The position numbers and the translations under genes were made by a program. DNA of 61,768 nucleotides, counting the filler, from Nemertoderma westbladi (Eukaryota; Animalia; Xenacoelomorpha): NCBI GenBank assembly GCA_032718475.1. It is 3 parts of 3 records of this genome, joined end to end, with 100 filler letters (N's around TTAATTAATTAA, not from the genome) between each part and the next. Parts side by side here need not be neighbours in the genome. Positions count along the whole stretch, not along the records: positions 26,176 to 45,073 come from JAUCBJ010006525.1; 2 more parts are not named here. One strand, 5' to 3'. The notes beneath the pieces are model-generated. The model was not told the DNA's origin. It saw only the letters and a list, made by a program, of their open reading frames with translations, and searched no databases. The number at the start of each line of letters is the position of its first letter. Position 1 is the stretch's first letter. This document shows, one piece after another, positions 1 to 61,768 of the stretch.

Positions 1-2649
1 GATCACTTTCCATCGTTTGTCGGTTGGATCGTGTTGGTAAAGTAAAAACCCGAGTCCACCTTCCCGTGATGCATCAGCATGGAGACGTGTTGGGCGAGAT
101 GGGTCGTAGTAACTGAGGAATCGTGGTTTGGCAAGTTCGATGCGAGCTATTTCAAAGGCTTGCTGATGAGAATCGTTCCAGTTCCATTCGATGTTATTTT
201 TGTCCAATCCACGAAGTGGTTCTGTTAATTTGGTGAGGTTTGGATCGAAATCACCCACTTGGTTAACCAGTCCTAAGAAGGATTTGAGGTCTGTTCGACA
301 TGATGGTGTGGGAAATTCACGAATATCCTTTGTTAGGTCAGGGTCAATGCGGTATTTTCCCTGTGCTACAAGAAAGCCTCCAAACTTGGCTTCTGTTTGG
401 CAGAATTGAACTTTTTTAGAGTTAAGTGATATCCCGTATTCTGCGCATCGTTGTAGTACAGTATGGACATCAATGATATGTTCTTCCATAGTATGACTAA
501 ATATTATTATGTCTTCTACGATATTTTCAGCGCATGGTATCGGATCGATCACCTTGAATACGCGGGCATTATACTCGTCTGCTGCTGAAGCGATGCCCAT
601 TGGTAGGCGTGTATACTTATATCGACCGAATGGTGTTATGAATGATGTATAGTGTCTACTATCAGGGTGTAGTCCAACCTGCCAGTAGCCTTTAAGGCCG
701 TCGACTACTGTAAAGTATTTCGCCCATGTTGGGATGCTACTGACAATGTCACGGGGTGAACGAACTTGGAACACAGGTCTTACTAATGATTTGTTGAGTG
801 AGCGAAAATCAACTGTTATGCGAACGGTGGGTGGTTCGTCACCATGCCGCTTTTTTGGTATTGCTACCATGGGTGCTACCCAATCTGGAGCACTGTCATC
901 ATCACGTTCTATTATCCCACCTTGGCACATAGCTTCTAGTTCCTTCTTGACTGCGTTACGTAATGGAACTGGTATCTGACGAGGTGTATATACTTTGGCA
1001 GGATAAGCGCCGTCCTGAATGTGGATTTTTACTGATGGGCCATACATTTGGCGAACTTTGCCGTCGAATAGTATTGGAAATTCGTCGCGGATTTTGGTCC
1101 ATTTATTTGTGATATTGTCATCTGCCATGGTATCATTGATGCAAGTGAAGATTTGATTGGGAAAATCAGTGGATATTAACCCCAGTGTAATGCATCCCAG
1201 GCGGGACAAAATGGGTTGGATTAAACCCCTTATCACTGCTATTTGACAATGAAATGATCGCTGCTGCAAATGTATTACCCCGTTAAAGTAGCCTAGTGTT
1301 ATTAGGGAAGCGGTTGTTCCATCAGGACCTTTTGCTCTGGATCCGGGATTCAATGTAGCTATTTGTCCTCCGTATTTGATGAAATTTTCTTCGGGAATAG
1401 CAGTTACATTGGCGCCTGTATCTGGGAGCCAATTGAATTTTACTGCTTGCACGTGTTCTCCGTTTCTCCTTCCTTTAAGACCATGACCTCCAAGTTCCAA
1501 TATTATGGTTTTTAGGAATTTGGTATTGGTAGCTGAGATTAAGGTATGCATTGTATTGTCAGATTCATCGCTGAATTGTGGGTCTGGATCCCAAGCGTTG
1601 AACTCGTCCGTTTCGTCTGTATATTGTACATTGACGCGGGTGTTTCTTGGTTCTTCTTCTCTGGGATTACGGGGATTACGGTTAGTCTGAACCCATTGTC
1701 GACGATTATCGCTGGGAGCATAATCAGACCTGTTGCTATAGTTATTAGGTCGCTGGTTTAGGTTGCATGCTGCACGGAAGTGGCCAAATCGACCACATAT
1801 ATCACATTGGGCATTGATTGCAGGACACTGTCGTCTATCGGAATGTGTCCATCTGTTGCAGCGGTTGCATCTAGGGTAATTGTTAGCATTTGTTGGTTGC
1901 CTGTAGGTGGTGCCACTCTGGTTATCCCCTCCAGGTATACGGTGAGAATTTTTTTCTTTCCGATAGGTACTGATGCGGGATATTGATTCCCCTGTTGTCA
2001 TTAGTTGGTTTGCCTTTGTTATAGTTGCTTGGTCCCGTTTGGCAGCTTCATCTGCCTCAGCAATTGCGATTGCATTATTGAGATCTAGAGTTTCGCCTCG
2101 TTCTAATAACTTTCTTTTAGCTTCTTCGTCTCGCAGTCCAAGTACGATGACGTCCAATAAGCGATTTTCTCGTGGTTCACCAGTCTCATGTTCGTAGCCA
2201 CAGTGTTGAATTATTTCCCTTAATGCAGTAATAAAATCTTTAAATCTTTCTCCTGGTTTCTGTGCTCTTTTATACAGCTCGTCTCTGTATACTCGAATAT
2301 TTATTGAGCCACGAATGTGGCGTTCTAACCCATCCATTATTCTATTTACGTCCCGTTTATCATCGGTTGGTAATGCGTCGTTTAATTGGCGGATAACATT
2401 AATTGTATCGTCTGTATCAACTGCTCCTATGAGCGCGAAGTATCTGATGTCTTTGCTACGTTGCAACATGTCTGGGTTATCAACTAAATCATCAGCGGTT
2501 TCACGCCGTTTAAAGTTCATTAATCCCTGGCCTTCTTCAAAGGCTTGGTATTTCAACTTCCATGTGTCGAAATTGTCAGCTGAGATATCAAACGACGGTC
2601 CTTTCTGTTTCAGTATATACGATCGGGGGTCAATACCGATATGTGCCAT
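1..2649 (-). CDS. Ty3/Gypsy (Mag-like) single-ORF gag-pol, 5' part; runs off the window edge
   Basis: Manual translation from the ATG at 2649: gag (AQKPGERFKDFITALR...RLLDVIVLGLRD), two zinc knuckles (CNRC...H...CPA; CDICGRFGHFRAAC), protease WLPDTGANVT (~1400-1435), RT (DGLKGYWQV, FITPFGRYKYTRLPMG, IVED at 511-522), start of RNase H (LHADAS). The RT motif is in frame with the ATG. It is probably missing from the ORF track because no stop is reached before position 1. Confidence 0.92.
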   Translation of the reverse strand, partial: MAHIGIDPRSYILKQKGPSFDISADNFDTWKLKYQAFEEGQGLMNFKRRETADDLVDNPDMLQRSKDIRYFALIGAVDTDDTINVIRQLNDALPTDDKRDVNRIMDGLERHIRGSINIRVYRDELYKRAQKPGERFKDFITALREIIQHCGYEHETGEPRENRLLDVIVLGLRDEEAKRKLLERGETLDLNNAIAIAEADEAAKRDQATITKANQLMTTGESISRISTYRKEKNSHRIPGGDNQSGTTYRQPTNANNYPRCNRCNRWTHSDRRQCPAINAQCDICGRFGHFRAACNLNQRPNNYSNRSDYAPSDNRRQWVQTNRNPRNPREEEPRNTRVNVQYTDETDEFNAWDPDPQFSDESDNTMHTLISATNTKFLKTIILELGGHGLKGRRNGEHVQAVKFNWLPDTGANVTAIPEENFIKYGGQIATLNPGSRAKGPDGTTASLITLGYFNGVIHLQQRSFHCQIAVIRGLIQPILSRLGCITLGLISTDFPNQIFTCINDTMADDNITNKWTKIRDEFPILFDGKVRQMYGPSVKIHIQDGAYPAKVYTPRQIPVPLRNAVKKELEAMCQGGIIERDDDSAPDWVAPMVAIPKKRHGDEPPTVRITVDFRSLNKSLVRPVFQVRSPRDIVSSIPTWAKYFTVVDGLKGYWQVGLHPDSRHYTSFITPFGRYKYTRLPMGIASAADEYNARVFKVIDPIPCAENIVEDIIIFSHTMEEHIIDVHTVLQRCAEYGISLNSKKVQFCQTEAKFGGFLVAQGKYRIDPDLTKDIREFPTPSCRTDLKSFLGLVNQVGDFDPNLTKLTEPLRGLDKNNIEWNWNDSHQQAFEIARIELAKPRFLSYYDPSRPTRLHADASREGGLGFLLYQHDPTDKRWKVI

Positions 2650-2859
2650 TGTGCTACTTTATTTATCTTGTTATAGGTTTATCTTGCCTGGCCTACAGGC
2701 CTATCGATTCGGTGGGAAGTGGTAACTTAAATTATTCTGTCAATCAGTTTAACTTCTAGGCCTATTTTCCTGGGTTGCCTGTTCAAATATTTAAGGCTAG
2801 ATGGCCTTGTTCAAATTGGGTTCAATATTGACGTTAATCTCAGGGCTGCAGGGTTTGTA

Positions 2860-2878
2860 AATCCCATCCTCGTCGCCA
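2860..2878 (-). promoter_or_regulatory. Primer-binding site complementary to the tRNA-Ser(GCU) 3' end
   Basis: Plus strand AATCCCATCCTCGTCGCCA matches the known 3' end of animal tRNA-Ser(GCU) plus CCA. It directly abuts the CA end of the putative LTR. Confidence 0.88.
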
Positions 2879-3150
2879 TGTTATATTAGTGATGGACAAT
2901 AATAATAATAATAGGCTCGCGTTATCACAACAACGTATAATGATGTAGTCCAGTGATGATAATCATGTAGTCAACTACAACGGTACTCTGCGCTGTCTGC
3001 AAACAGCAGTACAGCATGCACGGCACATGCGCGTATATATATATCTAGGCCTAAGTACAACACTGGCGTACAGTCCGGGATACAGTCAGTCCTGCTGTAG
3101 TTTTTATGAGTAATATGTCGTTAGGTCCTATATGAGTTATGCTCCTAACA
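2879..3150 (-). mobile_element. Putative 5' LTR (~272 bp) of the Gypsy element
   Basis: Inner end is fixed by the PBS. Outer end is inferred from TGTTA...TAACA inverted termini. TATA-like (TA)n at ~3034-3044. The second LTR is outside the window. Confidence 0.65.
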
Positions 3151-3340
3151 CAGGGACGAAGAAAAGGAAGCCGAAACCACAGGAATGGACCACAGCTAAG
3201 ATTGAATGCTCCCATTGTCAGAGTTCCTGGACCGAAATTGAAACACCAATTGCCCATGGGCTTGATCTCTCAAACCAAAACTTCCTCTGCGGGGTTTGTG
3301 CGGCAGTAACGATTGAAAGTCTGGAAGCTGGCATCCCTAG
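3151..3340 (+). pseudogene. PHD-like zinc finger fragment, possibly LINE ORF1, interrupted by the Gypsy LTR
   Basis: IECSHCQSSW...FLCGVC followed by a helical stretch; begins at the inferred LTR edge. Confidence 0.35.
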
Positions 3341-4699
3341 GTATTATTATTATAAAGAGCGTCAGCCTGCGTTTAATAAATATATTTTAATACAAAACAG
3401 GTCGAACGCAAAGAGGCTTATAATGAAGACGAGTACTGCATTGATTATATTCCTATAAACCACCTGGCTTTGCATATTAAACGTGCGTTTGGAAATAAGT
3501 TCGTGCTACCCTTCCGTGGGTGGTAGATGTCGCGGTTATGTATTGGTGGGTGGGGGGAGGGGGGGGGGGAGGTACAGTTTAAAAGGGGTGAACACGCACT
3601 GGCCCCTTTCTTTGATTAATTGGTGGTGTGGGTTAATCTCTCATAACCTGATTTTGTGATACAGTCGCACAATTTTAATTTGTATCTCATAACTGGCCTC
3701 GTGCTGCGCGAAGGCCCCACGAACGTGTACCAGTCTCATGCGTCTCGCATCACGTGTTCGTTTATTGAATATAAGTCGAAGAGCACAGTTTAGAATTTTG
3801 TCGAACTTGTACGATTTTGTATAAGAGAGATTTCTATCCGTGTCGGTAATGTAGTGGCATTAATAGGCTGCTGCAATATTTATGGTATGGTAGTACTAGT
3901 GATATATTTCCAGTCTGAGAGTAGTCATGGTATTGCCTTTGTTATCCATAAAATATAAGGTGGTCCGTAACTCAACTCAATATAATAATACAACTACAGA
4001 TAGACTACAAATCAGTAACGCCATACCGGTAACACTTGAACAGAACATAGATCCTAGCTGTTTAGGAAATGTACCGGTAGCATAGCAGTAATTCTACCAC
4101 CACCAGACAATGGGTAGAGCCATGTGAATGGAAATACATTATATCCGTTTCACGCTACAAATATCATACTCTTTAATATATTACACACATATAATACACA
4201 AATATTAGAATCCCTCCATTAGGTTCTCTTGTGACAACGAGTGGATGGCACCACACCAATATGTACGGCGGTCGCCGACTGACTTAATTACACCTCTGGC
4301 AACCATTTCGTATAACTCCTTCACCTGGTCCCTTCTAGCAAAGGGGATAGATCTAGATGCATGGACATCAAAAGGGTTCAAAATCGATCTTTAACTCGAT
4401 CCTCATTGGGTCTCCAATTGTAGGACCAACCATAACGGTACTCCGCAGTTCGACATTAGATTCGAAAACCGTTGCATAACATTCAATTAATTCTTCATAA
4501 ATATTTGTAATTTGGTTGTTTGATGGATTTTGATGTAAGTTTTCTATCCATTTTGTGCTGGCAGTTTGGGCAAAAATTGGTTAACGCTCCTCTATAGGTT
4601 TGGGGGACTCAGGCTCAGGGTCTATTTTACAGTGACAACCATAGTAAAAATTTAATTTATTACCCGTTGGTTTATTACCCCATCACCCAATTTTGGAAA

Positions 4700-5150
4700 T
4701 GACTAGGAAGAAAATCTCCAGTTGTTTGCATGTATCTAGGGACAAGTACACAAATTGAACACCGTGAAATATTTTGATTTCATCAACTACTTATCTACCT
4801 TCAAAACAATGCAAAATGTAATCCAACCTAACTGTTGTAAAACTGTACCATTTGCACTCATCAGTCTATCCTCGCTTGGTGGGTTTGTGTTGGCAACATC
4901 TATTCACAGATTGCGAAGCAGCTCTATACCAGCGACACACATACACTGGGAGCCGGTATCAGGGATTGCAGATTGTTCTTCAAAGGACTTCTTTGTTATG
5001 GGATCAAAAAAAGCAACTGACACCTGTGGAGTAGCGTTAAGACCAACCATGGCGATGTGGATGGAAGAAGAGGGTTTAGGGGAAACATTTATTTTATTAT
5101 TGTTTAAATTCGATATACATGTGTGAATAGGTTTCATTTGTACGGAAGCC
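4700..5150 (-). pseudogene. Decayed Gypsy aspartic protease fragment
   Basis: AIPDTGSQC..AGIELL followed, past a stop, by LMSANGTVLQQLGWI. Confidence 0.7.
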
Positions 5151-5159
5151 CATAACAGG

Positions 5160-5369
5160 CATGTCGCGCGCAAACTTCCATGTCAAGCGCGCAAAGTTTA
5201 TGCCATTTCCGTGTATAAACATTTGCGCGCGCAACATGGAAGTTTGCGCGCATGACATGGAAGTTTGCACGCTCGACATGGAAGTTTGCACCCTCGACAT
5301 GGAAGTTTGCGCGCGCGACATGGAAGTTTGCGCGTGCGACATGGAAGTTTGCGCGCGCGACATGGAAGT
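5160..5369. repeat. 21-bp minisatellite (~7 units, GACATGGAAGTTTGCGCGCGC) with an inverted copy at 5160-5196
   Basis: Directly visible; it explains the repetitive ORFs at 5097-5516. Confidence 0.9.
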
Positions 5370-5949
5370 GTGATGTTCAATACAGATAGTTTTTCGATTA
5401 ACACCCAGAAATGCCTGGCATGGAGCATTTACTCATTGCTCAATTGCAAAAATTCAAAAATCGTAAACTTCTTTAGCTACATTCTCGTCCATCACCTAGC
5501 TGGCGAAGCAAAATAAGCGATGTTCTGCTCAAGTGTTACCGCTATGGCGTTACTGATTGGTAGTATGTCTGTAGTTATTAGTAGTATATTAATATATATA
5601 TTGAGTTGAGTTACGGACCTCCTTATATTTTATATATGGATAACAAAGGCAATACCATGATGGCGCAATGTGTAGGATCCAAACTGAACCTGCAACTCCT
5701 TTACTTACACTAAACTGTTAAATGCTGTAATGAGATACAGTACCAGTTTAGCCAACAGGCCTACCCTGTTCTGAATGTAAATACTGAGCTGCGAAGTCAT
5801 AACTGACCGAATGCTGGAATTAACTACTGAACTAGCAATCCCGAAACGCTGAAACATCATCGATGTTCACTGATAAGCAATGTTCACTGATATTCGCGCC
5901 CTTAGTCCAAATGACAGACAGACAGCTTTTATTCCAAATGTGCAACCAT

Positions 5950-8070
5950 TGCTAGGTAAAGTTAAGTGCTATGTTAATACCTGCTTTTTGATCAGTATCG
6001 ACCATTGTATCATTTTTTCCTGCTGATTTGGTTTGTTGTGGATGAAGCAGCTGTTAACATCAAAGATTTATATTTATTATTCAACCCAGCCATTTTTTAC
6101 CTTGATTCTATGGATTCTGGCAGCTTCCTTGCTATGACAAAATTTTACTGTTTCATCGTGATGATCCAATGCTGGAAATTGTCCCAATAAATCTAGTCTA
6201 ATTTCTTCATTTTGTATCCCAACTGTTTTCAGGGTTGACATCCACTCATCTTTACCCATGGAACGCAAACACCCACTGTAGCAGCAGATTTGCACAAATG
6301 GGTGTAAAAATCATCGAAATTCTCACCATCTTGTTGTCAACATAATGTTAGTTCCAACCAATCCATATGATATTCTGTTTCCCTCTTTAGATATGCTTCA
6401 AACATATCCATCACTTCCTCCAAACTCAGTGGAGTGTCCATGGGTATGTACCATGTGCTCCATTTTGGAGCACAGCAGCAGGTACTGTACTGGTACAACG
6501 TGACCCCCCTGGTATCAACTCTTGACCGGTTCATCCATATTTGTTGTACGAAATGGTACATTTTTGTCAGACCCTGGGAGTGCCATACCGAGGAATTTGC
6601 AGTTGTTAGAAGATGTAACAGTTTCGACAGTTTTGACAGCTTGATCTTGAAGTCGCATGTCAGCAGATGACTAGTTTTGTTTTGTTGAAGTTAATAGACA
6701 TGTTGTGGCATGTTAAATATTTATGGCAGATTGAAAACATTCCCTTTATCTTTTATGTTACTGAAGATGTTGGTTAGTAACAGAATGTCGTCTGCATATC
6801 CGATCAGTGGGTAGGCACTATTATTGATGTGTAGCCCTAAGCTACTTAGATATTAAATAGTTGTGCTGATAGGATGCCACCCTGTCTTACTCCGCATGAC
6901 AGTTTCATCTTTGAGGTTGAAATTAATCCATTAATGACCATCGATGCTGATGATTGTGTATAATATGAGAATGATATGCTTCAAACATATCCATCACTTC
7001 CTCCAAACTCAGTGGAGTGTCCATGGGTATGTACCATGTGCTCCATTTTGGAGCACAGCAGCAGGTACTGTACTGGTACAACATGACCCCCCTGGTATCA
7101 ACTCTTGACCGGTTCATCCATATTTGTTGTACGAAATGGTACATTTTTGTCAGACCCTGGGAGTGCCATACCGAGGAATTTGCAGTTGTTAGAAGATGTA
7201 ACAGTTTCGACAGTTTTGACAGCTTGATCTTGAAGTCGCATGTCAGCAGATGACTAGTTTTGTTTTGTTGAAGTTAATAGACATGTTGTGGCATGTTAAA
7301 TATTTATGGCAGATTGAAAACATTCCCTTTATCTTTTATGTCACTGAAGATGTTGGCTAGTAACAGAATGTCGTCTGCATATCCGATCAGTGGGTAGGCA
7401 CTATTATTGATGTGTAGCCCTAAGCTACTTAGATATTAAATAGCTGTGCTGATAGGATGCCACCCTGTCTTACTCCGCATGACAGTTTCATCTTTGAGGT
7501 TGAAATTAATCCATTAATGACCATCGATGCTGATGATTGTGTATAATATGAGAATAATGTGGTGATAATTGAATGATTGAGATAATGGCATGATATGTAG
7601 CAGCTAGCTTATGGAACATTTGAGTATAGGACACAGTGTCAAAGGCACTGGAGCGATCTATTGATAAGACATACACATTGGAGTCTAATTAATTGAAATT
7701 TTGTATTAACTTCGCTGCTGTCATATATGGAGTCTCAGTGCAAACTGTCTTTTTGTATCCCATTTGTAGGTCGTGTGTATCAATGGACTGGATGTCTTCA
7801 CTGACCAGATTTTCCCATAGTTTGGCAAGGATGGGGATTATCGAGATACCTCTGTAGTTGCTGGACTTTCTCTGTTTCGATCATCACCCTTTAATAAAGG
7901 CCTTAGCTTGTTCACAAGCTTTCTGGGAATATCCCAGATGCCATTATATGGTTGAACAATTCTGGTAGATATGAACATATTTCTTCTGACTTGTTAAACA
8001 CAAGGTGCTCTGCTGTTAGAGAGTATACATCTGCTGACTTGCCTGTGTTGAGTTTTGATATGGCTAAAAA
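5950..8070 (-). pseudogene. Decayed non-LTR (LINE) reverse transcriptase with an internal 583-bp tandem duplication
   Basis: LTAEHL...LFNHIM..GIFP, NYRGISIIPILAKLWE, GVRQGGILS and GYADDILLL motifs with stops and frameshifts. 6390-6972 is repeated at 6973-7555. Confidence 0.85.
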
Positions 8071-8071
8071 T

Positions 8072-8248
8072 TGACAGTACAGATTAGGTGGTGGAAACCA
8101 TCCGGTCTCATAAATATACCAGTTCACAAGAGAGGGACACTGAGTGGCAGCATGCCGATCCTAGTAGTAGTAGTAGTAGACACTGAGGACAGTTGTTTAT
8201 AAATAAATAAAAAAAAAATGACAGTACAGATTAGGTGGTGGAAACCAT
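8072..8248 (+). mobile_element. Short retroposed insert ending in AATAAA/poly(A), flanked by 30-bp direct repeats
   Basis: TGACAGTACAGATTAGGTGGTGGAAACCAT at 8072-8101 and 8219-8248; an A-tract lies just before the second copy. Confidence 0.6.
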
Positions 8249-9052
8249 GCGCTGTGGCATGGCACGGGTCATGTGAATGGCTTGCACGGCACATGGCCCA
8301 CTTCCAGATATAACTGGTGAACCCTGGTCTCGTGCTCAGAGCGAATCATTCTATATGCGGTAGTGACATCAATCAAAGCTGTCTGGGTATTTTGATATTA
8401 CAGTTTCTATGAGAGATTTTTCGTTTGTAAATTTCAGAGCTAAGGTTGAGGAGGCAGAGCATTATTGCGGCGTTGAGATTTAATTTTATCGAGTTCTTTG
8501 AGGTTGTTTAATGTGTAAGGAGTTTGCCAATACTAGTGATGAGATAGAAGGCTGCGGGGGCTACTTTCATGTTGAGAATTTTCAGGCTGGTTTCTATTGA
8601 GAGCAGAGGTAAGTGGTTTAAGGATGCAATTACTGTGTAGGTGGTGAGTTTCTTTAGTTGTGTGTTCGGTAAAACAGAGAGGGCCGGGAAGGCTGTCCAT
8701 TTGTAGGTGTTATAATTAGAGTGGTTCCATTGTATGTAAATACATTTTTGCTAAGCGACGGTTTTACGGAATTTCATTATTTTGATTTCTTAAGGTTGAT
8801 GGACATACCGTTTCGAGTTTACCAATCAAACAGGACATTAAGAAATCGATGAAGATTATCTCGACGGTCAGGGCCCTAAACCGATTAGGTTCTCTGTTCG
8901 CAGAACACCGAACACTATTCCGGCCACGGAACTAGTCCAGCAGAATGCCTTTATAGAATCCTGGGATTTGTGGGACGAGAGGATCTCAGCAACTAAGCGA
9001 AAACGAACAATAGGATGTTCCTAAACCCCCCCCCCCCCCAAATTTATCCAGA

Positions 9053-10850
9053 AGACTTTTCGCCATACATAATGTGTTAAAAAAGTCTACGGTTCTCCAG
9101 CTAGGGCCAATTGGAGTCAAAAAGTCCACTTCCCTAGCAACCTCGTTGCTATGCGCCGATCTCCAGAACCGCTAATGCTACGGACTTGGGACCGGCGCCA
9201 ATCGATAGGCAGCATATGGGTTTACCTTCAAATAATCTTTTTTGGAGCGATCCGATCATGATCTTGACCATGATCAGCAAAGATCAGTTTTGATCAGGGA
9301 TCGGACACTCAAGGCTTGCTCCAATCGAAAAACTTAACATTACAAAAAGATTCAGCGACCCCACATTAGTCATGATTCCCGTTAAAAGATTAAAAAAAAG
9401 GTGAATTCTTCCTGGTCAAAACGCAAGATCATGATCGCGCAAAGATCGGACTTCGTAAAATCGTAACTTAGCATTTTGGATATAAACAATTACTGTAGGA
9501 AACGTTCAGAACACCGCCCTGAGTCGATTAAAAAAAATTGGCTCGATCGGACAACCGGTTCTCGAGATCTGATACATGATCATTAAAGATCTATGTTTTT
9601 CGGTTTTTTCAAATTTTCTCGAAAACTTTGTTCGAGACCCCCGATTTTTTTTTTACGAATCGACTTCTATGACGAAGGGGCAACTTTTGAGCATTTCGAA
9701 ATTTTCAAAAAGCGATTTGATCAGGCCGCAATCAGAAAAGATCGTGTTTTCGGTTTTATTTCGAAGACCAAGTCCTGGGAGTTCACCGTATGGAAAAACT
9801 TAACATCACAAAAAGATTCCTCACCCTCGAATTATGGGGGGTAGCCAAAATTTGGGCATAAAAAAGTTCAAGTCTAGTGGGTCAAAACTCAAGATCATGA
9901 TCGCGGACAGATCAGTATATTTAAAATCGAATCTAAGCATTTTTTTAATAAACATTCATTGCAAGAAATGTTCAATGGTCTATTCTGAGTTGATTAAAAA
10001 AAATTGGCTTGATCGGTCAACCGGTTCTCGAGATCAGCTTCCAGATCATAAAAGATCGTGTTTTTCGGTTTTTCCTGATTTTCTCGAAAACTTTGTTTGA
10101 GACCCCCGATTTTTTTTTAACTAATCGACTTCTATTAAGAAGGGGCAACTTTTGAGCATTTCGAAATTTTCAAAAAGCGATTTGATCAGGCCATGATCAG
10201 GAAAGATCATGTTTTCGGTTTTATTTCGAAGCCCAAGTCCTGTGAGTTCACCGTATGAAAAAACTTAACATTACAAAAAGATTCCTCACCCTCGAATTAT
10301 GTGGGGTAGCCAAAATTTGGGCATAAAAAAGTTCAATTCTAGGGGGTCAAAAGATCATGATCGTGAAATGATCAGTTTTTTCGAAATTACTTCTAAGCAT
10401 TTTGGGGCAAAACTTTCAAACTAAAAAACATTCACTGGAGTGTTCTAAGTAGATTAAAAAAAATTTCGACTCAATAGGCCTACCGGTACCGGAGATATAG
10501 TCGTCAAAAGTCTGCTTCCGGTAATTCGAAAATATTTCGAAAACTCTTGATCGAATTTTTTTCTGGAAAAAATGTGAATGTACAATTAGTGGACTCGCAT
10601 CTAATGATATATCACAATCCATATTTCGGATGACAGGTACCGGTGAAATCAGACTTTACCGAAAAAAAATTCAAATTTTGCTACTCATGTCTGAGTATCT
10701 CGAAAACTATAATAGGTATGGAAATACTTTCACTGCAAGAAATGTTCACCTATCCAATGCGCTTCTAACTCTGTGCTCGGATTTTGCATAGTGTTAAAAC
10801 CTACTACTTAACCACCCCAGCGGAGGGAACGGAGTGACCGGAGCGCCAGT
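9053..10850. mobile_element. Non-autonomous Helentron/HINE-like element with ~465-bp GATC-rich internal tandem repeats (~2.7 units)
   Basis: AAAACTTAACAT.ACAAAAAGATTC recurs at ~9330, ~9796 and ~10260; GATTAAAAAAAATT at ~9526, ~9992 and ~10453; 5' hairpin AGACTTTT...AAAAGTCT. The class is inferred and the ends are approximate. Confidence 0.55.
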
Positions 10851-11782
10851 ACTATCTTTCATTATTATGAAGTAATAAGGGCGGTGGGTGGGGTAAGTGG
10901 TGATCACTATTTATAGGGTGGAGGGAGGGTCTAGTATATTACATTAGGATATTTGATTTCTTTGCAATATAGTTTAACAACTGCCTCAGTCTTATTTGTA
11001 ATATGTTATACATTATACCAAATTATATCAAGTTTTAACATACTACATTATCTACCTGTAGGAGAAATATACAATATAGGGCTCAAAATATATTTATAAA
11101 TAGATTTAGTATATTTACATTGTATAACAGAGTTAATTGATACTATTATGGTATTATACTAAAGACGCCGCTTTGATATATCTGATCAAATGGCAATTTG
11201 TGGTATATTCTCTATTTCACTATCTTGAATATATCATTCAATTTCTAAAACTATAATAATAAACATTTACTTCAGTTCTTGTTTACTCGCATGGATATAT
11301 TGATACAAAACACTTCAGTATAATATTTTATGGGGCCAAATGCAGATTAATCAGAATAATATGTTTAATTATTGTTAAAATTGGCACATTGAAGTAAGGT
11401 AACACATGAGTTTGATAAAATAATTATGAATCCGTATCTTATTCTACTTTGTCTATATGATTATGTTATATAATAATGTTACTTTATCACTTTGGTTTAA
11501 ACTCATCTCCTTTATAACTACTTACTACCACTACTAACTACTATTACTACTACTACTGACTACTGCAGAGTTAGGTGTATATTATAAGAGGACGGAGTTC
11601 GTGATTATTAGTTATTATACAAGTGCCCCTCGGCTATAGAGAGTCCACCCTCGGTTGCTTACTGGATCAGAGGAATACTAGGTCACCAGTGTAGAAGATA
11701 AATTTAAATAAGATGACAGACATTCAGAAGTTTACTGGCAAGATCGGTAATAAAAATAATAATGCATGTAGGTTACAGACAT

Positions 11783-11864
11783 GGTGTACGGACAATTGCG
11801 AACCCGACAATTGCGACCCATGATTGACCCAGATAAATTTACTGGGTCGCAGTTGTACGGACAC
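11783..11864. mobile_element. Miniature inverted-repeat element (~80 bp)
   Basis: GTGTACGGACAATTGCGA(A)CCC ... GGGTCGCAGTTGTACGGACAC imperfect inverted ends. Confidence 0.6.
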
Positions 11865-12299
11865 TGTATATTTATATATTTATACTAAATTTGATTACTG
11901 TAGCTATATTCTAACATGTGTAGGTGGAGGTTGACCCGACATTATACATATGGAATGATTTTATATTAATAGTACTAATTAGTTATACTGTAATTACTGC
12001 AGCTATATTTCATTTACATTTATTTCATTTGGTAGGTTAGAATAACCAACTCTGCGCATATTGTTAACATTGTTCATGCATTATTTATTGCTTTTACTGT
12101 TGTTTGTTTTGGATAATTTTAAATAATAATTTATGATATGAAAATTTTGAAATCTAGGATGTTTTATAACTAATTATTTATGATTATAATGATCCATGAT
12201 TTACATAACATCGTTTATTGGTGACTTTCATTAAATGTAATTTATTTGGTATTGGTTCATCTGAGGAGTTAAAGCCTATAAGACTACAAGACAAAAATA

Positions 12300-12470
12300 A
12301 TTAACGACAAACCATTGACAGACATTTTTCTCACTCAGCAGGTCATTCTTACAACGCACACTTCAGAATTACACCATTTGATTGTCTACCAATCTCAGCG
12401 AACAAAAACCTGAACTGACAAAAACGCAGAATTATAAAGAATGGCAGTACCAGTTGGAAATTTTGAAGTT
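12300..12470 (+). pseudogene. Possible Penelope-like GIY-YIG C-terminal relic
   Basis: RHFSHSAGHSYNAHFRITPFD ... (frameshift) KEWQYQL resembles the HF...H...W..L end of PLE endonucleases. Confidence 0.35.
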
Positions 12471-12584
12471 TTAGGATATTATTATTATATACTAAAATAA
12501 CCACACCCTACAGTCATATTCCCTCAATTTTCTTCTTAATTTAAATTTATATATATATAGATATTTACATGTCTTTGATCTCTG

Positions 12585-12960
12585 TTTCCACAATGAGGTA
12601 GAATTTTGATGGCTCTGGAAGGTATCCTTAGGAACTGCAATAGCTCATCAAATCATCCCAGAAGGCTATTAGTTTTCCAGCTCCCAAGGAGTCATCAAAT
12701 ACCAAGACTCTCTGATATAATAATAGGTGACCGCAAATGATGAATAAGGTGAATATGGCGCGGGGGGGGGGGATACCAGAGGCATATAAAACCATGGACA
12801 GGGGGATCACCCTGCTGGGTGACTCCCTCTGTACTGAAGATAATAGCATCGGTCCCCTTCATTGTGAGGATACTATGGTACCAATAACTATTGAACAAAA
12901 ATATGGAACATGTGGCCAGCACAGAGGCAGCGTGCATTCCACAGTGCAGCAACCCGATTC
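12585..12960 (-). pseudogene. CRE-clade-like non-LTR reverse transcriptase fragment
   Basis: Across frames: IFSTEGVTQ(Q)GDP / LSMVLYASGI / FDDSLGAGKL..FWDDLMSY / GYLPEPSKFYLIV. Confidence 0.7.
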
Positions 12961-12968
12961 AGTGAGTT

Positions 12969-14008
12969 AAATGTATAAGTTAAATGTTAATGTTAAATGA
13001 ATAAACAGTATATAATAACCAGAGTAATAAAGTAAATAAAGTAATAAACAGATACAATTCATGGATATTTCCCACAGTATTACGTTTACACAACATGGGG
13101 GGGATCAATATTGCAAACAGGTTTATCAATAATTACACTCAAAGATCGGTGAATGACAGGATGGACAGAAAAAATTGCGAGATCTGGGGTAATGGGGAAA
13201 GGGAAGGGGAAATAATAACCAGGGATCTAAGCAGGAAACGATAACAAAAAATAGGAAATCAAATTATAAACAGAAAAAATATATAAAACTCATTCACTCA
13301 GAGATTGGTGGAATAACACTTTGATTACCAGATGTCAGTAAATATACAAAGCAGATAATATATTAGATCAAGACATGGGGAAAGGGGAAAGGATATGGGA
13401 AATAATAACCATGGAAGATCAAAGCAGCAAATGAGTTTAATAGAGAATGAACAGACGATGTGGGAGGAGACATGAAAGGAGTTGTGACCACCATTGTTTC
13501 ATCAGCATCAATAAGAGCATCCTTGCTACTATTTGTATCTGCTGGAGAAGGTTGAGTGAGTCACTGTTATTCGGAATTCTGAACTCAATTTAATTTTGGA
13601 TCTTAATTTACATTTCAATACATAAATAACAAAAAACGATGTGCCATATTACATAACAACTAACAGCATAGACAAATAACATGAATAAATTCTTTAGAGT
13701 TCAGATTTATAAATTATTATTACTGATAAGTAACCAGTAAATATATAGACATATATCTGTGACTTGTGTACAACAGGGTTGTATGTGCAACTGGTTGTCT
13801 AGATCTGCATTTCTATTAAACTATTGAATTTATAACACCTGCAAACAATAACATAGAGATACATTTATACATGATTGCATTTCCACTATATCTCAACCGG
13901 TTCTCAAGTGTCATATTGCTTTACAAGTTAAACATCTTATAACTTGTAATGTTATATTTATTTATCTACCTCATGGACACAACATATTAGTGATTATAAA
14001 CTGCTTGT
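12969..14008 (+). repeat. ~1.04-kb direct repeat, copy 1
   Basis: Near-identical to 17251-18282, with a few substitutions and a short GGGGAAA-type indel near 13380. Confidence 0.95.
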
Positions 14009-14244
14009 AGCTCTACCTCTGCAGTAAGAACCTGAAGTAAATCTAAGCCCTTGGGACGGACAGTGAAGTGACTCGCGCTGGTTATTGTTGTCGTTGTGTA
14101 GCTACTACGTTGGCGATAAGCACCATGACAACAGTACATCAGCGCTGAGGATCTTGCGCTGTCCGGGGGCAGTGAGGGGTAGGCAGCGACGCCCGCTAGC
14201 CTAATTATAATTAATTATAATATTGATAAACTCATATAGCAGCT

Positions 14245-15962
14245 ATGACTGAGTTGATAGAAGATGATCTTGGTATCAGGGAGCGATATTCCCTACCATT
14301 GCAAGCGTTTGTTGATAGTTTAATACGCGGCGACGCTAGTCCCACTACTATGGAGGACGATGGCCGTTATATCGAACCGCCAATGTCCAAGGAACAACTC
14401 ACGCGTGAATTGGACTATAGAAAATTCACCTCTCACTATACGCATCGTAATGGTACATATATGGACTTCTTAACTACTGGCCATCCTATCGATTTACACG
14501 ATACGGACGATGTAGACACCGAAAGGGAAATGGTTCTATTTAAATATCATACCCAGCGGAGTCGGAACGATAAACCGTGAATCGAACACGAGAATTCTAT
14601 TCGAAACCGACTCAAAAGAGAAGACGTTGAAGAGCCGGATAAACGCAGCGACTTCAACGAATATCTTGAATTCTTGAGAGAAACATATCTCAATATTGCC
14701 AGCCAACAAAATCTAGAAACTCGATATCCTCAAGGTATACATCATGACCCTATGATAGAACTCAAACGGCTCTATTTCACTATGATGTATTTTACCGCCG
14801 ATCAACCACTACCTGTTGTCCCGGATAGCTTCGAACAGATGGAGGAATATTGTAAAACTGGATAACGGTCACCCGCGTTTCCTCTACAGGACGTGCGTCT
14901 TTGGTATTATTGCGATGAATGCCCTAGACCCAACCAACAAACGGAAAGACATAAACATCCGCGGAGACGTTGCGCTAAACACAGTTTTACTCGCTATATT
15001 TATGAGAGTTTCGAGCGAAACTTGTTCGACGTATCACCTACGCTCGCTCGACTCAAACGATCCTTAAATAAACCTATGATCAGAGTTCCGGAATACTCGG
15101 TCAGGCCTCCTCACACCCTAGTGAGACCTCAGACTCTTGATCCTAATAGTATCACGGATCCTCCCGAACTGTACTCACTGTTCAAAGATCTAGTGTTACC
15201 CGAACAATTAGTCGGTGGCACTCCGGTTGTGGGCTCCCTAGATATTCGCCCATCTTACCTAGCTGGATTGGGACGCGGACACCTAATATCGCCGTTCAAC
15301 CCGTATAATCGTCCCAATCTAACCCCGATACAACCTGTCACCGAGGTGGAGGAGAGAGTTGAACGAAACGCGTTAGACACTATTCGACAAAAGATCGGAA
15401 AAGGAACCTACAATTGTTTAGAGAAACGTAAATTGCAGCAGCAAGTCCAAGCGGTAAACGAATTAGCTTTATCTCAGTTCGATCGGGAAATCCAGAACCT
15501 CTAAGAAGATATCGAACTTGGACGACCCTACTCTCTGAAAGAGTTTTGGACGAATGCTTCCAACGACAAGCGGAGGAAAATCAGCTCGAGGAGAAGCATA
15601 TCGATTTCAACAGAGCCCGAGAACGCGAGTCGGAAAGAACCATCAAACCGAGGAAATTTCTCACTACACACGGTCCACCTACCGCTCTCGTGCAAACGAC
15701 CCGTCAGGGACCAGTAAGAGCTGCTGTCTTAAAACGCGCTCTCAAGGTTGTTCGACCTCGTTCCACTGAGGTTGATACCGATCAACCGGGTACCTCGACC
15801 GGCGGATACACCGACCGTAACCCTAAACCTTCTGATGCAATTGTATTGCACCCTTCACCTAGGAGTTATAGCCCTCCTAGTAAAGTGGCTCGCCCCAAAG
15901 AGAAAAGGACTCTTGCTAGCCTCAAAAAACTGCGTAAACGCCGTTCGCATAAGAAGGACTAA
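14245..15962 (+). pseudogene. Disrupted ~570-codon ORF of unknown family
   Basis: ORFs 14245, 14674 and 14893 share one frame, separated only by single stops (TGA 14578, TAA 14863, TAA 15502), then a frameshift into 15546-15962. Cys/His cluster CDEC...HKH....C..H and a basic tail KKLRKRRSHKK. Confidence 0.7.
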
Positions 15963-17250
15963 CTGTTTAGAGTATTTTTATATTTTAGAAACTGTGATTC
16001 TTTATATTTTATAGAATTAAATCCCATTTTCTGGCAGCGGTGTAAAAGCTTTTGCGGATATAACAAGTCATTTTTCTCCGCAATGAACTGTTTAGTTGTT
16101 TTAGCGGACATAACAAGCCATTTTCTCCGCAATGTACCCTGTATGTGTTTTAGCTGACATAACAAGCCATTTTCTGCCGCAATACGCCTAATACTCTAAA
16201 AGACTGGAACTCCGATGACGAAATCTGTCAGCTGGTTTACTGTACACGTGGAGCCTCTCTTTGTTCAGGCTCGGCCAATCAGAGCGATTTTCATTTTATC
16301 TTGCACAGAGGCCTACGGAAAACCGCGCAATGCATTACGGTCTTTGTTTACCTTTCTGAGCGAGAACAACTGCTTGGAAATTCTTCTGTACTTCTGTGTT
16401 AGAAGTTTCAGACTTTGGCCAACATTAGACGGCTTTGATTATAAGAACGTAAATCTATTATCTTGTCAACTGGCTGACTGCACTGTGCAACTGTGCAACA
16501 AACCATAACAACTGGTCACATGGCACCTGCGGTACCGGTATTACCGATACTGGCTGACTATCACCGCATTATTTTACTTCTGTTTACTGTCTGTTATTAA
16601 TTGTTATATGTTGATGGATATGTTGTTATATTTGGAGGATACCGATAAATAATCATAAAACCCCCAATCTTCTTGATTACTGAAGGTAAGAGGGACCGGT
16701 TACCGGTAGCAATTGCGACTTACATTATAGTGGTATTAGTGTGAATTAAATGCCATTTCATAATCCCTACATGTGTCAGTTGCTATCCTCCTTATATATG
16801 GTCAAATTCAGTGACGGTCGGCAGATCAGTGTGCAGCAGTGTGAAGTCGTATGCAGCAGTGTGACAGATAATAAAGCATCTCCTAAAGAATGCGCTATTT
16901 ACGAAAATCAGTAGCCATCTCGTTGTGTTTAGTATAAGTCATAACTCTGTTTTTATACTTAAAGCGCCACGTCCTAAAGGAACTGTTAATATTTCCCCGA
17001 AAGTGAATAATATTGTCAGAGATTATATAGTAACGATCAATCGAATAATACAGTAGGTCTGCAACGCAATAACTTCAAAGCACCCGAATCCAGTCTCCCT
17101 TAACTGTGGGTGAATGATCGCGCATAGACTGGCTTCGGCTAATGTTACTTCATGTGCACTAAATAATTGTTATAGGCTAAAGTCGATTTATAAACAAGAG
17201 GACACCTAAAATTGGCAGGTTAAACTGCTAAAGGTCTGAAAGCGCGAACA

Positions 17251-18282
17251 AAATGTATAAGTTAAATGTTAATGTTAAATGAATAAACAGTAAATAATAA
17301 CCAGAGTAAAAAAGTAAATAAAGTAATAAACAGATACAATTCATGGATATTTCCCACAGTATTACGTTTACACAACATGGGGGGATCAATATTGCAAACA
17401 GGTTTATCAATAATTACACTCAAAGATCGGTGAATGACTGGATGGACAGAAAAAATTGCGAGATCTGGGGTAATGGGGAAAGGGAAGGGGAAATAATAAC
17501 CAGGGATCTAAGCAGGAAACGATAACAAAAAATAGGAAATCAAATTATAAACAGAAAAAATATATAAAACTCATTCACTCAGAGATTGGTGGAATAACAC
17601 TTTGATTACCAGATGTCAGTAAATATACAAAGCAGATAATATATTAGATCAAGACATGGGGAAAGGATATGGGAAATAATAACCATGGAAGATCAAAGCA
17701 GCAAATGAGTTTAATAGAGAATGAACAGACGATGTGGGAGGAGACATGAAAGGAGTTGTGACCACCATTGTTTCATCAGCATCAATAAGAGCATCCTTGC
17801 TACTATTTGTATCTGCTGGAGAAGGTTGAGTGAGTCACTGTTATTCGGAATTCTGAACTCAATTTAATTTTGGATCTTAATTTACATTTCAATTCATAAA
17901 TAACAAAAAACGATGTGCCATATTACATAACAACTAACAGCATAGACAAATAACATGAATAAATTCTTTAGAGTTCAGATTTATAAATTATTATTACTGA
18001 TAAGTAACCAGTAAATATATAGACATATATCTGTGACTTGTGTACAACAGGGTTGTATGTGCAACTGGTTGTCTAGATCTGCATTTCTATTAAACTATTG
18101 AATTTATAACACCTGCAAACAATAACATAGAGATACATTTATACATGATTGCATTTCCACTATATCTCAACCGGTTCTCAAGTGTCATATTGCTTTACAA
18201 GTTAAACATCTTATAACTTGTAATGTTATATTTATTTATCTACCTCATGGACACAACATATTAGTGATTATAAACTGCTTGT
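17251..18282 (+). repeat. ~1.03-kb direct repeat, copy 2 (lies ~120 bp 3' of the GPCR stop)
   Basis: Near-identical to 12969-14008. Confidence 0.95.
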
Positions 18283-18401
18283 TCATCTGTCAGCATGTGA
18301 GAGGTCTATAGATCACGAACGGAAACATTGATTAAATGTTTACAGCAGGTATTGAGTGTTATGCGCATTTCGTAACCAACGAAGAATAATGTCCTAGATC
18401 A

Positions 18402-19421
18402 TCAGCGATTCCTAAAATTAACAAGACGAATTTGATTTGGATTACCAAAAACACGATGCCTAAAACGGAAAACCCTTCTGCGATACGATTTATGTAAGTA
18501 GATGTAGATAAAAGGATTGACGATGGTATCAGTGTAGCTGAAGAAGGTGGCGGTGGTACTGAAATACCTGGCAAACGTATATAAACCGGTGAGATTTGCA
18601 GTGGATATCATAACTTGAAAGCTCCAAAATGGTAAGAAACTTAAAAAAAATACAAAAACCAAAAATGCAACCAATTTCGTCATTCTGATAGTCGCTTTAC
18701 GATTGGTTATGATTCTGTGACGATCCTCTTCTGACAGCGGGCGCTGGGTGTCGCGGGTTTCATTTTCACTAACTGTCCCCCATAACAAAAGGACAATAAT
18801 TTTACCATAGAAAACAGCTATGGTGATGGCCGGTAGAATGTACATAACAGAGCCAAGAACATAATTATATTTAGTGTGAGGGAAATTGGATGGCCAAGCT
18901 GACCAACAGAACTGTATTTTATTCCTGGCGTCCCCTGTGTAACGTTCTCTCATCACAGTGTACTTCAGCATTGGTACAGCCGCCACCAAACCGATAAACC
19001 AGACGCCAGCACACAATGCGTAGGTGATCCAAGTAGCCTTATGGTTGAATCCCTTGACCAGCACAAAATAACGTTCACCACTGATAATAACGCACATGTA
19101 GACTCCAGACGCCATTGATAACACGTCCATGCTGAAGATTAGTCGACAACCAGCATCACCAAACAGCCAATGGCCGTGGTAGAACTGAGTGAATCCAAAG
19201 AATGGGCATCCCGTTATGTACGTTAAATCCGCTACAGCCAAACTTAGAATAAATACATCAATGCCCAGGTGCAAACGTTTCTGTTTGGGCGTGGTTACGA
19301 TTAATCCGATTAGAGTTAAATTAGCAATGAATGATATTATAAATATTACAAAATACAATGTTCCTGCGACGTGATAAACAATATATGATCTTGGAACATC
19401 AGAAGAACCTGATTCATTCAT
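18402..19421 (-). CDS. Intronless class A peptide GPCR, urotensin-II receptor-like (339 aa)
   Basis: Seven hydrophobic helices; LAVAD, WLFGDAGCRLIFSMD, ERY, FLPFW.FQ, NPFIY. The TM3, TM6 and TM7 wording closely parallels UTS2R (WHFGDVGCRVLF.LD, SERY, FLPFWLWQ, NPFLY). Confidence 0.9.
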   Translation of the reverse strand: MNESGSSDVPRSYIVYHVAGTLYFVIFIISFIANLTLIGLIVTTPKQKRLHLGIDVFILSLAVADLTYITGCPFFGFTQFYHGHWLFGDAGCRLIFSMDVLSMASGVYMCVIISGERYFVLVKGFNHKATWITYALCAGVWFIGLVAAVPMLKYTVMRERYTGDARNKIQFCWSAWPSNFPHTKYNYVLGSVMYILPAITIAVFYGKIIVLLLWGTVSENETRDTQRPLSEEDRHRIITNRKATIRMTKLVAFLVFVFFLSFLPFWSFQVMISTANLTGLYTFARYFSTTATFFSYTDTIVNPFIYIYLHKSYRRRVFRFRHRVFGNPNQIRLVNFRNR

Positions 19422-19526
19422 AACGAATAATTCAATTATGCCCAGTTACTTGATTATACAAGCCATTACCGTCTTAGTTTAAATTATAAATTTAATTGTT
19501 ATTCAATTTTCTCACTGACATTGTAT

Positions 19527-20791
19527 GTGGGGCGAGCCACGAAGTTGGCGGAGCCTTAGCGAATTGACACTGTTAGGGGGTGGGTCAATTTATGCAAATA
19601 GTTGTCGTCGTCGTCGTCGTCGTCGTTGTCGTCGTCGTCGTTGTCGTCGTCGTCGTTGTCGTCGTCGTTACGATTTTGACATGCTAATAACTTTGTCGGA
19701 TTTAAAGCTGCCAAGTTGAAAATTTGTAGGTATCAATATAAGCAAAAGTTGAGATTTTTGAGAGACTTTCAGACACCATCAGTGCAATGGTCTCCCGCTA
19801 GAGGGCCACATGTCTAAACATTAAATGGCCACCCATTTCTTTGCTTTTAATCCGTTTAAGCTGAAACTTGGGAAGTATGTACTAGACCATTAGCTGTAAA
19901 TTTCAAAGGAGGCTAATCTGTCTGCAGTTCTCCAGTCTGCCGCTAGAGGGCGAAATGTCCCGAATGTGAAATTATTCTTCCATTTAGTTGTTTATGATCT
20001 GATTACGCTGAAACTTGTCATATATGTACTAGATGACATCCTGAGTCTTTGTGTGGATTGTAATCGGTCCGAAGTTTTCCAGTCTCCCGCTAGAGGGCCA
20101 CATGTCTAAACATTAAATGGCCACCCATTTCTTTGCTTTTAATCCGTTTAAGCTGAAACTTGGGAAGTATGTACTAGACCATTAGCTGTAAATTTCAAAG
20201 GAGGCTAATCTGTCTGCAGTTCTCCAGTCTGCCGCTAGAGGGCGAAATGTCCCGAATGTGAAATTATTCTTCCATTTAGTTGTTTATGATCTGATTACGC
20301 TGAAACTTGTCATATATGTACTAGAAGACATCCTAAGTCTTTGTGTGGACAGTAATCGGTCCGGAGTTTTCGAGTCTGCCGCTAGAGGGCGAAATGTAGG
20401 AAAGTGATAACCTTTGCGAATTCCTTGATCTTAATCTATTTAAGCTGAATTTTGGAATATACAGTACCGGTATGTACTAGACCACATGCCTCGTCTTTGT
20501 GAGGAAGGTGATCGATCCGTAGTTCTTTAATATGCCGCTAGAGGGCTAAATGTATGAAAGTGAAAACCTTCCAACATTTCGTTATTTATGATCCGTCAAT
20601 CGGAAACTTGGTAGATATGTAATAGACCATAGGCTGTGGCTTTGTAGGGAAACTAATCCTTCCTTCTTCAGTTACCCAGTCTCCCGCTAGAGGGTTAACG
20701 TTTTCCGGGAAAATCTTCTCCTATGTTTTTATAATCCTTTCGAGTTGATACTTAGCATTAACTCATTTCACGTGCTGCGCGAAGGCCCCAC
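19527..20791 (+). mobile_element. Helentron-associated (HINE/DINE-1/Pearl-like) element with a (CGT)n microsatellite and ~147-bp internal repeats
   Basis: GTGGGG...CCCCAC ends, (CGT/TGT)n at ~19601-19668, seven ~146-bp monomers organised as a 292-bp dimer. The 3' 21-mer CGTGCTGCGCGAAGGCCCCAC recurs at 3700-3720. Confidence 0.7.
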
Positions 20792-21909
20792 TTCGTGTTT
20801 AATGTATGTATGTGTGTATGTATGCTTAATTGTATTGTTCTGATTGGTGGTGGGATGTTTGGTTGGTGCAGCTATATGTTTGATTTTATATGCAATTTTG
20901 ATCTAATATACTAATGTTGATTTCTTGATTTTCTCACTGACAATTCGCAATTGCGGTGTTTCTTGATGGCATTAACAATTCAGAAACGTTTATCTTTTGT
21001 ATCTTTTTAGTGTAAAGTTAGTACTCCATTTCGTATAACATTTCGTTAATGTTGTTAGTCAATAAGTTTTCCAGTTCAGTAGGCACATTAATTCCCAGTG
21101 TTAGTAAACAGAGCACAAAAGTTCTAGCAAAAAAATAAATCCATGAAAATAACAAAATAAAACAACTTATAAGTGATAAGAATGAATGAAATCAAAATTG
21201 TAGATCCCTTTAATATCCCATTATATTTATGGGAAGGGTAACTAATGATGGAGGTGGGTTGAGCTGGATTATAAAACCGGTGCTGCTATTGGTTGAAAAT
21301 TGAATCAGATGAAAAACGTGGAGTTGTTGATGGACAAAAAGAATACGGTGTGTTACGAAGTTTGTGATCATTATAATTCAGTTTGCTGAGGACAAAAAGC
21401 CGGGACTGTCCATCTGTCTGTTTGTCTGACTGTTTTTCTGCCCAGTTCAATGTTTAAACATCAATATCTCAGAAATGGCTTGTTCAAAGTTGTTGAAATC
21501 TGGTATGCATTTAGGAGTCGAAGGTACATATTATAATTATTATGCAAGGCTCAAACTATTTCTAAATTTATTTTCATTAGCACCAATCCACCCCCACACA
21601 AAAGCCTGATCGGCTGTTATTTGACCATGGTGGTTCCAGGTATCGTGAGGCGATATAACAGGACCTCGTTTGCAATCGATAACCTTAGATGGTCGTTGAA
21701 ATTAAGTACCAGAATTTTTTAGTAATCCCTAGCCAAATGGCCTAAGGAAACTTCACTATAACTTTACTTTTGGTTTTTACTTTTGAATTCTATATGTGCT
21801 GTTGGTCCTTTACTTATCCATATAATGAGAAAAAGATGTTCGATTTTTTAATTATTGTTTGTAGATGACATGACATTGTGTATAATAACTAAGAAGGACT
21901 TTTCTTGGC

Positions 21910-24900
21910 CCTCTCCTTCTTCGTCCATCGGCAGGTCTGACACTATCCCACTACCACCTTGACCATCTTTCTGAGTTGGATTACCCAGAATGTCTTCCGG
22001 ATTTCGGTCAGGGTCTGGTTAGTACCCCCATCTAGTATAGATTTATGGGAATCCCATATGATCTGGTGGACTATTGGTGACTTGTTGGGGATTACTATCG
22101 GTTTCGGTGGAATGACTGGGCTGTTGTTGTTTAGCACTCTGGAGTTCATGACCAGGATCCTGTCATCGTCCAATTGTGGCGACAGTGCATTGAGCTCGCT
22201 GTCTTGAAGGCGTTGTTGCTTGCTGACTTGGTTTACCTTGTCTCCATACCCCTTCCTTTACTCGTACCATATCATGGCTTTGGCCGCCCCTTTCAGATCG
22301 ATGGTGGGTCTTGTTTTGGTATCCTTACCAACTCCCCTGAGGAAATCCCCGTAGGCCCTCAGATATGCTACTAGCTTCTTAGTCTTATACCAGCTGGAGC
22401 TGTAACTGAGCAACCTATCTGTTGGGTTGTCGCACGACTCTCTTGGTTTTAGTTGCGGTGGTGCTTCCTTAATCTCCCTCACTAATTGGCTGTATATTTC
22501 TTCCCCCTCCGATTCCTCTACCCATGTCCCCATCTCCTCTAGGCTCCCCGTCCATTTGTCCCATTGTCTACATATCTCACTGGGACCTCCGCGTCCCAAT
22601 CGTCTTTCAACTTATACACCTTCTCCATGTTTCCCCATGAATAACAACAGGGATGTTAGACCTAGGGGATCGTAAATCCTCACTATGTATGACACATAGC
22701 CTCGTTTAGTATGGATTCCGGCGCCCTCCTGACTTAGTTGATACTCCAACTCATCTGTCTCCCGGTTCCATACGATCCCTAGCGCCTTCTGCTGCGACTC
22801 CATCCTCTTGTCCGCCATAATCTGCCCCTTCACCCATCTTCGTATCTGGTTGTTTATCTTCTATGGCCTCCATAAATTCTTTAGAGTTGGACTGGAATTT
22901 TGTGAGGTTGAATCCCGATCCTTTTGGGATGTCGCGAACTTCGCGCCCTATGTCGAGTATTTCTTCAAATGTGTTTCCAGATCCCATCCCATCGTCCACA
23001 TAGAATCCGCGTCAAATCATGTTGATCGCTTTCTCACTGTATTCTCCCTCTTTACCCTCCACCGTGTCTCTCACAGCTGTAGTCATAGTGAACGAGGATG
23101 ACTTGGCCCCCATGTTCTGCACTACCATCTTATACATCGGTATCTCCCATGGTTCCTCGTTGCCGTTGTACCACAGGAAGCGCTGACTATCACTGTCCTC
23201 CTCCGTCACTCGCACCTGATTGAACATGCCCTCTATATCGCACGCGAAGGCGTGCTTTCCATTCCTAAATCTTAACAGGACCTCTATCCCCGAGTTGCAA
23301 ATATTGGGGCCTTCCAGCAGGTAGTCATTCAGGTTCTTGCCGTTAGTCTTGGCCGACGCGTCGACCACCATCCTTAGTTTGCCCTTCTTAGTTAGGGTCC
23401 AGAGCCACATGCAGTGGCAAATAGTGGGTCCTGTCCGTACTTGGTTCACTGACCGGTAGTTCCACGGCCCACCCTCTGTCCACATACTTCTTAATCGTCT
23501 TGTGGATGTATTCATCCTTTTCGGGGCTTCGTTTAAGTGTTTGCTTCAACTTTTGAAGCCTCATCAAGACCATTCTCTTATTGTCTGCAGGGACACCTTC
23601 AGTTGCTTCCATACTATCCCTATGGTATATCGACCCCCTTCACATTTCATTGAGTTCTTCACGATCTCTTCCGCCTGTTTATCCTCTACCGAGGTTCCGA
23701 CCCCGGTCTCCTTCAACCCCTCAAAGTCCTGCCACAGCAGCCTCTTGAGTTGTTCCTCTGCTCCTTCGTCCTCCATTTCCTTCATTGTCCCTGTGAACAT
23801 GCACCCTGAGGATTTCGACACACTAAACGGGATTCTGGTCTTAATTGGGCCGCTGAGTGTCCATCCGAACGGCGTGAGAATCACCACCGGGTCTCGCTCC
23901 CCATCCTCGCTGAATACGGTCTGTACTCTCTCGTGGGCTGTTGGGCAATCCATGCCGACTATGAGAGATACTTTCGGGACATACAGTTTGGGTACAGAGA
24001 AGTCGATGTCATCCAGGTACTGGTATTGCTCAACCTCGACCTTTGTGGGTCGCCTGGCGTTAATATTGATCGATTCTATTATCTGAATTGGTTTGATGGT
24101 AGCCCCATAATCGCATCCTAGTGTTTTCGCTGCTATCTCGCAATGTCCCGTTCTCATTCTCATGACCTCGTCCTTACTGGAGATAGTAGTTACCGCCATC
24201 TTGCTTGGCCTCGTTCGTAACCCTATCTTTTCGGCCACCCAACTTTCGCTAGCGTGAACGCTGCTACGCTATCGACCAGCATTAGCGTCGTAACCACCGA
24301 TAGCTCATCCTCCCCTATTATTCTCACTGGTACCACCCCGAGTAGTACCATTCCCCTTTTCTTCACTCCCATGGTGCTTGTCGCCATCGTCTGGCCTCCA
24401 GTCCCATCAGTCTCGTCGTATTTTACTGGCGGTTCCTGGCACTTGGCAAACCGTGTCCTCCAACCGCGCATCGATGGCATATTCCATTCTTACCAGTGTA
24501 GGCTACCCGGTCTTGTTTAAGTAACGCCTGCCAATGCTTGCAGTCTATGGTCTTATGGGCCCCATTTCTATGCAATTGACATTTGTAATCGGGATTGTAG
24601 CGTTCCTTGTATAGTGCTTCACATATTGCGCGTAGATTCATATCTAGTGGTTTAGTGTTTTGGTTATTTGGACTCGGCCTACTGGGGGTATTGGGTTTGT
24701 ATTTGTTTGTGTTGTTGTTTTGTCTCTGTCCCTGCCACGGTGTGGCACTACTCCCAGCTCCTTGTGGACTAGAAGTCCCCTGCGTGGCCGCATGCAGTAG
24801 TGACTGTCTCACTTTTGGAAATGCATCCGCCGAACTATGTTCTGGTCTAGGTCGGCTGCATTCCGCTTTCGGTACCTTACCGAGACTGTCCTCACTGTAG

Positions 24901-26075
24901 ACTGGATCCGTTATTAATTCCGCCTCGTAATTAAGGAAGTTCAACATCTCCTCTAGCCCTGGCTCCCCGCACCTTTCCTTTCTCGGGTGGAGAAAGCGAT
25001 CTTTCTCTACTTGTTTCTCAGCCAGATCGGTAGTGCCTGCGCTATTGTAGTGATATTGTTTGATGCATTGAGTTCGTAAGGTGCATCCAGAGTTTTTAAT
25101 GCTATCAGCGCCTTTTCTACTTTATTAACGAAGGTCTTGATGCTGACGGGGTTGTCTGCGAGTCCGCCTGATGTTATTCCCCTTAAGGTTTGTCGGATAA
25201 TCTTTGCAGGATGGCCGAATTCCCTGTCCAGGGCTCACCATGCTATTGTCTCACGATGTCGTATGCTGGCCCCTCTGTATAGACTTTTAGATATTTAAGG
25301 CACTTCGCCTGCGTGAGGTTTTTTGTTAAGATTTCGTTGCTGTACATACGCCGGAATTGCAGATATTCCTCCAGCTTACTACCATCGAACTTGAAGGGCT
25401 CCACTGGCGGCAGCTCAATTCTAGTTTTCAGCGCATCGATGAGTGTTGCCATTCCCATCGCTTGTACTTCCAGCGCGCTCGATGGTAGGGATACAGTTTG
25501 GATACACCTTTGATGTTGGGTACAGTTCACCTATCGGGCCGGGCCCGTCGACATTCCCTGTGTGGGATATATCATCAGGGGTAACGGTCCCCTCCATATC
25601 TCTGTGTCGAACGATTTGTTTGGATCCAAGGGGTTCTTGTTTTTGGTTGCGTATATTGCCGATACTGTAATGGGGGAATATCACCCTGCCCCTCCCCCAC
25701 CCCCCCCCCCCCACCGATGTTATGTTTGGTACTGGGGTTGATGTTATTATATTGGGGCCCATACACCTATCTGCAATACCCCCCCCCCCCTCCCCTGGGT
25801 ATATATTGTATCCCTGCATGTTATAATCATACTGGTGTGTAGGTACTGGTATAGGCCTATCGGGTTCTTGCCTACTGACCGGTATGTATGCCGCGACCTC
25901 CGAGTCTAATCCCGTCATTCGCGCTACCCTATCGCCTACACTATCTCGCCCAGCATGGCCTATGGTATGTGCAGTAAGGCCTACAGTATGTCCTGCAGTC
26001 TGCCTGTGTCCTTCCAGAGATCACCATCTACCAGAGAGTATTCCGAGAAGTCCTCCCTGTGACTACCATATTCTC
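21910..26075 (-). mobile_element. Decayed BEL/Pao LTR retrotransposon internal region
   Basis: Gag (LPPVEPFKFDG...YLQF), Cys knuckles (CQLH...HKTIDC; CHRC...GH), protease (MLVDS), RT (KLRMVVDASAK, NLNDYLLEGP, CDIEGMFNQV, QRFLW, FYVDD), Pao motifs (KALGIVWN, TKR...IYDPLG), integrase zinc region (H...GG...TL.EIRKTFW...CQTC). Many frameshifts; the RNase H core and integrase core appear to be missing. Confidence 0.92.
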
Positions 26076-26175
26076 NNNNNNNNNNNNNNNNNNNNNNNNN
26101 NNNNNNNNNNNNNNNNNNNTTAATTAATTAANNNNNNNNNNNNNNNNNNNNNNNNNNNNNNNNNNNNNNNNNNNN
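26076..26175. other. Artificial contig spacer
   Basis: N-run with central TTAATTAATTAA (stops in all six frames). Confidence 0.97.
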
Positions 26176-26498
26176 AGTAGCGTAGCGACGAACTTTTAAT
26201 GGTGAGGTGAGATTGTGGATATTGAATTCTCGACGAGAATGTTTAATAATAATCGTCGCAAGCGAAGCGCTAGTGAGCGAAACATTTCCAATTTGTTGAA
26301 TATCGCAGCTTTGTAATGGTGTGCTCTAAATGAAATGGTTTCCTTATAATAATACAATGGTAAAATCGTGATAGTTATAATGGAATCCTTCAAAGATACA
26401 ATATGATTGATTATCTACAGTATACAGTATACCTTCAAAGATACAATATGATTGATTATCTACAGTATACAGTATCATGAGTTCGTTACTTCGCTTTA

Positions 26499-27223
26499 CT
26501 ACAATGTCCTGGTATATAGTGTCTTTATTCAGGTACGTATCCCCCCCCCCCCCCTTTCCTACAAATCTGAATGAGATTACATGAAATTTGAAACAGAGAC
26601 AGTTTCACCACCCTCCTCCATAGTGGGTGAGCCAGAATGTTTATTTTTGCTCTCAATGTATCTCCAAGTTATTGAAAAAAGAGCCTCCGGCGATATTTCA
26701 CCAGTTACATCGCAGTTATTCTTCAACATTATAGTGATACTGAACCAATGGAAAGCTGAGTGAGTGAAAAGATTCCAAAAATGTATAAAACATTTTGAAT
26801 TTGGTTGGTAAATAAACAAAATGTTCTAGAATATGGTGTTTATATTTAATAGAATGAAACAGTCCCGCGCAGTTGCAAAACCATCAACTTTTGAACGCTC
26901 ATATCTCAGCTACTTTTCAACGTAATTTAGGTTGTACATATTTGGAATGTTTGCATGGCCAGCTATCTAAGAGTACCAACCTATCACTATAAGGTTGAAA
27001 ATTAACTGTAATGTAACTGGTGAAATATCACCGGAGACAGCTTTTTCAAAGCTTGTAGCTAAAAATTGAAAGTAAAATAAATTCTGGTTCACCAGATGAG
27101 TAGGAGGGAGGTGAAACCATCTCTGTTTCAAATTTCATGCAATCTCATTAAGATTTTTAGAAAAATTTGGGTGATGTTGGGGGTACATGTACCTGAATAA
27201 CGACATTAAATTCCAGGACATGT
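26499..27223. mobile_element. Tc1/mariner-type foldback MITE, diverged copy
   Basis: Long inverted arms (ATGTCCTGG...ATGAAATTTGAAACAGAG / CTCTGTTTCAAATTTCAT...CCAGGACAT); same family as 42204-43044 and 53427-53702. Confidence 0.8.
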
Positions 27224-27351
27224 TTTGTTGTAACACTGTGTTTTTAGAAAACGCCATGAAGGCCTACTGAATACGATGCGCGTTATCAATAACCTACGTA
27301 GAGTAGGTAGAAAACATGCCGAATCATCAGAAACAGAGTCAATGCAATAAT

Positions 27352-29082
27352 CTATATGATTTCTAACTCCACATCATCCAAATCAGTTTCTCTGTCGGGA
27401 TTTCCACGATCACCTTTTCCAAAACGTATCCCACGGGTGATTTGCGGCTCACGCGGAACTTTCCCAGACCAGAGGAACCAAAATTCGTGTCGTCCCCAGG
27501 CCAGAATTGCTACGGATCCGACGCAGCACGGAACTAAATACAACAGAGCTGGTTGCCCTTTACCGCTCATAATTAACGCCACATAGGCCATTCCCAACCC
27601 CAGAGTGTAGGCGGTAACAACCATTATGAAGTAGACAGGGCATTTGTTCCCCATGCATCTATCGAAACCTTTGCAATAGACAATCATAGAACCTGGAATG
27701 ATGACGTCCCCGTAACCCAACACGGAATACTGATTCATGCAGCTTTGGTAGGGGAAACTCATAAAATTCGGCAATTTCAGCAACATTGGTATTGTCTCCC
27801 CCGAATAATAATCATTTTTCGGATCGGTGTTAGACGAATAATCCAAACCGGGGTCCTGTTTTGAGGTAAAACCTGTAGCCACCTCCTCCATTATACTCAC
27901 ATTGGAACTCGTGAAAAAAGGTGTTATAAACACAAAGAATATGTCATAGATGAAGACGAACCCGAGGAGAATGGCGCACAATCTGAAGTTCGGCATTCGG
28001 CAATGCTTCAGTATGAATACGGATAAACACGTTCCCATTAAGTTTTGGAGAAACCAGATATCATGGTGTTTACGATGCAGAAACCAGAATACGGCCAAAC
28101 CAGTGCTCATAACTAGCAGCACAATATCCAATGCGTTCAGGAAAACGTTGTTAAAAAATAATTGCACTCGACAACCTCCTGGGAACCCAGAGGCTTTAAA
28201 AAAGAACCTGAGGAGGTAGAATATAGCAGCCGAAGTGGAGATACAGAAGATCACAATGACTAGCATGACCATGTAGTTGTAGGCGTAGTAGAGTAGTAGA
28301 ATAAAAACGATGATAAAGACAACAGAGGAAATCATCAGGCATGCAGATATGGAGCTGGGGGATATGGTCGCTATACCAGTGGAGGGCAGGACTGGCACTG
28401 TGGATGGTCTCGCCGACTCAGTAGTAGCCACAGTGTCGCCAGCATTACTGGGTACATTAATATGATTATCCTCGCACCCTGGTATGCTAGAAATGCTACT
28501 CAATCTCTGATTTGTGCGACCTGTGGGCTCAGCCAAAATCGAACCCAAAACAACTGTACTAACTGCTATCACAACGAGCATGGCGATGTTACAATCCCAT
28601 GACGAGAACGAAGGGGCGTATAGGGTGGCATTTAGGTTTGATCCGAACTTCTGAATGTCCTTCATATCTTTCCATGCAAGCTTTACAGTCGGTATTTGAA
28701 TGTCACTAGTTCGTGTAGCCCTATGTCCCTTATATTGACATGAAACATTTCCAACTACAATGACGGCGCTACCTCCAGCTTTCTCTACATTGGCTGTTCT
28801 TTCAGCCATGGAACAGTTGCCATCGCAGTTAATTACAACATAATTCTGGGATTGTGAGGAGATATTCGAACAACCATCTATGTTGATGAAACTGATAGCA
28901 TTGGTTGGGGTTTCAGCCACTAGGGATAAATTGGATATATTCGGATTGTATGAGACACAAAACTCCTTGTATGATTCGGCTGAATGAACCCGTAGAACGC
29001 CTAAAGAAGACTTGACAAGTGGTATCCATGGTAACGTTGTGAGGGAGGTAATAAGAAGCATTAGCATACAATTTGTCGGCAT
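27352..29082 (-). CDS. SPPL2: Signal peptide peptidase-like 2 family GxGD aspartyl protease (576 aa), intronless CDS
   Basis: Signal peptide, PA domain (GNCSMAERTANVEKAGG), catalytic YD (FIYDIFFVFITP), LGYGD, and QPALLYLVP. Confidence 0.95.
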   Translation of the reverse strand: MPTNCMLMLLITSLTTLPWIPLVKSSLGVLRVHSAESYKEFCVSYNPNISNLSLVAETPTNAISFINIDGCSNISSQSQNYVVINCDGNCSMAERTANVEKAGGSAVIVVGNVSCQYKGHRATRTSDIQIPTVKLAWKDMKDIQKFGSNLNATLYAPSFSSWDCNIAMLVVIAVSTVVLGSILAEPTGRTNQRLSSISSIPGCEDNHINVPSNAGDTVATTESARPSTVPVLPSTGIATISPSSISACLMISSVVFIIVFILLLYYAYNYMVMLVIVIFCISTSAAIFYLLRFFFKASGFPGGCRVQLFFNNVFLNALDIVLLVMSTGLAVFWFLHRKHHDIWFLQNLMGTCLSVFILKHCRMPNFRLCAILLGFVFIYDIFFVFITPFFTSSNVSIMEEVATGFTSKQDPGLDYSSNTDPKNDYYSGETIPMLLKLPNFMSFPYQSCMNQYSVLGYGDVIIPGSMIVYCKGFDRCMGNKCPVYFIMVVTAYTLGLGMAYVALIMSGKGQPALLYLVPCCVGSVAILAWGRHEFWFLWSGKVPREPQITRGIRFGKGDRGNPDRETDLDDVELEII

Positions 29083-32000
29083 TGCGGGTAGTTAATTTAT
29101 CACGAGTTATAACAACGAACCCTTCAATGGTTTTATTGATACTATAAGTTACTTTATCATAATTCCACGAATTATTGACAGGTAAGGCGGCAGGCCCCTT
29201 TACACCCTCACATCAAATCAACAAAAACTAGTAAATGGAAATGCCAAAACCATAAGTTTTTTTTTAATAGCTAATTAAAATTAAAAAAAAATCACTGTAT
29301 TAAGGTCATTATATTCAGAAATTAATGATATAGGCCTACTTAGAATACGTATACTGTATAATATTTATTATTTAGCAGACAGCGGGTAATATTTTCTGAT
29401 CAAATCCAACAGAGCAGAAAATGGGTTTTCTTTGTGTAGAAGCTTCCAACGAAACTCAGCTAGTTGTTGGGCGAAAGTCAAATCTTAGCTGTAGAAATTC
29501 GAATATTCTAGAAAATTCAATTTCCTTGACATCAAATAAAACATAAACTAACAAAAAATAAAATTTATAAGTTTTTTAAAATTTGTTCTAGAACAAAAAC
29601 TATTTGGTCTAGAACATTTTCTTATTTTTTTTTCAAATGTATCTCATGTTCTAGAACATTTCATAAAAAGAAATAGCAAAAACTAGCTAGTAAAAAAAAA
29701 TTGAGGGGGGGGGGGGTGTACCTATAACACACTAGTACCCGTACTTCTATAACATCATGCGTCATGCGTACCGTATTGAATTTTTATGATAGCTATTATT
29801 TTCTGACTACCGGTAGCTAGCTACTTAGTGTTTTTAGAAAAAAAAAACTAAAAAATATACTTTTATGAAATAAAGTATCTGAACACATTACTCTGCAGTT
29901 TAAATGTTCTAGAACGTTAGCTAGTGTCAAATTTTTGCTCTATAGCTACCCAGTTTTGGTAAAAAATATACCTACGTCAAGTTTAGCAAACTGATAATAG
30001 ATTGTATGATGGAATTATTGGTACCGGTACTAGTTCAGTATGCCTACACCCCAATCCAAATTTTTTCATACTATGTAGGTACCTAGTATTATTTGTGGTA
30101 TTACTGTATAATTATTTTTTAAAATAGTACAGTAGCTAGCAGATATTAGCTAAAATGTTCCAAAAATATATTTTCAGTGTTGCTTACACATTAACATCAA
30201 TAAAATAAAATAAAATTAAATATATTACTATATTACTGTATACTATTGTAGGTAAATTTGCTCCATTTGACAAGTTGCTCCGTGTGAGGGGGTCCTTACG
30301 GTCATTTGTTGTAATATTAATTGTTATTGACAAAAATCAATAAAAAAAGTTGGGAACAGTTCCGTATGCAGTCGCATTTTCTAAAATTTATTATGAAATG
30401 TATTATTAATGTATAATTAATGTATATGGGGATATATTATGACTAATTTAGAACTAACTTACCATCATTGTTGACTTCCTCACAACATTTTTAAAAAATA
30501 TTGTGTTCTAGAACACAATATTAGATACTTTCAGAATATTAGCTACCGCTAATCAAAAGTTAACAGTTCCATCTTGCCTACATTTTTATAACATAAATCA
30601 TTGTTACCAAGGCAATATTGTAGAGTTCTAGAACAAAATATAATTATTATTCACTTTTCTAGAACATATATAAAATAAAAAATATAATATTCTATAACAT
30701 ATAGCTAGTCATTTTTCAAATTTAAAATGGCTAGTAATTCAAAACAACTACAGTTTTATAACATAAATCATTTTGTTACCATTACCATGCAAAAAATAAA
30801 AACTGCTAGAAAATTATCTATATTTTTGGTCAGTAAACAGTTTAAACCTGAAATATAAATGTTTTCACATTTTTTTATAATTACAAAAAATACTAGCTAG
30901 TAAATAAAAACACTATCTACCATAAAAAAGCCTACATTATTCATTTATAGCTATTTTTTTTTAAATACACTAGTCCTACAGTAGTTGTAGTTACCATAAA
31001 AAACACTAGCTACCAGTACCACAAAATTTTATACAATCGAATACCGGTACTCATTTATCTAAAAAAAATTCAAAAAGTACCACAAATATCACACAAAAAT
31101 TATATTAGAAATGGATTAATAATTTGTATTTATATAAAACACTAGCTAGTGTCGTCTAACAGAAAAAGGCAGTACAAGATGATCATAATTACCACAAAAA
31201 TGTATAAATCAGTCGCATAACCATGGCAAATGTCCTTGGTAATGGTGACACATATCGTACTAATGCCCCCACAATCAATTAGCTGATACAATTTGAGATT
31301 TCTTTAGGAACCGGTAGTCCTATTATTTGCAGAAATCAGTCAGTTGAAAAGCCAAATTTCGAAACCAGCTAAAGTTCTAGAATATCTAAACAGTAATAAA
31401 ATCGGTATCATGCTTTGGATGAACAGAAATTAAAATGAAAAATTTAATAAAATCTTCACGAAATGTTTGATTTTTCGATTTACATTAAATTTCCATTGTG
31501 TTTATATGTAATCTCAACCAGCTACCGTAGTAAATTACGGCTGCTTGGCCTATAACTTGGGACGCCTTGATTTTTCCCTCAATGTAACTAGAAAAGTACC
31601 TAACTGCTTTGTGGCCTGTCGTTTAAAATGTGCAGCTAAAACTGCAATAATTCTGGAACAAAACATAACTATTACCATTGAAACATCTACAGTAAAATGG
31701 GTGTGTTGACAGCATGAAGAGACATGGCACATAACACGGTATTGCACTGCGTAGTGTGGAACGGCTCGACACCGCATTGGACAGCCTCGCACTGCGACGT
31801 ATTGTAGTATGTGTAGTAACTGCTCCAACGCTAAACACATTTAAATCGCGACTAAATACGAACTACAACAACTAACCAATAAAATTCACTCTTTCATGGT
31901 GGACTGAATAACAAAAGACCCCCACCCCTCCCCTCATCACTACCCACCCACAATCCCCAAACGCTCGAATTCAACATTGCCTTTTTCATTTGTATCATAT

Positions 32001-32784
32001 GTTTGTAATTGTTTGCTAAATAATATTCTACCTGCTATACTTACTTACATACCGGTACTACTATAATTACTTTCAATTTATTTTGGTGTGTAGGGGTGAC
32101 ATTAGCTTTCTTTTTGCCCTAACTAAACTATTTAACATGGTATATGCCATAATATAAAAATAATAGCTAGCAGCCCCCCCCCCCCCTGACACGTTTTTTA
32201 AATGTCTACAATTTCTACTGAAATTAACATATTTTGATTTATACAGTATCGGTGTTAAAATATGGCTAAACATTTGTCCTTTCGAAAAATTTTCAGCGCT
32301 CTAGCGGCCATTGAATGAAACAAGATTTGCGGTTAAATTGCTACTAGTCATTCAATCTGAGGTGAAAGTTTCACCTTTTAGATAATTTAATTATCTGAAA
32401 CAAATTTTTTTCGAATTAAGGAGGTGAGCCCCACAAAAGTTATCGGTTAAAATTTTTAGTTTTGAGTTTTTATGAAAATTTTACTACTTATTAATATTTG
32501 GCAAAATTTTTGGCTTTAATCTGAAAAATTCGCTGTAAAAAACAGAAATATAAAAATTCCAACCGATAATTTTTAAAGAACTGCCGAAACCCTTTCGAAT
32601 GAGCCAAAAATAAAGAAAATTGGTTAAAAAATGGCGAAGGAGTAGTAAATTTGAAAAATGTAATTCGGAGATAATAGCCTTCAAAGTTTAAACCTTCCCG
32701 CCAAAAGTGGCTGTCTGTGGTCTGGTTGGTTAATCATTTCTGGCACGATAGAAGCACATAACCGGGCTAAAACTATCATTATGA

Positions 32785-35215
32785 GGGTCAATAAGCTTAA
32801 AAGTGGCCAAAAAGGGGTAAAAATTGACCGAAAAATTTTTGTCGGAAATTAGTGCAAAACCATACACCATTCGAAAGATAATTTCATGGCGAATCTTGTG
32901 ATGGTAGAGGGAGAGCATGAGGCGCTGCTCAAAGGGAGATATATGGCAAAAACTAATGTCATATCTGTAACGTTTTTGTCTACCACTGTAACGCATTACA
33001 GTGATGACATTTATGGGACAAACGTCTGTAACGGCCATCTGTAACGGTAATTATGTTATATGGATTTGCAGTATTTATAACTTATTGCTTCGACAATAAA
33101 GTAATTTATTGGACAAACATCTGTAACAAACAGCGATATCTGCCCATAACCATCGCATTCACTATAAATTATATGTACTTAATACACATGATTTCAATAA
33201 ATAGAACAAGTTTTTCACTAACATTTTTGTGTGTAACCGATAATCTTGTTTTACACGATTTTTTTTATCCCGTGTTAAATTTTCTCTATCGCGCCGCTTT
33301 TTATTAGCTTGTTTAAAATACTCTGTATAACAACCGTGGTCCATTTTTTATCTGTACTTATTTAACCAATCCCTGGCGTTTCTCTGCAACTGATTCAGAG
33401 ACGTCCATTGCCTCATCCAATAAACGTATCTGTCTAAACTTATCACAATAATATAAGTAGTGCACAAGTCCGTCATGTAACTAAGTAAGTGATGTTGAGC
33501 CAATGATTTAGAAATTGATAGTAAAATATAGTCCTTTTATATGCTATGAGTATTTAATCATTAGAGTAAATTATAATCTTACATTGAAGTTACACAAGAC
33601 TCACTGATAACAGTCACTGGATTATTTACTTTTGTTTATTTATTGCTTCATGTCAGATGAAATTAGACATACAAATTTATTGAAGTCTATCTATATACTG
33701 TACGTCTGCAGACCCTAATCATGAAAAACGAAAAACAAAATATTGGGGCCAAAGGACCGTCTGTACAATATATGGTATGTTAAAAAAAACACTGTTTGTA
33801 GGAAATGTATCTTTTACAATTCTAAACGAAATAAAGCGAAATTTTCCAGAAAGCACATTTTATTAATACATAACATTTATAAGATGGAGATTGTATATAT
33901 TTGCAATTAATTCCTAAATAATTTACCACGGACCCAGAAGCTCTGGATTCATACAATTTCATATGTGAAATGAATCTGCGCTTTACTCCCCAGAATCCAC
34001 AATCACCTCTTCCCGGATAGAGATAAACGTGAATCCGTGTTTTACTCCCCTTACGGGATCCAGTAACACTTGACAATGAAAATTAGCTTGAATTCGCATT
34101 TTGCACTCATTTCCGGATTTCATGAAAATCCGGATCCGCGTTTTAACCTCAAAATCCGGGTACCGATCCGGATCCTGCATCCGGTTCCGCGTTTTACACT
34201 TACCCATCTTACACTACCACATTACCACGAGCAGTTAGGATGTCAGTAGGAAGATGAAGAACGTATCAAACGCGTAGGCATTCAAATATTGTCAGTGATG
34301 CCTTATTGTATTTCAGGGTTACCCTCCGTTACAGATAGGACTGTCATATAGATATGACTGAAAACCTACAGTCTGTAACGCATCGATAACTGGTTATATA
34401 ATGCGTTACAGATGAGACATCCCCTATCTGTAACGCACTGCACTGTAACGGTGACGCGTTACAGATGGTTGACAAAATCGCTTTCCACCGCCATACATCC
34501 TAGGTGTTTATTTATCACATTAACTTTTGGGGTTAATGCGGCATAAATTAAAATTGCCTTTCCACACGTACCATTATACTTGTATGAGATTAATATTATC
34601 AAAATCTATGGCCACATTTGTAGCGTTACAGATATGGACGTTTATGCTTTCTATATTGACTTTGTTAAACATAAATGCTTCCCAAATGAGATGACCTTAC
34701 CCTTTGTATGTGATATTTGGCCTATATATGTTAGAAACCCTGTAGATTCTAAATATATCAAAACTGTAAACCTACAGTTACTACTTCAGATTCTAGACGT
34801 AAATGTTACAGATGTGACACAAAAATTGAAAAATCCATGCCCATTTTATGTATCGATCTCAAATGGTTCAACATGAATATTATGGCCTGAAATATATCGG
34901 AAAAGAAAGCAAAACATCTAAGCTTCCCAACAATATATAGGTTTCCTATATATTTGCCACTTGGGGTGATAAAATTTACAGCTGTTTGTGGTCTTGTCAC
35001 GTAAGGGACAACTGATTTTCACGATATTTCAGTCTTTGATGGGGCATATCTTTTGACTGCCTTTACAGATTTTGATAATTTTTAGTGCGTAAGCTGCGCA
35101 AATAAATTAGCTACAAAATAATATATAACTTTAATATATACGAATAAATTAAAGCATTTAAAATTATATCGTAACTTCCGGACAAACCATTGGCCACTTT
35201 TAAGCTTATTGACCC
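32785..35215. mobile_element. Non-coding DNA transposon remnant with a perfect 26-bp inverted repeat and clustered CTGTAACG/CGTTACAG motifs
   Basis: GGGTCAATAAGCTTAAAAGTGGCCAA at 32785-32810 is inverted at 35190-35215. Motif clusters at ~32965-33130 and ~34325-34810. True termini not resolved. Confidence 0.55.
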
Positions 35216-36071
35216 ATGAGGGTTTTCTGGGTCGCTGATTTCATTTCCGATGTCAGTTAATTTAAGGTTTGGTGGAATATAGTCTGTCTGTATGACCAAT
35301 ATATAGAAGTATAGAAAAACAGCGATAACTCGAGAACTAAAAGAGGTTTCGCTAAGCAGTTTTTATATTTGAGATACTCATTAAATTCTGCTATAGACTA
35401 AATAAAAACAAATATTTTAAATATTTGACAAGGGGGGGGGGGGGGGGGGGGGGGGGTACTCCGGCCTTAAAAGCGAGTAATTTAAATAACTACTATTTTG
35501 AAACATGTCCACCAGCCATTAAATACCTTTGAAGATTTCTTAACGAAAGAAAAAATACGGTTTTTACCATTCGCTGTTATTACTAACGGCGTATTTATGT
35601 AGTATTTGTAGTGTAGAGTAATATTTAAATTAAAAAGTACCCTACAGTACAGTTGAAATAATTGTTTCCAATACTTTCATTCATGTAACAAGCTACCTGG
35701 ATCAGCCCGTAATAATGTTACTTTACTCACAACTACGATATTTTATTTTTAGACTATAATATTATTATATTATATTATTTGTCAACTTTATCTTTAACAG
35801 ATATCTTATCACTAATAAATCTCCTTTGGGAATAGTCAATTAATAATTATGCCATTAAATATAATTAACATAATTATTAAAACAACTGCGTCTAAACAAA
35901 TGTCAAATTTGCTCAGATGCGGATTCAGATTCTATATAAATCCCAGGTGATTAGTTGGTCGTTAATCGTTATTATAAAAGCTTCAATATTCTTGGCATTA
36001 AATACATTTTATATAATATTATAATAAAATACGTAATTTCTGTAATGCAAAATTACCGGATATTAAGAAAA

Positions 36072-37922
36072 TTAGAACAAGTTCTTCGGCAGCAAAGCGG
36101 CCACTGTGGGTAGTATTTCGGCGCAGGATTTCCGCCAGTTTATTATCTGTTTAGAGACGCTGCACCAAAGTTCACCGTGGTGTGGGTCTGCGTTGACGCA
36201 ACCCTTAACCACATCGACCAGCTGGTCCGCGCCCCCGAACTGAGTCTCGAAGGCGTAGTAATGGGCCCAGGTGTCGCCGAGGTCGGGGTCTATCTTTATA
36301 GCCCGCTGGAACCACTCCCTCGCCTTCGTGAGTTTCCGTTCGGCCCAGAAGAGTTTCGCGACCGCGAGCAACACGTACGGATCGTGTTCGCACTTTTTGA
36401 GCGCGTCGACGCTCTTGGCCTTGCGCTGCGGGCGCGACTCCAGGAATATCGCCTCGGCCCAGAGCATCCCGGACACCTCCTTGGGGCACTCCTGCATGCC
36501 GCGAGCCATTAGATTGTGCGCGATCTGTTTATTACCCGCACGCAGCTCCACCCGGGCCGCCTCCAGCCACAGCTCCGGAGACTGGGGGTTAGCCATTCGC
36601 GCTTTCTCCAGAACCGCGCGCGCTTTAATCAAATTGCCCGCCTCTAGTCGCGCCCACAGCAACCAGAGGGGCGTCGAGGTGGGGTTCCGTTTGACCCCGT
36701 CGGAGTAGGACCGACTGGCCAGATCCTTGTCGCCTTGCTCCCCGTGCAGTTGGCCCTTCATCATCCAGAGTTTAGCGAAGTCTGCGTACCTCGCGATGCC
36801 CTGAGCGCACAACCGCTGCGCCTCCACCAAGTTCCCCAACATCCACTCCAACTTCACCGACTTCATCATAACTTTCGCCGTCATAGCGTTGTCTCTCGCT
36901 TTCTTTAACAAGCGTCTGGCCCGCTCGTCCTCGTTATTCTCGGACTCTAGTTTAACCGCGGCCAACCAGATCCTCTCGCTGTTCGGGTTGGCTTGGAAGG
37001 CCAACGCGAGGATGGTCCGTGCAGCCTTCACGTCCCCCGCCAACCACTTGGACTTGGCTCCTCGCAGCCACAACTCCTCGGCCTTGGGGCAGTGCGCGAC
37101 CGCGCGTTGCAGCAACGACTCCAACGACTCCCGCGTCCCATGGTTGCTCTCCAACCGCGCCGCTTCCCGCCATACACTCTCCTTCCCTGGGAACACCCCC
37201 AATGCGTGGGCGTACACCGCCCTCGCTGCCCCGTACGCCGCCCGACCGACAGCCGACTCAGCATCCTCCAACCATTGCTCCTCCCTATCCTGTTCCTCCA
37301 CATCCATCCCTATCGTGTGTCTCACTATCGCCTTGCAGGTTATCTCGCTTCCTGCTTTATCGGCATCCTCGGCGTCCTGCAACCATTCCTCCCGGTTAAT
37401 CTCCACCGCGTTGCTCTGGAGGGAAGAGATCGCGCGTTCCACAATCTTATCAACGCGCTCCACGTTCCCCTGGGCTTCCTCCAGTTTAGCAGCGGTGATC
37501 CAAATCATACGATCGGTGGGAACGTTCTCCCGCGCGCGGTTGAGCACTCGTCTCGCGTTGTCGTAGGTCTCGAGTTTAGAGAGCGCCAACCAGAGGTCGA
37601 CGCTCTGGGGGCAGCATTCCACACCCCGGGACAACATAACCCGAGCGTCATCGAGTTCCTCCAACTCCACCGCCGCCTTCCACAGTCGCACCGAGTTGGG
37701 AACCGCCTCCAACGCGCGTCGGAAGACACGCCGTTTACCCTTGGTCGTGGTCTCGAGACGCGACGCGGCTATCCACAGCTTCACGCTGGTCGCGATGTGT
37801 CGCACACCCTGTGCGACCACTGCCTTACCTGTGTCGCTCGGTTGCAACCTGATCGCCTCCAGCCAGATATCCTCGTTATTGGGACACATTTCCGTCCCTT
37901 TCATCACTATATTCCGCGCCAC
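36072..37922 (-). CDS. PRPF6: PRPF6 exon 2 (HAT/TPR repeats, 616 aa)
   Basis: [14 protein letters not shown]...WLEAIRL through [12 protein letters not shown]...DPHHGELW matches PRPF6. Acceptor ctcttgtttcccAG at 37924-37923. Confidence 0.97.
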
Positions 37923-38388
37923 CTGGGAAACAAGAGTTTGTTTAAATAACTATAACGTAGTATTAAATATTATTAATGTTGTCGCACTTAACTAATTATA
38001 AGTTTTAGTTATGGGAACTAAGATAACCTAACTTGGGAAAGTCGATGAAAGGATTTTAATTTAATATTTAAAAAATCAAATCAAATTTTATATAAATGTT
38101 ACTCCTCGGTTGAACATTTCGTAGAGGGATGCCTGTCTAAATACTGTTACAATCCGAGCACAAACTCAATTCAATCCTATAACAATCCCATTATATTCCT
38201 AGACTGACCCATGGCCTATTATAGTAGGTCTAATTACAAATTTAGCGGAATCTCATTACAACTCTAGCCCAACCCCATTACAGTATAACTCTAGCACAAC
38301 CCCATTATCACCTATATAAGCCCCCGCCCCGAACAATAAACATTATCCATCAGAGATCAACGATCACTGAACAGTCTAGTGAATACCA

Positions 38389-38482
38389 GAAGCCTCAGAT
38401 CAAAGTAATGTTGTCCATATTAAATAAAATCATAGTTTGGTTACTCATAAGAGGTGTCAGAAAGACTATCATCATCGGCATC
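38389..38482 (-). ncRNA. SNORD60: Box C/D snoRNA, SNORD60 (U60/snR48)-like, copy C
   Basis: GATGCC-G-ATGATGA (box C) ... TTTCTGACACCTCTT-ATGA (guide plus D') ... CTGA (box D)-GGCTTC; terminal stem with one mismatch. Confidence 0.85.
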
Positions 38483-38583
38483 ATGGTACACCCCCCCCCC
38501 CCCCCACACCGCATTCAACAAAGCTATCACAAATGGAATCCCGCAGCCGAGGTAAGTCTCCAAGTCTCCAGTTTTTTTTTGTT

Positions 38584-39486
38584 ACGGTGAATGGAGGTAT
38601 TAACAAATCGGTGAATGGGGTATTAACAAATCGGTGAATGGGGTATTAACAAATCGGTGAATGGGGTATTAACAAATCGGTGAATGGGGTATTAACAAAT
38701 CGGTGAATGGGGGATTAACAAATCGGTGAATGGGGGATTAAAAATCGGTGAATGGGGGATTAACAAATCGGTGAATGGGGGATTAACAAATCGGTGAATG
38801 GGGGATTAACAAATCTGTGAATGGGGGATTAACAAATCGGTGAATGGGGTATTAACAAATCGGTGAATGGGGTATTAACAAATCGGTGAATGGGGTATTA
38901 ACAAATCGGTGAATGGGGGATTAACAAATCGGTGAATGGGGGATTAACAAATCGGTGAATGGGGGATTAACAAATCGGTGAATGGGGGATTAACAAATCG
39001 GTGAATGGGGGATTAACAAATCTGTGAATGGGGGATTAACAAATCGGTGAATGGGGTATTAACAAATCGGTGAATGGGGTATTAACAAATCGGTGAATGG
39101 GGGATTAACAAATCGGTGAATGGGGGATTAACAAATCGGTGAATGGGGGATTAACAAATCGGTGAATGGGGTATTAACAAATCGGTGAATGGGGGATTAA
39201 CAAATCGGTGAATGGGGGATTAACAAATCGGTGAATGGGGGATTAACAAATCGGTGAATGGGGTATTAACAAATCGGTGAATGGGGGATTAACAAATCGG
39301 TGAATGGGGGATTAACAAATCGGTGAATGGGGGATTAACAAATCGGTGAATGGGGTATTAACAAATCGGTGAATGGGGGATTAACAAATCGGTGAATGGG
39401 GGATTAACAAATCGGTGAATGGGGTATTAACAAATCGGTGAATGGGGGATTAACAAATCGGTGAATGGGGGATTAACAAATCGGTG
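38584..39486. repeat. 22-bp minisatellite, ~41 units (CGGTGAATGGGG[G/T]ATTAACAAAT)
   Basis: Directly visible; two interspersed G/T variants. Confidence 0.97.
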
Positions 39487-39790
39487 ATATGTTGGGAGAG
39501 GGGGGAGGTGTACCCCTGTGCGGAATCTAGATATTTTCCCCGGTGGTGACCTTTAACATGCGAACAAAAAATAATCGAATTTAGAAGATTTTTCATTATT
39601 ACTGTGACGTAATGCTGCAGGGGGGGGGGGGGGGGGGGGGGGGGGGACGTGGGTCTTGCTGTACAGCATTCTTAATATGTAATATATATAATGCAGCTGA
39701 ATTGCAGCAACACCCAATGCGTGGATTATTCCTTCCCAATACACGGCTTTAGTTAACTGGATTAAATACGGGTTAATATATCGATAATAT

Positions 39791-41832
39791 CAGGGTTGCC
39801 GCTCTATTTCAGTTTCAATTTTTCCCTGACATTCCCCTGACTTTTTAAAAAAAATTCCCTGACTGAAGTTTACATTTCTTTTTACATCTTTACATTTCTT
39901 TTTTTATTTCTTCTTCTCAAATAATTATGACTTTATATTTATATATTTAGTGATGTGAGAAAATGGAATGGTGAGCGAAGCAAGACAAATTTTTTCATGT
40001 CCTGTATATATCACATTCAGGTGGGGATGGGCCTACTGTATAGTATATATCACATTCAGGTGGAGATGGGCCTACTGTATAGTATATATCACATTCAGGT
40101 GGGGATGGGCCTACTGTATAGTATATATCACATTCAGGTGGGGATGGGCCTACTGTATAGTATATATCACATTCAGGTGGGGATGGGCCTACTGTATAGC
40201 ATATATCACATTCAGGTGGGGATGGGCCTACTGTATAGTATATATCACATTCAGGTGGGGATGGGCCTACTGTATAGTATATATCACATTCAGGTGGGGA
40301 TGGGCCTACTGTATAGTATATATCACATTCAGGTGGGGATGGGCCTACTGTATAGTATATATCACATTCAGGTGGGGATGGGCCTACTGTATAGTATATA
40401 TCACATTCAGGTGGGGATGGGCCTAATGTATAGTATATATCACATTCAGGTGGGGATGGCCCTACTGTATAGTATATATCACATTCAGGTGGGGATGGGC
40501 CTACTGTATAGTATATATCACATTCAGGTGGGGATGGGCCTACTGTATAGTATATATCACATTCAGGTGGGGATGGGCCTACTGTATAGTATATATCACA
40601 TTCAGGTGGGGATGGGCCTACTGTATAGTATATATCACATTCAGGTGGGGGTGGGCCTACTGTATAGTATATATCACATTCAGGTGGGGATGGGCCTACT
40701 GTATAGTATATATCACATTCAGGTGGGGATGGGCCTACTGTATAGTATATATCACATTCAGGTGGGGATGGGCCTACTGTATAGTAATATATCACATTCA
40801 GGTGGGGATGGGCCTACTGTATAGTATATATCACATTCAGGTGGGGATGGGCCTACTGTATAGTATATATCACATTCAGGTGGGGATGGGCCTACTGTAT
40901 AGTATATATCACATTCAGGTGGGGATGGGCCTACTGTATAGTATATATCACATTCAGGTGGGGATGGGCCTACTGTATAGTATATATCACATTCAGGTGG
41001 GGATGGGCCTACTGTATAGTATATATCACATTCAGGTGGGGATGGGCCTACTGTATAGTATATATCACATTCAGGTGGGGATGGGCCTACTGTATAGTAT
41101 ATATCACATTCAGGTGGGGATGGGCCTACTGTATAGTATATATCACATTCAGGTGGGGATGGGCCTACTGTATAGTATATATCACATTCAGGTGGGGATG
41201 GGCCTACTGTATAGTATATATCACATTCAGGTGGGGATGGGCCTACTGTATAGTATATATCACATTCAGGTGGGGATGGGCCTACTGTATAGTATATATC
41301 ACATTCAGGTGGGGATGGGCCTACTGTATAGTATATATCACATTCAGGTGGGGATGGGCCTACTGTATAGTATATATCACATTCAGGTGGGGGTGGGCCT
41401 ACTGTATAGTATATATCACATTCAGGTGGGGGTGGGCCTACTGTATAGTATATATCACATTCAGGTGGGGATGGGCCTACTGTATAGTATATATCACATT
41501 CAGGTGGGGGTGGGCCTACTGTATAGTATATATCACATTCAGGTGGGGATGGGCCTGCTGTATAGTATATATCACATTCAGGTGGGGATGGGCCTACTGT
41601 ATAGTATATATCACATTCAGGTGGGGATGGGCCTACTGTATAGTATATATCACATTCAGGTGGGGATGGGCCTACTGTATAGTATATATCACATTCAGGT
41701 GGGGATGGGCCTACTGTATAGTATATATCACATTCCCTGACTTTTCCATGATTTCTCAAATTTTTACTAGAATTCCCTGACATTTCAAGAAAAAATGAAA
41801 TTCCAGACTATTCCAGATGAGTGGCAATCCTG
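39791..41832. mobile_element. hAT-like MITE with 14-bp TIRs and a 5-bp TSD, expanded by an internal minisatellite
   Basis: CAGGGTTGCCGCTC ... GAGTGGCAATCCTG; AATAT at 39786-39790 and 41833-41837; subterminal TTCCCTGAC repeats at both ends. Confidence 0.8.
40004..41735. repeat. 39-bp minisatellite, ~44 units
   Basis: TATATATCACATTCAGGTGGGGATGGGCCTACTGTATAG unit; a 1-nt insertion near 40786. Confidence 0.97.
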
Positions 41833-42203
41833 AATATTTAAGTTTGCAGGATGTACCGTACGGTTGAATAAGATAGAAAACAAGCAATACCGTAAGTATA
41901 ATGCACGTGGAATACTTCTCAGTTCTTATAAATCACCTGTCAAATTCTCCATTTTGGGCAAACTATTTTGGTTTTCTAAACAAAATCGAGAATTTCTAAA
42001 ATATTTTGTAACCATTTAGAAACTTTTTTTCACAGTGAACATTATGAAAAAAACCATCGCAAGTCTAGAATTTTGCGCCAACTGTGAAATATATGGGGAG
42101 GCAGGGGGTCACATTTCGGTGTGACGTCGTTTATGAATAGGCCATAACTATACTTTATATAGAGGAGGTGATATTTGGTATTTAATAATTAACACCCCAC
42201 GTA

Positions 42204-42973
42204 CACCATGTCCTGGAATGTAGTGTCGTTATTCTGGAACATGCCCCCCCCCCCAAATTTTTATACAAATCTTAATAAGATTGGATGAAATTTGAAACAG
42301 AGTTAGTTTCATCTCCCTCCTCCTTACTGGGTGAGCCAGAATTTTTATTTTTGCTTTCAATCTTTCTTTAGTTACAAGCGTTTAAAAAAAGTGTCTCCGT
42401 CGATATTGCACCAGTTATCGCACATTCATTAGTCAAACTTATAGTGAATTGTAGATACTAGTGGAAAGCTGTATATGCAAGGATTCCAAATATGTAAAAC
42501 TATTTGAATTTGGTTGGGAAATAGCTGAGATATGGGCATTTGAATGTTGCCTGTATTTACTTGCACTGCTGATGTTCTAGAACATTTTGTTTATCTCATA
42601 AGTAGCTTGGCAACAATGCAATGCCTACATGATGATACTAGTATATCGATATTCATACATAATTCATGCAACATTCAAATGCCCATATCTCAGGTATTTC
42701 CAACCCAAATTTAAATATTTTTCCATATTTGGAATCCTTGCATGTCCAGCTTTCCACTAGTATCTACAAATAACTATAAGGTTGAAGAATGACTGTGCAG
42801 TAACTGGTGCAATATCGACGGGAATACTTTTTTTAAAAGCTTGGAACTAAAGATTGAAAGGAAAAATAAAAATTCTGGCTCACCCACTAAGGAAGGGGGA
42901 TATGAAACTAACTCTGTTTCAAATTTCACCCAATCGTATGTCTTATATTTCATCAGGATTTGTATAAATTTTT

Positions 42974-43004
<31 letters not shown>

Positions 43005-43044
43005 CAGGTACCAGAATAATGAAACTATATTCCAGGACATGGTG
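42204..43044. mobile_element. Tc1/mariner-type foldback MITE with TA target duplication
   Basis: TA|CACCATGTCCTGGAAT ... ATTCCAGGACATGGTG|TA; inverted arms ~350 bp. Confidence 0.88.
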
Positions 43045-43096
43045 TATATCAGGTATCATTACAAACATCTAATACAGTATGACGCATGATTGGCGG

Positions 43097-43179
43097 TGCC
43101 TCAGATGTAAGAAAATGTCAATATTAAAATCAACGTTGATTACTCATAAGAGGTGTCAGAAAGACAATCATCATAGGCA
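43097..43179 (-). ncRNA. SNORD60: Box C/D snoRNA, SNORD60-like, copy B (diverged)
   Basis: TGCC-T-ATGATGA ... TTTCTGACACCTCTT-ATGA ... CTGA-GGCA. Boxes and guide are intact; the interior is diverged. Confidence 0.82.
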
Positions 43180-43696
43180 TAAAGCTAATTACTATAAAGA
43201 CAAATAATGCTAAGCGTGGGCTAATTAAGTAATTAAGGATGTCCGATGTAGTTACCCCCATTAGGAGAGCCAACAAACTTTGTGGGCCGTTTCTCAGTTT
43301 GCCGATAGGGATAACATTTCACACAATGCACTAATTGTGGTTGCGATTTGTCTGTTTTCGGCGACTGTTTATTACATTAGACGGGATGCTGTTTGTTTGG
43401 TTGATGTAATTCATTATTGATTTGCATCAATAAATCCCATTTGCATCATCACTAAAATTATGATTTGTCGGCCTTTATGCGAATCTGATGGTGCAAACTC
43501 ATTGCGGCGGCGACAAAATCCATATCTGTAGGAAAGGTAAAACCTTGAGATTTCCTTTACTCCATGTGTCACAGTACTATACTGCGGGTGGTTGTTTAAC
43601 TGGCCTATTTAGTACCGGTAATATGATTCTTGTTGACATCGACATCAGGTAATTACTGACAAAACGTGCAAAACTTAACCATGTTTTACAATCGAC

Positions 43697-43790
43697 GATG
43701 CCTCAGATCTAAGTAATGTTGTCCATATTAAATAAAATCATCGTTTGGTTACTCATAAGAGGTGTCAGAAAGACTATCATCATCGGCATC
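43697..43790 (-). ncRNA. SNORD60: Box C/D snoRNA, SNORD60-like, copy A
   Basis: Perfect 6-bp stem GATGCC/GGCATC; box C ATGATGA at 43783-43777; guide at 43771-43757 complementary to 28S AAGAGGUGUCAGAAA; D' ATGA; box D CTGA at 43706-43703. Confidence 0.9.
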
Positions 43791-43814
43791 ATGGTAGACC
43801 CCCCCCCCCCCATC

Positions 43815-44141
43815 CCGACTCAACTGTAGTTTCCCAACAATTCCCCGACTTAACTGTAGTTTTCGAACATTTCCTGACTTACCTGTAGTTTCCCGACTCA
43901 CTTGTATTTTCCCAACCACCTCACCCACTGACCTGTAGTTTCCCAACTCACCTGTAGTTTCCCGACCATTTCCCGACTCACCTGTAGTTTCCCAACCACC
44001 TCACCCACTGACCTGTAGTTCCCCAACTCACCTGTAGTTTCCCGACTCACCTGTAGTTTACCGAACACTTCCTGACTCACCTGTAATTTCCCTAACACTT
44101 CCTGACTCACCTGTAGTTCCCCAACTCACCTGTAGTTTCCC
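43815..44141 (-). repeat. Tandem array of the PRPF6 exon 1/intron junction (GGGAAACTACAG|GTGAGT), 13 units
   Basis: Donor G at 44129, 44110, 44080, 44050, 44031, 44012, 43981, 43951, 43932, 43901 and 43882; GT>TT dead copies at 43853 and 43823. Confidence 0.93.
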
Positions 44142-45062
44142 GACCACCTCTTCCAACCTCGCCGAGGCTATCCAGGCCGGAGCGTGACTCGGATTTGTAT
44201 CCCGAACTGACTTCAGTAGCAACCTCGCCTTCTTTACGTCCCCTATATCCCCACCGTAGGCTGGCAACATCGACTGCAGATCAGTGAGGTATCCCTTAGG
44301 GTCCACCACCGTCTGTCCAGACACTGAGTCGGACACCTGGGTGAGTCGCAGGTCCATCAGAGCGTTGCGAGCCTGTCCAACCTTCCGTAGATCGAGACTG
44401 GTGGATCCGTCTGTCGGAGTAGAACCACCGAAAGGCGATGTTAACCCGCCGTACTTCTGTTCCCGGGCGTCAACCGACGTACCGGTAGCCGTAGACGACA
44501 TGAGAAGCAGACTGTCCGGAACCGGAGTCAGTTGGTCCGCCTTCGGGTTGCGCTGCTTTTTGTTCCGGTAATCGCCCACGTCCGGAATGGCCGACCAATC
44601 ATCGGAAGACACCTCGGAGAGTTTCCTCTTGAGGTCGGCGAACTGTGTCTGTATTTTTGGCCGCTCCTGACGATACTGTAGCATTTTATCCCTGAAGTAT
44701 TTCTCTCGGTACTCTTTGCGTCTCTCGTCCATTCGTTTATCAACCTCCTCGTAGATCTCATCCGCTTCTTTATCATCCTGCTCGTACGGAGTGTCTTTGA
44801 AAAGGTTCTCTCCGTATCCCGCGAACTCATCGTAGTTCATGTCGTTGAGGTCTTCCTCGGGCTCCGGTTCCGGTCGTTTAGCGTTCGGTCCGTACTTTTT
44901 CTCCTGCTCGTTTGTCGGATCTCCGGACTCTCTCGCCGGACCGATGTCCGACCGGGTTGTGAACCCAGTGGCACCGCGGCCCACCCCGGCCACGTAGCCC
45001 AAGGGAGCGGGCATGTTTATAAAGCCCTTCTTTTGTTTGTTTACCATCAACGAGACATTCAT
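44130..45062 (-). CDS. PRPF6: PRPF6 exon 1 (311 aa, PRP1_N domain)
   Basis: [79 protein letters not shown]. Confidence 0.97.
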
Positions 45063-45073
45063 GGTGGTTGATG

Positions 45074-45173
45074 NNNNNNNNNNNNNNNNNNNNNNNNNNN
45101 NNNNNNNNNNNNNNNNNTTAATTAATTAANNNNNNNNNNNNNNNNNNNNNNNNNNNNNNNNNNNNNNNNNNNN
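45074..45173. other. Artificial contig spacer
   Basis: N-run with central TTAATTAATTAA. Confidence 0.97.
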
Positions 45174-47259
45174 ATGGTCGCGTTTCCACTGTTCTCCGTT
45201 GTTCGGTAGGCTCACAAGTCTTCCTCGAAGTCGTAGATTGCGATGTAAATTGGTTGAACGGTCGCGTCTCTGTTCTCCGTTGTTCGGTAGGCTCACAAGT
45301 CTTCCTCGAAGTCGTAGATTGCGATGTAAACTGGTTGAATGGTCGCGTATCCACTGTTCTCCGTTGTTCGGTAGGCTCACAAGTCTTCCTCGAAGTCGTA
45401 GATTGCGATGTAAACTGAACGAACGGTGGTCGGACGACCGCGTTTGAATCCAAAGGCCTTGTAGGCCGAAATGTCATTGGGTAATCGTAGTGCGTAACGG
45501 GTTTAGGTGTCAAAGGTGGACTCACCTGTTTTGTCGTCAGTAGTGCAGGTCCGACTAATAAACTACTACGATCTGTAATCGGTGGGTTACTTACCTTGAC
45601 TTTCGGAATAGGCGACGACGTTGCTCTTGGCGGTGTAAACTTGTCCGGAATAACAAACCTGTGTTCCGTCACACCATGGATAGGAGAGATATCGATGCTA
45701 CCAGCAATCGAAACAGGTTCCTTAGTCGTGACCGGTGCAAACATATGAGTTACCTGTGGGAATCGTTGACACACGTCTTTTACTAATTGTCGTTCCCGTC
45801 CGGGTGCTCCTACACTTCCTTCCTTCTTCCGTTCCTGAATTTGGCGATGTCTTACCTCTAACTGGTCCAAATCATGTCCGTCACGGGATCTCATCGATCG
45901 ATCGCGGGCTAGAAGATCCAGATTTTCCTTGGTTTCGGCTAATTCTCTCGCCCTTTTCTCAAGTTCGAAACGAAGTTTAACTTCCTTTTCTCGTTGTTCC
46001 GTTTGTTGTTGTTGCGCCTCGAACTCTGCTTGTCGTATCGCTTGTTGGGCTTTTATTTGCCGTGTCTTCATCTCGACTCTGGCTTCCGAAACTAATCTTT
46101 GTCGCTCTAACTCTGCCGCAGCCGTTTGTCGCTCTAACTCGGCCGCTGCCGTTTGTCGCTCTAACTCGGCCGCTGCCGCTGCCGCTGCCGCTGCCGTTTG
46201 TCGCTCTAACTCGGCTGTTGCCGTTCGTTGCGCTAACTCGGCCGCTGCCGCTTGTTGGGCAATGTCCAACTCTAACCTTTCCATTTCGGCCGCTTCGAGT
46301 TCGGCTTGTTCCTGCAGATGAGAGATTCTCGCTACATTCGCAACACGTATTTTCTCTTCCTCTACTGCTGTTTGTATCATTAGAAGTTGAGCTTGTTCTT
46401 CCATCTCGTGTTGCTGTCTGTAGAACTGCTGCTGTTGTCGAGCAACTTCTGACGTGACTATACTTCCCTCGCAGATTTCGCTACGAATACTTACCAATGA
46501 TTGATTTAGTATTCCCGGTGCCGATTCGATTTGTGCGAATGAAGTTTCCCTCGTGTATTCCGGCACGGTTTCCAAATCGCCGACGTCTTCGCCGCACATG
46601 CGTAAGTGGTCCGTCAGGTGTTTTAATTGTCCATCCAGTCGGTACAGTTCCTGTTCTTCCTCGGGCTGTAATAATTCGTCTGAAACTGACTCACCTAACA
46701 ACTGGTCCGCTTGTTCCTGTTGTATCTGTCTAATCGTCGACTTAAACTGAATCAGTTTCTCTCTAGTGATCATTAGTTTCTCGAGGATTCTAAGTTGAGT
46801 ATCCATGTCCTGTCTCTGTCTAGCTAGATCTTGTAGGCCAACTAGATTATCTACGGACTTATATACTTTACTCTGTACTCTAACCTGGAGGGTGTAGAAC
46901 TCGAATCGAGACATCGGAGCGGTCAACCCGTCTAATATGCGTTGGCCTTCTCCAATGCTCCTGGTTATATGCGCCATGTATCCACCGACGCTTCTAACCA
47001 CACTTTCTGTGCTTCCTGCTGAACTTACCAATTCCGTTTCCCTATATCTAGGTTGCGGAACAGTTAGAAAGTCCTCGGTCCTGCCGTCGCCTCGTACTAC
47101 GGCATCCGGTACTCCCGTTGGATGTACTGGTGACGCGCACGGTGTAGGTTCGGTAGGCTCGCGAGTCTTCCCCTGTGGTTCTTCCGCTGCTGACTTATCC
47201 GCGTCACATGAGTCATAGTCGGTTTGTGTATTCTTCGTATAGTCTTGTTTGTCACTCAT
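45174..47259 (-). CDS. Long coiled-coil/low-complexity ORF (~695 aa, cut by the contig end), probably the N-terminus of an LTR retrotransposon gag
   Basis: Uninterrupted ORF, E/Q/A/R-rich coiled coil, ELERQTAAA repeats, three 27-28-aa repeats at the end. An LTR-like promoter lies ~2.2 kb upstream. No diagnostic domain is reached. Confidence 0.55.
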
Positions 47260-49388
47260 TTCGGTAGTTGTAAGTCAAGTGAAGTGAGTGTCAAAGTATC
47301 GAGTTTACCGTATTTGTATCTAAACGGTACTAATTACAGTCTTATAAAATTAGCCTACCGGCCGATTTTATAGCAGATGGATAAAATTAGCCTAAACGGC
47401 CAATTTTACAGCAAATAAATGTCACGGAATAAGTATATAATAAAATTAGCCTAGCGGCCAATTTTATAACAAATAAATCGGATAACGATATGCGTTATCA
47501 AAAGGTAAATTAAATACAATAATACGGACTAATTCAGCAATGAACAAAGAAATCGTACGGAATGCATAAATACTTGAGACAGTGGAACCCACAATAATTT
47601 TAACTAATACGGTAATGCCTAACTTATTTATGCAACTTTTCAAACTCACCCACTCCAATAATTCTCCAGAAAAACAGATTCCCAGATACAAACCGGACGT
47701 GAACCTTTCCGTTTTTAACGTTGCGGACGAAACGCGATTTTCCCAACCAAAGTTGTTGAGTTATCTATCTCCCAAACTTGCTAAACACGGTCTTGCTCCC
47801 GTTACAGTCTAGAAATGAGTTCTGAATCCTGAAAAACAAAAGAGTTAGGTTTTACTTTACGAAAAATTTTGTACCGGTACAATATGGTATTTAAACCCTT
47901 TTAAACACCGGTATTCAATTCCAAAAATATTTTACACGCGGTTCAAATCAAATTTTATTTCAAAAAATTAGCACTTAGCTAATCAATATAAATTTTTACC
48001 TCAAAATACAAAATTTTCAAATAACTTTAGTCCTACCGAACCGTAGTTCAGTAAAACATATTCCTACTAAATTGGAGAGATACGCCTATTCCTACTATCG
48101 GAAGAAACGGTAACAATACCTGCAATATCCTACTGTAAAGTTTGTAAATCAAATCATAAATCCGACCTTCTCACCAAAACAGTAAACCCTAAGTAAGCGA
48201 ATATATTGCAGTATCGATCTCTTTTAACCGGTGAGGCAGAACAGTCTACGAGCAGACAAACTTCGATAAAACAAATCCCGCGCAGCGAATCCTAAAATCA
48301 GGCTGACTCACTGACGGACTAAGAGGCTCGTATACTTTGCCGCGGTGTGATTTATATGGTTGGGCAAAGGGACGCTAGCTAGGTACAGAGGCAGATATTT
48401 GGAGATGTCTAACTAGCGAGCAAAGTGCAGTAAGGACGAAAGTTAATTTTATATTTTTCGAGGTGTAAATAATTTCTAACGCGCGTGTGTCAATTCTGAA
48501 CGGTCAAAGCAGTTTTGCTCCTTCACATATATAATTACTGGGTACGGTGTGCATTTTACGAATATTCTAATTTTATAACTTGTAGGTCCAATACTCACGA
48601 ATGATAAGGTTCCTTCCCCTCTTGCGTATTTCCAGGACTCAAATTCAGGCATAAGGTTAATACTACGCCCAGAATTCGGCAATTTTAGGTACCAGGTCCC
48701 TGATACTAAGAAGAGATGTGTTAGTTTACTACTGTAGGCGTACGGGTACTAATAGCTATCCTGGCTCCTATCTAGAATTTTAGTCACCCAGGTAGTCCGG
48801 GTAACTTCCTATTAGGGCGTTGGCGGGGACACGGTAGATGTTAGTATATCCCTGATAGCCTCAATTTATTTGCGCCTAGCGTAAACTGCCCTACCGCCTG
48901 AACGGTACAATCCCAATTCAGGTGAAAACACAGCAACCCCCTAGCCTACAAGTTCTGATGTAATAGACACGGTCGTACTGCAAATAGTCGCACACACACC
49001 TGTACTTAGCAAGAGTTAAGCGTACAGTTTGCTGCACCCTAACCAATGTGTATGCCTTGTACCGGTGTGCCTACGTCCTATCTGCGTACTAGTATCTGCT
49101 CTCTCTCACCCTCCCCCCGTAGGAATATGAAGGTCTACTGCGGTTTTCCCTGAATCAAGACAGTACAGTCCCTATGATGTAATTTTGGGCTTACAGCGTG
49201 TCACTACGTCTACCTTTGATCTTTTGGTCTTATACTTAGGTAGCAAGGATCGAACGCTGTCTAACCTTTCAGGCGATGGGCGAATAACTTTAAATGGTAT
49301 TGCGGGTCGTCTCTCGTCTACATTCCCGTGATGTTCCCGTTCATTGCTGCGGCCCGATCTCTAGCTGGCCATCCTGTCCCTGAGTTTG

Positions 49389-49740
49389 TTCACCGTAGCG
49401 AAACCATAGTAAAACAGATAGAAAAGCTGAGATGTGACTAGTATTTCTGACTTTTATTACAAAAGATATAATAACTATTATACAATAAACAATGTAATCT
49501 GAAATAAGACAGAAAGTTAAAGTAGATCAGCAAGTGAGATTGAGATTGATTGAATAACTAATGAACGAATTGCACCTTTATATACTAAATTTGTGCCGCA
49601 ATCAATCGAGAAAATTCTCGATTGTTCTATGGGTTCTAACAAGGTTTTAAAGATAGCTATTGGTCCAGCTAATATATAACTTGCACGACATTGGTTACAA
49701 TCAAATAACTACAGCCTCATTGGTACAGATAAATGCAATT
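49389..49740 (-). promoter_or_regulatory. LTR-like region: three CCAAT boxes, TATATAAA, AATAAA, then a TGG-starting PBS-like sequence
   Basis: Minus-strand order: CCAAT (~49720, ~49692, ~49661), TATA (~49580), AATAAA (~49458), TGGTTTCGCTACGG at 49406. The priming tRNA was not recognised and the boundary is not the canonical CA. Confidence 0.5.
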
Positions 49741-49794
49741 AATTTGTAGCGGTTAATTTAAATGAGTTGAAATTCTGCACAAAAAATAATTCGC

Positions 49795-49867
49795 ACTTAC
49801 TAGGATTCGAACTCGATACCTACTACACTTATAATTTCCAACGCTCTACCAACTGAGCTACTGAACC
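49795..49867 (-). pseudogene. tRNA-derived sequence (SINE head or tRNA pseudogene)
   Basis: A box TAGCTCAGTTGG and B box GAGTTCGAATCC are present, but the acceptor and anticodon stems do not pair. Confidence 0.7.
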
Positions 49868-49995
49868 ACTTGACCGATAGATGCATAATAGATAGAACCA
49901 ATACTAATGAGAACTCAAAGCAATCTTTACAAAGTTAATTCGAATAAAATAAAATTTTGAAAATCCACGGCATTTAGGGAATATAATTCTATAAA

Positions 49996-52441
49996 GCTAT
50001 AAAAGCTATAAAAGCTATAAAAGCTATAAAAGCTATAAAAGCTATAAAAGCTATAAGAGCTATAAAAGCTATAAAAGCTATAAAAGCTATAAAAGCTATA
50101 AAAGCTATAAAAGCTATAAAAGCTATAAAAGCTATAAAAGCTATAAAAGCTATAAAAGCTATAAAAGCTATAAAAGCTATAAAAGCTATAAAAGCTATAA
50201 AAGCTATAAAAGCTATAAAAGCTATAAAAGCTATAAAAGCTATAAAAGCTATAAAAGCTATAAAAGCTATAAAAGCTATAAAAGCTATAAAAGCTATAAA
50301 AGCTATAAAAGCTATAAAAGCTATAAAAGCTATAAAAGCTATAAAAGCTATAAAAGCTATAAAAGCTATAAAAGCTATAAAAGCTATAAAAGCTATAAAA
50401 GCTATAAAAGCTATAAAAGCTATAAAAGCTATAAAAGCTATAAAAGCTATAAAAGCTATAAAAGCTATAAAAGCTATAAAAGCTATAAAAGCTATAAAAG
50501 CTATAAAAGCTATAAAAGCTATAAAAGCTATAAAAGCTATAAAAGCTATAAAAGCTATAAAAGCTATAAAAGCTATAAAAGCTATAAAAGCTATAAAAGC
50601 TATAAAAGCTATAAAAGCTATAAAAGCTATAAAAGCTATAAAAGCTATAAAAGCTATAAAAGCTATAAAAGCTATAAAAGCTATAAAAGCTATAAAAGCT
50701 ATAAAAGCTATAAAAGCTATAAAAGCTATAAAAGCTATAAAAGCTATAAAAGCTATAAAAGCTATAAAAGCTATAAAAGCTATAAAAGCTATAAAAGCTA
50801 TAAAAGCTATAAAAGCTATAAAAGCTATAAAAGCTATAAAAGCTATAAAAGCTATAAAAGCTATAAAAGCTATAAAAGCTATAAAAGCTATAAAAGCTAT
50901 AAAAGCTATAAAAGCTATAAAAGCTATAAAAGCTATAAAAGCTATAAAAGCTATAAAAGCTATAAAAGCTATAAAAGCTATAAAAGCTATAAAAGCTATA
51001 AAAGCTATAAAAGCTATAAAAGCTATAAAAGCTATAAAAGCTATAAAAGCTATAAAAGCTATAAAGGCTATAAAAGCTATAAAGGCTATAAAAGCTATAA
51101 AAGCTATAAAAGCTATAAAAGCTATAAAAGCTATAAAAGCTATAAAAGCTATAAAAGCTACAAAAGCTATAAAGGCTATAAAAGCTATAAAAGCTATAAA
51201 AGCTATAAAAGCTATAAAAGCTATAAAAGCTATAAAAGCTATAAAAGCTATAAAAGCTATAAAAGCTATAAAAGCTATAAAAGCTATAAAAGCTATAAAA
51301 GCTATAAAAGCTATAAAAGCTATAAAAGCTATAAAAGCTATAAAAGCTATAAAAGCTATAAAAGCTATAAAAGCTATAAAAGCTATAAAAGCTATAAAAG
51401 CTATAAAAGCTATAAAAGCTATAAAAGCTATAAAAGCTATAAAAGCTATAAAAGCTATAAAAGCTATAAAAGCTATAAAAGCTATAAAAGCTATAAAAGC
51501 TATAAAAGCTATAAAAGCTATAAAAGCTATAAAAGCTATAAAAGCTATAAAAGCTATAAAAGCTATAAAAGCTATAAAAGCTATAAAAGCTATAAAAGCT
51601 ATAAAAGCTATAAAAGCTATAAAAGCTATAAAAGCTATAAAAGCTATAAAAGCTATAAAAGCTATAAAAGCTATAAAAGCTATAAAAGCTATAAAAGCTA
51701 TAAAAGCTATAAAAGCTATAAAAGCTATAAAAGCTATAAAAGCTATAAAAGCTATAAAAGCTATAAAAGCTATAAAAGCTATAAAAGCTATAAAAGCTAT
51801 AAAAGCTATAAAAGCTATAAAAGCTATAAAAGCTATAAAAGCTATAAAAGCTATAAAAGCTATAAAAGCTATAAAAGCTATAAAAGCTATAAAAGCTATA
51901 AAAGCTATAAAAGCTATAAAAGCTATAAAAGCTATAAAAGCTATAAAAGCTATAAAAGCTATAAAAGCTATAAAAGCTATAAAAGCTATAAAAGCTATAA
52001 AAGCTATAAAAGCTATAAAAGCTATAAAAGCTATAAAAGCTATAAAAGCTATAAAAGCTATAAAAGCTATAAAAGCTATAAAAGCTATAAAAGCTATAAA
52101 AGCTATAAAAGCTATAAAAGCTATAAAAGCTATAAAAGCTATAAAAGCTATAAAAGCTATAAAAGCTATAAAAGCTATAAAAGCTATAAAAGCTATAAAA
52201 GCTATAAAAGCTATAAAAGCTATAAAAGCTATAAAAGCTATAAAAGCTATAAAAGCTATAAAAGCTATAAAAGCTATAAAAGCTATAAAAGCTATAAAAG
52301 CTATAAAAGCTATAAAAGCTATAAAAGCTATAAAAGCTATAAAAGCTATAAAAGCTATAAAAGCTATAAAAGCTATAAAAGCTATAAAAGCTATAAAAGT
52401 AAAGCTATAAAAGTAAACCTATAAAAGCAAAGCTATAAAAG
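49996..52441. repeat. (GCTATAAAA)n satellite, ~270 units
   Basis: Directly visible; only a handful of variant units. Confidence 0.98.
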
Positions 52442-52807
52442 TTTTAAAAGTTTGAAATTTTACCCAGACCCCCTGAAAGACAGGAGAGGGGTAAGATCGG
52501 GTTGTCAGGCTGTCGCGGCCAATAATGAAACAACAAGAATGAATTTCGTCTAGGTGGAGTAGACGGCCTATTGAATTGCAGCATAATTCGAAAGGGAATA
52601 CTGACAATTAGAATTGGTACGTAGACAATTCGGTCGGACCCATTCAAAAATATGATTTGTATTTGCCCTATATCCCTCGAGATACTCTAATGCACTACAT
52701 AATACTAGAAAAACGTTGATTTATTATTGGTGTTATGGGTGAATGAGTGGCTTCATATTATTATTACTTTTTATTGGGCACAGCTTTTGCAAAGTCGGCA
52801 GTGACGT

Positions 52808-52877
52808 CCAGGTGGGATCGAACTATGGTGACCTCCATGTTGGAAGTCTGACGCTCTAACCCTACAGCTAGCGGCTC
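52808..52877 (-). pseudogene. tRNA-derived SINE head or pseudogene
   Basis: TAGCTGTAGGGTTAGAGCG ... AGTTCGATCCC boxes; stems degenerate. Confidence 0.55.
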
Positions 52878-53426
52878 AAGTAAAAGATACACCTGGAAAT
52901 ACTATCTGATACCTTGTATGTCCGCAATTTATCTCCTCATGGCCTCCCATCTGTCAATACCTTCATATGCTGCCTGTTTGACGCCTCTGGGGAGATAATT
53001 GTCTATGTATACGTAGATAAAATGAGCTGTTGGTAGGTAATATTCAATGACGATGCCAGTTATTCTTCAGTAACAGCTGGCCTTGATTAACTTGATTAAT
53101 ACTGATTATTGATTATTACAGCCTGGTTCATACATGTTTTGGACAAGTCTTTCATACAAAAATTTATAAAAAATTGGATGATGACAGATTGATGGAGTTC
53201 CTATTTTAAAGTATGTGATGATTTAATTTCAACGCCTTGGTTATTGAGTATTCTTATCTTAGTATACCTTTAGCCATCCATATTCGTACGCATTTGCCTT
53301 ATTCAAATGTACACATGCATACAATATGTTAATTTATTCTGATAGAGAATGATCCGTATATGATTTTAGAGATTAGGCATTGTGAGTCGAGTGAGTACAA
53401 TTGTAAAGCAGTTTGAAGAATAATGC

Positions 53427-53702
53427 GGTGTAACTGGTGCAATATCGACGGAGACACCTTTTACAAACGGCGGTGTAACTGGTGCAATATCGACATAGAG
53501 ACACTTTTTTTAAACGCTTGTAGCTAAAGAATGAAAGCAAAAATAAAAATTCTGGCTCACCCAGTCAGTGGTCGGGAGGTGAAATTATCTTTGTTTCTAA
53601 TTTCATGCAATCTCATTAAGATTTGTAGAAAAAAAAATTTTTTTTTTTTTGGGGGGGGGGGGGGGGTACCTGAATAACGACACTATATTCCAGAACATGG
53701 TG
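53427..53702. mobile_element. Right arm of the same Tc1/mariner-type MITE family
   Basis: GTAACTGGTGCAATATCGAC ... TATTCCAGAACATGGTG|TA; left arm absent. Confidence 0.78.
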
Positions 53703-55209
53703 TACTTAGATATGATATGAAACCTTTGTTTACCCATATTTTGCAAATATTTTACCGGTATGTAGGCCTACGCCTATGCTCGTTTGTTATATTTATTGTT
53801 CAATGGGCGTTTTTGTTTAATTACTTTTTCAGACGCGAACATTTCCAATAATTTGTATTAAATAGTAGGGAGTGTGCAAAGTACAAACCCAAGGTAAGGC
53901 AAAGACAAGGCAAAAAATACATTATATATTAACTATATTAAATAATATTAATATTATTAATTAATATAAGTGAACACAATGTATTCCTGTCGAAATCTAT
54001 TTTTACGGTACTAATTCGCCATGTCAACAACACCCATGACCATTTTATACTATGTTTTTTTTTATTAAATAATTTTTGACGTGGATATTCTAGCCGGTAG
54101 ATAGTACTATTATATCTTAGCTCAATCTGAATAATTCCACGTAGCTAATGTTATTTACTAGCTAGCAGATTTAATTAGCTAGTAAAAAAATTTTATTAAA
54201 ATTAAATATAAGAACAGCATGATATTGCATACCGCCTCGTAATTTAACTTGGTTTACACACACACTATATTAGTGTGTGTACATTTATTCATAAAATCAA
54301 AAAATAAAATAAAATATATTTGTATTATACATAGCTAGTGTTTTTTATGGTTGTTAGCAGTTTTCGTTGTGTTGAAAATGAATTTAGCTAAATTGAAATT
54401 TCAAAAATTTTCCAGAATAAGCAAAAACTGTAAATAAAATACTTTGGTTTTTTAGTAAAATTTTTTATAGCTAGTATTTTGATAAATAGAAGCTAGAATA
54501 AAAAATATTTTAGAATGTTGACTATGTTCTAGAAAATAATATATAAAAATCAAAGAAGCTTTAGCTCGTGGAAAACAATTGGATGGGGGTTTCAACATGA
54601 CGAACTAGTACCCTATTTACGTTTCAAAAGACAAAATATTTCTCATAATAGGACGATCGACATCATGTACTGTTGTTTAATCGGTGCTAAATGATGGATG
54701 AGTCGTGTCTGTTTTGCCGAAAAACATCTGGAACACTAATCAGTGGAGGACCTATTCGCATAAAGAATATCATAGCTTGTAGTGCAGCCCGTGAAAGTGA
54801 TAACCTCAATGAGATTCTTCAGCCAAAACTTAATAACGATTCGGAACTGAATGTTATTTTTCACAAACAGTGCATTTCTACATATTATATTCTCATATTC
54901 TATATCTATCTATTCTATTATTCTATTATTCTATATATCTATTCTATATCTTATATAATCTATATTCTATATCATATTCTACATATATACTTCGAAACAA
55001 CATATAGAGCGTGAGTTAAAACGACGACACATTTCCAACTCAGAGAAATTACCAGAACCACCTGCGAAAAAATTGCGTTCTGATTCTTCATACTTATAAA
55101 ATATGAAGGCGATGCTGAACATGAGACCATTCGTAAAGAGCGTTCAATTCAAAACTGGCTATAAAGCTGAAAGAATGGTATGGAAACCGGCTCTTAGTTA
55201 TAAAGGTAA

Positions 55210-55385
55210 ATGGATGTGCTAGCATTATATGATGGATGTGCTAGCATTATATGATGGATGTGCTAGCATTATATGATGGATGTGCTAGCATTATATGATG
55301 GATGTGCTAGCATTATATGAGGGATGTGCTAGCATTATATGAGGGATGTGCTAGCATTATATGATGGATGTGCTAGCATTATATG
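55210..55385. repeat. 22-bp tandem repeat, 8 units, inside the Academ-like ORF
   Basis: ATGGATGTGCTAGCATTATATG x8. Confidence 0.92.
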
Positions 55386-57935
55386 TATCCAAGATGCATT
55401 ATCTGATGTATTATCTTCGGTTGAAACGGTCGATGTTTCCATAGACAACACTGTCGCATATATAACCAAAGAAATTGTCAAGGAAATGAATGGCATAATG
55501 AAAGAACGATCTATAGTTGAATACAACTTATCAGAATTTACAAGAGACCGAGCAATAGAGTCCACTAGCAAAACTCTACTAAGTCTAATTTCCAAATTAG
55601 TTTCTATAAATTAGTTTCTGGAGAAGAAACCAAACAATCTGCATCCTTGGCGCAGTCTATACAGGCACTAATAAGTGGAGTGTATAACCAGACAACACTT
55701 GGGATGGCTATAAAGCTTCATTATCTATTTGGAAGCCGGGAACTTATAAAATTTCTTGCATTCACGAGGATATGTGGCCAGATATGATGAAGTGCTACGG
55801 TTTAGAAAGTCTGCTGCAAAATTTACAGAAGAGCGTGGTTTTTCATCTGGCGATATTTTGGATGATTTTGACAAAAACCATCAACAAATTAGAGCGTGGA
55901 TGGATAACTTTGACCTAAATGTATTTACCCCAAATGGTCTTCGTGACTCCCACTCAACAGCTATGGAGTTACTGCAGACGTCCACAGGGAGCTCTGGAGG
56001 AGTTCCAAATAACATATATTTTCCGCGCATTTCGAAGTCAGATTTGAATTCCATTAAATTATGCGGAATGGGTGCTGTAAATTTACAACTTTACTTAGGT
56101 GAGAAAAACCCTCTCCCACCAAATATCATATACATACAGCCAGCTTTATGTATAGGCAGCTATTCATATATCTGCAGATATGGCTATCTATAAGATAATT
56201 ATGCACATAAAGTGGTCTGAATCAAAACGATGGGAGTTTTTAGTTGCTACACTAGGGGGTATGCATATTCTTCAAAATTTTATTGCAAGTATAGGAAATT
56301 TGATGTCAGGTAGCGGACTGGAGGAAATACTAAATATGTCAAATTTCAAGGGTGTCATTAGCATGTTGAATGGCAAAGCTTGGCCTAAAGCAGTACGAGA
56401 TTTGCGATTGGTTGTGAGTGGTCTACTTATAGATATAATTAACCCATGTAGTTCACTGGTAACTGTTAGAAAATCAATAGATAACATGCGATTGTCTCGA
56501 ACTGGAAAATTGTGGATTGATTGCATATTTATTCCAATTTAAATCATTCATGTTTACAGCAGAGCTAAGAATACGGTGAATTGGAATCTACATATGTGTG
56601 CACTTAAGATGATGTTACCATACTTATTTTCTTCTGGTCACTGGAATTATGCAAGGTACATTACTTGGCATATTGAAGAACAGGAACGAGGTCTACCAAG
56701 TGACACTCTCAATGCGTTTATAGAAGGAGATTTTGTTTGTGACATCAGGGAGGAATGTGCAACTCTGTTTGGAAGGACCAGTTTGGGGAGCAGACGTACA
56801 TAAGAAAGGGGAAGTCACTAGGTGGATTGAAGGGTAAGACTCTGTCCCAATAACAGTCGACCATTTGGGTGTTATCCCACTACATATGCAATATGTTTGC
56901 CTTGGGTGTGGATAACATGTTTGATTCTGGGTTAGTGGAGGATGATGAGGATCGTGAAGATGACTTAAGATGACAAAGAGGAGGGCTCTAAGCGGCGGCA
57001 TATTGATGCCGGTGATAGAATCAGTATACTTCGAACATTAAAAAAGTGCAGGGATCCATTTGGCTTTAATGATACTAATGAGTTGATCAATATTGTGAAT
57101 GGTCGTATAGCTCCACCAGAAGTCAATGTCGATAATGCCGTAAAGTTGGGGTTGGAGTCAGTAAGGGCATTCAAAACAACTCTCCCAAATGGTTTCTACC
57201 AGAGAACAACACGCTCAGTTTTAACTATGGATTTGAAACCTGCAAGTGGCAAACATGGTTGCAAGACCTATGATATGGGGAGATTATACGCAAGACTTCT
57301 GATTGTCTCACAGAAACGCCATATTGATTTGTTCGAATTGTTTAGCTATGAACTATGCCCATTACCTCCATCACTATTCAAAGAGTATGGTGAATTATGT
57401 TCCGGAAAGAAAACTGAGTTGGTTTCTCTGGCAGTATATCCCCCCTGTTGATTTGGAACTAGTTGATGGAAATAGCTTCGCTATACCATATGAATTGGAC
57501 CAACAAGTTATCTGTAGCCGCTTTTTGTGATGCCTACTGCAGCAAATATAAAGATACAGTAGCTGAACACCATCATGAAACGTATAAAATATTTGATCGT
57601 TACTTTCCAGGTAGCATTAAATCTTTAGAAAGGGAGAAGCGTAATAAATCCAACAGATATCAACAATCTGAACTATCACTAGAAACAATTCTACCTTCCA
57701 GAGACAATATTATGAAGTCTGTGAACAATAAACAAAATCTTATTCAATTTATGTGTAATTATACAACACATAAATCATTACACCTTGTTGGGGACTCTAA
57801 TAATATATTCGAACATGAAGAAGCTGATGTTACTATTATTAGTTACATGTTAAAGTTATCTGATAATGACAACATCAGACATATACAAATAACAACAGAT
57901 GATACAAACATTTTCGTACTAGTAGTATTCTTCTG

Positions 57936-58880
57936 GGGCAGGCGACAAGAAGCTCCATTAGTGCTAACAGCGCTGTTAACTAAAATTATGAGCGACACGA
58001 TACCTCCGTTAAATTAAAGGCGGCTTTAACTAACGGAAGCCAGCGTCTCAAATCTCCGTTACACTAACGGAGGACTCTCTGTTAATGTCTTTTACACCAT
58101 CCACCAGTAGGCACCTTTAAGGTTCCGTTAAGAAATGGTTTGTATTCTACTCTACATAACTAAACGCATTCTGAAAAACTATATTTATAGCTTTCATAGT
58201 ATAGATCTTGAATTCACGTTCTGTGTGAGATTCAATCATCTCCGCATTATCCAAGTCCTATTTGACGGTAGTTCTAATTAAACATTGCGGTGCATTACAG
58301 CTGATGTGGGTGGATCACGGGATGTGCAATCACGGTTATAAACACAGTTCAACTTAGTTTTCCGTCATAAGTTAGATAGACCCTTTCAGCAATCTTCGAG
58401 ATACCTAATTTTACGAACGATTCATCAATGACCAGGTGGAAGTCGTTGGTCATTGAGAGATAGAGTAGAATTCTACCCAATACTCGGGCACTCCATATGC
58501 TCTAATAGCTGTTTTGATGATGTTACATTCCCGATCTTAACATTAATTGTTAGCTCTATTGCCTAAACATGAAACTGTAGCGGTAGTATGTACTGCTTTG
58601 GTCTATAATATTTTTTAGATGTGGAAGGGTTTCAATTTGAAATGGCACTCCAACAATAATATTATCGAGTTGCCTAAGCAGCGAAAACAACACTCACCTG
58701 TACGTAATTTTATGATCATTTGGAAAGTATCACTTTTCGTACTAATGGAGCCTTAACGTAGAACTCACTAACAGAGGACTAAATACTCGTTCGTATCGCC
58801 CATTATGAGTTCTCCGTTAAGTGCACTTCCGTTAAACCTCCGTTAACTTTAAAATTAACGGAGTTTCGTGTCGCCCACCC
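57936..58880. mobile_element. PIF/Harbinger-type MITE (945 bp) with a CTG TSD, nested in the Academ-like ORF
   Basis: CTG|GGGCAGGCGACAAGAAGCTCCATTA ... TAACGGAGTTTCGTGTCGCCCACCC|CTG. Removal restores VVFFW-LYQPTF...LSGCD. Subterminal CTCCGTTAA motifs. Confidence 0.85.
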
Positions 58881-61768
58881 CTGGCTATATCAACCAACTT
58901 TTCAATTCTCCATACATAGATTTAATGGAAAAATCATAAATATCAACACCACTGCTATCCAACTCGGAAATCTGTGTGCTGGTCTCCTTTCTTTACAAGC
59001 TTTATCTGGTTGCGATAACGCGATCAAATTGCTGTGTAGGTTGCACGAATCCCTGCAGATTTTCTGTGATCCAAATGTTACAGAAGAAAAATGGCTACAA
59101 ATAGGCTTCTCGTTCATTATACACCTCTATGGTGGTTGCATATCGCATACTCAGAATGAACTTCGAAATAGGCTATTTGCTACAAAGAAGCAACACCCTA
59201 AAGTATTCAACCTTCCCCCCACACAGAGGGCCACTGTACAACATGTAAAACGTGCTCGTTTGCAAGTTTGCAAGCTGCTGATGATCCTGCACCTCCACTG
59301 TTGGCTGTTAACAAGTTTGGTTGGATGGCGATCAATGACAAACTGATACCGGATACTGGCGTCTCATCCATTGCCCCAATTTCGATCCTTAAAACTATAT
59401 CTTGTAATTGCAAGTCCGAAAGTGCCTGTCCTTCCAATCGATGCGGCTGCTCTATAGCCGCTCTACCATGTACTACAATATGCACCTGCACTACTTCAAA
59501 GTGTAAAAATAAATACGATGTTTAAATCAATGTTCCGTTTAAATAATTATTTTAATAAACATACAACTCTTCTAGCTGATTGATTAACTTTCGTAATACC
59601 ATTAATGGAGAATATTTGGGATAGATACCCAGATAGGTACGCAGTAAAGAATGATGGCACATTGAATCTACTGTACCTATTTTCTGCAATCGTTGGCAAG
59701 ATAAATGTCAACATTTGCATTTGAAAGGAGAAAACTAACTCATCTAATTAAATGAATAACTAAATGTAATAACCCCCCAGTGATGATAATTGATTGCTTT
59801 TAAATAGTTACATAAATAATCAAAAGTTTAATAGTTGGCCTATCTTAATAAACATCCCAAAGGCCAAAATTTATAATTAATAATGTTGCTATGGGAACTA
59901 ATCTTCTAGAAATTTTATTCAGAATAATTAACAAGTGCTGTGGCAATAGGTGCAAGGTCGCAGATATCTCAAAATAAATCCTTGTATGCCGGTTGCTATT
60001 GAAACTTAGGTTAAGTGCTTTATAAAAAATTCCCCAAAGTGTAGAATATCACTTGTTAGTTGTAACATGTATTTAGATTGTATTATTACAATTCATCAAA
60101 GAACAACTAGAATTAATAAAGAAACCCTTGACAGCAAGGCGTTACTCTCCGTTGACCTTTGTTTTTTTGTTCAAAGGCATATGCTGTAATATGGTGGCCT
60201 ATCAGTATCATGTTTTTTGTCCAAAAAAAAAACAATCTAACAAAAAAATAAAAAAATGTCGATGTTGATGTTGATGTCATTCCCCCCATATAACTGATGA
60301 TGCGCTATCAACCTCTCGAGCTGAAACCAGAAGCAAAATCGGCGTTCTCCTGGTCTCTCCAACAGAAAGTGGACGGGTGCTAACAAGATCTGCAGACATG
60401 TTACCACGAGGTTCAGTATACATGGATTCCACCATAAAATATGATGTTCTAGAAATTTCCACCGACCAGTGTATACTTTCTATGTAGTGATACCCTCCAC
60501 ATTGTTTCACCTTCTGGACTGCACTTCTAACTCTAGGACGCTAAAGGACTGGGCAGGTGAATAATAGTTAACCATGACTCATATCCTATATTTACCATAT
60601 TTTATTATTTTTATGACCCTATTCTTAAAATTACCTTTTATAATTCCCCGAAAATGCGGATCAAAAAGTCGAAATTAATTGTTTATTACATGGGAAAAAT
60701 AGTAGAACTATTTCTTACTATTCTCGAGGGATTAATAAAGTATTGTATTTATAAAATGTAAGTTTTTTCCCATGTAATACATATTTTTTATTCTTAAATT
60801 TGTACTTTTTTGTTGCTTATTATGCTCTATTAAAAATATAGAACGAAATAGTGTTACAAAATAAATTGAACTGTAGTATTTTACTATATTGCTTCCATAG
60901 TTACTGAAATTCAAATTACTGTAAGTAGTAATGGTTACCCCTCTTTGGCGACAGTTTGGTCCTACTTCACACCTTGGGTGTTAAGTAGGTCATTAATTAA
61001 TTAATCAATTAATTAATTGGTCGATTAAACAATTAATTAATTGTTTAATCAATCGACTCGTATCAAATAATGTTGCCAAAGGCAATTTAATTTGATACAA
61101 ATCAATCAGATAGGGGGACGCGAGATGAATAAATTGTACTATAACAAATGAAATATACAATACAATAGGCACTGTACATTACAATATACAATACATTTGT
61201 ATTATTTTTGCCGTACAATAAAATGATAGAATTAAATATAAAGACGCAATCGAGGCCCAAAACATAAATATACCCTTTCACCAAAATAAAATGGCCCCAG
61301 TTTAGCCCCGAGTCATCCCTCAATAATCTGTGGCTGCTCGGGCTCTTATTAGCCATAGCATGACTAACCCAATCATCAATGCGTGAATGGGGCCTGCGTG
61401 AATGGGGCCTGCCACAGAGCTTAAATTATTCATACCCACAGCTTCGTTATTATATCAATTCATCCAAGAAATTAGAATAAACATCTGGTATGGCATTAGT
61501 TTGCATTCTTTCGCATTGTACTTTATGAAGCAGTCCACGCGCATATTAGCTCAACAACAAAGCCCTACCCAAAACACCACATGTCAAATTAATTCCCAAA
61601 CCATCTCTTTACTACAGTGGATACTGCAGTTTTTTGTTTGAAGTAATTTCAGTTGCTCTAGCGTAACATTAATTAACATACCCAGTCTGACGCAGCAACC
61701 CATTCATTACACACACTTTTCTCCAACGCACCACCCCGCTTCTCAATTCATCCCATTTCTCTTCGTAA

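What the first reader, a model, noticed from the sequence alone, without database searches (positions are those of the whole stretch)
43815..44141. Thirteen tandem copies of a 5' splice site, all downstream copies non-productive
The unit spans the exon/intron boundary (GKLQ codons plus GTGAGT) with mixed 19- and ~30-nt spacing. Beyond the true donor there are six CAG|GTGAGT, two CAG|GTCAGT, one CAA|GTGAGT, one perfect CAG|GTAAGT (43882) and two GT>TT dead copies at the distal end. Offsets 19 and 49 shift the frame. Offsets of 79 or more retain the in-frame TAA at 44060-44058, and offsets of 148 or more place it over 55 nt upstream of the junction, the classic NMD geometry. The spliceosome must pick the most upstream of eleven GT sites, most of them strong U1 matches, in an essential gene. 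The donor cores look better preserved than the spacers. A conceptual parallel is the tandem 5'ss enhancer (USSE) that autoregulates U11-48K/65K.
Basis: partly seen in the sequence, partly recalled or inferred. Interest (0 to 1): 0.85.

Follow-up and report, generated by a model that had tools for sequence, protein, structure and literature searches.

The report
Splice-donor minisatellite in PRPF6 intron
The end of the first exon of an animal's PRPF6 splicing-factor gene, splice signal included, is repeated 13 times in a row, but the one spliced sequence found joins the exons at the first signal, so this is likely an ordinary, tolerated repeat of a kind already known from human and lancelet genes.

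Summary
In detail: 13 copies of the PRPF6 exon-1/intron-1 junction (minus strand, first intron bases 44129 to 43823), 11 with GT; only the first gives the full 927-aa protein. Public contigs from two studies carry the units unchanged, though they do not fix the copy number. One run that behaves as a transcriptome holds a single 3,051-nt contig joining the exons at the first donor; 60 of 60 readable homologues run through that point without extra residues. The regulatory reading is not supported: donor cores are no better kept than flanks (7/108 vs 15/120, p=0.18; 7/108 vs 7/108 without one CpG), the five nearest rival donors lack NMD geometry, and there is no U12-type site as in USSE. The class is published: human F7 intron-7 VNTR, CBS, 6-16, LMNB2, PDGF (PMC1557585) and amphioxus 'mirages' (PMC3087553), with use of the most upstream site shown for F7. 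The scan found this before on other DNA: 14 unchecked notes describe far larger junction arrays in mostly unrelated genes of this genome, and one a PRPF6 array in another genome. Rare use of downstream donors is untested.

The parts
44130..45062 (-). PRPF6 coding exon 1 (311 codons, ATG at 45062, ends G-K-L-Q)
   Evidence: PF06424 PRP1_N, E 4e-52; named PRPF6 homologues; covered by the X3 contig with 0 differences
44124..44132 (-). Authentic 5' splice site CAG|GTGAGT, first intron base 44129, phase 0
   Evidence: Only donor giving 927 aa; X3 contig leaves exon 1 here and continues in exon 2 (loose ends); homologues continuous at this point, 60 of 60 readable
43812..44144 (-). Junction minisatellite: 13 donor copies, units of 19 and 29-31 nt, each carrying 9-21 nt of the exon end; 10 downstream GT copies and 2 TT copies; 15 G-runs
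   Evidence: contigs of X1, X2, X4 match it without substitutions where laid
43889..44046 (-). 80-nt higher-order duplication inside the array (two 78-nt blocks, 96% alike); explains why GTCAGT occurs twice
   Evidence: TRF period 80; family D16
44058..44060 (-). In-frame TAA in the retained sequence, made by one G-to-T difference in the flank of the copy at 44050
44028..44030 (-). Second in-frame stop, the TGA within GTGAG of the copy at 44031 (built into the unit)
   Evidence: Translation of the retained sequence
37923..44129 (-). Intron of 6,207 nt; about 3,050 nt of it are tandem repeats (this array, a 39-mer x44, a 23-mer x39 and smaller ones)
   Evidence: DNA-like runs X2 and X4 have contigs running from exon 2 into the intron
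36072..37922 (-). PRPF6 coding exon 2 (last coding exon; starts V-A-R-N, HAT/TPR repeats), acceptor TTTCCCAG at 37930-37923
   Evidence: X3 contig covers 36085-37925 with 11 differences, 9 of the 10 listed being silent third-position changes
43697..43811 (.). 115-nt block abutting the distal end of the array, repeated (97%) at 38389-38503 near the other end of the intron
   Evidence: Family D17

Best explanation
This is a minisatellite made of 13 tandem copies of the PRPF6 exon-1 end plus its splice donor; the one spliced contig found uses the first donor, and the array is likely a neutral by-product of slippage that the gene tolerates. Shown: the anatomy, the match of each unit to the exon end, an internal 80-nt re-duplication, the spliced junction at the first donor. 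Inferred origin: a 7-nt match (exon -15..-9 equals +5..+11 of the last copy) lies 19 nt apart and would seed a 19-nt slippage duplication; longer units took 17-21 nt of exon or an internal 11-nt repeat; unequal exchange then added the 80-nt block. Inferred function: none; the spliceosome likely commits to the most upstream donor, as shown by mutagenesis for the F7 intron-7 VNTR, so the downstream copies drift as intron sequence, and arrays that disturbed this essential gene would have been purged.
For: Spliced X3 contig (3,051 nt, depth 170.5) joins 44130 to 37922; the loose letters on each side are the other exon's end. No X3 cover on the array or on 43452-44081 and 37968-38450 (tried only: contigs drop rare forms). 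Homologues have no insert at this point: 60 of 80 loci had a readable motif, 58 flagged continuous and the other 2 are continuous on inspection. Core vs flank change 7/108 vs 15/120 (p=0.18), 7/108 vs 7/108 without the CpG site. Two distal copies have lost GT. No stable RNA fold: z=+1.95, 98 of 100 shuffles fold as well or better. Same intron holds two unrelated, much larger minisatellites. Coding sequence looks constrained: 9 of 10 listed X3 differences and 4 of 4 X2 differences in exon 2 are silent. Published class with the same outcome: PMC1557585, PMC3087553.
Against: Only one spliced contig from one run, whose kind is a guess ('DNA?') and which I read as RNA from its exon-only cover; assembled contigs hide rare isoforms, so downstream use was not measured. 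In F7, pseudo-sites mutated to CAG/gtgagt, the very sequence of six copies here, did take 70-90% of splicing from a weaker authentic site (PMC1557585); here the authentic site is equally strong, a case that paper did not build. In CBS and 6-16 the nearest one or two pseudo-sites are used (same paper, introduction). The four nearest copies keep an exact core and core changes rise with distance (Spearman 0.79, p=0.002), though this rests on about 4 independent changes, one of them towards consensus, and copies are not independent. No close relative was available to test conservation.
Confidence: 0.8

Rival explanations
1. Same origin, but leaky: the donors at +19 and +49 (and perhaps the CAG|GTAAGT at +247) are used at an appreciable, unregulated rate, wasting part of the PRPF6 transcripts as frameshifted forms of 332-342 aa.
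For: Six downstream copies equal the true donor and one matches the U1 consensus better, 9 of 9. CBS and 6-16 arrays leak to the nearest sites (PMC1557585, introduction). One unchecked note reports use of an internal copy in a GALNS array of this genome (e1-10614089).
Against: The X3 contig is unbroken across the junction at depth 170 and no second loose end is listed at the acceptor; this shows the dominant form only.
Confidence: 0.11
2. The array is a feedback device: when spliceosome assembly is fast or PRPF6 is plentiful, downstream donors would win and send the mRNA to NMD or to a truncated protein.
For: The host is a core tri-snRNP factor (recalled); all 12 alternatives are non-productive; splicing-factor autoregulation by unproductive splicing is common (search listing); one unchecked note reports an independent donor array after another PRPF6 exon in another genome (e1-7275068).
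Against: Non-productivity follows from unit lengths and the built-in TGA; the five nearest rival donors lack NMD geometry; no core-over-flank conservation; 14 unchecked notes place such arrays in mostly unrelated genes of this genome.
Confidence: 0.04
3. The copies are never cut but have been co-opted as a U1 landing pad or G-run enhancer that would strengthen the true donor or protect the 6-kb intron from premature polyadenylation.
For: Eleven GT sites, ten with 8-9 of 9 consensus matches, and 15 G-runs, unstructured; six AWTAAA hexamers lie on the sense strand of the intron.
Against: Hexamer counts in the window are at chance level (237 vs 228 +/- 14); in F7, adding or deleting monomers or mutating G-triplets changed nothing (PMC1557585); the G-runs mostly derive from the exon's own Gly-Lys codons.
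Confidence: 0.03
4. The array, or most of its copy number, is an assembly artefact.
For: No public contig bridges the whole array; joins at 44017 and 44115 overlap by only 1-30 nt; X1 may be the window's own source sample; X2 and X4 show no cover at 43830-43892.
Against: Units differ from one another by many fixed changes; X1 contigs tile all 13 copies without substitutions, and a sample of another study holds 43911-44144 (9 of 13 copies in X4, 5 in X2) without substitutions.
Confidence: 0.02

Closest known systems
Human F7 intron-7 37-bp VNTR (Borensztajn et al. 2006, PMC1557585; read: abstract, introduction, parts 3 and 4 of 6 with results and discussion)
   Same: First monomer spans the exon-intron boundary; identical donors follow in the intron; the most upstream is the one seen used.
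   Different: F7 has 5-9 regular 37-bp units with a moderate donor; here 13 mixed 19/29-31-nt units with near-consensus donors, in an invertebrate, after a 930-nt first coding exon, before a 6.2-kb intron. Scanning was tested by mutagenesis in F7, not here.
Human CBS intron 13, 6-16 (IFI6) intron 2, LMNB2 and PDGF intron 4 minisatellites (as cited in the introduction of PMC1557585; original papers not read)
   Same: Junction-spanning arrays of 10-25 donor copies, the same size class as this one.
   Different: CBS and 6-16 also use the two nearest pseudo-sites; no such use was seen here, but only one assembled contig could be examined.
Amphioxus 'mirage' minisatellites (Adh3, globins BflGb6 and BflGb9; PMC3087553, passages read)
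   Same: Invertebrate tandem duplications of exon-intron boundaries, units 10-160 bp, many with intact splice signals, reported not to disturb splicing.
   Different: Length variation between haplotypes is reported there; not shown here. Different gene and lineage.
USSE of U11-48K / U11/U12-65K (PMC5473595, passages read)
   Same: Tandem 5' splice-site sequences in a spliceosome gene that are not themselves used.
   Different: USSE is a highly conserved pair of U12-type sites bound by U11 that activates an upstream acceptor; this array is 13 U2-type copies of the gene's own donor, with no U12-type site and no sign of selection.
Latent 5' splice sites and suppression of splicing (PMC1524910, PMC3510495; search listing and start of abstracts only)
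   Same: Intronic donors lying behind an in-frame stop and normally silent; fits the copies at offsets of 79 or more.
   Different: Does not cover the copies at +19 and +49, which have no stop upstream of them.

Membership tests
Junction-spanning minisatellite (F7 IVS7 / 'mirage' type) | First monomer spans an authentic exon-intron boundary | tested here: met
   Unit = exon -13..-1 (up to -21) plus intron +1..+6; boundary fixed by the spliced contig and homologues
Junction-spanning minisatellite (F7 IVS7 / 'mirage' type) | Head-to-tail copies reiterate the splice signal inside the intron | tested here: met
   12 downstream copies, 10 with GT; TRF
Junction-spanning minisatellite (F7 IVS7 / 'mirage' type) | Authentic, most upstream site is the dominant one used | tested here: met
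   One contig of one run, depth 170.5; exclusivity not measured
Junction-spanning minisatellite (F7 IVS7 / 'mirage' type) | Copy number varies between alleles (VNTR) | tested here: inconclusive
   Two studies agree over 43911-44144; contigs cannot count copies; 179 laid records were not shown
Junction-spanning minisatellite (F7 IVS7 / 'mirage' type) | Pseudo-sites are functional when the upstream site is destroyed (scanning) | not testable with these tools
   Needs a minigene
USSE (U11-48K / 65K) | Tandem U12-type 5' splice sites | tested here: not met
   No RTATCC in the array; no RTATCCTT in the intron
USSE (U11-48K / 65K) | Activates an upstream alternative 3' splice site | tested here: inconclusive
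   The array follows the first coding exon; the X3 contig shows no alternative acceptor, but the 5' UTR lies in an assembly gap
USSE (U11-48K / 65K) | High conservation across distant species | tested here: inconclusive
   0 of 60 readable PRPF6 loci have an intron or donor-like site there, but they are distant, and many are transcripts or intron-poor; no close relative was available
Autoregulatory AS-NMD in splicing factors | Unproductive isoform is made and responds to the factor's level or to NMD block | not testable with these tools
   No raw RNA reads listed
Autoregulatory AS-NMD in splicing factors | Regulatory sequence under purifying selection | tested here: not met
   Within-array test only: core vs flank not different; few changes, so low power

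The most novel reading that the evidence does not exclude
The array is a spliceosome-load sensor: PRPF6 has turned copies of its own donor into a ladder of decoys, so that donor choice slides downstream into non-productive forms when U1 or tri-snRNP supply changes, a major-spliceosome counterpart of USSE that arose from a mutational process common in this genome and, perhaps independently, in PRPF6 of another animal.
Probability: 0.04. Interest if true: 0.75.

Novelty: new member of a known kind. Interest (0 to 1): 0.17.

Why it matters
As a single locus it matters little: it is a small example of a published repeat class, and by the scan's own unchecked notes this genome carries arrays of the same kind that are 5 to 160 times larger. 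Its modest value is as a test object. It is short enough to clone whole, its copies can be told apart by sequence, six equal the true donor and one is a better U1 match, so a minigene or deep RNA reads would test whether 'first donor wins' holds in an invertebrate when all rivals are near-consensus, a case the F7 study did not build. Its mixed 19/30/31-nt units and 80-nt block may also record an early stage of the process that made the giant junction satellites.

Tried and rejected
No whole genome is held, so a second PRPF6 copy and the genome-wide rate of such arrays could not be checked directly. No RNA holder was listed; X3 is taken as RNA only from its pattern, and its lack of cover on the array shows no absence of minor forms. 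X2 and X4 have no cover at 43830-43892, next to a G run: a hole proves nothing. The array contig of X2 has depth 9.8 against 25.9 in exon 1, but X1 and X4 show no such drop, so I do not read it as a second allele. The 'goes back 590' joint is a mapping effect of the 52-nt repeat D18 at the edge of the stretch. RNA structure hiding the downstream donors: rejected. Intron born by tandem duplication of a CAG|GTG proto-splice site: both intron ends read CAG|GTG but nothing beyond these six letters is shared, so no support. Other junction arrays inside this window: none found by the AGGTRAGT scan; the other long ORFs are single-exon or transposon-like, so the window gives no base rate. Literature: 'PRPF6 + autoregulation + poison exon + nonsense-mediated decay' listed 100 papers with 3 of 4 terms; of the 15 shown, 2 mention PRPF6 and neither title nor abstract start concerns PRPF6 autoregulation; none was opened. 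'acoel + genome + minisatellite + intron' gave one unrelated paper. The ABCA7 VNTR papers were seen as listings only. No supplements were read. Lineage was not determined: best hits were unnamed proteins at 66-68%; 'acoel' comes from an unchecked note.

Full report
Observation. On the minus strand the coding exon 45062-44130 ends in G-K-L-Q and is followed by an array of copies of its own end. Eight AGGTRAGT sites lie within 330 nt, against at most 2 in 200 shuffles. TRF reports periods 19, 30, 50, 80 and 99.

Gene. Exon 1 carries PRP1_N (PF06424) and the ORF at 37949-36072 carries HAT/TPR repeats; named hits are PRPF6 at about 60-66% identity. With the first donor and the acceptor at 37923 the intron is 6,207 nt and the protein 927 aa; every other donor ends translation at 332, 342 or 334 aa. 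In 80 PRPF6 loci from metagenome contigs the motif before the junction was readable in 60; 58 were flagged continuous and the other two are continuous on inspection, so homologues have no extra residues here, and none of the 60 has an intron or donor-like site at this point. These loci are distant and biased to transcripts and intron-poor genes, so this fixes the boundary but does not test conservation of the array.

Is the array real? Five of 8 listed runs hold the stretch, from three studies, all as contigs and all labelled 'DNA?'; four were laid. X1 tiles the region with contigs at 43200-43937, 43911-44017, 44017-44138 and 44115-45070 with no substitution in the array; X1 may be the window's own source. 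One sample of another study holds 43911-44020 and 44011-44138 (X4; 9 of 13 copies) and 44017-44144 (X2; 5 copies) unchanged. The contigs break where exact 36- and 33-nt repeats lie and overlap by 1-30 nt, so unit content is confirmed but the copy number is not.

Which donor is used? X3 covers both exons and not the unique intron parts that were laid, so it behaves as a transcriptome (inference). It holds one 3,051-nt contig at depth 170.5: on the exon-2 side it stops at 37925 with loose letters equal to the end of exon 1 upstream of the first donor, and on the exon-1 side it stops at 44127 with loose letters from the start of exon 2; the 3-nt overshoots come from CAG|GTG standing at both intron ends. 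No other loose end is listed at the acceptor. So the locus is likely transcribed and spliced at the most upstream donor. Nine of 10 listed X3 differences in exon 2, and 4 of 4 in X2, are silent, as expected for a working gene. Contigs drop rare forms, so minor use of downstream donors is not excluded.

Is there selection on the extra donors? Against the true donor, the 12 downstream copies differ at 7 of 108 core positions (-3..+6) and 15 of 120 flank positions (-13..-4), p=0.18; without the CpG site at -13 the counts are 7/108 and 7/108; as distinct alleles, 4 over 9 core and 8 over 10 flank positions. The test is weak and copies are not independent. That all alternatives are non-productive needs no selection: 8 of 12 offsets are not multiples of 3, and the four that are lie behind the TAA at 44060-44058 and behind a TGA inherent in GTGAG at 44030-44028. 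For +19 and +49 the stop falls 44 nt into the last coding exon, and for +79, +98, +117 it is 7-45 nt from the junction, so the five nearest rivals miss the 50-55-nt rule (rule recalled, mammalian); only the five farthest GT sites meet it. The region is less structured than its shuffles and has no U12-type site.

Mechanism. Each copy carries 9-21 nt of exon end. The tail of the last copy (+5..+11) equals exon positions -15..-9 over 7 nt; if that tail preserves the old intron start, this microhomology 19 nt apart would seed the first slippage (inference; it could also be a truncated copy). Longer units and the 80-nt block would follow by further slippage or unequal exchange. The same intron holds unrelated 39-mer x44 and 23-mer x39 arrays, so tandem expansion is common at this locus. 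Splicing likely commits to the first donor reached.

Known systems. My search found PMC1557585: the F7 intron-7 VNTR has the same anatomy, only the most upstream site is used, and 50 constructs showed a 5'-to-3' preference; it cites CBS, 6-16, LMNB2 and PDGF arrays of 10-25 copies, of which CBS and 6-16 also use the two nearest pseudo-sites. One result there cuts against a clean transfer: pseudo-sites changed to CAG/gtgagt took 70-90% of splicing from the weaker authentic F7 site. Here authentic and pseudo-sites are equal, which that paper did not model at this strength. USSE differs in site type, number, conservation and mode of action (PMC5473595).

Earlier notes of this scan (unchecked, leads only). 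Searches showed 14 distinct notes on junction arrays in this genome, 13 donor and 1 acceptor, of about 60 to 2,100 copies, in GALNS, dynein, a nuclear receptor, HBS1L, tensin, lysyl-tRNA synthetase, CstF-77, a glutamate receptor, a ZIP transporter, WDR86-like, KIDINS220, RBM25, a mucin-like gene and PRP8; three are RNA-processing genes. Both look-ups were steered by my search words, so they give no rate. One search showed a 22-copy donor array after another PRPF6 exon in another genome. I could not check these. If they hold, this array is a small instance of a genome-wide habit.

Verdict. Real, correctly described, a new member of a known kind; most likely neutral and tolerated (0.8). Interest 0.17. 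The open quantity is the share of reads at downstream donors.

Noticed in passing
window 43697-43811 and 38389-38503: A 115-nt block (97% alike) stands as a direct repeat 5,308 nt apart, one copy abutting the distal end of the donor array; most of the intron lies between the two, as if a 5.3-kb insertion or duplication had enlarged a short intron. A 52-nt part recurs at 43136-43187.
   Followed up: partly
window 42202-43046: Nested inverted repeats (arms of 53, 91 and 240 nt, 81-92% complementary) in the PRPF6 intron, MITE- or foldback-like.
   Followed up: no
window 43283-43428: High-copy dispersed repeat: summed contig depth in the hundreds to thousands in all four runs, with many loose ends.
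   Followed up: no
window 45074-45173 and 45118-47274: An assembly gap padded with N-TTAATTAATTAA-N lies 12 nt upstream of the PRPF6 ATG; public contigs run 82-645 nt past 45070 and could fill it. Beyond it is a 718-codon minus-strand ORF with no Pfam match, coiled-coil-like AAAELERQ repeats and 81-nt tandem repeats at the gap. The same pad occurs at 26076-26175.
   Followed up: partly
window 37923 and 44129: Both ends of the intron read CAG|GTG; PRPF6 has only this one coding intron here, and none of 60 readable distant loci has an intron at this point.
   Followed up: partly
window 27352-29091 and 18402-19445 (minus strand): Single-ORF genes for a signal-peptide-peptidase-like protease with PA domain and a rhodopsin-family GPCR; apparently intronless.
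   Followed up: no
window 49989-52399, 40004-41735, 38585-39487: Large, nearly perfect tandem arrays: 9-mer x268, 39-mer x44, 23-mer x39; the last two lie in the PRPF6 intron and contain no donor copy.
   Followed up: no
window 21943-26020 and 55333-59525: Broken ORFs that look by eye like a BEL/Pao-type LTR retrotransposon and a DNA-transposon-like gene ending in a Cys-rich motif (labels recalled, not searched).
   Followed up: no
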